Assembly: GCA_964187785.1 (NCBI GenBank)
Contig: OZ076409.1
Span: 22,384,001-22,448,000 of the forward strand
Origin: Amphiscolops sp. MND2022
Lineage: Eukaryota
Length of the DNA: 64,000 nt
Reading direction: 5' to 3'
In this document: positions 1 to 64,000 of the stretch, piece by piece
Layout of the letters: every line of letters begins with the position of its first letter
Numbering within the stretch: position 1 is the stretch's first letter
Program-made: the position numbers and the translations under genes
The notes under the pieces: model-generated
What the model was told of the DNA's origin: nothing
Database searches by the model: none
Seen by the model: only the letters and a program-made list of their open reading frames with translations

Positions 1-935
1 ATTTTCTTTGTAGTGTAGCTGGCTGTACGTGTGATCGCGTGACCAACTTTGAGCCCAATACCACGTTTCCAACACTTGAACAAGCCATTTGAGTGATTTT
101 CGAAAACAGTTGAAAAATCCAAAAATCGTTGAAAAAGGCTCTAGCTTGGAGCTGGAGGCAATCATCAGCTACTGTAGGTTATTTTTCTGACTTGTGCGGC
201 TGACGAAACGTGCTGTGTCATTTTTTACCCAGTACGATTGATAAAACTGAATTTGATTCAGTTCAGACACACGTCTTGAACAAAATTCCAAAAAACGCCA
301 GAAAAACTATCAGTGTAAACCTTCAATACTTCCGCTGTACGGGAGGCAAACCCAAAAAGCCTTCATTTTCGAATGGAAGGGACCCAATAGACCTTCCTGG
401 GTGCAAACGAGGCAAATCCCACAGTTCAAAAAAATTGCCGGCAGGGGTCATAGATTATAGACTCTTCTGGGATTTCGAAATTTGATTCTGAACAGTGCAA
501 GTCAGCAGTTTTAAGTGCCTGCGACGCACTCTGGACTACATTTTTCCAAAAGAAAATCTCTAGGAGTTACCTTGAGCAGGGTTTTCGATATCCAAAAGAG
601 ACCCTGAGTGTTCCGATTTAGCCATAATCACGAGATTTTGGGAGGAGCAACTTCCTGGTGACGAAAAATTTGACCGGATTGCCCGAGTGTGAAACCTTTT
701 TGAACACTCTGGTGCCTCATTTTGGTGTTATTCCGCTGCTGTATCGAGTAGCATCAACGCCGAATATTACGCCAAATTTGCAGAGAACTCTTTTGGGTAA
801 TTGCAAAATACCCAAATCTCTTGAGGTTGAGAGGTCGACAAACCGCTCGACTGTCTGTTTGGTGCGCACTATCCAACTTGGCTGCAGCAATTTGCTCGAG
901 AGCAAAATTTTCTAGTCCACTGAGCAGTCTGCAAA

Positions 936-2873
936 GTGTTGAGCAGTTTTCAGCACGCTGTGATTGCTAGAAATTCTCTTGACTTTGACCCTGACTTGGG
1001 TACACAGGTTGTTCTAGTGATGCAGTTCGGAAGCTCTAAAGCTAAAATTAAACATGGGAAAATCTCCCGCCGCCTCCGTTCCTTTTTTTCAAGGGGAAGG
1101 AGTGTCCGTGCAGCACAACCATTGGATAATCATGATGTTCAACCTCAAAATGAATCCCAAATGGTAGATGAACATGACCGATCGACGAAGTTAGAGGATT
1201 TGAACTTGAAAGATTGGCCTCTGGAGGATAGTTTCAAACCTGTCTCCAATTTTCTAGACTCAATGTTATCTAACTCTCAGGATACCGTGCTGGAGAGGAG
1301 CATAAGGACTGCCAGTCCTAGTTCAGTATCGTCGTCGAAAAGGTCTCTCCATGAAACCAGTATTCAGATTTATCAGAAACAGGACCAACAATCAAAGGCC
1401 TTGGAGCAGCAGATGGATGAGATGTCAATCTTTTCGGCACAAGGCACACGTCGCAGGGAGAAACTGCTAGCGCGAGCGCTAGCACAAATGCAGTCGATAA
1501 ATGCAGAAGTGCAGGCCCACCTCAGAAATGCCGATATCAATGTTTCAAACGACCTCAAATCAGAACCATTGACACCGCCAACAAAAGACAAGGGGGTGGA
1601 CCCAATATCTTTGGACACTACAACCAAGGGTATTGCTGACACTTTGCCTGAATATCACGCCGGTGATAATGGGCTGCGCGAGCGCAACCTCTACTCAAGT
1701 GATACGAAGAATGAACGAATATCTATCTCATCCTCCATTTCCTTATCGCAGGATTCTTTAAGCAACTCTCACTTCCCTGGAATAAAGTCCCTAATATCAA
1801 CTACGAAGTTGCTACCGAGTTTGCTGAAAGACTCCTTTGAGCCACAATCTGCTACATCTAACGCTGGAATGAAACCTCCGGAAAAATTCCAACGCCTCTG
1901 CTTCCTTTTGAAGGGGGGAGGGGGCACCAGCGCAGCACAACCAATCGATGAACCGGCCTCGATATCTTCGAACAACGCAACCATGGGCATGGCTCATACG
2001 TCGCCTATGGATCGAGGCGGGTTGCTCGATGACAATCATGGTACTGATGACCCAAAGGATGAATTGATATCTCCCGAACAGTGGAAATTCACGGAAGCGA
2101 TATCCAAAACTATAGCTAAAGTGTTGGCACCCTTGATTGCCAATCGTGATCAAACCGCTGTTCGACCAACTTTATACAGAGGTTCGAAAGACGGGACTGT
2201 TGAAGAGTAGTTGCTCGTGATGAAACGGTATTTGGAGCGAGTTTATTCGAATGCTTCACCTGTCGACAAGGCCTGGGCGATAATCGATCACTTAGGTGAT
2301 GAAGCTCGAAGTTTTATAATCAACAAACCGGAGTCCGAGCGGGATTCTCACGAGAAGGTGACTACCTTGCTCTCCAGTAGATTTGGGACTGGGAGTAACC
2401 GCTGGCCAGTGAGGCAGGCTTTCAGGCTGCGAAGTCAATTTGAAAGAGAGGACCTGATGCAATATCTAGATGCATTGGAGGGTCTGAGGAGTCAGTGTTT
2501 TCCCAATGAGCCTATCACTACCTGACGCTATGAAATCTTGCATCGGTTCATGGATGGGGTCAGCGATCCCGTGTTGCAACGAGAACTGACGGTAGTGTTT
2601 GCGACTGAGGCGTATCTAGCCGACCCACCTACCGTGGAGTCACTTCGGTTCACTGTACAGGAACTCCAAAGGAGTCGTCACCAAAAACAGCCTCGTGACC
2701 CGAGACTGTACCTTATCAGTGCCTACAGAGACACCAAGTGCCGGTGTCACCAGTGGCTCCGCAGCATGAATCCCCTTGCACGCCGGTCGGCGCGATTGCC
2801 GATGCCGGCTGCGTCAGTACACACAGCCCCTGAATACAGACAGACCGCAACCTTAGAGCAATCCGCGCGCTGA
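936..2873 (+). pseudogene. gag: Element A gag (low-complexity N-terminus plus capsid-like domain), in-frame stops
   Basis: ORFs 936-2210, 2211-2525 and 2538-2873 share a frame, broken by TAG and TGA; YRGSKDG...KAWAIIDHLGDEARSF...LLSSRFG is gag-like and matches element B; first ATG at 1020; no CCHC knuckle visible in this copy. Confidence 0.85.
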
Positions 2874-5800
2874 TTGCAGAGTGCTTGCGCGAGACGCAAG
2901 CTGGTGGTGCATCGCCCGGAGCTTATTCTTGACCCAGATAGTGAGCCCCAGCAAGGTGCTGCAGCAGCGGTTCCAGCGCCTGCTGTCCCAGTGAAATCGT
3001 GCACAACTGAGGTGTCTGCAGGTTGTCCAACATTATCAATCCAGTCAGAAACTTCCAGCCCTAGGGCTGAAGAAAAGAAGAAAACGGATGAAACGCAAAC
3101 CCTGTCTACTGCCTCTGGCAGGGTATTAATGCTACGTCCAGCTGACCAAGCCACCGTAAATGCTCCATTGACTGTCACATGTGGCACAAAGCAGGTGCAG
3201 ACAGGTTTGGAGTACACAACGTTTGACCCTAGCGGCCGGACTTTATTGTCTGTACACCTAGTGCTGGCCTCGGAGCAACAAATACGCCCAGATTTGACCT
3301 TGGAAAAATTGAAGCTGGAGTTGGCCAGCAACCCGGCTGTCAAGAGGATCTCCTTGCCACTGCCAAAGGACTGGTACACTGAAGGCGAAGCTAGCACATG
3401 CACGGCATATTCTCCTTTTCCTGTGCACGCTAACATAGATGGCGTGGACATGAAATTTGATGCTAGCGTGGTGGTAAATGTGTTCCCTCAAGGAGTGTGC
3501 CTAGGGCCACATGAATTACGCTGCTATAGCATCAGCAAGCAGGAGCCCACAGGTGAGGCCCGCATAGATGAGCGTGCGTCGCTCGTAGTATCTTTGGCAG
3601 TGCCAGATGCCAACCCTATTCCACTGAGAGGAATGGTCGACACGGGGTCAGGCGTATCAATCATGAGTTTCTCAGCCTTCAACCGTGTAGCCTTGCGGAC
3701 AGGTGTAGCGCTACAACCTTACCGAAGCGACTTGTATGCTGCTAATGGGAAGACGATGAAAACTTTCGGCATAGCGGAGCGCTTGCGCTTCCAGCTAGGT
3801 CGGTATGAACTCGAAACTAATTTTGTGGTCGTTGATGACGCACATGGTTTGGAAGATTTCTTGCTGGGTAGGAATTTTCTGCGAGCATACAACGTGCTGG
3901 TAGATCTGACCTCCATGAAAATTGTGGTGCGAGCACCGGCTAAGCCCGTGTGGCATCACGCACACGCCCAGACAAGTGACGAAGCTTCATCCAGTACAAT
4001 AGTTTTGGATCAAGACGTAGTGCTCCAGCCATTTGAACGTGCTGTTTCACGAGCTAACTTGGTCACTTCAAACTTGGAAGCTTTTGCTTTCAGTAATGTT
4101 GTGATTAACTTTGCAACACCGAACCGATTGCTGAAGAACACTATATTCGTGGAAAACACTATAGCCACTGTTGGAGAGACAGGTTCGTTCTATGTCTCTG
4201 TTGGCAATCTGACAAGCAATGCCCAGAAAGTGAAGTGCGGCACCATGCTTGATACTGCTGCGCCAGTACGCCTAGTCTACCATGCAGTCCCCCAAAGTGC
4301 GCTATCTCACAAAGGCAAAAGTGACGAAAAATCGGATTCCCCAAATGAGTTTGTCAACAGGGTCTATTCTGAAATGGATCTGAACTCGCATTCAAAATGT
4401 TCGTCGTCGTCGGAGTTCGAGTTTCTCTCCTCTACAGACCCAGCGGAGGAGGGGTTGTTAGAGCGCGAGATCAGGAAGCGCACTGACCCTGATCTCTTGG
4501 CCCCTATTCATGGACCCAAATCTCAGTTGGCGGAGGTACAAAAGTTGTGGGGACAGACAGCCCGCGACTCGCTGAACAACATCCTTACGGATTTTGATGA
4601 CCTATTCATGAAGCACAAAGCAGACATTGGTCGCTGCACAATAGCCAAGCATCCTGTTGAGTTGGAGCCTGGGACTACACCGCACCGTGAAGGCGCGAGA
4701 AGAATGTCTCCTGACAAGGCGGAGCGCGCCAATCAGGAGGTACGCAATATCCTGGCTTTGGGCATGATCCAACCTTCGCTGTCACCTTGGGCGAGTGGAA
4801 TTGTGATGGTTAAAAAGAAAAATGGGGAGTTGCGATTCTGTTGCGACTTTCGCCTCCTCAACGCTGTCACAATAAAGGACGCGTATCCCCTCCCACGCAT
4901 CGATGAAAGCCTTTCATGCTTGGGTAATGCCAAGATTTACACTAGCATTGATTTGGCCTGGGTTTTCTGGCAGATACCAGTCCGCAAAGCAGATAGGCAG
5001 AAAACGGCCTTTGCCTGCGAGCTGGGTTTGTTTGAATGGAGGCGTATGCCCTTTGGGATGTGTAACGCTTCAGCTACTTTCCAGCGAGCCATAGCGCGAG
5101 CGCTACGGAAAATTGTGAATCGGGAAGGAAGCATGGTGATGGCGTACATTGACGACATCGTCATTGCTACCGAGACAGTCGAGGACCACATGGTACCCTT
5201 ACGCGAGGTCTTTGAATGTCTGAGCGAAGCTGGCTTCAAAATGAGAGTCGCTAAGTGCGACTTAATGAAGTCGGAAATCAAGTAACTGGGACGTGTGGTC
5301 TCTGCCGAAGGTATCAAACCTGATCCCAAAGCAGTGGCAAAACTACGCGATTGGGAAGTACCGATGAACAAAACAGAGATGCAAAGCTTTTTGGGCTTCG
5401 CCAACTATTATCGAGAGTTTATTCCCTGGCACGCCAAGCTTGTGGCCCACTTGCAGCTATTACCGGCCTGGGCGCGCTTTTCGCCTGGGGGGATGAGCAG
5501 CAACAAGCTTTCAACGCCGTCAAATTGGCTTTGATCGAGGCAACTGCCTTGGCGCAACCGGACTCGGAGGGCGAATTTGTGCTGGACACTGATGCCAGTG
5601 CTGTCGCAATTTCCGGCATTTTGCATCAGTGGCATGGTCCTCCGGGCGAAAGGCGCCTGAGACCAATTGTGTATGGTAGCAAGAAGTTGAATGCCACTCA
5701 AGCGAAGTATGGCGCTCCCAAGCTCGAAATGTACGCAGCTTATTATTTCATTTTGAAGAATCACAGTTATCTCTGCTCCAGAAAGTTCATCCTTCGAGTT

Positions 5801-8800
5801 GACAATCAAGCTCTCTCTTGGCTCAAAACGTATTCCACTGATCAGGCCTTGATTGGTCGATGGGTTATGGCACTCGAGAAGTACCATTTCAAAGTGGAGC
5901 ATCGCCCCAGGACACAGCATAGGAATGCCGATGGTCTCAGTAAACGAACCAATGGTTATCGGCGGCGAGAGAAGCAGCTAGAGAAGCTGCCAGCTGTAAC
6001 GGACAAAAGGAATTTTCTCTCACAGGAGGAGTTTGACCAGCTGCCCGTTGCACCTTGGTTCAATTTGCATGGTCGGGTGATACCAATCACCCCCAATTGC
6101 CCGCTCACTTGCAGAACACCAATCAGATCCCACAAATGCAGTTTGTCGTGTTGCACGACGGCGTAAGCGCCGTCAGGCCGCTGAGAAAAGGGAGAGGGCG
6201 CTACGCGCTCCTCTACCTGAGGCGCTAGTGCCTACATCGCAAACTCACGAAGACTTCTATCCAGATTATCCTGAGGACTGGATTGACGTCACTGAAGAGG
6301 CTAGGCAAGATTACTTGCTGCCTACACATGTGGCAAATATCCCCTCACGCATGACATAAGCCCTTGACGGAACAGTGGAGCAAGCCAAGGCTTCCGCGGT
6401 GGTTCCCAACGGTGGTTAGGCAAGCCATCAAAGACATAGACACGGAACTTCATGAACATGCCAACACGGTGCATGGCATCAAGGATCTGCTTTTGGCGCA
6501 GAATCGTGATGTGCATGTTCTAGCCAAAAAGAAGTTGGTAGCACAAGAGTCTATTGATCATTACATTTTCCCTGACGACGTGCGTGCGTTCGCGCGTAAC
6601 TATTACAAGCAGAAAAAAGATCTCCTGTTTGTAAACAAAAATGGAATTCTTTATGTTAAGTATCCACCTCAGCAACGTGCATTGCACGAACGTCCGTGCA
6701 TGATTGTAATGCCACAATTGTACCAGCATGAAATTTTGTTTCGTGCTCATGATGCCATGGGCCACCAAAGCATTGCAAAGGTGGTGTCGCGAATCCAAGA
6801 ACGCCATACATGGCCAGGTATTCGCCGCAGCGTTGGTCAGTACGTGAGTCAGTGCCTCACGTGCCAGCAAGTACGTGACAGGCCGGGTGACGTTCGGTTT
6901 CACCTGCAAAATATCCAAAGTGGGTACTTCAATGAGCTGGTCCAGTATGACCATCTAAAAATATGCCCCTCCGATAACAGTAACACCGGCTTATTGGTGA
7001 TAATTGACCATTTCTCCAAGTTTCCGGAGGCTGTACCCTGCAGCCATGAGGATTACGATGCAGTGACTACGTCTAGGTTGCTTTTGCAGAAATGGTTTGC
7101 CAGACACGGCACGCCTACGCGGATGCAATCAGACAATGCCTCCAACTTGACTGCAGATGTATCCAATGAGTTCATGAGGGCATTTCAGGTCACAAAAATT
7201 ACCTCTACGGCGGGTCATCCGCGCACCCAAGGCCTGGTTGAACGACAAAATTGGACTTTGCTGACTTTGTTGCGGGTATTCTGCTCGCGTCGCATGAGAG
7301 ATTGGGACCAGCATTTGGATGAAGTCATGGGAGCGTATAATTCAACGCGCCATGCCACAACTGGGTTTTCACCCTACATGCTGACCCGAGGGACCGAAAA
7401 GGCTATTCCTCTCACCTATCTGTATCCGGAGTTCGCAGCCAGATCAATTGAATCGCATGGAGCTTATGTGGAGAATATTCTTGCTCGCCAGCAAGAGATT
7501 CATGACTTGGTGCGTAGAAACACGCATCAGGTGCAACAACGTCAAAAGCTAAAGTATGATCGAGCTATTTGTGCAAACGCATACAATGTGGTAGACCCCG
7601 TTTGGGTATTCTGCCGCTATGTACCTCAAAAAGGATCACCGAAGTTGATGAGAGCTTGGCGTGGCCCGCACAAGGTTGTCCATGTACTACAAGATGCCTG
7701 CGTCTATATCCTGGACTCAGGACAAAAAGTGCACATTGAGCGGCTGAAACCTCATCATGGTGGCCCTACGGAGTTTGTTGCGCTTCCCTCGGGGAGCGGC
7801 GAAGTGGTCGTTGTAATGGATCCTGAACCTGAGCACTCTGCTGAGGAGATCCGAGACGACTGCTCACAACCCTCATATCGCTAGGAAGAACCGCTTTCTG
7901 AAGCATCAGATGTATCGCTACCATCAAGGAGACGCCACTGGATGGACACCAGGTTGCGTACTAGACTGCGAGCTGGAGGCAGTTGTCTCCACTATCAGCA
8001 ATTTGACTATTCCAGTTCCGACCCAGAGCGTTCGCGCTCTGACGACTTGCTGTCAGATGCCCGAGATCATTCTCAGGCTGAATCTCCGGCGCTATTCGAA
8101 GCTTCAATGCCTCCCGATGAACAACCTTGGTCATTTGAACCTGCCAATGACTACGAGCTTCCATTTTCATCCGAACCTGAAGTTATTCCGGAGGTACCTC
8201 AATCGCAAGATATTCCCGTTGCAACTGAAGAAGCCGAAGAATCACTAGCGGGTACATCTGCTCCTCTGTTGACGAATCCTACATTGACGGATGTGCCTAT
8301 TAGTATTCCCCAATTGCCGAATGGTACCTCCAACCTCCAAAACACTGAAACCCGCGATACCGAGTTATCCAACACCAACGAGCCAACTGCTCGGAACAAG
8401 GTCCCTAGCACGCGTGGTAGGGGCAGATCGCGAGCTGCTCTATCCCGTTGTTCGACACGAGCAACAAATTCCCGGTCACAGAACATGAGCGTGCGCGCTC
8501 AAAGGACTCCCAGCCGCAGAGGACGTCCTCGAGGACGACCTCCTCGGAGGCCACGAGGACAAACTATTTTTTCACTGCAAACAGCTTGTGAAATTGACAC
8601 ACAGCCATCAATTACATCGGATTCTGACCATGATGCGCCCACCGCGCAGCTTACATCCGATGTTGACCAAGGCGCAACGCAGGTTAACCCACACTATGGC
8701 TTACGCCGGAATCGAGTACCTCAATATCGATGTGGAACCTGTGGGTTTCGCGATTGCACTTGTGTCATGGCTCTGAACAAATCGCCCACTTTCCCACTTG

Positions 8801-10112
8801 GACCTGTAAAAGCTCCGGTGGATCCAAAGCCTCAACCTTTTATCCACAATGGAAAGCTTCTTGTCAGTCGCGTTGTCATCCACGCAGAGAAGACATACAC
8901 CGGTCTAGAAAGAGAATGTATCTTCCCTGTGGATGTCGTGCTGGAAGAATTATCTAAATCCAAGATTGCTGAGGAACCTTGTCCTCGCTTCAAGGAGTGG
9001 ACGAGCGATCTCTGTCTATTGGAATTCACACTTGCCGTCACAGTGCCTCCTGTCACTCCTAACATTGTATTTGGACCTTTCAATTATGAGAAGGAACCCA
9101 TCCAAATGGTCCGCTGTATTACCGCTGACCTCCTATCTGACAAATACGGCATCACCTGTCATCCTGGTGAAGTGTATCGCCCAGCCCAAAATTGGTGGTT
9201 GCTTGTAACTGCCCAACATGCTCACTCTTTGGTCCAGCCTGACAGCTTGCGGAGCTGTCTAGAGAGTTTGCGGACTGTTGTCACTGAGGAACTCATTTTG
9301 TGCTTCCACATCGTTGATCTTTATCGTGGAAAACTACGGTTCCGATGGTGGCTAGAGCTGATTATCACTTTGTTCGCCAGCTTCCCTCGTATCCGCCTTT
9401 TGGATGATTGGACCCATTCCTTTACCGCGCCTGTAACGATCCACACTGCACTTGGTACCCTGGATTCATGGTCAACAGCAAATGTGGATAATCAGTCTCT
9501 GTCGAGGTCCGTATGGCAGGATCTATCTGCTATTCGTGGACAGAACCATATAGACCCAGCTGATGAAAAAGGCCCCGGACGTCAGATTGTGTTTCCTGGT
9601 GCCCTACGACCAAATTTGGTCGATTACATTGTTTACGACCAAATTGACTTCTTGCAGGTGCAGGGCCACGTAGCAATTTGCTGCCCTGCAGACCTTAACA
9701 CCAATTCCGCTGCCTTGCGCTACTTTCTTCGCGAGTGTGGCAGCGACAAAATATTCCAACTTCGTCCAACAGTTGGTGAAGTCCTAACTCACCCATCCTC
9801 ATTGTCTTTAATGGATAATCAGGTTATTCACTTGATTCATCCGACGTCATGATAACACGCCCCTCCCAGCGTTCACCACAAATCACCGATGACTTTTTCC
9901 TATGCTTGGAGCACTTGAAAGCTTCATTATTGTCCAACGAAACCCCTGATATTCACTTCACCATAGTGGACCCTGAGCGCCCACTTCGCAGCTTGGACAA
10001 TTTTTATCATAGTGTCATGGACGTTTTTGCAGGAACTGATATCACTGTATTTCTGCATGACCGCGTCTATGTCTCCATTGCCAGCATTGAACAATTTCGT
10101 GGCATCACTTAG
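2874..10112 (+). pseudogene. pol: Element A pol: protease, RT, RNase H, integrase and long C-terminal extension (AT-hooks, Cys motif, two macrodomain-like units)
   Basis: Protease VDTGSGVS and LLGRNFL; RT SPWASGIVMV, MPFG, YIDD; RNase H LDTDASA, RVDNQAL, HRNADGLS; IN HDAMGH...CLTC, YDH/SDN/GLVER, WRGPH; broken by stops (5283, 7882) and frameshifts. Confidence 0.95.
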
Positions 10113-11200
10113 CTTAAACGTAAAATTTTTTTGCTTAATTTTCTATTTGCTATCCTGATATCTCATGCTTGATACGCGGTGCTTATTACCTTCTGGTAGC
10201 ATGCGTTGAAATCCATTGCCCAAACCACACTCCACTTCTTTTCGCGGGGGGGAAGGGGTGTTTTCAACGCCCAATCCATTCTCTCGCATTTTTTGTTAGT
10301 CATTGCTATCTTTAGATTAATGAAGGTGCTCAACGATTAAAGCCCGGGGAGCCCCAGTGCAATAAATAACCCAAAAACTCTACATGTATTGCTACGCCCG
10401 AAAGGTGCTATTTTTGTTTTTTTTTCAAGATTTCCAGAAGTTTCCTACAGATTCCAACGTTTCATCCGGGAAAATAAGAAGCGCCGCGCTCCTGATCTGC
10501 AATTGGCAAGTTTTGATCTACCTTTGTCTGCTTTACTCCAGTGCTTACTCTTACGAGCAGTTCGTAGTTTGCTTCTGATGCGCTCCTTGACAGATGCTAC
10601 TGAACTCTATACAGGTATGGAGCTGCACATCAGTGCGTGTTGCCCAAACCAAACCGAACTGTAAAAAAAGTATCGAAGAAACAGCTTGTCTTCCTTTTAA
10701 ACAGTGGTTTTTCCACTGGAAAGAAGTTTTAGCGAAAAGAACTTTTAACTGTGCTGCAAACTGAAGTTTTATTGCCGTGGAAAAGATGTTTTTGCTGAAA
10801 ACCACGTGCGCTTTGGAGCGTGAGCGCTCCGTAAAAGAAATTTTAGACGTCCAAAAACCAAAGTGCTAGCAGGATCCTATTCAGACTTTTGCAGAAAACT
10901 CGTGCTAAAAAAGTGGTGCTTTTTTTGATTGATGTATGGAATCTTGGATTTGATCAATTTCAAGGTGCATTTTTGAGTACTGATTTTCTAGCTCTCGAGC
11001 TAGCTCTGTTTCAACAGTTTCTGGACGATGCAGGTTCTCTGGATGGCAAGAAGCAAGACCTCATGGTTGCCCAATCAGCAAGAGATGACAGTGCCACTGG
11101 ACCGTTGCAACATCACCAGTTTGAGATCCCCGTGGATTGCACTCATGATGTGGCGATGTATTCAATGCCAGCCTGTCCGCATGACAGGGACGTCATGCAT

Positions 11201-11216
11201 AAAGACCGGGGAGTGA
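11201..11216 (+). promoter_or_regulatory. Polypurine tract of element A
   Basis: AAAGACCGGGGAGTGA directly before the LTR start TGTAAC. Confidence 0.7.
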
Positions 11217-11992
11217 TGTAACGGCAAGCTCTGGTACAGCAATATCAACCGATTTTGCAACTTTGACATGTTCAGAAATTTTGTCAAAAATTCTAATCCG
11301 ATATGAGACGTGGCACTGAGCATGTGATTGCTCTTTTCGCTGTTTCCACGAAATTGGCAGGTACTTCGACAACAAAGAGCAAGAACGAGCAAAAACACGG
11401 GCGCGCCGCCATGACAGAAGCCAGAGACGGCAAGAACATCCGAAAATAGACTCTTTTTGAGGTGCTAACACCGGTTTTATCGATTTTCAGCATTATGCTA
11501 CCCTATGTAGCGGAAACCGTAAAAATGAGTCTTTTCGCCTAAAGATCCTTGTTTGGTGTTTGGAGCCCCTGCGCCCCACCCAGCTTGTAGCTGTGTGGTT
11601 TGCCATATTCGTGCCTGTTTTCATGTATTTTCAGTGATTTTGGCTGTATTCAGTAGCGCTAGCGCTAGTTTAGATCTTATTCCCCAATTTTAGATCTTAT
11701 TCACATGTCACCCTGGAACTGGAAATTTACCTTATTCTTGGCATTGTTTTTATATGCTAGTTAAGCGGTGGTCTTTAGAGAGTCAGAAAGATGCCCGTTA
11801 CTATTAGCAATCAAAGACTAGGACCGGTTGGACAGTATTCGTCGAAGCACCCGCGGCCCCGGGACGTATTTCACCCCTGGAGGCAAAATGGATCTGTGGC
11901 GATGGGCGCCTGTCCCGAGCGATTCACCCATTCCTGCAGGTTCCTCCACCTCTGTTAACGTGTTAAGCGACCGATAACAGCTTGCCGTTACA
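11217..11992 (+). repeat. 3' LTR of element A (776 bp)
   Basis: Perfect 14-bp terminal inverted repeat TGTAACGGCAAGCT...AGCTTGCCGTTACA; blocks similar to the element B LTR (aaaaattc...gtggcac, tagcgctagcgct, aagatgcc...ttagcaat...gactag, ttcctcca). Confidence 0.9.
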
Positions 11993-13222
11993 TATTGTTG
12001 ACGTTTCTAGTGCAAAATTATGATAATGTGGCTGGTAAGGTACTGGTGTCCACACAGTTCGACAACAAAAATGTTAGATATTTAGATTTTTCTTGAAGTA
12101 AGTGTTTCGGTTCAAAATGGGATGACTTTAATCAAAAGTTGTAATCGAAAAACTTTTTTTTACAGACTTCAATGCATTTTCAAATTGCATTGGCTACTCT
12201 TGAGGCTCGAACCATGTCGTTGTTAAGACTTGTGTATGTCGTCTAGTGTACCATTGGAGCGACACTTTTAACTGCAAGTTTGATCGTGAAATTGAACGGC
12301 TTCATTTTGATTGATAATGCTGGTGTAAAGTTATTTCAAATTGGAAACGGAGGCTTTTGTCTGTATTTAAAGTGTACTGACTGAGGTCGTCTTGTCTTTC
12401 CTTCTTGTCGTGTTTGTTATTTGGATTTTTTAGTGACATTCGTTGGAGAATGGAAATTTACCTCTGTAAGATTGCTTGCTTATTGAGAAAACTTTGAGAA
12501 ACATTAGAAGTAAAAGTTTCTTAGAACTTCAACTAGTTTATATTATATTTTCAGTATTTTTTTCGGACAAAAATTGAGAAAGTTACAAATAGCTGATTTT
12601 GAGCGAAATTGGGACTCTTTGCCGTTATTCCAATTTTAACCGTTTCATCCACAGTTTTTTGACAAGTTTTATGCTTAAATAACTCACTTTCGAAATATCA
12701 AGCTGGAAAAGTAAAAATATGTCTATTTACATGTATTAAGATAGAAAATTACCGTTTCGCGGTTAAAAGATGCTATTGTTTTTTCGTTTAATTTTTTTTG
12801 AAACAAAAATATATATCATCGAAATCTAGATAATCTGCAGAATGCGATGAAATTAAAATTTTCAGGGAAAAATTCAAAAACTCGCTCAAAACTGTGAAAA
12901 CAAAAGTGTTCTTTCTGCGCCTAAGATTTCACTTGATGCGCCAATCAAAATTGAGAATGAGGGCAAATATGCAGTTTTAATTGGTTAATAACGACGCTCA
13001 GCGCATGGGGGACGTTTTCTTAATCACAGCACTGTACATCCGCTGGAAAATCTAAAATCGGAGAAATTTTCAATGAAAACCTAACATTCTGTGACACTGC
13101 TCGGCAGACAAAAATACGCTAAAAGCTCCACAACAGTTAGTTTGTGAGACTTATGTGCAAGTTATCAACACTGCACTCTCTTCTGAGTCCTTTTCTTGGA
13201 AGGCAAAAGTCAAATGACTCTC

Positions 13223-14018
13223 TGTCAGAACGAACTGACGTCTCAGAATTTAGGACGTCTTAGTAGTTCCCTTCCTTACTGGTTGACATTTTCTCAGTGA
13301 GGGCTCTCACAATACTACTCAACTTTCCAATCTGTCTGTTCATATCTATGAACCTTTGCTCTGTTCTGAGCTTTTCGTAGTCTCTCTCCATTGACCTCAT
13401 TGTCTCTCCATCATTCTCGCCAAAGTAACTTTCACGGTAATGGTCAGCTACACTGACGTTGTCACTATTATCAGAAAAACTGTCATCTTCCGATTGTTCT
13501 ACTCGGTTCTCTCTGAGAAATTGTGATCTGGTATTCATCATTCCTTAAGTTGATAGTTTAGTTTAGTAGGAATTGAATTAGGATTAGAAGGAAAATGTTA
13601 ATGATACTGATACAAAAGCAAAGTAGTAAATATATTCCAATATTGCGTAAAGGCGTGTGGTTACTGTGGTAGCACAATTTCAACTGGTGATTTTCTATTT
13701 CGTTTTAGCACCCTCAGTATTACTAGTCATGCGTACACATTACTTAATCGATTGCGTCTACTTAACTGGTGTTTTCTCATTGATCTGGCAATTCACACTT
13801 CAAGGTGCGTTGGACGACTGGTTACTTCGGTCGTTGCTAATTTCTTTCGCAGCACCTTCGCACCTGTTATTACATCACTAATCTTCATACTTTCAGCTCC
13901 AATTACTTCACGATTAAAACGGTGGTTGTAACTATGGATACAAGAATAAAGATCAATGCACTAAATGTTGAATACGACTAATTGCTTCGACAAAAGAGTG
14001 AAGTATTGGATTTTGACA
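13223..14018 (-). repeat. 3' LTR of element C (796 bp), includes a copy of the gag N-terminal coding region
   Basis: Ends TGTCAGAA...TTTTGACA (imperfect inverted repeat); similar to 23775-24545; ORF 13260-13541 duplicates ORF 23859-24092. Confidence 0.88.
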
Positions 14019-14929
14019 TCAAGAAGAGGGGAGTTCAGATTTAGGTCGGGTGGTTTGCGCATGTGGCTGTTTCGGTTTTGACGACTTGGGGCTGCAGATG
14101 TTGGTTGGCGTTATCCATCCCGTTTAATACAGTTCGATAAATGGTTACCATCGGGATGGCGACGACTCCGTTTAACAGTCGTGAGCGTTGTTGCATTATT
14201 CCGGTCGAAAATAGGAACCAGTACTGCAAGCAGCGGATAAAGAAGGAGTGAATGGCGACGTCACTGAACAGTTCGTGTATGAGTATTGCGAGTAAATAGT
14301 TCAACGGTGGCAATTGTATGCCACCTCATCCTGACGTGCGCGTCTGAAAAAGTAGGCGGGATAGAGTAAATAGTGATCGAAGAGACCGCGGCAAAGGGCA
14401 TTCCGTTGGAAGTTTTACTGTTGTTGTTAGTCTTGTTTCATTTTCACTCACTAAATACCGCTCTGCTGCTAGTTAGTTTGAATTTTGTTGGCGTCGATCG
14501 ATTTCTGAAATTATTAGAACTGTTGCTTCTTTCCTTGCCCGACAATCTTCGCTGGTCGATTAGTAAGGACATCTACGGGTTGTGTGGTTGTTTGAGATGT
14601 CACTGCTCGAAATATTTTTATTTTGTTTTTTGAATTTACCTGAATTTTCTGCGATGACGACTAAGTGTCGACATTCTGTTGTATCCTCCATTTGAGAATG
14701 GAATGATCAGGCTGTCGAACTAACGGCTGATTTCAGCAATTTGTCTTTGAAATTTTGGGTCGTACACCTTCACTTTTTTGAGATTGTATAGTTGATCAGG
14801 CCACAAAATCACGTGAACTGAACGATGATCCATTCTAGACGTCGTCTGTTGATTGTCAGTTAAAGTTATATCCTCTGTTATCACAACGGTTTATGTCCAA
14901 CGTCGGGGAAGAAACTACTGATCCTGAGC

Positions 14930-16350
14930 TTGTCTCCATTGTTTCGCAAGCTGAGAGTTTTTTTACTGGAGATCGAGGAGATGTCGTCAGGGTCAGTTTC
15001 TTCAGAGCTGGGCCAGTTAGCTGCGAACGTCCCTAGTGCCTCAAGGTGTTGTGAATTAGAGGCTCGGGTGTCTGCTGTCAGTTGCTCGGGTGGCTGCTGT
15101 AGCGTGGTCACCTTTCCAGTTCTGGTTCATATGTATCGCAAGTCTCCGTTTTGTCGATTGCAGGAGAAGGCGACGTCTCAGCATTGGCAGAGTTTCGCCA
15201 GTTATATCCTCGTTGTCAGCAAGCAGGAATGACTGGAGACACAACCTAGGTTTTCGGTCGTCTGGGCGACATGCTTCCGCGTCGAACCAGTAAGCAATGT
15301 AGCTTGTGTCCTTACTATCCAGTAAAGTAAATGTGGCAACACTGAAGTCTAGGGTCGTTGCTTTTTCGTTAGTGGGGGAAGGGCTTGGTGCTCTGGCAGT
15401 CTTATTTGCTGAACATAATTGGTTAGTGTTTGTAGGTGAATCGACTGGCCCGGCAGACCCTTTATCTCACTTGTCGTCCAAAGAAGCCATATTAGAACAC
15501 GATGTGCATGAATGAGTGAGAGTGGCGGTTGAGTCAACTATGGGCCAGTTAGGAACCGTTGGGGCAATGGCTAGGGATGACTTCTTGCTAAAGATGAAAG
15601 AGGTGTTTCGGGAAATCGTTGCCTCCCAAACATCGTCTGCTGAGCCTGTTTTGCCACTTGTGGAGTTGCCTTCTGCTCCTGTGCCAAGTGGTCAATCGGT
15701 GACTAGGGTGTCAGAGTCCCTTGATCTGGCTTGTTCAGTTCCGACGGAATTTGGAGATGGGGATCGCAAGCGAAAGATCAATACGTTGAAGCACGCCTAC
15801 TTTGTTTCATCTGTTGTGAGCCTCTTTGTGGGCTTGCCTCGACATAAGCGGGTCGTGGAAGGATATGCGTGGTGCTTGCTGCATGCCTAGTGTGCCTGTT
15901 GTCATGCACTTATTTGACGTGCAGTGGATTCAAAGCGTGATTCGGAAACGATTCACAACGCAGTTCAATGATCTTCACCCATATAGTGAACTATATGAAC
16001 AATTTTTTGTTTTGATGTCCTGGTGTTGGGTGTACTCGTGGAGTAGATGTGGTATAATATTCATCGAATATGTTGTTTTTTTCCAGTTTGTGCCAGAGCC
16101 GTAAGTGCCTATTGCTGAATTGACGGAGGGGTTTTCTGAGCTTGTGGAACGATGGGATGACGTCAGCTTATACTTCGGAACGCATCGACCAACAGCTGCA
16201 TCTGAGGTGAGGTGACAGCTAAATTTCGAAGTCCATGTGTTCGACGACCGCCTATCTCGATCTCGTTTTGCCGTCCTCAAGTATCTCCTGAGTAAAAGTG
16301 AGTGGTTTTGTTTGCTTGTCTTTTGTGGTAAAACATGTAGTTAGGAGCTT
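14930..16350 (+). pseudogene. Possible decayed antisense accessory ORF in the 3' region of element C
   Basis: Chain of protein-like + ORFs (14930-15232, 15306-15515 and 15516-15890 in one frame with a single TGA, 15826-16104, further fragments to ~16350); no family recognised. Confidence 0.4.
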
Positions 16351-18099
16351 AGTTTTTGTAATTGTGTTGGCAATTGGAATTGGAATTTGTAGTAGCGGAA
16401 GGAAAAAAGTAGCGGTAGTTTCAGTTGCTACCAAGTGTCCTACTCTGTGTTTGAGGAGCCGGAGTCGTGATGTTTGTTTTATACGGGAATTTGCAGCTTT
16501 CATTCGAGAAGTACGCCTTCTTGTCCAGTCTCCTGGTGATGTGCCCGCGCCCTACGTTCAGGGAATTTGAACATGGATACGTCGAATGATACTGAGGCCT
16601 CAACACAGTCCTATTGAGTGTTACTTGTTTTTGTTTTTTTATTTGAATTTTGTTGGATATTGTATGCTTAGTGTTAGCATACTTTATCATATTTTTTTCG
16701 TCTAATTTGCATGTTTTTCACTTAGTTGGTTTCAATTTGTTGGAAATGCTTGCTCACCTTTACGTGTCACTTCGTAGATGGTAGAATAGTTACTTTAGCG
16801 ACTACCATTGTAAAGCTCTCACTCACAAATGCCGTTTGGTGTTTTCCAGTTGACGTACATGTGGCACAAGAGGCTTTTGGTGAGTGGGTGGAGACGCTCG
16901 GCTCCTTCAGATGACTTGAACTTTTTAGGTTTTCGCTTTTATACTGGGCGGACGTGTATTCGAAAGGGTGTTTACTTTCTGAGTGCCGTTTTTAGCTTGT
17001 CAGTCAATTTTTTTTGCTTGTGTTCTATCTAGGACGTGCTGTTTATGACGTCATCATCGTTGATGTGTGTCTTTTGACGTCATCTCCCGTGATGTGTGTG
17101 TTATTGACGTCTTTGACACTTAGTCGTTACATGATTGTCATCGTGCATTTGCATGTCCACATGTAGTTTCCTGGTAATGAACGTTCTCTTTTTGCGTTGT
17201 TACGACCGTCTTTTAACTTCTTAAGTTTTTCGTTTTTTGTTCGTTTCTAAGAAAAGGTTTTTGTTGTCACAAAAACCCGTACAAAGTTAACACCGAATCC
17301 ACTTGCTAAAGAGCAAGCTTCATCTGAATATGCAAGACCAACCACACAGACACGCTTTTGACGACGCACCCACATAGCCGACACTATGATTCTTGTGGGG
17401 GGGAATGTGAGGTTTTGGTTCAACAAACAACTTTATCTAACCAGTTAAGTCGTGGTAATTTTCACTCCAGCGTGTTTGGCGGCTTAGTTTTGCTTGCTTT
17501 TCCTTCGGCGAGTTAAGGTAGCAAGAATTGTATTGACATTTCCTTTTGAGTGTGATTATTAGGTGATTTTAAATGAATTGCATAAATTATTAGCGATTTA
17601 ACTTTCGATTACATGTATTTTACGTTTGCGGAAGTTCTTTGACGACAAAAAGTATGCGTCGTTGCAGTCAGTATCGCTTTGGAATTACTGCGTTGCTTGA
17701 GTGCGGTGCTTCGCATTTGTCTATTTCCGCACTTTTCAACGCTGCTGGACGACAGTTGATTTTTGGCGGGTGCTTGTGGGTATGGTAACTATTTTAATTA
17801 TTTGTTACATGTACTTCTTAGGATGTGGGACACTCTCATTTTATTATCATGTAGTGGAAGTTCTGTTGTACCATGGTCTGTTTTTCAGGCGGTTTGTTAA
17901 TTTTTGTCAGCTACGGGTTGTCAGGGAAGGATAAAAGGTGTGATTTTTTCAAAAGGTGTTGCAAACGTAGGACAATTACCTGATGACGTTTACTATTGAT
18001 TGTTTCATTTTTAAGTTCTAAGCGTATGACGCTTTTTTGAGAACTTTACATGACTTTCATTTGGCTTTCTTGTCTTGCATGAAATTTAGTAAACAGGGT

Positions 18100-21000
18100 T
18101 TCACCTGTAAGTTCGTGAACTAAAAAGTCTCGGTAAGTTTTCGGGTTTGCTTTGGACCGTAGGTTGTACCGGGTGCTGTGATTGCGCGACTAACTTGTGT
18201 TCTGTTGCTAATGTTTGTCAGCTCGGTGTCGTCTACTGCAACTTCATCAGGTTCAACCCGGTATTCGTCGTTTGTGTTAGTGCTGACGACTGATTCGTCA
18301 GGTTGTTGCTCTAAAGTTTGCGCAGAATTTTCGTGGATCGATTGTAACTGCGATCGTTGAGTTAACCTTTATGCACGCTCATAGTATATGCTGCTGTGTT
18401 CGGTATCAATCTCCTCATGTTCAACCGTTTCGATCGTTGGTTAGAAATGAAACATTTGAGGAATGTGGTCATTGAAGAGCTCTTGATCGTCGGAGGCCTC
18501 AGGGTTAGCGAAAAAGTGGTTTGGATCTTCTTCAATTACCGGTAAGGGTGCGTTCGGAGTGAAAGGACGCAGTTGCATCCTGTGAACGCACTGAGTTCGA
18601 AAGTGCCGACTTTCCTAATTATGTAGTTGAAGTTGGTTAAGACTTTTACCACCTTGAAAGGGCCTTCCCGTTTGAAATAGTGAAACGGGATTTTTTCAGA
18701 CTGAGTTGTAACTTTGGGTTAAGCAGGAATGAGAAGTCGTTAACGTTTAGCGGTAACGCCTGCGCTTTACGGTCTTAGTACCTTTTGTACTTGTGATAGG
18801 CTTGGAGTCTGTTGTCGTTTACTTGTTTATACTTTTCAATCACTTAGTCGACTAGCTTGGCCATGTCAGTTTCCGTTGTGTCGCATTTCAGAGGGTTGCT
18901 GAATTCAAGGTCTAGTGCATTGAACGGAATCCTACCGTGGAACACTTTGCTTGGTGTACTTTCAAGTGATTTGAGGTAGGCGGTGTTGTGTGCCATGACT
19001 GCTAGATTACCATACTTGTCCCATTGGGGTCCCATTGATTTTCAGAATCTGTTTCAGTCTTTGGTGGGAGGGTTCTACCATGCCTATGGTCTGAGCATGT
19101 TTCACAGTCGCGTGTTCCATTTTGAATCCGGCAGTTCTCATAATTTCGATCATGATGCTGGATGTGAAGGCAGTCCTTTTGTCAGTAAGGATTGTCTTCG
19201 GGATGTAGGCGTGTTGAGTGAATATCTACATGAGTGCGTTCACTACAGTTTTTGTGTCTGGTCTGCAGATCGGGATATCGCGAGAAGTAATCGCACGCCG
19301 TCAGGATGTGCGTGTATCCATTTGAATGGGGCAGTTCGCCTACTAGATTGATCTCAAGTACGTCTTCGGGACCATTGCAAGGGTCATGGATTTTCTCCAG
19401 CGGAGGGTCGTTTTGGGTCGACAGGCTTGGCTTAGATACAATCGGTACAGTTGCTTACATACTTTGAAACGTGTTTACTAAGTCCTGGTATGTAATAACG
19501 CTTGCGGAGTTCTACCAACAATTTCGGTGCCCCAAGGTGTCCCTGCATGGGGTCGCCATACATCGTCTTGATCATGGGCAGAGTAGTGTTTGGAGGTAAA
19601 TCATTTTGTTTTAATAGAACTCTACCGGTGTTATCGAAAAAGTTTATGTCCAAAACTTTGTTAACTACCTCGAGACATTTTCGGTTTTTTTTAAGATTTT
19701 TTGGAGAAAAAAACTAGCAAAGTTCACGTGGTTAGGCAGGGTTCCATGTTTTCCAAGACGCGAACCATTTTTTGAACGTCCTGGTTACTCAACTCATTCT
19801 GGATGTTTTGGGCATTCCCTTGCGGCCATTTTTGGTTTACCGTGTGGGGGTGGTGGCGTCGGGTAAACTTCGTCAGCACGATGGAGGGAGACTCGCCTGT
19901 TAGGTCTGGCTCGAGATGACGACTAATGATCAGGATCATCTTAACACGGTCGTCGTCATGCTGGTGTTGGTTGTACACGAGGGAATGCAGTAAGGATTGC
20001 ATTTAGGTAAGGTCGTCGTGATTGTTGTTTGCACCAAGTTGTTGCTGTTCTGGGGTTCAATCGTCTCAATTTGTTGTTGTTGTTCAGGGTCGGAATCTTC
20101 TTCATCGTCATCTTGTTTAGGGGTTTTTGCAGTCAAGTCGATCTCGATGTAATGGACAGGAGTCTGGTCATTTAGTTTCAGGTGAATCCTGTCTTCGGAG
20201 TTGATGTCGAGCCGAGACAAATAATCTGCAGCTGGGTTCTCCACATTTGGTACGTGGGCAAGCGCAAAATCGAACTGTAGTGCTTGGTCGCAATGATTCC
20301 ACAGTTTCGGTCGGATGCGTTTTGACTGGAAGAAGCGGGTTAACGCTTTGTTGTCGGTCATGACAATAGTGGGTTTTTTGACTCCCCACAATTTGTGTGC
20401 GAATTCGTCGAAGGCAAAATGCATCGCGAGGAACTCCTTTGCGTACATTGTTAATGACATCTGGTCTTCGGTAAATATTTGCGACCCAAATGCTACTGGT
20501 GCGTATGTCTTCTTGTTCCCGTCGTTGGTCTCCGTGTTTATCTTCGATGAGAAGTAGGTGTCCCGCTGCGTTTTCACTTTCATCACACATCATGACAAGT
20601 TGCTTGTCTGGTAATGGCACCCTGAGTAACAATTTTGCAGCTCGCGCCAGATTCTCGTTAATGTCAAAAATTGCATCCTTGTGTACTTGTGTTAGTGCGA
20701 ATTTGACATCTTTCTGCAACAGTTTGTACAGTGGTAGGAGTTTCTCAGCTAACTTTGGGATGTGCTGTCTGTAAAACTGGACAAATCCGATGTATTGCTG
20801 GAGCGATTTGACTGATGTTGGCAACTTTTGGGAAATTTTTCAACAAAACTTTTCGAGGTATTTGAGAAATTTGTCGATGCGGTCTTCAAGGGGTGCGGTG
20901 ATTTTTGTTGTAATGTTTCTACCCGGGAATTCAATCTTCGGGTGTCCAGAGGCGCAATTTGACATTGAGAATTTCAATCTTGCTTTCCGAATCTGCTGAA

Positions 21001-22357
21001 ACACAGCTTCGATGTTGTTTACCAGCTCGTCCACGTTGTTTGCAGCGACTCCGATGTCATCAACGTACTGTGCACATTTGTCTGCTTTCACTAGTGCATC
21101 CATGTATTCTCGGATCGTGCTGTTAAATGCGGACAATGACTTGTTCAACCCTTGGGTGAGCCGGAGATGCGCAAAGGTTCTACTGCCAAAGTTGAATGCA
21201 AGAAGTTGAATTGATTGTTCGTCGGCCATCTGGAGGCAGTGGTAGGGTTGGGAACAATCAAGCTTGCAGAAGTACTTCTTGCCTGCCATGTGTTGGGCCG
21301 CATCTGCTACGGTGGTAACAGGGTGATTGTGTTGGTTTTAGTCGTTTTTGAGCAGGAGGTTGATGCGTCGCAAGTCGACTAGTATCCGTTGTTTGCTATT
21401 GGGCTTCCGCTGCGCAAATATTGGGCAAGAGTATTTGCTGACGGAAGTGTCGTGACGAGCCCATATTCCTGCATCAGGGGCAGTTCAACAAGTAGGTCAT
21501 CCTTCAAGTTGGTTGGGGTGGTTAAACTTTGCGCGTACACAGGATCATAATGTTTATGCGTTAACTTGATCTTGAAATCGGTATTGATACCGATGTCCAG
21601 ACGTTGACGTGCAAAAATCATGTAACATTTGACTAGCAGTGCTTGAATACTCTGTTGCATTGTTGCTCGTTGGAATTGAGTCGTCCCAGTTGAAATTCTC
21701 GAGGAGCGTCTGTCGTTGCTCGTCATCACATGTGGGATCAAACTTTTGAGCTTCTTGGAGTTGGATGATCTCGTCGAATATTCAGCGTTCAATTTTGTTG
21801 AGCATGTCTGGGTTGTTGCATGTTTCCGGTGTCGAGTACCATCGTTTGTCCGTGGATGCCTCGGGGTCTTGGAACAACTGATTGATCACGTTGTCAGCTT
21901 CATCGGGGAGTTTGGAGATCAGTGTCAGTTGCTCCTTCGACACTGGTTTGCGAGGTCCAGGGTCACAGATTAGTTTTTGAAGAAGGACGTTCCAATCAGG
22001 ATTTTGCCCATTGTAGGCAGGATCATGAATGGCTCTTGAAGACTCTTCTCCACTGAAGAACCTGAGAAGGACTTGCTTCCATAATGGTACGATACTTCCA
22101 TTGGCAATTTGGACTTTGGAGTCCGGGGCTGGATACTCTTCAAGTTGGGCGGCTGGGTGTGCTTGGAGTATCCATCTCAGTTCATTTTCAGACATTGCGC
22201 TTTGGATTGCTCCTGTGTCTAGCAATCCATAGGTCTCATATTCCCTGAATTCGAGAGGGACAAAGAGCTTTTTTTTTCTGTCAAGTTGTAGAGACGCTCT
22301 TGACTTTGGTCTGAAGTTTATGTTCTTCAGTGGGGGTTTCGTCCTGAGTACAGACAA
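18100..22357 (-). pseudogene. pol: Element C pol (PR, RT, RNase H, IN), many lesions; left boundary approximate
   Basis: LLDTGAIQSAM protease; KLDCSQPYH and YVDD RT; KEFLAMHF, MTDNKAL and NPAADYLSR RNase H; GHLGAPK...CTDC and WDKY...AHNT IN. Confidence 0.9.
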
Positions 22358-22569
22358 TAGTCATACAGGTGCCGTCGTCGCCAACTAGAGGAAGGATGTG
22401 GTAGTTGTTGTGAGACACCTTTTGATCGCAGTATCTCTTGGAGGGATTAGACCGGCTGTCAGTATGCTGCCGATATTCTGACGTCTTGGCCGTAGAGTCG
22501 TAGTGGTTGTTAGTGTGTCGCTTGTTGCGCGCACTTGTAGTCTGGTTTAATAGAGGATGACGTGGCTTC

Positions 22570-24092
22570 ACAAGTTTGTTGATATCGAGTCGAATTCGTC
22601 ATTGTACTTCACGTCGTAGTTATGGATTTCAGTTTGGGTTGGCTCTTCTGTCGCCTGTGTGACCTGCTAGGCTGGTTGGCGGTTATTTTGGGATTGTTTG
22701 AAGTCCCTGCGAAACTCGCAATTTTCTGTTGTAGATTGTTTCTCGTAGGGCACATTGCTGTAGGCTGAAGCTCCCGACACTCCGTTTCTGCAGTCGCGAA
22801 ACGAATGCCCTACTTTGCTACAGATCTGGCACACCAGCTTCGAGTTGTACCGCGGTTTGTCTGGTTGTTGTTGCTGCTGGCCGTTGTTGTTTTCTTGTTG
22901 TTGACTTTGGTCTTGATCCCATTAGCTTCGTCCCTGAGATATTTGCGGCCATCAATCCTTTTGTGGCCCGGGATGTTACAGTATCTGCAAATGCCGTGGA
23001 ACCTTCGCTTGACTGCTTTGGTGGTGTTCGTCTTGTCAGCATTATTGTGGTTGGAGGCTGGTTGGGTATTTTGTTGTTTTGGTTGGTAGTTAAATGCTTG
23101 ATTTAAAAGTTGCATGCCAGAGGTGCCAGAAAACAATTGGGCGTATCGGCAACGGCGTTGAACGAATGTCTTTATTTCTTCTACGGTGGCATCGTGCTTG
23201 CCTGCCATGGCCAATTCATTCTGAAGCTGGACCGGGAGCTTAGTGAACAGTATTGTTTCAGCAAAATCGTTTGCTTGTTTCGCTGTTTCCTTGAAAGTCG
23301 TCAAGAGGTCTGTAAATGAATACCTGGTGGGGTCGCACCTCATTTGGTCGAATTTCTATTTTGACACTTCTTCGAATTCTTCTTTGGCGTACTCTTTGTT
23401 GAAAGCAGCTAGGATATTGGTTAGTGTCGTCTCTGTAGTGATCTCTAGGGTTTGCTAGAATTCGATGGCGTCATTCCTGAGTAAGCTTTGAAAATAATTC
23501 AGCTTTTGTTCTCCGGTCAATTTGTTCATTTGCGGCCGGAAGTGGATTTTGAGCAGGTGCTCAAATTCATTATATTTATCTCAGTTTCCGCGGAAGAGAG
23601 GGACCTGGGTTTGGAGGATTTTTGATTGTATCACTCCGTTGGTCATTGTTGTACGAAGGGTGTGGATTTCCGTCATGACGTCATCTATTTGTGGTGAATG
23701 GAAGGATTGGGGAGATCTTCGTGGTACTTGCGTATTAATAGTTGATATTGGGTTCGCCGAGACTCCTGTCACCATGTCAGAATGAATTGACGTCTCAGAA
23801 TTTAGGACGTCTTGGTGGTTCCCTTCCCTACTGGTTGGCATTTTCTCAGTAAGGACTCTCACAAACTAGTCAACTCTCCAATCTGCTTGTTCATATCTAT
23901 GAACCTTTGCTCTAATCTGAGCTTTTGGTTGTCTCTCTCCATTGACCTCATTGTCTCTCCATCATTCTCGCCAAAGTAACTTTCACGGTAATGGTCAGCT
24001 ACACTGACGTTGTCACCATTATCAGAAAAACTGTCATCTTCCGATTGTTCTACTCGGTTCTCTCTGAGATTTTGTGATCTGGTTTTCACCAT
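22570..24092 (-). pseudogene. gag: Element C gag with two CCHC-type knuckles; left boundary approximate
   Basis: Starts MVKTRSQ at 24092; QVPLFRGN; CRYCNIPGH and CQICSKVGHSFRDC at about 22790-22990. Confidence 0.85.
23762..23774 (-). promoter_or_regulatory. Primer-binding site of element C (tRNA-Leu-like)
   Basis: Minus strand reads ...TCTGACA|TGGTGACAGGAGT, one mismatch to the tRNA-Leu(CAG)-type PBS TGGTGTCAGGAGT. Confidence 0.75.
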
Positions 24093-24545
24093 TCCTTAAG
24101 TTGATAGTTTAGTTTAGTAAGAATTGAATTAGGATTAGATGGAAAGTGTTAATGTTACTGATACAAAAGCAAGGTAGTAATTATATTCCAATATTGTGTA
24201 AAGGCGTGTGGTTACTGTGGTAGCACAGTTTCAACTGGTGATTTTCTATTTCGTTTTAGCACACTCTGTATTACTAGTTATTCGTACATAATACCTAATT
24301 GATTGCGTCTGATTATCTGGTGTTTTCTCATTGATCCGGCATATCACACTGTCGGACGACAGGTGCGTTGGACGACTTGTTACTTCGGTCGTTGCTAATT
24401 TCCTTCGCAGCACCTTCGCACCTGTTATTACATCACTAATCTTCATACTTTCAGCTCCGACTACTTCACGATTAAAATGGTGGTTGTAACTATGGACACA
24501 AGAATATAGATCAATGCACTAAATGTTGAATACGACTAATTGCTT
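23775..24545 (-). repeat. 5' LTR of element C (outer ~31 bp missing)
   Basis: Matches 13223-13987; similarity stops at ...ctaattgctt (24545). Confidence 0.88.
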
Positions 24546-25410
24546 TGGTTGGTAGTTTGAATCGATGCACGACAGGGTTAGATATTGCAACTCCTGAATG
24601 AAAATGAATTGATGGTTACTGCTTGATAAATGGGAAATGACTTTCATGAATTACTAATCGATGCACTGTTTAAATAAATGTTGAACTGCATGTAATGATT
24701 TTAGGTAAAATGACCACTGGATAGGCCGGTCGTTCTTTTCTAAAAAGTATTTTGTGAGTTTTTAGTTTGTGTTGAGCTTCAGCGGCTGTCTCTGAGGACC
24801 GGGATGTCTCGTCGTTATTTTCATCATGTTGTCCGGCATGTTTCTCTCTTATGATCATTCAATTGTTTGAACCAACTCAGTTAAAAAAACAATTTTCGCT
24901 TTGTTCGGTAAACGGAATTTCGTTGCAGTTTTCCCTGGAATTTTTAAACTAGTGAGTAGCTCAAACGTGTACTGAAAAAAGTTTGTGAAACTTTATATCA
25001 ACGTGTATGGAACAGCATTTCAGAGTGACAGCCGGATTCCGAAATCTTTTCGGTTAGAAAGAGCAAGAAACCATTTTAAAAAGAATGGTTTTACTGTTAT
25101 TTATAAGTTCTATTAACTTACTGAAATTAACTTACAAAGTTCATCCATATTATACAAATCATAATATTGAGATCGCTAGGAATTTACTCTAATCAATTCT
25201 TAATTTTTTTCTTAGCATAATGAGTTCTGACAGCATACGTCGGCGCACCCCTCAAGCTTTTTCAAATGAGTACCAATATTTCAAAGATGTAAAAAACGGT
25301 TCCGCTTGAGATCGATCTTGAAGATTAGAGACCTAAACGTACACGTTTTAACTGATCTACTGTCATGTAAAAAAATTTTGTACTCATGCCTTTTTGCCTA
25401 TACGCTTTAT

Positions 25411-25600
25411 AATTGGATGGAAGTGACTAGAAAGTTAGATTATAAAGTGAGAGCCAAAATTGATGTACATGCGTTATCTAACAAAGGCGAGTTGGCGTAG
25501 TTGTTAGATTAATCTAACAACTAGGCCAACTCGACTTGGTTACACAATGCATATACATCAATTTTGGCCCTAACTTTATAGTCTAAGTTTCCATCCAATT
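25411..25600. repeat. Imperfect ~190-bp palindrome (foldback)
   Basis: Centre gttagatt|aatctaac at 25510/25511; arms pair out to aattggatggaa...ttccatccaatt. Confidence 0.85.
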
Positions 25601-26128
25601 GCAGACAAAACGACAAAAATTTACTCTAATTTTCGGTTCATAATTCATATAGTGCAGAGTAAAAGCGAAGATAAGAAGTTTCGAAAACAATGGAAATCTG
25701 TTGAAAGAATTTCATGGGAGTTTTATTCTGTCAAGGTTTTTACGAAAATTTTTAGTTCGCAATTGTAGCCTGAATACTTGTCATATTATGGCGCACTATA
25801 AAAACTCACAAACTGTTCCTAGATGAACTTGATCAAGTTACAAAAATTATATCAAGAAAAATGCTTTTTTCAGCAGTTCTTATACTTTCCAAGAGCATCC
25901 TAGCAGCTAGCAACTGAAATTTTCAATTCGGATGTTCGGCGGAAGTTTGGGAGAAAAACCATGACTATCGTTGAGCAATTAAATTGTTCTTCTACTGAAA
26001 CCTACGTAACCAACTTTGTCGAACAAACTCTTCACTAAACATGTAGCTCGGTTCAGATTTCAACAGGAAAACCAAATAGCGATCAAGTGGGTTGCCAAAA
26101 ACTAGATATTCGGAGAGTATAATTTCGG

Positions 26129-26592
26129 CAAGTTCATCTTGTGACGTTTACCTTTAATTTTAAATGTGTTTTTTTTAAAGTAAATTTGCTTTCTAGTGAC
26201 AACGATTAATTTCCCACTATTTTACCCAAAGTTGGACCCGTTTTGAAATTGTTTTGTATAGGCCGGCTCGTTTCTCGCGGCTACAATTTTGTCATATCTC
26301 TCCTTATTTGAGAGTTCAATGTTCTAAAAATATGAAGTAAGCATTAAAGAACGTTTTTGGACCTTTTTTGACAAAAAGTTGGAACTTTTCTTGTTTTTAC
26401 TTAGAGTCCATGTTTTTTTAAGTTTAAAAAATTGAACCTTGGGGGAACAATGTTGCGGAATTGGAGAAAAAAACAGCAACTGACGCAAATTTTCTCACGG
26501 AGTTCAGAACTCCTTAAACACGCGAGCCTGAAAACAATCTAGCTAAAAATAACTCCAATAGGAAGACATTAAGTTTCCAGTTCTCGCGATTA
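26129..26592. repeat. Flank repeat X, copy 1 (~464 bp)
   Basis: caagttcatcttgtgacg...ttctcgcgatta recurs at 31966-32427 and 32622-33082. Confidence 0.92.
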
Positions 26593-26786
26593 TGTTGACT
26601 GCGAAAACTGCGGAGTAACGAATGTTTAATTCAAGATCAACTGTAATGTATAAAGGCAACTTGCTGCAATGGTTTTGCCGTATGTCGTTTCGACGACAGT
26701 TTTGGCAGGTACATAAATGATGTTTACAGTGAATGAATTAATTGAATGTTAGCATCAAATGTTTTGACCTTTAGACCTCTACCACA
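26593..26786 (-). repeat. 3' LTR of element D (194 bp)
   Basis: Minus strand TGTGGTAGAGG...CAACA preceded by the PPT. Confidence 0.9.
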
Positions 26787-26797
26787 TCCCCCCTTCT
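26787..26797 (-). promoter_or_regulatory. Polypurine tract of element D
   Basis: Minus strand AGAAGGGGGGA abutting the LTR TG. Confidence 0.88.
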
Positions 26798-26907
26798 GTA
26801 GGGTTCTTTGAGAGGTAAGTTTATTTTATCATCACACCGGTTAATAAAGACTATGATGTACAATGTATAATAACAGATTACATATACGATCACAATTACA
26901 ATAGTAA

Positions 26908-29900
26908 CTAAGCTTTTAGCACTATGCTAATTAAGTTTGTTTTTTGTTTGTTTTCAGTTTGCTCATTTATCCAATTTTGGATTTCTTCTGGGGTCATTTC
27001 CAAGAAGTTTGGGATGGCTTCCAGTTCGCGGCGAAGATCTTCTTCGGTTTTTGTTTCGCTTTTTTCTGTGAGGCTTCTCTCTTTCTCGTCTTCCTCCAAC
27101 TTTTGAATCATTACGTTTTGCCCATACCAGTTGGGTTTTTTCTCGATTCTTTGGCTAAGTCTTGCGGGTGTTTGTTCAGTTTTGGATGTTGTTGGTTAAT
27201 CTTGTCTTGTAGTTTTTTCTTCTTTCTCTATTTGTATTTCTTCGTGTTGTTTTTATGGCTCTTCTTCGTCCGACGATTGGTCGAAGAGATTCATTTCTTC
27301 AGGTTTTGTTTCGGGGGGACCTGGAGGTGATTTTCGGGGTTTTATTTGTTTTCGTGGAGATCGTTTTGGTTTGGGGATGTCTTTTCGTTTGTAGTCAATT
27401 TTCTCGGTAAGTTCTTGTTCTTGTTTTGTTTCTCTTTTGTTTTGTCTTTTTGCTGCTTCTTTCAGTGCTGCAATTTTTCTTTCTAGGGAGTGGCTGTTTC
27501 CTTGTTGTTGTTTTGCTAGTGGGCTATGCGATGCGCTTTTTGGTTTTTTCAATTTTGCTACATCTCGTTTGGAGTTGACTTGTCGTCCTCTCGGTGTGTC
27601 CATTGTATTAGTGTGTTCAGATTCTGTTACTATCTGGCCTTTCTTTTTTGCGAACTGTCCTTCTAGTTTGGTATTCCTTGTTTTGTTTCGCATGAGGATT
27701 GTGGAATCATCATCTTTCGGAAAGTCTTCTGGGGACAGTTGGAGAGTGTTGTCATTTTCTAAACAAGATTTGGGTTTTTCTATTAATAGATTCTTTATGG
27801 TGTTGGGTTTTTGTCCGAACACCTTATCAAATGGGCTGCTGTTATTGGTCGCGGCGGTTGTGCGGAGAGCGAATAGGAGGCGTGTAATTTCAGAGTGCCC
27901 TTTTTCGGTTAAATTTGATTTTTCCGCTCGGATGCGTTCTTTTATTGTGCGGATAATTCGTTCGATTTTGGCGTTTCTGCGGTGGTCGCGGATTTGGCAT
28001 TCAATATGTTTTATGAAAACGTTTTTGCAGAATTGTTTAAAATTTTCACTGCGAAATATTGTAGCTGGGTCAGTTCTAATTCTTTTTGGTACACCGTATT
28101 GTGCGATATATTCGTTTAAGAATGTAGTTACTTTTTCGGCTGTGGGTCTGCTGGTAAATTTTGCGCTTGGCCAATTGGTTTTATGATCTATTGCGACTAG
28201 TAAAAATTGTTTATTTTTCGATGCTGATTTAGATGGTCCTGCGAAATCTAACGCTAATTCATCGTTAATTTTTTCCGCCTCGGAGAGTTTTCCGTAATTT
28301 GATTGTGGTAATAACATTTTTAAGTTTTTACCTGATTGTTGGCAATGGTTGCATGTCTGTGTCAAGAGGACGATTTCGCGGTGGATTTGTGGCCACCAAA
28401 TGTCTGCTACTGCTTGCAGCATGACGTCTCGTCCTGGATGGCCCCAATGCAGGCTTCGGAATATGGGTCGTCTCAGTTCTTCTGGGATTACTAAGCGTTC
28501 GTCCACGTAGATGAAGTCATTCTCGTCGAGGCTGAACTCTTTGAATCTGTTTTGCCACACTTTTGGTAATTTTTTGAATTTCTTTTTGTCGAATTGTTTT
28601 AGCAATTGTATGACTGTCTGTAGTGTTTGGTCTGACTCGTAGGTCCCAGCGAGGATATTCTCTCCAATCCTTTGGATACTGGATTTCAGCGGGATTTTTG
28701 AACTTTTGTCCACTAGTGCTAGTGTAAAAGGACGTTTTACTGGTGGTTTTATTTCTAGTTCGTGTAGTTGTTTTTGTTCGTCGTTCTCGCTCATTGTGCC
28801 GGCTGTATTGTTTGATATATCTGTGAGAGTTCTTTATTGTTTGCTTTAGCGTCGCCGTGGCGTCGTTGTTTGCGCTTTCACCTTTCTGTTCCGCTGTGTT
28901 GCTCTCGATTTTGATTGGCTGTTGCTCGCCGCGAATTGCGTTTTGATTTGTCAGGAATTTGTTCTTCATTTCTGAAACAATGTTAACGGTAAACCACTCA
29001 TCCCATAGTGTTTTAGCTTTTACTGTACTTACGTTTTGTTCTGTTGGGCTTCTTGACAAATAATCTATTCCTAAGTTTCTTCCTGGACCGTGTATAACCT
29101 CATAATCGAAGGGTAAAAGTCGGTCAACTCATCTTGTGAGTCTGCTGAAATATGTTTTATTTCTTTTGTGTCCTTTGAGGACAGTTGCGAGTGCTTTAAG
29201 ATCTGATTTTATTTCAAATTTTACTCCGTAAACGTAGTTACGGAAGTATTCTACGGACCACACGATGGCGAGTAACTCAAGTTCATTAATAGAGTATTTT
29301 GCTTCGAGTTCTGTTAAGAATTTCCCATTCACCATTTTCTTCTTGTTGTAGAACTGCCCCTAGGCCAGATTTACTGGCATCGCAGATTATTCTAAGTGGA
29401 CAGTCCCTTTTAAAATGGTTTAATTCTGTTCCTTTTTTGATTTCGTTATTTACTTGTTCAAACGCTTTTTCTTGTTCGTTTTTCCATTCCAAATTTGTAT
29501 CCTTCTTTAAAAGTGTTCTAAAAGGAAAACAGATTGTTGCCAAGTTGGGAAAGAATTTGTTGAATTGGTTAACTGCTCCTAAGTATGATCTCAATTGTTT
29601 TAAGTTAGTTGGTTTTAACCTTCCTGAAATTCCTTGTACTTTAGTGTTTACCGGTGCGACGCCATGTTGTGACAGTTTATATCCAACCCATTCGACGTTG
29701 TCCGCCGCGAAGGTGCATTTGTCTAGCTTCACGTTCATATTCGCTTCGTCTAATCTTCTGAGTACTTCAATTACTTTTTTGATATGTTCCTCTTCAGTTC
29801 AATGTGTGACAATAAGAATGTCGTCAATGAATGCGAATGTATTTGAAATACCTGTGAGTGTTAGGTCCATTATTCTTTGGAACTCTGTTGGCATGGTCGT

Positions 29901-30756
29901 TAGTCCATAGAATCCAGTATCGAATCTATATACTACTGTCGCTTCGCCGCCAACTACTTGGAAGTTACAGTGTTTTACATTACATTGGAAGTTACAGTGA
30001 TGTTAGATCCAGTGTTGTGAAGAATGTCTTTCCTGTTTTGTCTCCTGCCCACTTGTTCCGCTATCATATCCATGAGGTTCTCCAGGTTTGGCATTGGGTA
30101 TTTATCCTCTACAACGTTTTTATTTAGCTCTCGTGCGTCCAGTGTGATTTTTACTCTGCGGTCCTTTTTGACTGTGATCACTGTTGGTTGTAGAAATACG
30201 TCTTCCTTTATCTCCCCCACTTTTACTATGTGGCCTTCTTGGAGTAGCCTTTTGATTTCCTTCTTGACTGCTTCTTGTAGCTGGATGGGCACTCTGCGTC
30301 CTTTTTGTTGTTTTATCACTGCACCTTCGTGCAATCGTGCATGGATTTTATGGTGTTTTATCCTTCCATTCCTTGCAAACAAGTCAGGGCATTTCTTTTT
30401 CATTTCCATGTTCCACTTTTTTATTGGTTTTTGTGTTTCGTTTTCATGGTTTTTATGGAGTTATTCAACTTACCTTTTGTTTTTGGTTCAAAGGCGTATT
30501 GTTAATAGTTCAGCCTGTCTCGTCCCACAATGGACTTTGCTCCTGGACGTGCTACTAGAATTCTCGCTTTTCTGATGTATTTGCCGCCTACTTGTAGCTC
30601 GCAGAAAATGTATCCCAGTAAGTTGACTGGTTGCTTGTTGTAGTCGACGTACTTTCCGTCTTTTGGGAGTGGTCTGACGAATAACACCTCGTATTGCAGA
30701 ATTCTTTGTAATTCGTCGCGGCTAATGATAGTTACTGGGGACCCCGAATCTATCAT
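26908..30756 (-). pseudogene. pol: Element D pol (PR, RT, RNase H, IN with Lys-rich tail)
   Basis: IDSGSPVTII; KYPMPNLE and FIDD; ICDASKSGLGAVL and YSINELELLAI; LHWGHPG...CNHC, LDFAGP, RTDP, KIER. Confidence 0.92.
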
Positions 30757-31700
30757 TGAACAGAATTTTTGCGATTTATTCTTCCTTTCATCATGAACGG
30801 AGGTGATCCGCTTCCGTCAATTCCCAGCACATATTGTTCGTCACTGCTGTCATCGTCATCTGATTGTTTTTGTTCTTCTTCTGCTACTAAGATTACGTTT
30901 CGCGGCGGTTGTTTTTGTTGTCCTTGTTTGTGGACTCGTTTACAGACCCTTCCGAAATGGGCTGTCATTCCGCACTTGTTACCTTGTTTTCCCTTTGCGC
31001 GACACACCTTCAAGTGTTCCATTGTAAAGTTCTCCATTCCGCAGCGGAGGCAATCTTTCCTTTTTATTACGTTGCATACTGGTTCTGTCTTTATTTCAAT
31101 CTTGGACTCACCATACGATTTTTGCCGTAGGGAGCCTTCTTCAAATGCGATGGCAAATTCTAGGGCTTCTCTTGGTGTGGCCTTTGGTTCAGTGCAGAGC
31201 TTCTGTTGGACTGCTAGATTCTTCATGTTTAGTATAAAAATATCATGCACTAAACTTTCAGTTTGCCCACCGAAGTTGCACTCTGCTGCCATCCCGTTCA
31301 ATGAGTGCCAGAATTGTTCGAGGGATTCAGCTGGCACTTGTTTTCTGGACAAGAATGGGAATCTATCCAATGTGCGGTTTTTCATTATATCGAAGGTTTC
31401 TTTACATTTTTGTACAATTCTCTTAATGAGATTTCTGCAATTTTCGCGGCGGGGTATTTATCCATGAAAGTTTTTCTTGCTGCATAACCCAGTGATAAAT
31501 AAAGAACGCTAACGCACTTCCTCTCTGCTACTGAGAGATCCAAGTTATTCAAGAGGGCCTTGTTTCTTTCTTGTTCATTTGTGACAACTCTCAAGACTTC
31601 TGAGATTGCAATTGAAAATTTTGCTGTCATTGCAACTGCGAAGAGGTCGCTCTAATTTCGCCACTCAATATTTGGCTTTTTCTGTGGGTCGTGACAGTAT
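30753..31700 (-). pseudogene. gag: Element D gag; right boundary approximate
   Basis: LNGMAAECNFG...DIFILNM; CLRCG...H...C and (G)NKCGMTAHFGRVC knuckles as in Mag-clade gag. Confidence 0.85.
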
Positions 31701-31759
31701 TGGGATAGACCCGCAACTGCAGAACTTTCATCTTTTGAAGTGCTTTCTTGCGATTGATT

Positions 31760-31773
31760 TGCTTGCAGCGCCT
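31760..31773 (-). promoter_or_regulatory. Degenerate PBS of element D (possibly tRNA-Ser-like)
   Basis: Minus strand ACA|AGGCGCTGCAAGCA directly after the 5' LTR; the expected TGG reads AGG. Confidence 0.45.
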
Positions 31774-31965
31774 TGTTATAGCAAAACTGCGAAGTAACGA
31801 ATGTTTAATTCAAGATCAACTGTAATGTACAAAGGCATCTTGCTGCAATGATTTTGCCGTATATCGTTTCGACGACAGTTTTGGCAGGTACATAAATGAT
31901 GTTTACAGTGAATGAATTAATTGAATGTTAGCATCAAATGTTTTGACCTTTAGACCTCTACCACA
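31774..31965 (-). repeat. 5' LTR of element D (192 bp)
   Basis: Near-identical to 26593-26786 except a few SNPs and the terminal ~12 bp. Confidence 0.9.
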
Positions 31966-33082
31966 CAAGTTCATCTTGTGACGTTTACCTTTAATTTTAA
32001 ATGTGTTTTTTTTAATTAAATTTGCTTTCTAGTGGCAACAATTAATTTCCCACTATTTTACCCAAAGTTGGACCCGTTTTGAAATTGTTTTGTATAGGCC
32101 GGCTCGTTTCTCGCGGCTACAATTTTGTCATATCTCTCCTTATTTGAGAGGTCAATGTTCTAAAAGTATGAAGTAAGCATTAAAGAACGTTTTTGGACCT
32201 TTTTTGACAAAAAGTTGGAACTTTTCTTGTTTTTACTTAGAGTCCATGCTTTTTCAGTTTTAAAAATTGAACCTTGGGGGAACAATGTTGTGGAATTGGA
32301 GAAACAAACATCAGCTGACGCAAATTTTCTCACGGAGTTCAAAACTCCTTAAACACGCGAGCCTGAAAACAATCTAGCTAAAAACAACTCCAATAGGAAG
32401 ACATTAAGTTTCCAGTTCTCGCGATTATGTTGACTGCGAAAACTGCGGAGTAACGAATGTTTAATTCAAGATCAACTGTAATGTATAAAGGCAACTTGCT
32501 GCAATGGTTTTGCCGTATGTCGTTTCGACGACAGTTTTGGCAGGTACATAAATGATGTTTACAGTGAATGAATTAATTGAATGTTAGCATCAAATGTTTT
32601 GACCTTTAGACCTCTACCACACAAGTTCATCTTGTGACGTTTACCTTTAATTTGAAATGTGTTTTTTAAAATTAAATTTGCTTTCTAGTGGCAACAATTA
32701 ATTTCCCACTATTTTACCCAAAGTTGGACCCGTTTTGAAATTGTTTTGTATAGGCCGGCTCGTTTCTCGCGGCTACAATTTTGTCATATCTCTCCTTATT
32801 TGAGAGGTCAATGTTCTAAAAGTATGAAGTAAGCATTAAAGAACGTTTTTGGACCTTTTTTGACAAAAAGTTGGAACTTTTCTTGTTTTTACTTAGAGTC
32901 CATGCTTTTTCAGTTTTAAAAATTGAACCTTGGGGGAACAATGTTGTGGAATTGGAGAAACAAACATCAGCTGACGCAAATTTTCTCACGGAGTTCAAAA
33001 CTCCTTAAACACGCGAGCCTGAAAACAATCTAGCTAAAAATAACTCCAATAGGAAGACATTAAGTTTCCAGTTTCTCGCGAT
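31966..33082. repeat. Flank repeat X copies 2 and 3 separated by a solo LTR of element D (32428-32621); 656-bp period
   Basis: Identical ORF-track peptides at 32160 and 32816; the solo LTR carries the variants of the 26593 LTR. Confidence 0.92.
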
Positions 33083-34780
33083 CATCTGATAACTAATTTT
33101 TTGACACGCTTTAATTTGGGGTATATTGTTCTTTGGAGGTCCTGGATTTTATCTGTTTGAGTTTTACTCACAGTGATCTTCATGTCAAAAGATCAATCAA
33201 AAATGACATAAGTTATACTCAGAATTCCTTGATAATGATAGCTACTGATAATGATGTTACAATTGTTTGAGTTTTTCATTATTATTTGCAAGATCTTTGC
33301 TTGAAGTGTCGTTTCATATCGACTCAGGTCAAAACTTCATGTAAATGTTTGAACTTCTCTCGTTTGTAAAGGTCAAGAGACTTGTGTACATTTTAGTACT
33401 ATTTAACAGCACTATCTAATACAAAACGCCGCAGCAGTGGAGATGTTTTATTTGATAGCTTTGTGACTTTTTAAAGTTCAACAACTTTAGCAAGCTCAGC
33501 AAGTTCAACAAGAAAGCAAGCAAATCCGATCGGTGGTTGTTCAGAGATGATAGCTTATATATTTGTTTCAATTTCGTAACAACCAGGCAGAGAAGAACAA
33601 TCAGTTTCAATTAAGGTTAGTTTTCACTGACGCCGTAAACCTCGCAGTTTAGCTATAAAATTGTAAAAACTAATGGTTTGATGGTGTTTTTCATTCTAAA
33701 AACATTGAGTAGTCGCGGTAACAGAAGTTGGATGTTTCGAATATTCAACACGATGTAAACATTCATTTTATGTGTCTCGAAAATGCAAAATTGTTTACGA
33801 TCGGCACCCCTCGAGTTTCGAAACGCTCAAAATTCTTTAAAAAGATTAATTGCCCGCAGAATTTGGAACACTTCAATCATGGCAAAGAGCACCTGTAAGT
33901 TTGATATTTTTCTCAACGAAAAATCGCATGGTGTCTGAATACTATAAAACAGAGTACGTTATGATCAGAAAAAATCAGGGTGTATCAAACATTAATAGCC
34001 ATTAATTTCTAGCTTTTTTGGAGAAATTAGTTAGGCTATCATTGCTAAATTCTAAAAATCAATCATTGAAATTTATCCACTATTGGCAAAATGAGTCGCA
34101 TCCAGATTTTAGAAAATTTCAATTGAAATTAGTTTTTTTTGGAATTGAGTAGCTTAAAACTAAAATTTTTGGATTTGTTTTTCTTCGGAGTCTCCCTATA
34201 ATCTCCCGAACCTACTGAATCGTTTTGATCGAGAATTTGTTTCGAATCAGAAAAAAGATGCGCTCTGTTTTGTGTCTATGAGCACTGCAGTACATGCATT
34301 AAGATGGATATACAGAATTTAGAAAATTGACCATTTTATTTTAAATCGAACTAGTTTTTCAATCAAATTACACCCGCATCCTCAACAGATTTGGGGGAAA
34401 TGAATGACCGAGAGTATTTCAAAAATAATTTTCCAACTTTTTGAAAATCAAGAAAAAGTGCAAATTTGATGAAAATTTGTCAAAATTTACAATTTCTAAC
34501 AACTGTATGTCTAGTCGTAGAAAATTTTATAAGAAAACATTTTTGTCAACTAGATAAAATTCTAAAAAACTTTCCTAGCTGAAAATTTTTGTATTTGTGA
34601 CAGTTGTCAAGATTTGCATTTGATTTGAATTTGAATCTTGCAATGTAAAGCAATGGGGTTGGGATATTTTAAAACTCTACTGTAGATGTGTTCCGCTGGC
34701 ATGCAGTCATTTTGCAAAGTATGTATTTCGCAGAAATAGACGCACAGAAAAGAGTCAACAACTAACATGTTTTAAAGTCA

Positions 34781-36511
34781 CCCGTACTGACAACCCATGG
34801 TAACCCACCAGTGGCCATCGGTGGACCACCGGTGGCCACCGGTGGGGGAAAATTAGGATACATGGAGGCTTTCCCATCGGTGGCCACCGGTGGTCCACCG
34901 ATGGACCATCGGTGGAAAATTCGAAAATTTCGAAAATGAAAATTTCGTTCAAAATTTCTAGAAACAGGATTTACTACACGAAATACCTAAACCAGTGGTT
35001 TTTCAGTGATTTTAGATCTCATTCCAGTGTTTTTTCGGTACTTTTAGATCTTTTTCCAGTGGTTATCCAGTGAGTTAAGATCTTATTCCAGTGGTTTTTT
35101 CAGTAGTTTTAGATGTTATTCTGGTGTTTTTTCGGTGATGTTAGATCTTATTCCTGTGGTTTTTTCAGTGATTTTAGATCTTATTCCAGTATTTTTTGGT
35201 AATTTTAGATCTTGTTCCAGTGTTTTTTTTTGTAATTTTAGACTTCAACCAGTAGTTTTTTTAGTGATTTTAGAACTTGTTACAGTGCTTTTTTGGTAAT
35301 TTTAGATCTTATTCCAGTGGTTTTTTATGGTGATTTTATCTTATTCCACTGGTTTTTTATGGTGATTTTAGATCCTATTTTAGTAGTTTTCTCAGCGATT
35401 TCAGATCTTATTCCAGCGTTTTTTTCTGTAATTTTAGACCTAAACCAGTGGTTTTTCAGTGATTTTAGATCTCATTCCAGTGTTTTTTCGGTACTTTTAG
35501 ATCTTTTTCCACTGGTTATCCAGTGAGTTAAGATCTTATTCCAGTGGTTTTTTCAGTAGTTTTAGATGTTATTCTGGTGTTTTTTCGGTGATGTTAGATC
35601 TTATTCCTGTGGTTTTTTCAGTGATTTTAGATCTTATTCCAGTATTTTTTGGTAATTTTAGATCTTGTTCCAGTGTTTTTTTTGTAATTTTAGACTTCAA
35701 CCAGTAGTTTTTTTAGTGATTTTAGAACTTGTTACAGTGGTTTTTTGGTAATTTTAGATCTTATTCCAGTGGTTTTTTATGGTGATTTTATCTTATTCCA
35801 CTGGTTTTTTATGGTGATTTTAGATCCTATTTTAGTAGTTTTCTCAGCGATTTCAGATCTTATTCCAGCGTTTTTTTTCTGTAATTTTAGACCTAAACCA
35901 GTGGTTTTTCAGTGATTTTAGATCTCATTCCAGTGTTTTTTCGGTACTTTTAGATCTTTTTCCACTGGTTATCCAGTGAGTTAAGATCTTATTCCAGTGG
36001 TTTTTTCAGTAGTTTTAGATGTTATTCTGGTGTTTTTTCGGTGATGTTAGATCTTATTCCTGTGGTTTTTTCAGTGATTTTAGATCTTATTCCAGTATTT
36101 TTTGGTAATTTTAGATCTTGTTCCAGTGTTTTTTTTGTAATTTTAGACTTAAACCAGTAGTTTTTTTAGTGATTTTAGAACTTGTTACAGTGGTTTTTTA
36201 TGGTGATTTTATCTTATTCCACTGGTTTTTATGGTGATTTCAGATCCTATTTTAGTAGTTTTCTCAGCGATTTCAGATCTTATTCCAGCGTTTTTTGGTA
36301 ATTTTTGATCTTATTCCAGTGGTTTTCCCAGTAATTTGAAATCTTTTCCGATTTGTTTTAGTTATTTTAGATTTCGACAGTTTTAAAAGGATACCACAAA
36401 ACTTATTCGTGTGGGTTTTTTCACTAATGACCCATTTGTGGTGGCCACCGGTGGGGCTGCGATGGGAAATGCGGTGGCCACCGGTGGGTTACCATGGGTT
36501 GTCAGTACGGG
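34781..36511. mobile_element. Non-autonomous TIR DNA transposon, probably CMC/EnSpm-type
   Basis: 29-bp perfect TIR CCCGTACTGACAACCCATGGTAACCCACC; CA dinucleotide on both flanks (2-bp TSD); repeated palindromic subterminal CCACCGGTGG motifs; no transposase. Confidence 0.8.
34986..36375. repeat. ~32-bp minisatellite arranged as three 453-bp, 14-unit higher-order repeats
   Basis: Unit ~TTTTAGATCTTATTCCAGTGGTTTTTTCAGTGA; variant cctaaaccagtgg recurs at 34986, 35439 and 35892. Confidence 0.92.
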
Positions 36512-37811
36512 CAAACCAATGGTAATTTCAACAACCAATTATTTCAATAATGGATTGTTTCGAAATCCCTTTTTTAGCTTTAAATTCAATTAATCGCATG
36601 TGCCATTTATGTTTGACAAAGCTTGGAAGCAATAAATCTAATACTTTATTTAAAAAACAACACAATTTCCACTCAAAAACAATATAAACAATACCTTTAC
36701 CCAGTTCAATAATAGCTTATAACCAAAAATGTTATAAGTGAAGTTAGAGTCGAAGAGACAAAAAAATATCGTATTATAAACTCACTATCTGCTAGTTTAT
36801 TCAAACAGAAGAGACAAAAACAAAGAAACAGTTTTCGAACGACTTAACGACAAACTTTGTCCAGACCAACGAATTTTTTTTACTTTCAAAAGTAGCGTGC
36901 AAATGAAACAGCAGGTTTTCATACGTCTATTTCAACTGAAACAAAAAGGAAAAGATAAGTTTCAGTTCGTTCGGTGGAATTTATGAAATGCAAGCAACAA
37001 CGAACACGAATACGCTCTACCCTGCTGAGACGCATTTGAAGTTCAATGCAGAGCCAAAAAAGGCACATGTTGAAGAATTGCCAGTTACGGAGCAGTTCAA
37101 AATTTGTAGCAAATGGAATGCCTCAAAAAAGTCACATCTATGGCCGCTCCGAAACAAAGCCGTTGAATGACATTCGTAGGGTGTTGAATAGCTATCTGCA
37201 ACACCAAATTACTGAAAAAAAAATAAATTCGTTGATCATCCAGATGAATGGACAAATATCAGAGAATTTCTCGCACTTCTGGAGCACGCCGTGCGATATT
37301 CTGAGTTCCTTAACTTGAAAAGCATTTCTGATCCGCAGGAAGTTTACATGATACAGTTCAGTTTCATTGCTGAATTACTCCGAACACACAGTGAAAAAAT
37401 GGAACAACTTCAGCAAAATGAAGTGAAGGAGCCAAAATCAAGAGAAACGTTGGTGGTATTTCGGACTACTCATGATCTTATGGGCATAGGCTCTATATAC
37501 AACAAATGCAAAGGCACACGCAAGCTTTATAGTGCCAAGAGACCCAAAACAAGACATTCTAAATTCGCAGAAACCTAGCCAACAACTATATTAAAACTGG
37601 AAGAGGTACTGTTTTACCGAATGTCGATTTTACCCTGCAAAAAGCCCTGCAATGCCGGCGAACTATAGTTCCTTTCCACAACCATCCAAAAAACCATAAG
37701 CTCATCGATCCAACAAGACCGGAAATTCCCAAACATGCCTCCTTTAAGATCTAAAGAACTGTGTTTCTTAACAGGAAATCTACAGCAACAGATTATTGAG
37801 TGAAGAAAAAC

Positions 37812-38526
37812 TGTAACGGCAACTGCCCATATCGAAATTTTCGATGCAAAAATTCGTTCAAGATCTGAAGTGGCACCTAAACATGGTAAAGGTGAAAGAC
37901 CTGCCAGAAATCGTACTACAACAAGCAGAGGTCGCCGCCCGCGGAGAACGAGCGCAAGAGACGACTAAAAAGACGTCTATCCCTTCTGTAGAACACGGTA
38001 TTGTGCCCATCCCTGGGAGATTAACACTACTTTAGCAGCAGAAACCAGTGTTCCCGATGCTTGCCTGAGAATCCCTGCGGTGTCCTGTGTGGTGACTAGC
38101 GCTAGCGCTGGGAAGCCGAGGTCAATTTCCATCAAATGACTCAAACTTTTGATTTTATTGTGCTTTTCCTTGCAGTAAATTGATATGCTCGAGAGCTGTC
38201 CCTTAACATCTGTATTTACCCAATTTGGCGATGTCGATTTTATCAGATTCTCCAATACTATGGCTCAACCTTCGCTAGTTTTCAGCCCCCTTTTTCAAAG
38301 GCTAGTCGAGCAGTGGTCTTGGGTCATGCAAGATGCCTGTTGCTTTTAGCAATTACAGACTAGCACCAGGCCAGAGAGTTTCTTACAAGACGGTTCCCCA
38401 CCTTGGGACTGGCTCCTTTGGAGGGAAAATGAGCTAGGGCCGCGGAGATCTAGGTCCCGGATCCTATTCGCTGCTCTGGTTCCTCCATTCTACGTTGCGG
38501 TTCAAGCGCCAGCGCTTATCGTTACA
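37812..38526 (+). repeat. 5' LTR of element B (715 bp)
   Basis: TGTAACG...CGTTACA; start resembles the element A LTR start; 37871-38526 matches 54034-54690 with about 8 differences by eye. Confidence 0.88.
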
Positions 38527-38541
38527 AAGAATCTCATTTTT

Positions 38542-38559
38542 TGGCGACCACAGAGGGAT
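38542..38559 (+). promoter_or_regulatory. Primer-binding site of element B (tRNA-Arg(UCG)-like)
   Basis: TGGCGACCACAGAGGGAT resembles the complement of the animal tRNA-Arg(TCG) 3' end. Confidence 0.75.
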
Positions 38560-41137
38560 CGTCTTGGGAAACTTTCCCTAGCGGTTTTTAAAAGATCTGG
38601 CCCCTGGGGATCAGCGCCAAGCCCGTTTCGACTCTGAAGGAGAAGCTAGAGTTTTGTTCCTATTTTAACCGATTGCTTGTATTCTTGGCCGCAGGAACGA
38701 AGGAGACCCTGAAAACCCGTAGAAAATTGCGTTTTCAAGTTCGAAAATGGCATTTTGAGGTTGAAAAAAGGAGCGAGAAGCAGAGTTTTGCTTTTTTAGT
38801 CGTATCACGTCCTACTGGAACCGGGAGAGGCGTTGAACTAGAGAAAACGCCGAAAAAATTACGTTTTCAGGTGTGAAAATGGTGTTTTTAGGTGTTTTAG
38901 AAGGAAATCGCTATTTTTGTGTGATATGTTGTGTACCCATCAGCGGGTATCTTTTTGCAGGTACAGAGGACCGTAGCCCGTGGCTACGGGTGTTTACCAG
39001 GTTTTTCAAGCTATTTTCAGCCATTTTATGCCATGCAAGAAGGTAACTGGTGGATGGCTGACTACGAGCCAGCGAGGCGAAGGAAGTGTCAAATTGTGTG
39101 TTGCCTACTTTCTACTCTCATTTCTCGTGGAGACGTCCTAGAAATATGGTTTTTAATGGACAGCAAGTGCAACATCAGACGATGCCAATGGTCCAAACGC
39201 GTGTCTCTGTCTGGTCTAGGTGTGGAGAAAAAGAGTGGTGAAGATGCACCCCGTGACCAGACGCGTCGCTCAAATGACTCATGGTGGGCGAAATTTTTGA
39301 AAATGCACCTTTTTCGACAGGGAATCGTCGGTGTAGGTCAGTAAGGTTTTATCGCAAATGTAACGACACCCTACGAAGTGTTTTTCGCGAAAAAGATGGT
39401 ACTTGGAAGAAAAAACCTCAATTTTGCGTTTTTTTGGTGTTTTTCTTGGTTTCGAGCACTAGTGCTCAGTGGAACCAGGAAAACCTTGTGAAAAGTGCTA
39501 CAAAAAGCAGCTACAAAGCTCGAGAAAACTGGTACAAAGCACGAGAGGCAGTATTTTGGCCTTCAGTTGTGATAAAAGTGCCGATTTAGTGACAGAAAAG
39601 TGAAAAAGGGGAAATTTGGCCTAAAAGGCACCCAAAACACAGACGTACACACGTGTAGAGACGTAGCAAAGCGGTGTACGGTGTTACCTCAAACGTAACT
39701 AACCCACAGGACACTAACTGCAATTTTTGTAGCGGATTCAGGCAGCCCGGGGCTCATACGGTACGAAAAACTTGTGATTTAAGGCATTTTCAGGCATAGA
39801 AAGTGCATTGTCTGAAAGTCTTGGGAGCGAAGCCTATTTGAACGGGGCGGATTGGAACGCCCTTATTTTCTGTTTTTGTAGCAAGAACAACGCGTGGTGG
39901 TGAAAATTGCGCGGATAAACGCCCATTCAGTGCTGAGAAAAGTGGAAAATTGCACTGAATTTGATCAATGTTCCACATAACCGGACTCTCTCTGAGCTAG
40001 GGTCGGGTCATCGATTCCTGAACCCTAGCTAAAACGTGGTTGCATTTTCGTAACCACCACCAAAATAAACGCTAGTGCCGAAAACTTGGTGAGCGTATCG
40101 CTCACCAAAGTCGAGAAAAGCTCTCTGACATTTCGACTTCAGAGAATCGAAAAAAAGCAAAAAAAGGTCCAAAGCTGCAGGACTGTCAGTGCCCAATACC
40201 TAACGGGTACAACCAATTGAGGGTTTATCCCAGTGCTACGGATAATGGGGCAACACGTAGGTCCCATTCTGCCCGCCGTATCACTTTCTGAGGTGATCGT
40301 CTTGGTCAGTTTGTAAAAAAAGTAGTCAAAAGCAGTGTTTTTCGTGTATAACGTCCATAGTGTGTCGAGACCTCAAGTAAGCGCTTGCGTTTCAATTCGA
40401 CCATATTAGTGGCATTGAAAGTGCCCACTGACATAAACTACCAAGTTTGGTGCCGATTTGTGTGATACTTGTTGAGAAAATAGGAAAAACGTGGCACCCA
40501 AAAAGGTGCGCAAAAAGGCAGTTTTTTCTTAATTTTTCCGAGTAACCCGGGCACCTTAGCCGACGGGTGGAGCTATATTGCAGCACACCATCGTAACTTG
40601 TGCTAGTTCCTACGTTGCTGCAGAGAATTTGAGCTTGCTAGCTCTTTCCAGTGGACCGCAATCTTGAAAAAGACGTGAAAAACAGAGTATTTTGGTACAT
40701 AGTGGTACCGCACGTCTGTACCTAGGTGAAACTGTGTAGAAGGGGTGCAGCTCAATTCTGTGTTCATTTTCGTAAACCTACAAGTATCTAAGATCTGCTG
40801 GTCAATTTTGGGCTTGATACGGCGCTTCCATCGCACACACGAGCCTCTTGAGTGTTACTGTGCGAATTTTGGAAAATCCAAAATTTTTTTGAAATTCTTG
40901 TGGGAAAACGCTGTGCAAATTTGAACAGCCTACAAGCCTTAGAACGTATTTCGAAAAATCTTGGACGTTGAAAAACATCAATTTCCTTAAGTTCCCACCG
41001 GGACGAATAAAGGGTTGGTCTTGATCTAGAGGCCCTGGTATCTTCGGAAACCTAGTCTGAGACCCCCTGAGTTGCTAGCGCCTGCTCGGTTGCTGGTATT
41101 AAGCGTATCAGCCACACAAGAAGCGGTGAAATCCAAC

Positions 41138-43615
41138 ATGAGTTCGCAGTCTTGGGTCACCATTGAATCCTCGATGGACGGTTAACGTTTTTCAGACGTC
41201 ATGTCTGACGAAGTTACTATTGAACAACAACGCAAGGAGGAGCTCGCCGCTATGGTTCATCCCTCCGAGGGTTCAGTCGTTTCTGGAAACTCCCGCCGAA
41301 CCGAGCAATGGGCTGATGAGACCTGCCGCGAGAGGACCAATGAGGCAGAGGAAGGTTGGCCCAACTCAAATATGACCAGTGACCCTGCTGCTGAGGAAGG
41401 ATGCTAGCGCGCACCCCTGGGTGAGGAGGCAAATCCCCGCCTACAAGCTACTGTGGACCAGGACCTCACCTATGTAGGAGGCATGGGCTATGCGAGACCA
41501 CAAGGGCATGGGGTAGCTCGAGGAACCACTCGAGTTTGTGCCTATGGGAAACACAAGAAATTTCGACCGCCCATGGTGAATGCAGGAGAGCGCCTCCCAG
41601 AGGCGTCTCGTGTGAGGAGCATGGATGGTTCAGTAGCCTCGTCACAACGGTCTTCGGTGTACAAAACAACACTATTGGATGCCCAACCCGATACCCAACG
41701 TACCTTAGCAGGACTAGCCAGCACTCGTGCTGAATGCAATGAGCAACACCATGCCATCGTAGAGAACATCAGGACGATGCAGACAACGATGCGAGAAGGG
41801 TTGCAGGTCAGTGACCAGTTGCGTACCGCGCAAAACGTACAGAGTGCTCGGGTGGATGCATTAGGTCACCGGATGGGTGAAATGAACGACAAGCTGATGG
41901 CCCGCGAGCTCCGCGTGGAGACCCAAATCAATGACTTGAGCAACCAAATGCACACCGTACTCAATGCCATCAACATCATGAGGCGCGAAAGGTCTCTCCC
42001 GCGACAACCCAGTTTGGGTGAAAGTGTGCAAACTGGAAGCTCTGCCCGAGCCCCGGAACAGCCACACCCAACTCGAGCGATAAAGTCTGAACTGGTGAGT
42101 GCACTAAAACCCAGCACCTCCAGGTCGGCGGTGCCCGAACCCCGAAGCAAGGACTTAGTGCTCACCATGCCTGACACGGAGCGCAAACCTACACGAGTGC
42201 AGATGAGAGGGCCCCACGACTCGTATTCGGCAGATTCACCGATGCCCTCTGCAGCCCTAGGCACCACTCGAGACCAAGGTGTGGACCCGATGTCAACGAT
42301 CTATCTAGATCCTCTACCGAAGTTGATTTATCCAGCACCAAAGCTACACTAGGGTCCCAGACTGATGGAGCCGCGTATGTGACGGCCCCTACCACGGTGT
42401 CCGGACGGAACTCACTGTACTTGACCGCCAACCTGACAGCCGATGACGGAATGCCCTCGGGCACTCCTTGTGCGAGCAGCACTCGAAAGACAGAAGAGAC
42501 TATGGACCTATCCGTACAAGCCACTCACGGTAGCGACGACGGGACGCGTGAGGTGGAACCGAGAGACGAGGAGGCAGAAGTCGTCTCCCCTGAGCAGCTA
42601 AGGTTCACTGCTGCCATATCCAAAGCCATGTCTAAGGAACTGGCACCTTTGTTTGCAGGGAGGGACTTGGCCCAAACAAGGCCCAATGTCTATCGTGGCT
42701 CCAAGGACGGGTCTATCGATGGATAGATCCTAGTCATGCAGAGATACCTGAAAAGGATTCAGACCAAGGTCTCGGCCGAAGACCGAGCCTGGAGCATCAT
42801 TGGTCACCTCGAGGGTGAAGCTCGCAACTACATCATTAACAAAGCCGAATCTGAACGCGACACCCCCGAGAAAGTGTTCGAGCTGCTGTCCAGTCGCTTT
42901 GGCGCTGGAGGAAATCGCATGCAGGTGCGGCAAATCTTCCAAAGCCGCGTTCAACAGGAAAAAGAAGACTGGATGCTCTAGAGGGTCTTAGAAGTCAAGG
43001 ATTTCCGCAGGAGACTATCACTATCAAGCGTTATGAAATCCTGCAGCGCTTCATGGAAGGTGTACGGGACCCACTATTGAGGCGGGAACTTGCCATAGTG
43101 TACGCCTCGGAAGTCTTTCTGACTGAACCACCCACGGTGGAGTCCCTGCGCTTCACCACCCGTGAATTCCAGCGCAATCGTCCCAAGCCCACACAACCCC
43201 TCAACCCTATGATCCCAGATTAGCTATGAGGTCTAGACCTCATCCCTTCGCACCACTACCTCCCAACAAGATGGTGCTACCTCAAGGAGTGATACCTCCC
43301 CCACCTGCGAGCAATGCCCCGCTAAATCAAGCAGCGGCACAACCTGCCGCGCGTTTAAACTTGGGTGCTTGCTTTAATTGTAGCCAAACCGGGCATTTTG
43401 CTCGAGACTGCCCCAATCGCGACGAAGCTCGCAAACCACTGGCTGCCCTCGAACCTGAAGGCGTGAAGGTCACTACTGAAGACGTGACTGATGGTGTTCT
43501 GGAAGGCTATCCCGGAATTTATCAAAGCTATCTCGGAGTCTTTGATCATGCGGAGGTGCAATGTGGTGAACACTCCCACGCCCCGAAACCCAACGACGAA
43601 TTCGCCTACAACTGA
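41138..43615 (+). pseudogene. gag: Element B gag with coiled-coil N-terminal region, capsid-like domain and one CCHC knuckle
   Basis: ATG at 41138 is in frame with ORFs 41201 and 41453; RAWSIIGHLEGEARNY...LLSSRFG; CFNCSQTGHFARDC. Confidence 0.88.
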
Positions 43616-43678
43616 TGGGCCGAAGTCGAGTCGGCTGGCGTCGCTGCGCACAGAGTACCGTACCCTTAGAGGTGACCC

Positions 43679-46600
43679 TTGGAGGATGATCGCGTATTAA
43701 TGCTACACCCGGCGGAACCGTCAGCATTCTATATCCCGCTAACAATTACTTGCGGTACCAAGCAAGTCCAAACCTGCTTAGAACCTACCACGTTTGACCC
43801 ACAAGGACGGACGTTGATCTCGATTCACCTGATGTTTGCCGCTGAACAAGTGCGCAGGCCAATATTAACCCTGGCGAAACTCTGGGTTGAACTGTCCATC
43901 CTCTTTAAACGAGTTGAGTTGCCCCGTCCCAAAGAATGGTACGCCCCTGGAGAGTCTGAAACCCTGACGACGTATTCCCCAGTACCGATCCGTGCCACGA
44001 TGGATGGTGTGGATGTGAAGTTCGAGGCCTGTGTGGTGGTGGATGTGTTCCCACCTGGCATATGTCTGGGTCCCCAAGAACTGAAGTGCTACAACATCAA
44101 CCACCAGGAACCCACTGGTGAGGCACGTATAGACGAGCGTGCGTCGCTTGTTGTTTCTTTCGTCGTGCCCCACGCGGCGCCCATCCCACTACGTTGACTG
44201 GTGGACACTGTTTCAAGTGTATTGGTATTGACGTTTTCCGCCTTCAACCGAGTGGCTGCTCGGACCGGTACTGTCCCAAAGCCCTATCAAATTGACTTGT
44301 ACGCTGCCGATGGAAAAACAATGAAGACCTATGGTCTCCCTGAGCAGATTCGTTTCCAATTGGGAGGGTACGAACTTGAAACCAACTTTGTCGTAGTAGG
44401 CGATGCAATGGGTGTGGAAGACTTTCTGCTAGGCCGGAACTTCCTCCGTTCCTATCAGGTCCTGGTGGATCTCACGTCCATGAAGATCGTTGTGCGAGCA
44501 CCCGTGAAGCCCGTTTGGCATCATGCACCCGCACAGGTAGATGATACTTCGCTAGCTACCCCGGTTGCCTTGGACTGCGATTTAGTCCTACAGCCTTTCG
44601 AGCGCACGGTGGCTAAAGCTAAGCTCATCACTGACGCGCTGGAACCATTGATCTTTCGAAGTGTGGCGCTCAACGCCTCATTGTCTGACACCTCATTGCA
44701 TAATGTCGTCTTTTTAGAGGACAGCGTGGCCAATGTCAGTGAGACAGGAACATTGTACGTGAGTTTGATAAACCTTACCAGCAACCCACAGCGTGTGCGG
44801 TGTGGTGTTCAACTGGGCACCGTAGTACCTGTGTCATTAGTGTATCAGGCTGTGCCTCAGAATCTGGACTCCCCTACAAAGACCAGCAAAGAAACTAAAG
44901 CCGACAACGGTCGTGCAAATTTTGTTTATAAAGTGTACAGTGAAATGAATCTATCCACTGCTTCTGAGTTGACTTCTTCTTCAGAATTTGAGTTTTTGTC
45001 CTCAACTGATCCTAGTGAGGCAGGGCTTTCGGAGCGTGAATGGGGCGCTAGCGCCTGCGAGTCTCTAGGCAATATTCTTAAAGAATTTGATGATTTGTTC
45101 ATGGAGCATAAGGCTGACATCGGCCGTTGCACCATCGCTAAACATACGGTAGAGGTGGAGCCTGGGGCTGTACCGCATCGTGAAGGTGCTCGTAGGATGT
45201 CCCTCGAAAAAGCTGAGCGTGCCAATCAAGAGGTGCGAAACCTGCTGGCCTTGGGAATGATACATCCTTCACTGTCCCCTTGGGCAAGTGGCATCGTAAT
45301 GGTAAAAAAGAAAAACGGGGAGTTGCGCTTTTGCTGCGACTTTCGCCCGTTGAACGAGGTAACCATCAAAGATGCCTACCCCTTGCCTCGCATCGATGAA
45401 AGCCTGGCACGGCTGGGCAAGTCCAAAATTTACTTCAGCATAGACCTTGCCTGGGCTTTTTGGCAAAATCCTGTGCGAAAGGCGCATCGCCACAAGACCG
45501 CATTTGCTTGCGAGTTAGGGTTTTTCGAATGGCGGCGAATGCCGTTCCGCATGTGCAATGCATCAGCCACCTTCCAGCGAGCAATAGCGCGAGCGCTACG
45601 GAAGATTGTTAACCGCGAGGGTAGCATGGTGATGGCCTACATCGATGATATTGTGATTGCGACCGAAACTGTGGAAGATCACATGGCACGCTTGCGCGAG
45701 GTCTTTGAATGCCTCCGCGAGGCTGTTTTCAATATGCGCGTAGCCAAACGTGACTTCATGAAACCAGAGATCAAGTATCTGGGACGCGTGGTCTCTGCAG
45801 AAGGCGTGAAGCCAGACCCGAAAGCCGTTGCCAAGTTGCGCGACTGGGAGATCCCTCGCAACAAAACGGAAATGCAGAGTTTTTTGGGATTCGCCAACTA
45901 CTATCGCGACTTCATTCCTTGGCACGCCAAGCTGGTCGCGCCCCTACATGCCGTCACTGGACTAAACGTCACCTTCACATGGGGTCCCGAAAAGCAAAAA
46001 GCGTTCAACGAAATCAAGAAAGCACTGATCGAGGCGACTGCGCTTCCGCAGCCTGATTCCGAAGGAGAGTTCGTGTTGGACACCGATGCCAGCGCTGTTG
46101 CCATTTCTGGCATCCTGCACCAGTGGCAGGGTCCTCCAGGTGAAAGACGCCTGAGACCTATTATATGGCAGCAGGAAACTGACCACCCGACAAGCCAAGT
46201 ATGGAGCTCCCAAACTGGAAATGTTTGCAGCTTATTCCTTTATTGTAAAAAACCACAGTTACCTTTGTCCTCGAAAGTTCACCCTGAGGGTGGATAATCA
46301 AGCCTTGTCCTGGTTGAAAACATATTCCACGGATCAAGCGTTGATCGGCCGATGGATTATGACCTTGGACAAGTATCACTTTCGTGTGGAACACCGCCCA
46401 CGAACTCAGCATCGCAACGCTGATGGCTTGAGCAAACGAACCAATGAATATCGATGCCGAGAAAAGCAGCTTGCGCAGCAGCCAGCCGCAGGTGAGCGTT
46501 GGAATTTCCTTTCCTCCGATGAATTCGACAAACTCCCTATTGCCCCGAGGTTCGACCTTCAGGGTCGAGTAATTCCAAATCACACCGATCTACCTGCGCA

Positions 46601-49600
46601 CTTGCGGAATCTGGAGCCTGAGGCTCCTAACCAAGTACTTCGTGTGCTTCGTCGTACTCAACGGGCGAACAGGCGGGACAGGCAGGCGAAGGCGTTAGCT
46701 GCGCCTCTACCACCTCCGCCCCCTCCCGTGCTACAGCTGCACGAGGACTTCTACCCAGACTATCCAAAAGACTGGATAGATGTCACTACCGAGGCTAGCG
46801 AGGACTACTTGCTGCCAACCCATGCTGTTAATGTGCCTTCTCGAACCGTGTATTCAATTGCAGGACAAAGTGCAGTTACGCTGCAAAATACTCCTCCGGG
46901 GTTACGTGACTCAATCATGGCTCTCAAAGACATCGACACTGAGCTTCATGAACATGCTCACACCGTGCATGGGATCAAGGATTTAGTTTTAGCCCAAAAC
47001 CGTGATGTACATGTGCTAGCACTAAAACAATTGGTGCTGAGCGAGTCCATTGACCATGACATTTTTCCTGAGAACGTGCGTGAGTTCGCACGTAACTACT
47101 TTCGCCAGAAAAAGGATCTCTTGTTCATAAACAAGATTGGTGTTCTTTGTGTGCAATATTCCCCCAACCAACGCCCTTTGCACAAACGTCCGTGCATGAT
47201 CGTCATGCCTCAATTGTACCAGCACGAGATCTTGTTCCGTGCGCATGACGCCATGAGACATCAGGGCATTTCGAAGGTGGTGGCTCGGATTCAAGAACGC
47301 CACACGTGGCCTGGCATCCGACGCAGTGTTGGCCGTTATGTTGGCCAGTGCCTCACCTGTCAACAGGTACGTGATAAGCCTGGTGACGTACGATTCCAGC
47401 TGAAAAACATCCAGGGTGGGTACTTTAACGAATTGGTCCAGTACGACCACCTGAAAATCAGCCCCTCTGACAATAACAATAACGGCATCTTGGTCATAAT
47501 CGACCAATTCTCCAAATTCGCGGAGGCGGTCCCACGTAGTCATCACGACTATGACGCTGTGACCTCGTCTCGGTTGCTGCTACAGAAATGGTTTGCCCGT
47601 CATGGCTCACCTACTCGTATGCAGTCAGACAAGGCTCCGAACTTGACTGCCGAAGTATCCAATGAGTTTTTGAAGGCAGTCCACGTCACGAAAGTGACTT
47701 CCACTGCAGGACATCCACGGACCCAGGGTTTGGTAGAACGCCAAAACCGCACACAGTTAACCTTGCTGCGCGTCTTTTGCTCGCGCCGCATGCGCGATTG
47801 GGACCAGTGCCTTGATGAGGTCATGGGTGCCTACAATTCTACGAGGCACGCCACCACTGGCTTCTCGCCCTACATGCTAACACGGGGCGTTGAGAAGGCT
47901 ATTCCTCTTACCTTTTTGTATCCTGAGTTTGCAGCTAAATCCTTCGATACGCATGAAGCGTACGTGGATCATGTGTTGGCTCGCCAACAAGAGATTCACG
48001 ACTTAGTGCGACGTAATACGCACCAGGCTCAGCTGCGTCAAAAATTGCAATACAATCGCGCTATTCAAGCACGAGCTTACCAGCCGGGAGAACTCGTCTG
48101 GGTTTTTGCCGCTATGTGCCGCAAAAAGGCTCCCCCAAGCTGATGCGTGCTTGGCGTGGCCCGCACAAGGTGGTACAGGTCTTTCAGGACGGTCGTGTCT
48201 ACGTGCTGGACACTGGCCAAAAAGGTCATTTTGAGTGCCTCAAACCGCACAACAGTGGACCGCTTGAGCTCGCCGCAGCGCACGCGGACAGCGGAGAGGT
48301 GGCAGTGCTCATGGACCCTGAACCTGAGCGTTCCGTCGACGTGGTCGATGATGACAAATCACTACCTTCGTATAAGACTGAACAACTGCTTTCAGAGGCG
48401 TCCGATGTGTCTTTGCCTTCGCGCAGACGTCACTGGATGGACACTCGCCTGCGCACGAAACTCCGTGCAGGAGGCTCGCGCATGCACTATCAGCAGTTTG
48501 ACTATTCCACTTCGGGTACTGATGACGAACTGTCTGATGTCATGTTGCTGGTACCTCCTGATCCCGTGGATGCTGATCAAGTGGAGCCTGAGGCTCCCAT
48601 GCCTTCTGCAGATCAATCGGTATCACCCACTCAACACCTACCTCAACTATTCTCTGACCATGAGCGTGCGCGCTCTCCGTTACCACAAGTATCTTCTCCT
48701 GCGAAACAGTCGTTGTTGCCGGGAACGTCGGCACCCTTGTTGACGAACCCATCATTGACGGATTTCCTCAGCAATTATCCCATCTGGCCGACTGCTCCTC
48801 CAATTCCTCTGAAGTCTACCAGCAGCGAAAGCGACGATCAGTTCAACGTGCCTAGTGTTCCCTCGATATTGCCCGGAGCGGAGACCGCTCCTTCTTCCAA
48901 AAGGGGGAGGGGGAGACCACCCAAGGCGCAGAAGAAACGGCTGGTCCGAGCAAAGGCAAGAACGAGAAAGAAAGAAACGCCAACGAAAGTCGAAACCGAG
49001 GCCCCAGCCGAAACAGCAGTCCCGGCCGAGACCGAAGCCCCAAGGTCTGCGGAAGCTCTAACGGAGGCCTCTGAAGCTCCTAGATACCAGCTGAGGAGTA
49101 AGCGGCAGCCACACTACAAGTGCGGAACTTGCGGGCTGCGAGACTGTGTCTGCCTGTTAGCCGTAAATGAGAACCGGAGGGTTCCCACTGGAGCCCGGCG
49201 AGTTCCTCCGGAAGGGGGAGAAAATCTGGTGCACCGCCTTACGGTAAGAGCCGAGAAGACCTACTCCGCCGTGGAACGATCTGGAGACTATCCGGTTGAC
49301 ACTGTTCTGGAGAAGTTGTCATCACCTGGGGTAGCAAAGGCTCCATGTCCCCGATTCAAGGAGTGGACTAGCAATGGAAAGGGGTTAGAGTTTACCCTGG
49401 CCACCGTGATGCCCCCTGTGCCCAGTAACATCGCATTTGGACCATTCAACTTCGAACGGGAACCTGTGCAAATGGCCCGGTGCATCACTGCTGATCTTTT
49501 ATGCGATAAGTGCGGAGTTCAAGTGGAACCCGGTGGAGTGTATAGCCCAGCGCCGCATTGGTGGTTACTGGTTACCGTTCCACGAGTGGAGGCAATAGTG

Positions 49601-50455
49601 GAACCGTTGCACATGTTGTCCTGTCTAGAGAGTCTAAGGACCCTCACCACTGCGGACCTGATACTTTGTTTCCACATCATTGATTGGTATCGGGGCAAGG
49701 TGAAATTTGCGTGGTGGTTGGAATTAATCATCACCTGCTTCACCACCTATCCCCGAATTCGACTACTAGAGGAGTGGACTCACACCTTCGAGATTCCTCT
49801 TTCCTTGAAAGCCGCTCTGAGCACTCTGGACACATGGGTCAAGGCCGGCAGTGACAATCGAGCGATGCCACGCTCGTTATGGCAAGACCTGGCTGCAGTC
49901 CAAGGGCGCACGCCTCGCGTGTGTCAGCCTGCTGATAATGGGCCTGGACGAGAGACTTTTTACCCGGGAGCCCTGTACTCAAATTCAGCAAAACGTATTT
50001 CGTATGATGTAACCGATTTTTTGCAAGTGGAAGGTGATGTAGTGTTAGCGTGCCCCGCTGACTTGAAAACTAACTCAGCTGCCCTACGATATGTACTGCG
50101 GGAGTGCGGCAAGGAGAGCGTGTTTTCCCTGCGGCCAAAGGTGGGTGAGATCCTCACCATCCCACCTGACATTAATCCTAATCCCAACCAGAGCATTCAC
50201 TTATTGATAGTCAGAGCAAGCCAGCGTGCACCGCTGCTGACTGATGACTATCTGCGTTGCATGACGCACTTGATACAGCGCTTGACGGACAAGGGATCCG
50301 CAAGGGTCCATCTGCCCATACTGGACCCAGAGAGACCAGCATTCTCTTTGATCAATCTGTACCACACCCTGACGAACATATTTGAGGGTACTGGTATTCA
50401 CGTGGTCTGGCACAACCGCGTGTACGTGTCGATATTGAGTATAGGGCTGGAATAG
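43679..50455 (+). pseudogene. pol: Element B pol with the same C-terminal AT-hook, Cys motif and tandem macrodomain-like extension
   Basis: LVDT(V)SS and LLGRNFL; YIDD; LDTDASA; HDAMRH...CLTC, GLVER, WRGPH; 779-aa terminal ORF 48116-50455 collinear with A 7942-10112. Confidence 0.95.
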
Positions 50456-50721
50456 CCTTGCCATATTGGTTCCCCCTGGTTCCCCCATCCCTTTGATCGT
50501 TGTTGTACCTGCGGGAGAATCTTGAACTCTCTCATTGAAATGTTATCTTGCAATATGTTTGCTTTGTACTGTTTTTCGTTCTAGTTAGTTAGTTAGATTT
50601 GAATCTAAGTTCGTTACGGTTCCCTTATGGAGCCGGTGTCGTGCTATCGTAACTGGCCTTAAGCTCTCACCAAAACTCACCTTGTAAGCCTAACGGTAGT
50701 CCTTTTTAGACCTATGAGTTA

Positions 50722-53700
50722 ATGGCTGACTATCCAAACAACTCAATGCCTGCAACAGGGCCTCATAGTGCAAGGCCTCAGGAACCTGCGCGAGCGCAGA
50801 GGGTCAACCAGGCCCAGTATGTAGAAGACCGTTTGAGAAACGCCCGCCTTCCACCAGTAGCCGTAGCTGGTGTGGCCGCCTTGCTCACCCAGCTTGAGAC
50901 TATGCAAACGCTGCCGGGCGTATCCTTCTCAATCGTGGCGGAGGTAGCTGGCTACCACCGCACCTTAACCTGCCTGAACAGTGCTTGGGACGGATACAAT
51001 CTAACCCACCAATTCCTGGACGAGCGGTCCACTGCAACGTATGGCCGAAGCCAGGGCACCAGATTTGAACAAGAGGCTTCATTGCGTATGATACCTGCCA
51101 ACGTTCCATCATTGCCACCGCCCCCAGTACCAAAGCCAGTGCCGATGACGCCGACCTATTCTGGCTCGCCTGTTTTTGGGACACCGTAGAGGGCGCCGCA
51201 CAAGGTGTTACAAACCTCAACTAATCCACCAGTCTCTGATCGGGAGCCCTCGGTGTCCCGGTTGCCACCAATACCAAATCCAGATTTAACCGGGCGAAGT
51301 ACCGGCGAACAAGCTGTGATAGTGGCCCTACAGGCCGTTGCCAACTATCCCAATTCCTCCGACTTTGTCCGGGCCGTGGAACAACGAATCCCTTGTCTGG
51401 CCACTTACTTGCAAGCTGCCGCTCAGCCCTCGGGCTGTGATCCTCCCGCCACTTTTGTCGAGACAGCATCCGTGGACGCTGAGATCCCAGCTGGACCGAG
51501 TGGAACTGCCATGGCTGGTCCCCGTGAGGAGGCCGGGCGAAAGCGACTGACAGGAGAGAATGCCGCTGTTGCCCACACTAGCTCGGTAACAGAAAGCCCA
51601 ACCAGTCGTCCCCTCCGGACAAGCGTGCCGATGTGCCTCAACCACAAATGAAAAGCGTAGTAATCGTTAGGCCTCCATATCGTGTAGGCCACCGGGGCCG
51701 AAGTGCGCCCCAAATGACCATGGAGGAAGCTATCGAACAGTACGGAAACCCGGATGCAGGCCCTGAAGTGAGCTCCGTGCCCTCGGGCACAGGTCCCGCC
51801 AACATGTCTCTGGAGGCGGCTGAAGCCATAGAAGAAACCCGCCCGCCAGCTTTCCTCCCCCATCTGATGACGTGTCTGGCTCAGTGGTAACCAGTGATAG
51901 CAAGCGAATCTGGATGGCCGCTGAACGCTTGCACGCAAACATGTGTGCGATCAAAAGGAGAGCGCCCCCCACCGAAGCCGACCAGAGAGAGGTAAATCGG
52001 ACCACAATTCCAGCGCAGGTTACTTGGCTACTGCGCCCCTGTGACGCGGACATGACCGATTAAGCTTGGGAGCAGCGCGCTCGAGAACAGCTGCCAACAA
52101 AACCGAATGACTACATGGCACCCGTACAGCACAATATCACCGAACAGTTCCCCGCACGGTATATACTTCGAGAAGGTGAAACGTGGGAGGCAAATGCCCG
52201 CTACGCCCGCAACATCATCTCCATGAAGCCCCTACTGAAAGGTGCCTTGCAGCGAGCGCGCTACTGTGTGGCGGTTGATTCCACCTGTAAGAGTGACTTG
52301 CCCATTGACAATTTGATGCCTGACGTGTTAGTGTTAACTATGCCCTTATCCCGCTTCGCTGAAGTAGCCGAAATGGTCGGATTGATGTACGATCCGAACT
52401 TGAGAGGATCACTGAAGAGCCACCCCCACAGCGCGTGATCATCGCCAATTTGCTGGATCATATGGTGTGTGAAGGGTTGTTGCGTGAGTTGGATACTATC
52501 ATGACCGACACCCGACGACCCGGAAACGGCGCAGCCCTAGTAAACGTTGTTGCTGACGCGATGGAGCATGCCGCGGGGATCCTTCGTGGTCGCCTGGGAG
52601 CGCTAGCGCTCTTCGTGTCCCCGCCGGAATTTATGTACTGGCGACAGAGCTTGCAGCAATTTGTTTACATCCCGCTAGAGGTGTGCAAAGCGCGCAGGAT
52701 CGAGTTCGCCATCTGTGCCCCAAACCTTCGAGTGGAGCGTGGAGACCTACGCCCTGATGTATTGTCCTACGCAGCTTTCTTTGTTGCCATCTCCAGAGTA
52801 TTGATCGCTGTGGAACGTTCAGGAAATGCACAACTGACGATAGATGATGCTGTACTCTTCGATCATGGCACGCGCATGTGACGAATGGCCTTTGATCTTG
52901 ATGGCGACCGCGCCTAGCGGGAGTCTAATGTGACCGAGCGAGAGGCTGTCCGGCGTTACAACTGGTTAGTACGCAAAGACAAGGAGATTCCCGTGCGGAC
53001 GTAGTTGGCAGAGCTGGTGAAACAGATTGGAGCATGGCCTGCCGCACGCACGGTCGAAAGGACTATTCCCCAAACCCACTTTGCCGCGGGAATTGAACCT
53101 GTCAAGCTATCTGTAGGCCTAAGACATATCGTGGCCGCCGAAGCAACCAACTTGAATATCGAGGTTGATGCCGCTAGCATGACATACGCCCAATGGTACC
53201 AAACAAAATTCATAAACAGAACCCTCGCAGAAGTAGCTCGAGAGCTCGACTGTCCCATGGAAGCCTTCTGCACCAGTCTCGGCCTGGGATGGAACATTGA
53301 TGTAGTAGCTGCCGAGTTTTCACTCACCACCATACAGGCTGATAAACTGTTGAAGACCATCGGAGAAGCCACCGTTGGAGAGGTGCTGGCGCTCGCGCTA
53401 GCGATGGGTCCGGCGAAGTTTGTAGCTGGCCCTCTGGTTTTGCTGGTCGACATAGTGATATCTTGCGACTTGACCTCATTCTACAGTTATCTGATCCTCG
53501 CACAGGGGCAACTACGTAGTCTGACCCGTTGGGGCCACCTGATGACCTCCAAGGACCAACAGGATTATTCTGCCCAATTGGAACGCATGCGTGCGTCTGT
53601 CCAACACGAAAGAGCATGGCCCCGTCAACTGGTACTCCGCACCCCTCAGCTTGGACGGAGTTCCCTTCCGATTTCCATGGTGCCAAGATTTTGTGCGAAA

Positions 53701-54033
53701 GGTGATTCGCGCCAGCACTAGTGCTGGTCCACCCATAGACCCTCTGTACAGTTTCAAATGCATTACCTTCCCGAACCGATACTGGAAGGAACCGCTGGGT
53801 TGGCCAAGAGCAAAGCCCGTCGGACGTGCCCCCGAGATTTTCAACCGACAAATTCAACATTTGGAGTTGGCACAAATCCCGAGTTGGATCGAGGGCGCCG
53901 CCCAAATCAGACAAAGGAACCTCCAGTGTCGTATCACTCCATTCCCCAGAAAATCTACGTGGAAGCCCCAGGGCAAAATGACGATGTCGGGACGCTGCAC
54001 GACGAAATCAACTCCGTGCTGGGCCCCCACTCC
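50722..54033 (+). pseudogene. Element B ORF3 (env position), ~1100 codons, decayed and 3'-truncated; contains an SGNH-hydrolase-like domain
   Basis: Chain of + ORFs at 50722, 51205, 51633, 51872, 52115, 52435, 53005, 53591 and 53758 separated by single stops or frameshifts, with coding-like composition. Confidence 0.75.
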
Positions 54034-54690
54034 TGGCACCTAAACATGTTAAAGGTGAAAGACCTGCCAGAAATGGTACTACAACAAGCAGAGGTCGCCG
54101 CCCGCGGAGAACGAGCGCAAGAGACGACTAAAAAGACGTCTATCCCTTCTGTAGAACACGCTATTGTGCCCATCCCTGGGAGATTAACACTACTTTAGCA
54201 GCAGAAACCAGTGTTCCCGATGCTTGCCTGAGAATCCCTGCGGTGTCCTGTGTGGTGACTAGCGCTAGCGCTGGGAAGCCGAGGTCAATTTCCATCAAAT
54301 GACTCAAACTCTTGATTTTATTGTGCTTTTCCTTGCAGTAAATTGATATGCTCGAGAGCTGTCCCTTAACATCTGTATTTACCCAATTTGGCGATGTCGA
54401 TTTTATCAGATTCTCCAATACTATGGCTCAACCTTCTCTAGTTTTCAGCCCCCTTTTTCAAAGGCTAGTCGAGCAGTGGTCTTGGGTCATGCAAGATGCC
54501 TGTTGTTTTTAGCAATTACAGACTAGGACCAGGCCAGAGAGTTTCTTACAAGACGGTTCCCCCACCTTGGGACTGGCTCCTTTGGAGGGAAAATGAGCTA
54601 GGGCCGCGGAGATCTAGGTCCCGGATCCTATTCGCTGCTCTGGTTCCTCCATTCTACGTTGCGGTTCAAGCGCCAGCGCTTATCGTTACA
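54034..54690 (+). repeat. 3' LTR of element B, lacking its first 59 bp and the PPT
   Basis: Matches 37871-38526 and ends CGTTACA. Confidence 0.9.
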
Positions 54691-54877
54691 AACACTCAGG
54701 ATGTCAGAAAAATTAAGAGAGCCTTCTAGGCTCGCAAAAGACTTTGTTTCTGCTGACGAATTGAAGCGAGTTCGAGTGGAAAAGTATTCTGAAAAAGCAA
54801 GCAAAAAACCATTGCAATAAAAACAGTTTAGTGCGCGACTGTGCTTGTCAGAGTCTGTCACTAAGACTGGATCTTCG

Positions 54878-54962
54878 CCCTAACCGCTAGGCCAAGTGGC
54901 ATTGGAATTGAAGTTACATCATGTAACTTCAATTCCAATGCCACTTGGCCTAGCGGTTAGGG
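54878..54962. repeat. Perfect palindrome, 42-bp arms with a 1-nt spacer
   Basis: CCCTAACCGCTAGGCCAAGTGGCATTGGAATTGAAGTTACAT-C-reverse complement. Confidence 0.97.
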
Positions 54963-57900
54963 ATGATCATGGAGCAAATTGGTTGAAATTTATGAAAGTT
55001 TTTGAAAGTTCACGTTTTACTCTGACTGAGAAGAAAAGAAAACTTGCCACTGTAAACGTCTGCGTTTTTTGAAACACTGATTAAAAATGGTGACAGTAGG
55101 AAATTTTTTTTCTGGCTTGAAAATACTAGCGTTGGATCACACTGGAAGTTGCCGATGGTTACTTTCAAGGAGCCGTGAATCACATTGGACAAAGGAAACG
55201 AACTGAAGCAAATGATAAACATAAAACGAAATAAACATAAACACACTAACTATGAAAAGTGAAAAAGCCACAATTAGTGAACCTGAAGTTTTCCGCGACT
55301 TTGAAGGTATCGAAGCTACTTAAACCGAGACTCAACCAGACATATGATTCGCTGTTTGTGTTGGGAACCCTTGAACCAGTGGCCAGCTCTTTTTCCCAAA
55401 AATGGCAATTTTTTTTCCAAACGGTTGGATGAAAAAGGTAATAAACACATGACCGTAAATCTGTGCTGAATATGAAGTACAATTTTATGATAGAAAAAAT
55501 TTCTGAACTGAAACCCCTATTTTGTATTGAACTATCTTTCTCAAAAGTGTCACACTCAAAGTTCCTCGGGGAAGATAATCTTTCTAATGCAATTTGGCAA
55601 ATTTTCCTGCAACATCAAAAATTTTTTAGATACGTTTTCATGAGATTTTTAGATGAAAGCGTTTAAAAAGTCCCTAGTTAATCAGTGATTGCTTCGATAG
55701 AATGGTAAATTCCAGGAAACTACAATACTTTGCGAGATCATTTATTAACAGCATCACACGACGCATTTACAAAAGAAATAGGAACGAGCATTAACCATGT
55801 TTTGTGTAAACGGCCGCTCCTGATGATAGAAAAGGAATTGACGCCTTCTCGGACTTTCACCGGAGATATTTCTGAGAGAATGCCAGTTAGTCCAGCAATA
55901 ACAAATCCGGTGGACAAACTGATTTTGCTAAAGGCACCCAGAAGAGAAAATGTGTCGGAAGTAAGGTATTCAACTTCCCTGAGGTCAACAAACTGAAGCG
56001 AGACTTCGTATTCTCAGCCAAGTACTTCTTTCCTTCGTCTCAATTTCCTTCGATTCTTCTTCAAAGATTTCTCCGACGAATTCAAATTTTTGACTACGGA
56101 TTTCCCCAGAATCGATGATTGTTTCTGTTAATCCGGCATCTACACATGTCGGAATTTTCTCAGTGAAAGGTTGGAGCTTCTCTCTTCTGTCAAACATGCA
56201 ACGCGTCGCCATCGATTAACAAAAGTCAATTTTGAAGGGTAGTTTTATTTCGATATCTAAAACTGTTGACATTTTCTATATACAACGCCTCTCAATAACC
56301 TCGGCACGAAAACTGTTCTTTCCTGCAGACAGAAACACAAAACATTAGGGACCGCAAGGCAAAACGAATCAAAATAATTCAGACCTCATTCCAAAAACCA
56401 GGCTGATGTGAGCATCAGCGAAATGTCGACAGAAAACTTCAAGATTGCAAATGTTTTTATTTGAAAGTAATTTATCCCAGTACAGGGATTAGTCGAACTC
56501 ACTGGAATTCTTTTATTCAACTCAAGCCATAACATCAAAGCTTATAACTCAGTGTGTTCTGAGTAAAAAGAAAAACAATCATTATAAAACGGCCGAGAAC
56601 ATTACTCAGACCATAAAAACGTTAAGTCAAATTCATAGCACGTAATGCTATAACAGAAAAAAGTGCCAACACTTTTGATGTCAGAATAGAGAAATGTTTC
56701 CGATGAGCTGCACAAGTGCCAAGGACAATCCTCAGACCTCGTCGATATTAAAATGGGCAATTCCACGAAAAACGTAGAACGCTGGATGCTAGTGAAAAAA
56801 AATTGAGTTAAGCCATCGAAAAGTCTACTGATACTCGTGTTTTAATTTTCAGTTCATTAGAGTCTAGTTGTCGCTGCTTTATTTTTGCTACCATATGAGC
56901 AAAATTGTCCCACTATTCCTTGTAAACAAAAACTCTGACGCCGCTCCCTGGTATTTACAATTGGGTTTTCATTTTTCTGAAACACTCCGCATTTTATGAA
57001 CCAGTAATGTGAAACATGTACCATCTCGTCGAATGATATTACCTTATACTCTTGGATGTATTTTGCATTTTTTCCCGTGAAAGAAAAAGATATATTGTTT
57101 TTAACGGTTTCTTTTAATGGATGAAAGTATAACATATAACTTTGAGAGCTTATGGTTTTGTTTCCGTTTCAGGTGTGCACTTCAATTTCGAACCTATTAT
57201 TCAAAAACATTTTACTAATAATGAACCAATATGATTTATCACCATAAAAGATCTCCTGATATCCTTCGATGTCTCTCACAAAACTTGTTTTGCTTCCTGT
57301 TTTCGAGATACTGTTTTCAAACTGTTTGTTGTTGTCCATGAACTGATTACATAGGGAGCAAATCGCCTTGTTTCCTGGTCCAACGGTTTCCTCTTTCCCG
57401 CTTCCGTTAGGGGTTCGTTGTTTCGACAGCAACCTCTGAAGACGTTTAAATCTGTCGGTAAACCATATCTTTTTCAAAGAGACCTGCTCTTAGTTCGTTT
57501 TTGAAAGAATGTCAGTAGTGAGTAAGGGGGGTTAGGTAGATTTTGAATCCTTTGCAACTTTTGCTAACATGAAAATTTGGTAGCTAGAATTATCAGCTGA
57601 GAGTGACAGCTATATGACAACCGAGTACACAAAGGACTTACCAAGTTTAACGTTGACAGTGGTTGACATTTGGCACACAGAAAGTGTCTATATTAGATCT
57701 TTTACTATTATATTCTTGAACTGAAATCAAAACGAAGGTGAATGTGAAACTTACCATATAAGGTGTCAGAAGCGATACCCAGTAATATAAAGAAGAGCTG
57801 TAAATTTAACCAATTTGCCGAAATCTGATCATTTTGCCAAATTGACTGTTGCTGAAAGTTCCTAGCACAGAATATGGATTACTTCAGAAAAATACCGGTT

Positions 57901-58914
57901 AGCGACAACCAAAACATGCTGTTATACTGTGCTAGGAACAGCTTCGGTTTTGGACGGAAAACTCCATTTTAAAGGAAAAATTACATAACCGAGATAAGAT
58001 ATCCGAACCACTTATTTCCAAATTGAAAGCGATTTGGTTCTTCAGCACCAACATGTCATTTGTCTTACGCGAAATAGCTCCTCATTTCTACTACTTGGTT
58101 TTCTTCACTGAAGAAGAAAGTTTGGCTAGTGATCATCAGGAATCGCTACCCTATAAAAAATGCAAACCTGCAGATGAGCTTCAAAACAGATTTCCAGAAA
58201 ATCTTTGCCGCTTTATTAAGAAACTCCTGAAAAACACTCACTGCGAGTACAGCATCAGACGCCATGGAGAAGCTGAGGAAACGGAGCAGATCTTTGTTCA
58301 ACTATCCAGGGAGAGCATTTCGATATTCTCCTATACATCAAGTCATTCGTGGGCGCACAGAAATTCATTAAAAAACATTGGGTACCCAAAATCTGGGCAA
58401 CCAGAAGACATTGAAAGTGACGAATAGTCAAGTAAGGTTATTCAAAATTTACTACCCAGAGAATTGTCTCCTAACTGAGGCCCGTCTTAGCGGAAAGAGT
58501 TTATTCATTCACGGGAAGAAACTGTAAAAAATTTTGAATTCGAAACCAATCCCGGATTTGGAATGCAATTTCATTTTGATTTGGGAGCTGTAACTGAGCT
58601 GCTACACTACATTCAATGAAAGAGAAGACTCTGAAAATCTTTTGTTTCTAAGCCATAGATATAATTCTATCAAAATACAAAGATTTCAGGCATTTTTTGC
58701 ACAATGATTTTAGATGTTATTCCACAAGAAGATTTTAGGCAAATTCCATCAACGTACACTTTTAGACTTTATTCCACTGGAATAAGTCTTTCTAGATCCT
58801 ATTCGACCAAAATACAGTGAATTTAGTATTTATTTTCCAAATTATTGGTTTCTTCCCAAAAAAAATTGACTTTTGATTTTCCACAAATTTAAAGATTTTA
58901 GACAATATCCAACC

Positions 58915-59834
58915 TGTTGGCGCCAGTCATCAGAAAGCAGAGAAAGTCAATTTGGAACATGCTGGTTGAGAAACAAGAACTTAAAACTCTTCGAAACTTA
59001 GATGAAAATTTGAACGAAAACCTCACCTTGCTAAATCGAAAACCCCCCCAGTCGGGATTTTCTCTACAACTATTAACCATAGAGACTTGAAACTTGGCAC
59101 ACATATGCAAGTACATAATACGGACACACCGGCTAAGTTTCAAGGTCATTCCCCCATTATAACCCCCATTACCCCTCACATGTGTAGTATTCAAGGTCAT
59201 TGAGACAAAAATGTAAACATTGCTATTTACCCTTCTGACCACATTAGAATGCAGCTCTGTTGAAATTGATGATTTTTACATAGTGTAAACATGCTTCTGA
59301 GCCCACCTGACCAACATGCCAAAACCACCACATTCTTCGTTTACATAGCCAATAACTTTAATAATTCACTTAAATGTCATTTATTTATACAACATATTTC
59401 AACTGATATTTGCTTATACTTACTGTAGAATTGTAAACCATATGTATACCATTATTAGATAGAGATTTTCTCCACTGAATAGCTATAGTCAAGTTGGGTC
59501 TCAGGACCGCGAGACTAATTAATCAACTTCTCAATCTTCACAACTTTTCGCTAGAGTCAGAGCAACTAAGTAGCTACTCTCATAATAGGAGAGCCGGAGC
59601 GCGTGAAGATACTGTGAGGGAAGTGTGTACGGATCACATCGGATCCAAATCAGTGCAAAGAGGAATCGTAGGAGATTCCACGGGTCACATCGGACCCATC
59701 AAGCCAAAAGATACAGTCCTTTAAAACAAGAAACCAGGAATTGTTTAGTAACGGTCCACAGTACTAAGCAACGGATCAGGGCGGCGTAAAGTTTGTCAAG
59801 CCTCAGCGCAGGATAAGGGCAAGCAGCCGTTACA
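58915..59834 (+). repeat. 5' LTR of element E (920 bp)
   Basis: TGT...TTACA followed after 2 nt by the PBS; near-identical to 63214-64000. Confidence 0.9.
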
Positions 59835-59836
59835 TT

Positions 59837-59853
59837 TGGTCCGCCGACCCGGA
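59837..59853 (+). promoter_or_regulatory. Primer-binding site of element E (tRNA-Tyr-like)
   Basis: TGGTCCGCCGACCCGGA resembles the TGGTCCTTCGAGCCGGA PBS typical of BEL/Pao. Confidence 0.7.
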
Positions 59854-59959
59854 CAACTCGTTGGTGGACGACCCGGACTAGAAGAAGACGACTCGTTGGT
59901 GGACAACTGAGAAGATTGCCCAAGAAGAACAAGTGTCTGGATCTTGGAGTTGCTGATTT

Positions 59960-60240
59960 TGTGTCTCTGGGAGATTGGGCTACTGTGTCTCTGGGAGATT
60001 GGGCATTGTGTCTCTGGACGATTGTGCCACTGTGTGTCTGGGCGATTGTGCCATTGTGTGTCTGGGCGATTGTGCCACTGTGTCTCTGGAGATTGCACCA
60101 TTGAGACTCTGGGAGATTGTGCTATTGTAACTCTGAGAGATTGGGCTACTGTGTCTCTGGGAGATTGGGCTATTGTGACTCTGGGTGTTTGGACTATAGT
60201 GACTCTGGAGTTGGGACTACTGTGTACTCTGGGAGTTGGG
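59960..60240 (+). repeat. 24-bp tandem repeat (~11-12 copies) in the element E leader
   Basis: Unit ~TGTGTCTCTGGGAGATTGGGCTAC. Confidence 0.9.
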
Positions 60241-60607
60241 CTTTAGCGGCACTCTGGAGGTGTTTGTGCATCAATTCTATTTTTGAGACGAATTGTATTC
60301 TTTGGGATCGTATTCCTGATTGAAGCAAAGATCTGGTCTAAGACGTCATTGCAAGTAAATCCACCAAGTAAAGAAAAGGGATCAAGTCAGAGGGACAAGA
60401 TCCACCGAGACAATCAAGTTTGTCAAAGAAGGCAAGTATAATCGACAGTATTGGGTTGATTCTTCAAGAATTGACGATTGATTACCGGATTGAGCAGTTG
60501 ACGCTTTGTATCTGAGAAATTGCAGAGTTGGGAAAAGTGACAAAGAGTACAAGAAAAAATTGTGAAGAGCGAAAGCCCCCAGTGAAACAAAAGAGTCATC
60601 TGAACAA

Positions 60608-63268
60608 ATGAATGCCAGAAAGAAGGAAAGTCAAATGATGAAGCACCCTCGAATGACAAAAGTGTTTGAAGAAAGAAACACAAAGCAGAGTCAAACACTG
60701 ATGGAACTCACACCAAAAGATTTGGTGAATGCGTCAGATTGGTACGCGTGGAGCCTCTATTGGAATATTGTACCCCTACATGTGGAAAAGCTCCATACGT
60801 TAGTAAAAGACTTGGATGACAAGCTCGATGAGAAAGAAGCTGTTGTATCCAGAAGCAACTTGATTGATTGGGTAATTGAATACCGCGACAGAAGACAAGC
60901 GTTACTGTTCTGTGTAGACTTTATGTTGAGTCTTACAAATGAAGAAACGCAAAGACAGCTCAGCTGAAGTGTGACTGAATGGGACGAATGCTTTGCGAAA
61001 CTGGAATCGAGCTGGGGATATTGGTTCCCCGATGTGCAGCAAATGTTGAAGTGTCCAATTGATGGGATAAAAGAGTTAAAACTGAGTCAGATGACAAATG
61101 GAACATCTGCAGACGCAGCTGAGAGATGCCCTCGCACAAGAAAGTTGAGGCAAAGACGTGTCCATCAGGCAAAACCTAATTGTGTAAAGAAAACTGCTAG
61201 TGAAAAGGAATCACGGAAACGGTCAAGAAGGACCAATGACCAAGAAAGTTGCTGTGTTATGAGAGACAGCATATCAGAATTGGAAAACTCTATCAACGAT
61301 GTGACATCACTACTCGAAGAAAACAGTAAGGTGTCTGACGTAACAATCCAGATGGACAACAGACCAAGAGTTAGCACGAAGTGGTCTAATGGAGATCGAC
61401 TGTTTCCTCTAGCATTAGAGAAAGCGGAAGATCAGAAATCGGATGAAGTCCAAGGCCAAAGAAGCGAGACTGGACAATTGGAAATAGAGGAACTGGGCAA
61501 ACATCCAAAACTGGTTGAAACCAGAAGCAACAGAAGCTCAGTGATTTCGAAAAGTTCAATTGCTAGACGAGTTCTTTATTTGAAAGTAAAAGCTCAGAAA
61601 GAGCAAGAAGAACTGCAAACCCGACTCGAGGAACTAAAGCGTGAAGCAATACAAATGGAAATAGCTGACTTGCATGAACAGCTTGCCCGCAAAGCCAGAA
61701 TAGCTGAAAAAGAAAGAGAAATAGAGGAAGCATCGAGCAGACAAGGGTCTAGTGTCCGAAGTGTCTCATCAGTCGACAGTTTCACGGAAGTCTCAAGATG
61801 CATGGACAAGACAAAAACAGCCGATTTTGCACTATCAGTTCATTCGAAAACAGAGAATGCAGTGAAATTAGTTGACGAAGGAAAGTTCTCCGCGCTTAGG
61901 AGAGACTCAAAATCTCCAACAGAAGCCGATGAGCAAGCTGATGACGGAACGTGCAGAAAAGAAGCAAAATCACAACCAGACGTGAAACTTGCAAACCAAG
62001 GAACCTCGCAGCTCATCACAAGGGAATGCATACAGAACTGGTCAAAAACATTCATTGTAGACAACAGTCGGCAAGACGTCCGTTCAGAAACCCTCCTCAT
62101 GGATACCAAACAGGTTTTGGAAGAAAAGGTTCACATGTTCATGAGTGAGCAATCAATAGTGCAAACAGAGGAGATCTTGAAGTACACCTTGACGGAAACA
62201 AGGAAAGAGTATAGAAACTCAGCATTCGCATCAAGCAAACAATCTTCGGAAGAATTGAATGTGAAATTGGAGTTGGTGCAAGAGAGTGCAGAAGTTTTCA
62301 CCGTACAACAGGACATACAGCAAGGGAAAATATTCGAAGTGATGATGTTTCATGACAGTACTCTACTTCTTGAAGAAGGAAACAAATGTTTTGAATTCCA
62401 CAAAAGTTATGGATTTGTGCATGAGCAACAATTTGCACTGCTTGATGATTGTAGTGAAGAAGCAATGTATCGAAAGCTATGCCATGTTGCAGCGAAACAT
62501 GACAAACCCGTTGAATGCAATGCCAAAGGTGAAACACGTACCATGATTGCAACCTTTGGAAAGAAATTTGATTTTGACTTCAAAGTAAGCCTTGTAGAAG
62601 AAACTATCCCGAGTAATAACGATGTGTGGAACCCTCGGCTTGGGAATGGAAACTCTGGGATGGACGCGGTGGCACAGGCTAACGGCATGGATAAAACTCA
62701 ATTGAGCAAGGGCCACTGCAAGCGACCGAAGAAACGAGCTTGGAAGTTTGAACATACCTCAATCCTATTACATGGAATGGTCGAATGTGTTCAATTGACA
62801 ACTGGCATCCTATATGCAAAGATTGTGATAGATGAATTTGCAGATGAAATATCGCTAATGGAAACGCGATTGGGTTCTTCAAAAGCACAAACAACAACAA
62901 GTTCGGAAAGTGGGCCTTTCATAGGGCCGGCTGTATCACGGGAAGAAATGATGATGCAACTTGAATTCTTTGGAAAATGGAAAAACGAAGAAGTTAGACA
63001 ACTAGAAGTCAATGATTTGGTTTGGATAGTGGATGACAATGTGGAAAGAGCACACGACAAGATGGGCAGAGTGTTAGAAGTCTATCATGGAAGCGATGGG
63101 CGAGTGAGATCAGCACTGGTGAAAACGGAAGATGGAAAACTAAAACGACCAGTAGTGAAACTGGCACCCATGTTCTACGAAAGTGTTTTTCAGGAGAAAA
63201 ACAGGGCCGGCAATGTTGGCGCCAGTCATCAGAAAGCAGAGAAAGTCAATTTGGAACATGCTGATTGA
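60608..63268 (+). CDS. BEL/Pao-derived gag-like ORF fused to the integrase C-terminal (DUF5641-like) motif; one in-frame TGA at 60965
   Basis: 119-aa and 765-aa ORFs in one frame; coiled coil; eroded knuckles; KWKNE...LEVNDLVWIVDDN...MGRVLEVYHGSDGRVRSALVKTEDGKLKRPVVKLAPM. Confidence 0.7.
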
Positions 63269-64000
63269 GAAACAAGAACTTAAAACTCTTCGAAACTTAG
63301 ATGAAAATTTGAACGAAAACCTCACCTTGCTAAATCGAAACCCCCCCAGTCGGGATTTTCTCTACAACTATTAACCATAGAGACTTGAAACTTGGCACAC
63401 ATATGCAAGTACATAATACGCCCCCATTATAACCCCCATTACCCCTCACATGTGTAGTATTCAAGGTCATTGAGACAAAAATGTAAACATTGCTATTTAC
63501 CCTTCTGACCACATTAGAATGCAGCTCTGTTGAAATTGATGATATTTACATAGTGTAAACATGCTTCTGAGCCCACCTGACCAACATGCCAAAACCACCA
63601 CATTCTTTGTTTACATTGCCAATAACTTTAATAATTCACTTAAATGTCATTTATTTATACAACATATTTCAACTGATATTTGCTTATATTTACTGTAGAA
63701 TTGTAAACCATATGTATACCATTATTAGATAGAGATTTTCTCCACTGAATAGCTATAGTCAAGTTGGGTCTCAGGACCGCGAGACTAATTAATCAACTTC
63801 TCAATCTTCACAACTTTTCGCTAGAGTCAGAGCTACTAAGTAGCTACTCTCATAATAGGAGAGCCGGAGCGCGTGAAGATACTGTGAGGGAAGTGTGTAC
63901 GGATCACATCGGATCCAAATCAGTGCAAAGAGGAATCGTAGGAGATTCCACGGGTCACATCGGACCCATCAAGCCAAAAGATACAGTCCTTTAAAACAAG
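63214..64000 (+). repeat. 3' LTR of element E (cut by the window edge; 28-bp deletion relative to the 5' LTR)
   Basis: Preceded by purine-rich AGGAGAAAAACAGGGCCGGCAA; matches 58915 onward. Confidence 0.9.

Follow-up and report, generated by a model that had tools for sequence, protein, structure and literature searches.

Positions 37812-54690 of the window (the whole 64,000-nucleotide stretch of Amphiscolops sp. MND2022 DNA analysed here) hold a copy, now broken, of an LTR element of the Ty3/Gypsy group that is 19 kb long. The hallmarks of this group are present, namely a TG...CA LTR pair, a tRNA primer site, a purine-rich tract and a target duplication, and the order of the Pfam domains (zinc knuckle, protease, RT, RNase H, integrase) is that of Ty3/Gypsy elements. 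The parts of the element, together with a second, related element in the window, are as follows.

37809..37811 (no strand): 5' target-site duplication AAC, 3 bp, the same as 54691-54693
37812..38526 (+): 5' LTR, 715 bp, with ends TGTAAC...GTTACA, pairing with the 3' LTR
38542..38559 (+): primer-binding site, 15 nt 3' of the LTR, complementary to the 3' end of the host tRNA-Arg(TCG)
40943..50455 (+): gag-pol, broken, with zinc knuckle, protease, RT, RNase H, integrase and a C-terminal extension (Pfam; tblastn)
47208..47717 (+): integrase H2C2 finger and catalytic core (Pfam PF17921, 1.8e-14; PF00665, 1.8e-7)
50710..53992 (+): second ORF, broken and 3'-truncated here, of no known family (tblastn with an intact relative)
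54034..54690 (+): 3' LTR without its first 59 nt (comparison with the 5' LTR and an intact relative)
54691..54693 (no strand): 3' target-site duplication AAC
9060..10088 (+): element A, of a related family, which carries the two-unit module too (start approximate; frame break within unit 2)

The two LTRs of the window element are identical at 649 of 657 aligned columns (98.8%), and its gag-pol, when compared by tblastn with an intact natural copy, falls into six pieces in alternating frames with nine stops. The primer-site pattern occurs 255 times in the host genome and is present in tRNA-Arg genes called by ARAGORN. Among elements of the same families this site is displaced 15-16 nt from the LTR and the target duplication is 3 bp in 18 of 21 cases; no report of 3-bp duplications in Gypsy elements was found in the literature searched, the coverage of which was incomplete.

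Relatives of the window element carry gag and pol in a single frame of 3,000-3,300 aa with two macrodomains at its end, and in one intact copy a 3,192-aa frame runs from gag through the second macrodomain and is followed by an ORF of 1,430 aa. A search of the same genome with the 378-aa C-terminus returned 4,503 candidates; among the best 109, a sample biased towards high-scoring copies, 105 are without an internal stop and 23 belong to open frames 3,100 aa or longer. The members of 13 LTR pairs differ by 0-3 bases, in one case through an indel. The family is abundant, young and recently active. Eight long natural frames were fetched, representing five diverged families and sharing 47-65% identity (one 95%) with the reference over the polyprotein, and all eight terminate in both units, in agreement with the tandem post-integrase placement proposed in an earlier, sequence-only reading of this locus. 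That reading had also put both units after the integrase in the open reading frame. This stands for the intact relatives, where the units are continuous with the integrase, but not for the window copy, where the units as quoted both lie within the frame 48017-50455 (unit 2 matching an intact copy over 49997-50413), separate from that of the integrase core.

The module at the end of the polyprotein is made up of three segments.

49430..49777 (+): unit 1, a shortened TARG1-class pseudo-macrodomain without Lys84 and with D-x-Y-R-G in place of GxGxD (profile, predicted fold, alignment)
49778..49996 (+): strand-helix-helix connector between units 1 and 2 (predicted models, dN/dS)
49997..50452 (+): unit 2, a full-length TARG1-class pseudo-macrodomain closing the polyprotein, with Asp20 at 50015 (profile, predicted fold, alignment)

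Both units are predicted to adopt the macro fold of the TARG1 (ALC1/TARG1-like) class, as had been claimed from the letters of the sequence. Among 1.84 billion representatives, 261 relatives were found, and a profile built from 37 of these and anchored on unit 2 matched five of 177,635 PDB sequences at E<=10, all of them TARG1/C6orf130 (best 6.5e-6); one distant relative searched alone also matched TARG1/C6orf130 in the PDB (E 5.8e-5). The AlphaFold2 model of the two units together (pLDDT 83, pTM 0.56) has TARG1 as its top match both in Foldseek (6.8e-9, TM 0.83 to the target) and in VIA-align (Z 15.8, rmsd 2.6, 139 residues aligned), in each case over unit 2 only, and the next fold matches of unit 2 are DarG and Poa1p. 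The low pTM of this model suggests that the predicted orientation between the units is not fixed. Modelled without unit 2, unit 1 is predicted with a pLDDT of 86 and a pTM of 0.77. TARG1 is again first in VIA-align (Z 11.3, rmsd 4.0, 119 aligned), with two bacterial ALC1-class domains tied within 1 in Z, and all eight Foldseek matches at E<=0.001 are TARG1 (1.3e-4). Structure prediction followed by Foldseek, suggested earlier as a check, places TARG1 first for each unit. The profiles of units 1 and 2 also match each other (probability 82.8%, E 9e-6; best E among 30 column-shuffled controls 0.016). The resemblance of the units to TARG1 exceeds chance. No Macro family was found by Pfam on either unit or on 42 relatives, the single-sequence PDB search returned no macrodomain and only two chance matches, and the Atlas gave only a sub-threshold lead (0.83). 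As Pfam misses these domains, the lineage may be under-annotated.

A sister Gypsy lineage carries one such domain only. Its representative P0316, a Gypsy pol of 1,402 aa with RT, RNase H and integrase, shares 45% identity with the pol of the window element and has at its C-terminus just one domain, rebuilt in the same way. A metagenome scan added 22 loci with a domain of the single-lineage type, with an integrase upstream of the domain at locus L058 and a relative of the second ORF downstream of it at L060, while at L054 no match to unit 1 was found within the 414 open residues upstream.

The residues that define TARG1 are given in PMC6397177 as Asp20 (adenine), the GxG loop (pyrophosphate), Ser35, Thr83 and the catalytic Lys84 and Asp125, with the pattern TKx(30,35)Px[IL]GxGxD. 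This pattern is present in none of the eight long-frame copies; of the 317 proteins stored, only P0317, a cellular protein from a beetle that serves as control, has it. Columns were counted over distinct rows, 195 from the tandem and 24 from the single lineage, after those covering fewer than 70 columns had been dropped; the rows are related copies and not independent observations, with equivalences to TARG1 taken from sequence alignments and not from superposed coordinates. Counted in this way, the Lys84 column of unit-2-type domains holds Arg in 175 of 188 tandem rows (Lys in one) and in all 24 single rows, 199 of 212 overall. In the second glycine loop Gly121 is replaced by Asp (148/156 tandem, 19/20 single), the Gly123 column holds Glu in the tandem lineage and Gly in the single one, and Asp125 has become Pro (123/151 tandem) or Gly (19/20 single), so that GxGxD is rebuilt to D-P-x-R, in the form D-P-E-R-P or D-P-G-R-G. 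Unit 2 of the window conforms to this, with Arg for Lys84 and D-P-E-R-P for G-C-G-L-D. Loop 1 has changed as well: Gly43 is kept in only one of 173 tandem and one of 21 single rows, Gly41 is lost too, the glycines being replaced lineage-wide by Asn, Ser, Lys, Ala or Arg (those of the GxG loop by Asp, Pro or Glu), and the Ser35 column is mostly Pro. Retained in unit-2-type domains are Asp20 (146/159 tandem, 18/19 single) and Pro118, and the Thr83 region is recognisable in unit 2. The adenine Asp20 kept in unit 2 would be needless for a fully dead pocket.

Unit 1 is further reduced. About 25 residues of the loop-1/helix-1 region are missing, position 84 is Ala in 98 of 128 rows (a few of these rows being cross-matching unit-2-type domains), the Asp20 column holds Asn in 72 of 86 rows of the MAFFT alignment, where the register is less sure, and the phosphate loop reads D-x-Y-R-G, with the D-x-x-R signature conserved (D 120/125, R 113/124).

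By their defining residues, then, units 1 and 2 are not TARG1 enzymes or family members. The suspicion that the catalytic Lys and the GCGLD loop were unconserved was well founded, and pseudo-enzyme status, raised earlier as a possibility, agrees with the lineage-wide replacement of Lys84 and Asp125 and of the two glycine loops. As judged from the alignments, hydrolase activity is unlikely and ADP-ribose reading doubtful. As the TARG1 catalytic residues are absent, the likely role of the pair is to bind and not to erase ADP-ribose tags. A hydrolase that is active through a new chemistry (Arg/Asp/Glu), stripping ADP-ribose from the protein, RNA or cDNA of the element, would be in keeping with the diversified catalysis of the class, in which SCO6735 is reported to have Gln at the Lys position (PMC9967889), and with the near invariance of the new Arg and Asp. 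Such an enzyme is very unlikely, however, given that neither of the TARG1 catalytic residues is left, that the loops for substrate binding have been lost too and that K84A is reported to abolish TARG1 function (PMC8501950).

Distinctly improbable, but less so than a hydrolase, is the binding of ADP-ribose or a related adenine nucleotide by unit 2 through a remodelled pocket, by which ADP-ribosylated chromatin or DNA would be read or sequestered. Pure readers are described among ALC1-class domains (PMC7050489, PMC9967889), and the retained Asp20 and Pro118 and the near-invariant basic residue at position 84 are consistent with this. However, D-P-E or D-P-G in the GxG loop would put an acid where the phosphates sit, the loop-1 glycines are lost and unit 1 is without part of the pocket. 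The proposal of an ADP-ribose reader or decoy, put forward in the sequence-only reading, is not supported: the residues that hold the pyrophosphate are replaced lineage-wide, much of loop-1/helix-1 is missing from unit 1, and of the pocket residues just the Asp for adenine is left, and that in unit 2 alone.

Since the sister Gypsy lineage has a single domain of this kind, the tandem pair likely arose by duplication. The unit-1 profile matches eight single-lineage domains at E below 1e-5, and the D-x-x-R signature common to both units argues that unit 1 would be a duplicate within the retroelement lineage and not a separate capture. It was also considered whether unit 1 had gone into a small domain that would be the homologue of the segment preceding the macrodomain in the single lineage; this found no support, the scores lying within the shuffled range, but the profiles are so thin that it keeps some probability.

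Among genomic copies, dN/dS (Nei-Gojobori) for units 1 and 2 is 0.06 and 0.18 between copies C1a and C5 and 0.08 and 0.07 between C13 and C10, and unit 2 gives 0.05-0.07 against C8, the pair C4-C11 being too close to measure. Values elsewhere are 0.16-0.26 in the linker (0.20-0.26 for C1a-C5 and C13-C10), 0.05-0.19 in the inter-unit connector and 0.00-0.06 in RT and integrase. Between distant families, where synonymous sites are at or near saturation, the units are 44-70% identical as compared to 27-38% in the linker and 67-97% in RT and integrase. The low dN/dS and the identity kept by the units indicate selection on both, though a looser one than on the core enzymes. Both units are thus under purifying selection (0.05-0.18 where measurable), which answers the earlier call for a dN/dS comparison across copies. 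A decaying passenger without function would fit the faster evolution of the units relative to RT and integrase, but is hardly credible and largely refuted in view of these ratios, the open frames in five diverged families and the confident predicted folds.

Three features of the C-terminal extension lie ahead of unit 1.

48902..48925 (+): AT-hook-like motif RGRP, within the low-complexity linker (Pfam AT_hook, E 0.33, below cut-off)
49121..49153 (+): CGTCGxRxCxC cysteine cluster, a possible zinc site (long-frame copies compared)
49232..49426 (+): conserved beta-rich segment before unit 1, fold not identified (pLDDT 75-96)

About 270 low-complexity residues separate the integrase from the macrodomain module. 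The RGRP motif occurs one to three times after the integrase in all eight long-frame copies and never before it, and the cysteine cluster has all four Cys in seven copies and three in the eighth (pLDDT about 57-60). The beta-rich segment is 40-63% identical between distant families and lies outside the rows of the fold-search match.

The position of the units after the integrase, as that of chromodomains, and the precedent of the coronavirus SUD (Mac2 and Mac3 of nsp3), described as being without enzyme activity or ADP-ribose binding and as binding nucleic acids and proteins (PMC10326071), make a binding module the best reading. In this reading, held with middling confidence, the units would be a non-enzymatic module that tethers the integrase or replication complex to a putative host protein or nucleic acid. 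An ancestor would have captured a TARG1-like domain and then rebuilt its pocket (T-R and D-P-x-R), after which a duplication would have given two copies, the first of which was then shortened. The Arg and Asp that are conserved would probably close the old pocket or form a new binding surface, and the extension with RGRP and the Cys cluster most likely contacts chromatin or DNA at integration, in the position taken by chromodomains in chromoviruses.

The net charge of the units is +1 to -8, and neutral-to-acidic units of this kind speak against direct binding to nucleic acids. The flanks of 13 insertions, a number too small to rule out targeting at the level of chromatin, have a GC content of 0.31-0.43, no tRNA gene within 1.5 kb and no shared target, and the targeting role suggested earlier finds no backing in them. 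The RGRP motif is absent from the single-domain relative P0316. These three observations sit uneasily with a simple DNA tether.

The lack of insertion bias is more readily accommodated if the module is cut off by the protease of the element and acts away from integration, the macro fold serving as a protein-interaction surface. It could then be a particle scaffold, a helper of RNA or translation, or an antagonist of host silencing. The long low-complexity stretch between module and integrase is consistent with such a release, and as gag and pol share one frame the module would be made at Gag-like amounts; SUD, moreover, is reported to bind Paip1 and viral RNA (PMC10326071). However, no protease cleavage site was identified, and the adjacent RGRP and Cys motifs point to DNA or chromatin. 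This alternative is given a lesser, still appreciable, probability than the tethering module.

The second ORF, 1,430 aa in the intact relative and located downstream of the gag-pol frame, had no match in Pfam, the PDB or the Atlas. Blocks of D-S-T and D-H are invariant in all five copies compared, and their GDSL/SGNH-like look was judged by eye only. The bdelloid LTR elements Vesta and Juno, described with GDSL or DEDDy third ORFs (PMC5408684), are alike in having an extra non-envelope ORF after pol, but the GDSL-like look of the ORF described here is without support from profile or structure. Macrodomains are not mentioned in the main text of that paper.

Among known systems, human TARG1/OARD1/C6orf130 (PDB 4J5S and 2LGR; in a class with DarG, SCO6735 and Poa1p) is the best match by profile and structure, and the predicted minimal macro fold is common to both. 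The units differ from it in their low identity (13-18%), in the replacement of Lys84, Asp125, Ser35 and both glycine loops, in the shortening of unit 1 and in being fused in tandem onto a retrotransposon polyprotein. SUD likewise places tandem macrodomains in a viral-type polyprotein, a functional analogy that implies no common origin; it is structurally further away than TARG1 (Z about 7), and carries basic patches in contrast to the neutral-to-acidic units. Chromoviruses and other Ty3/Gypsy elements are reported to carry an accessory host-derived reader domain C-terminal to the integrase (bioRxiv 2021.11.30.470311, PMC13524379). The likeness is one of position, the domain here being a tandem macro fold and not a chromo or PHD domain, and a targeting role is putative. 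Fish epsilon-like endogenous retroviruses (Basta et al. 2009), as summarised in the review PMC4977317, are also LTR retroelements with a macrodomain, but there in additional ORFs of retroviruses.

Macrodomains in LTR retroelements are thus already known, while a tandem, rebuilt TARG1-type module after the integrase is apparently undescribed in the literature searched. Single Poa1p/TARG1-like domains are annotated in databases for some insect Gypsy pols and some non-LTR elements. The literature searched, of incomplete coverage and with supplements that may list such domains, yielded no paper on a macrodomain of TARG1 type, or on paired macrodomains, in a Gypsy pol.

A more far-reaching reading, which we consider speculative and on balance unlikely, is that TARG1 was captured by a Gypsy lineage, which remodelled the pocket about a near-invariant Arg and Asp and doubled the domain into a new reader that steers the integrase to a mark on chromatin or damaged DNA, or shields incoming cDNA from a defence based on ADP-ribosylation. 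Together with the 3-bp stagger and priming at 15-16 nt from the LTR, these elements may then represent a mechanistically distinct LTR clade.

Irrespective of function, this is a well-supported case of a retrotransposon that keeps a host fold of the ADP-ribose pathway under selection with its chemistry removed, and the series from a host-type domain to a single rebuilt domain and on to a tandem pair is visible. As the units are small and predicted to fold well, their ligand and partner are directly testable. From their identity one would learn if retrotransposons are countered by ADP-ribosylation, or else find the macro fold put to a new use.

The Gypsy families to which the broken window copy belongs carry a large second reading frame (1,430-1,500 aa) after pol, located as follows:

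50710-53992, second ORF of the window copy
L032:616-4908, second ORF at a further fetched locus
L060:5388-6128, relative of the second ORF at the metagenome locus

The relative at L060 lies 3' of the single macrodomain found there (24% identity, E 5e-10). D-S-T and D-H blocks are invariant in the second ORF and, compared by eye, appear to resemble those of SGNH proteins; no known family was found for this ORF. Upstream, a beta-rich insert separates the protease from the RT (window about 44520-44860). It gave no match in Pfam; by eye, it is similar to a degenerate dUTPase. In the cellular beetle protein P0317, an intact TARG1-type domain is followed by a second domain which, by eye, looks like a degenerate macrodomain.

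Features at the ends of the elements are:

38527-38559, gap after the LTR and tRNA-Arg(TCG) primer site
37809-37811 and 54691-54693, 3-bp target-site duplications of the window copy

In every family seen, 15-16 nt separate the LTR end from the primer site, a displacement which, we infer, would make the cDNA end overhang by a long stretch. The primer-site sequence of the family of the C4 and C11 copies differs from that of the other families. Host tRNA-Arg genes in one tandem array, spaced ~174 bp apart (L137-L139, G000:C9 from 57537788), account for 99 of the 100 primer-pattern matches listed (255 in all). More than 2 kb of 5' leader (window 38560-40940) precedes gag.

Gypsy target-site duplications are usually 4-6 bp. 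Here, 18 of 21 full-length elements have a duplication of 3 bp: the window copy, 10 of 13 in a flank comparison (L091-L120), where 2, 4, 5 or 6 bp gave no match, and all seven further elements with flanks read by eye (L121-L134). This length may have a precedent, because PMC2836005 gives IS3/IS481 a length of 3 to 5 bp, 'analogous to LTR retrotransposons'.

The window also holds other repeats:

13223-24545, minus strand, LTR element, LTRs 92% identical, with remnants of RNase H
27256-28833, integrase remains (within mobile-element region 27253-31457)
34966-36381, tandem array, 32-bp unit, higher-order period 453 bp
58915-64000, element, presumably BEL/Pao-like, with a DUF5641-bearing ORF (60968-63268) between 96% identical repeats
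59942-60266, tandem array, 24-bp unit

Nested insertion is seen elsewhere in the host genome (L127-L128; L131-L132): the C11 copy is enclosed by another LTR pair, and the 5' flank of the C2 copy is like a related element's purine-rich tract. Intact elements are 18.7-19.7 kb long (e.g. L089-L090, G000:C1:2967001-2985895), and their LTR pairs show 0-3 differences per 715 bases; movement of these Gypsy families is therefore very recent.
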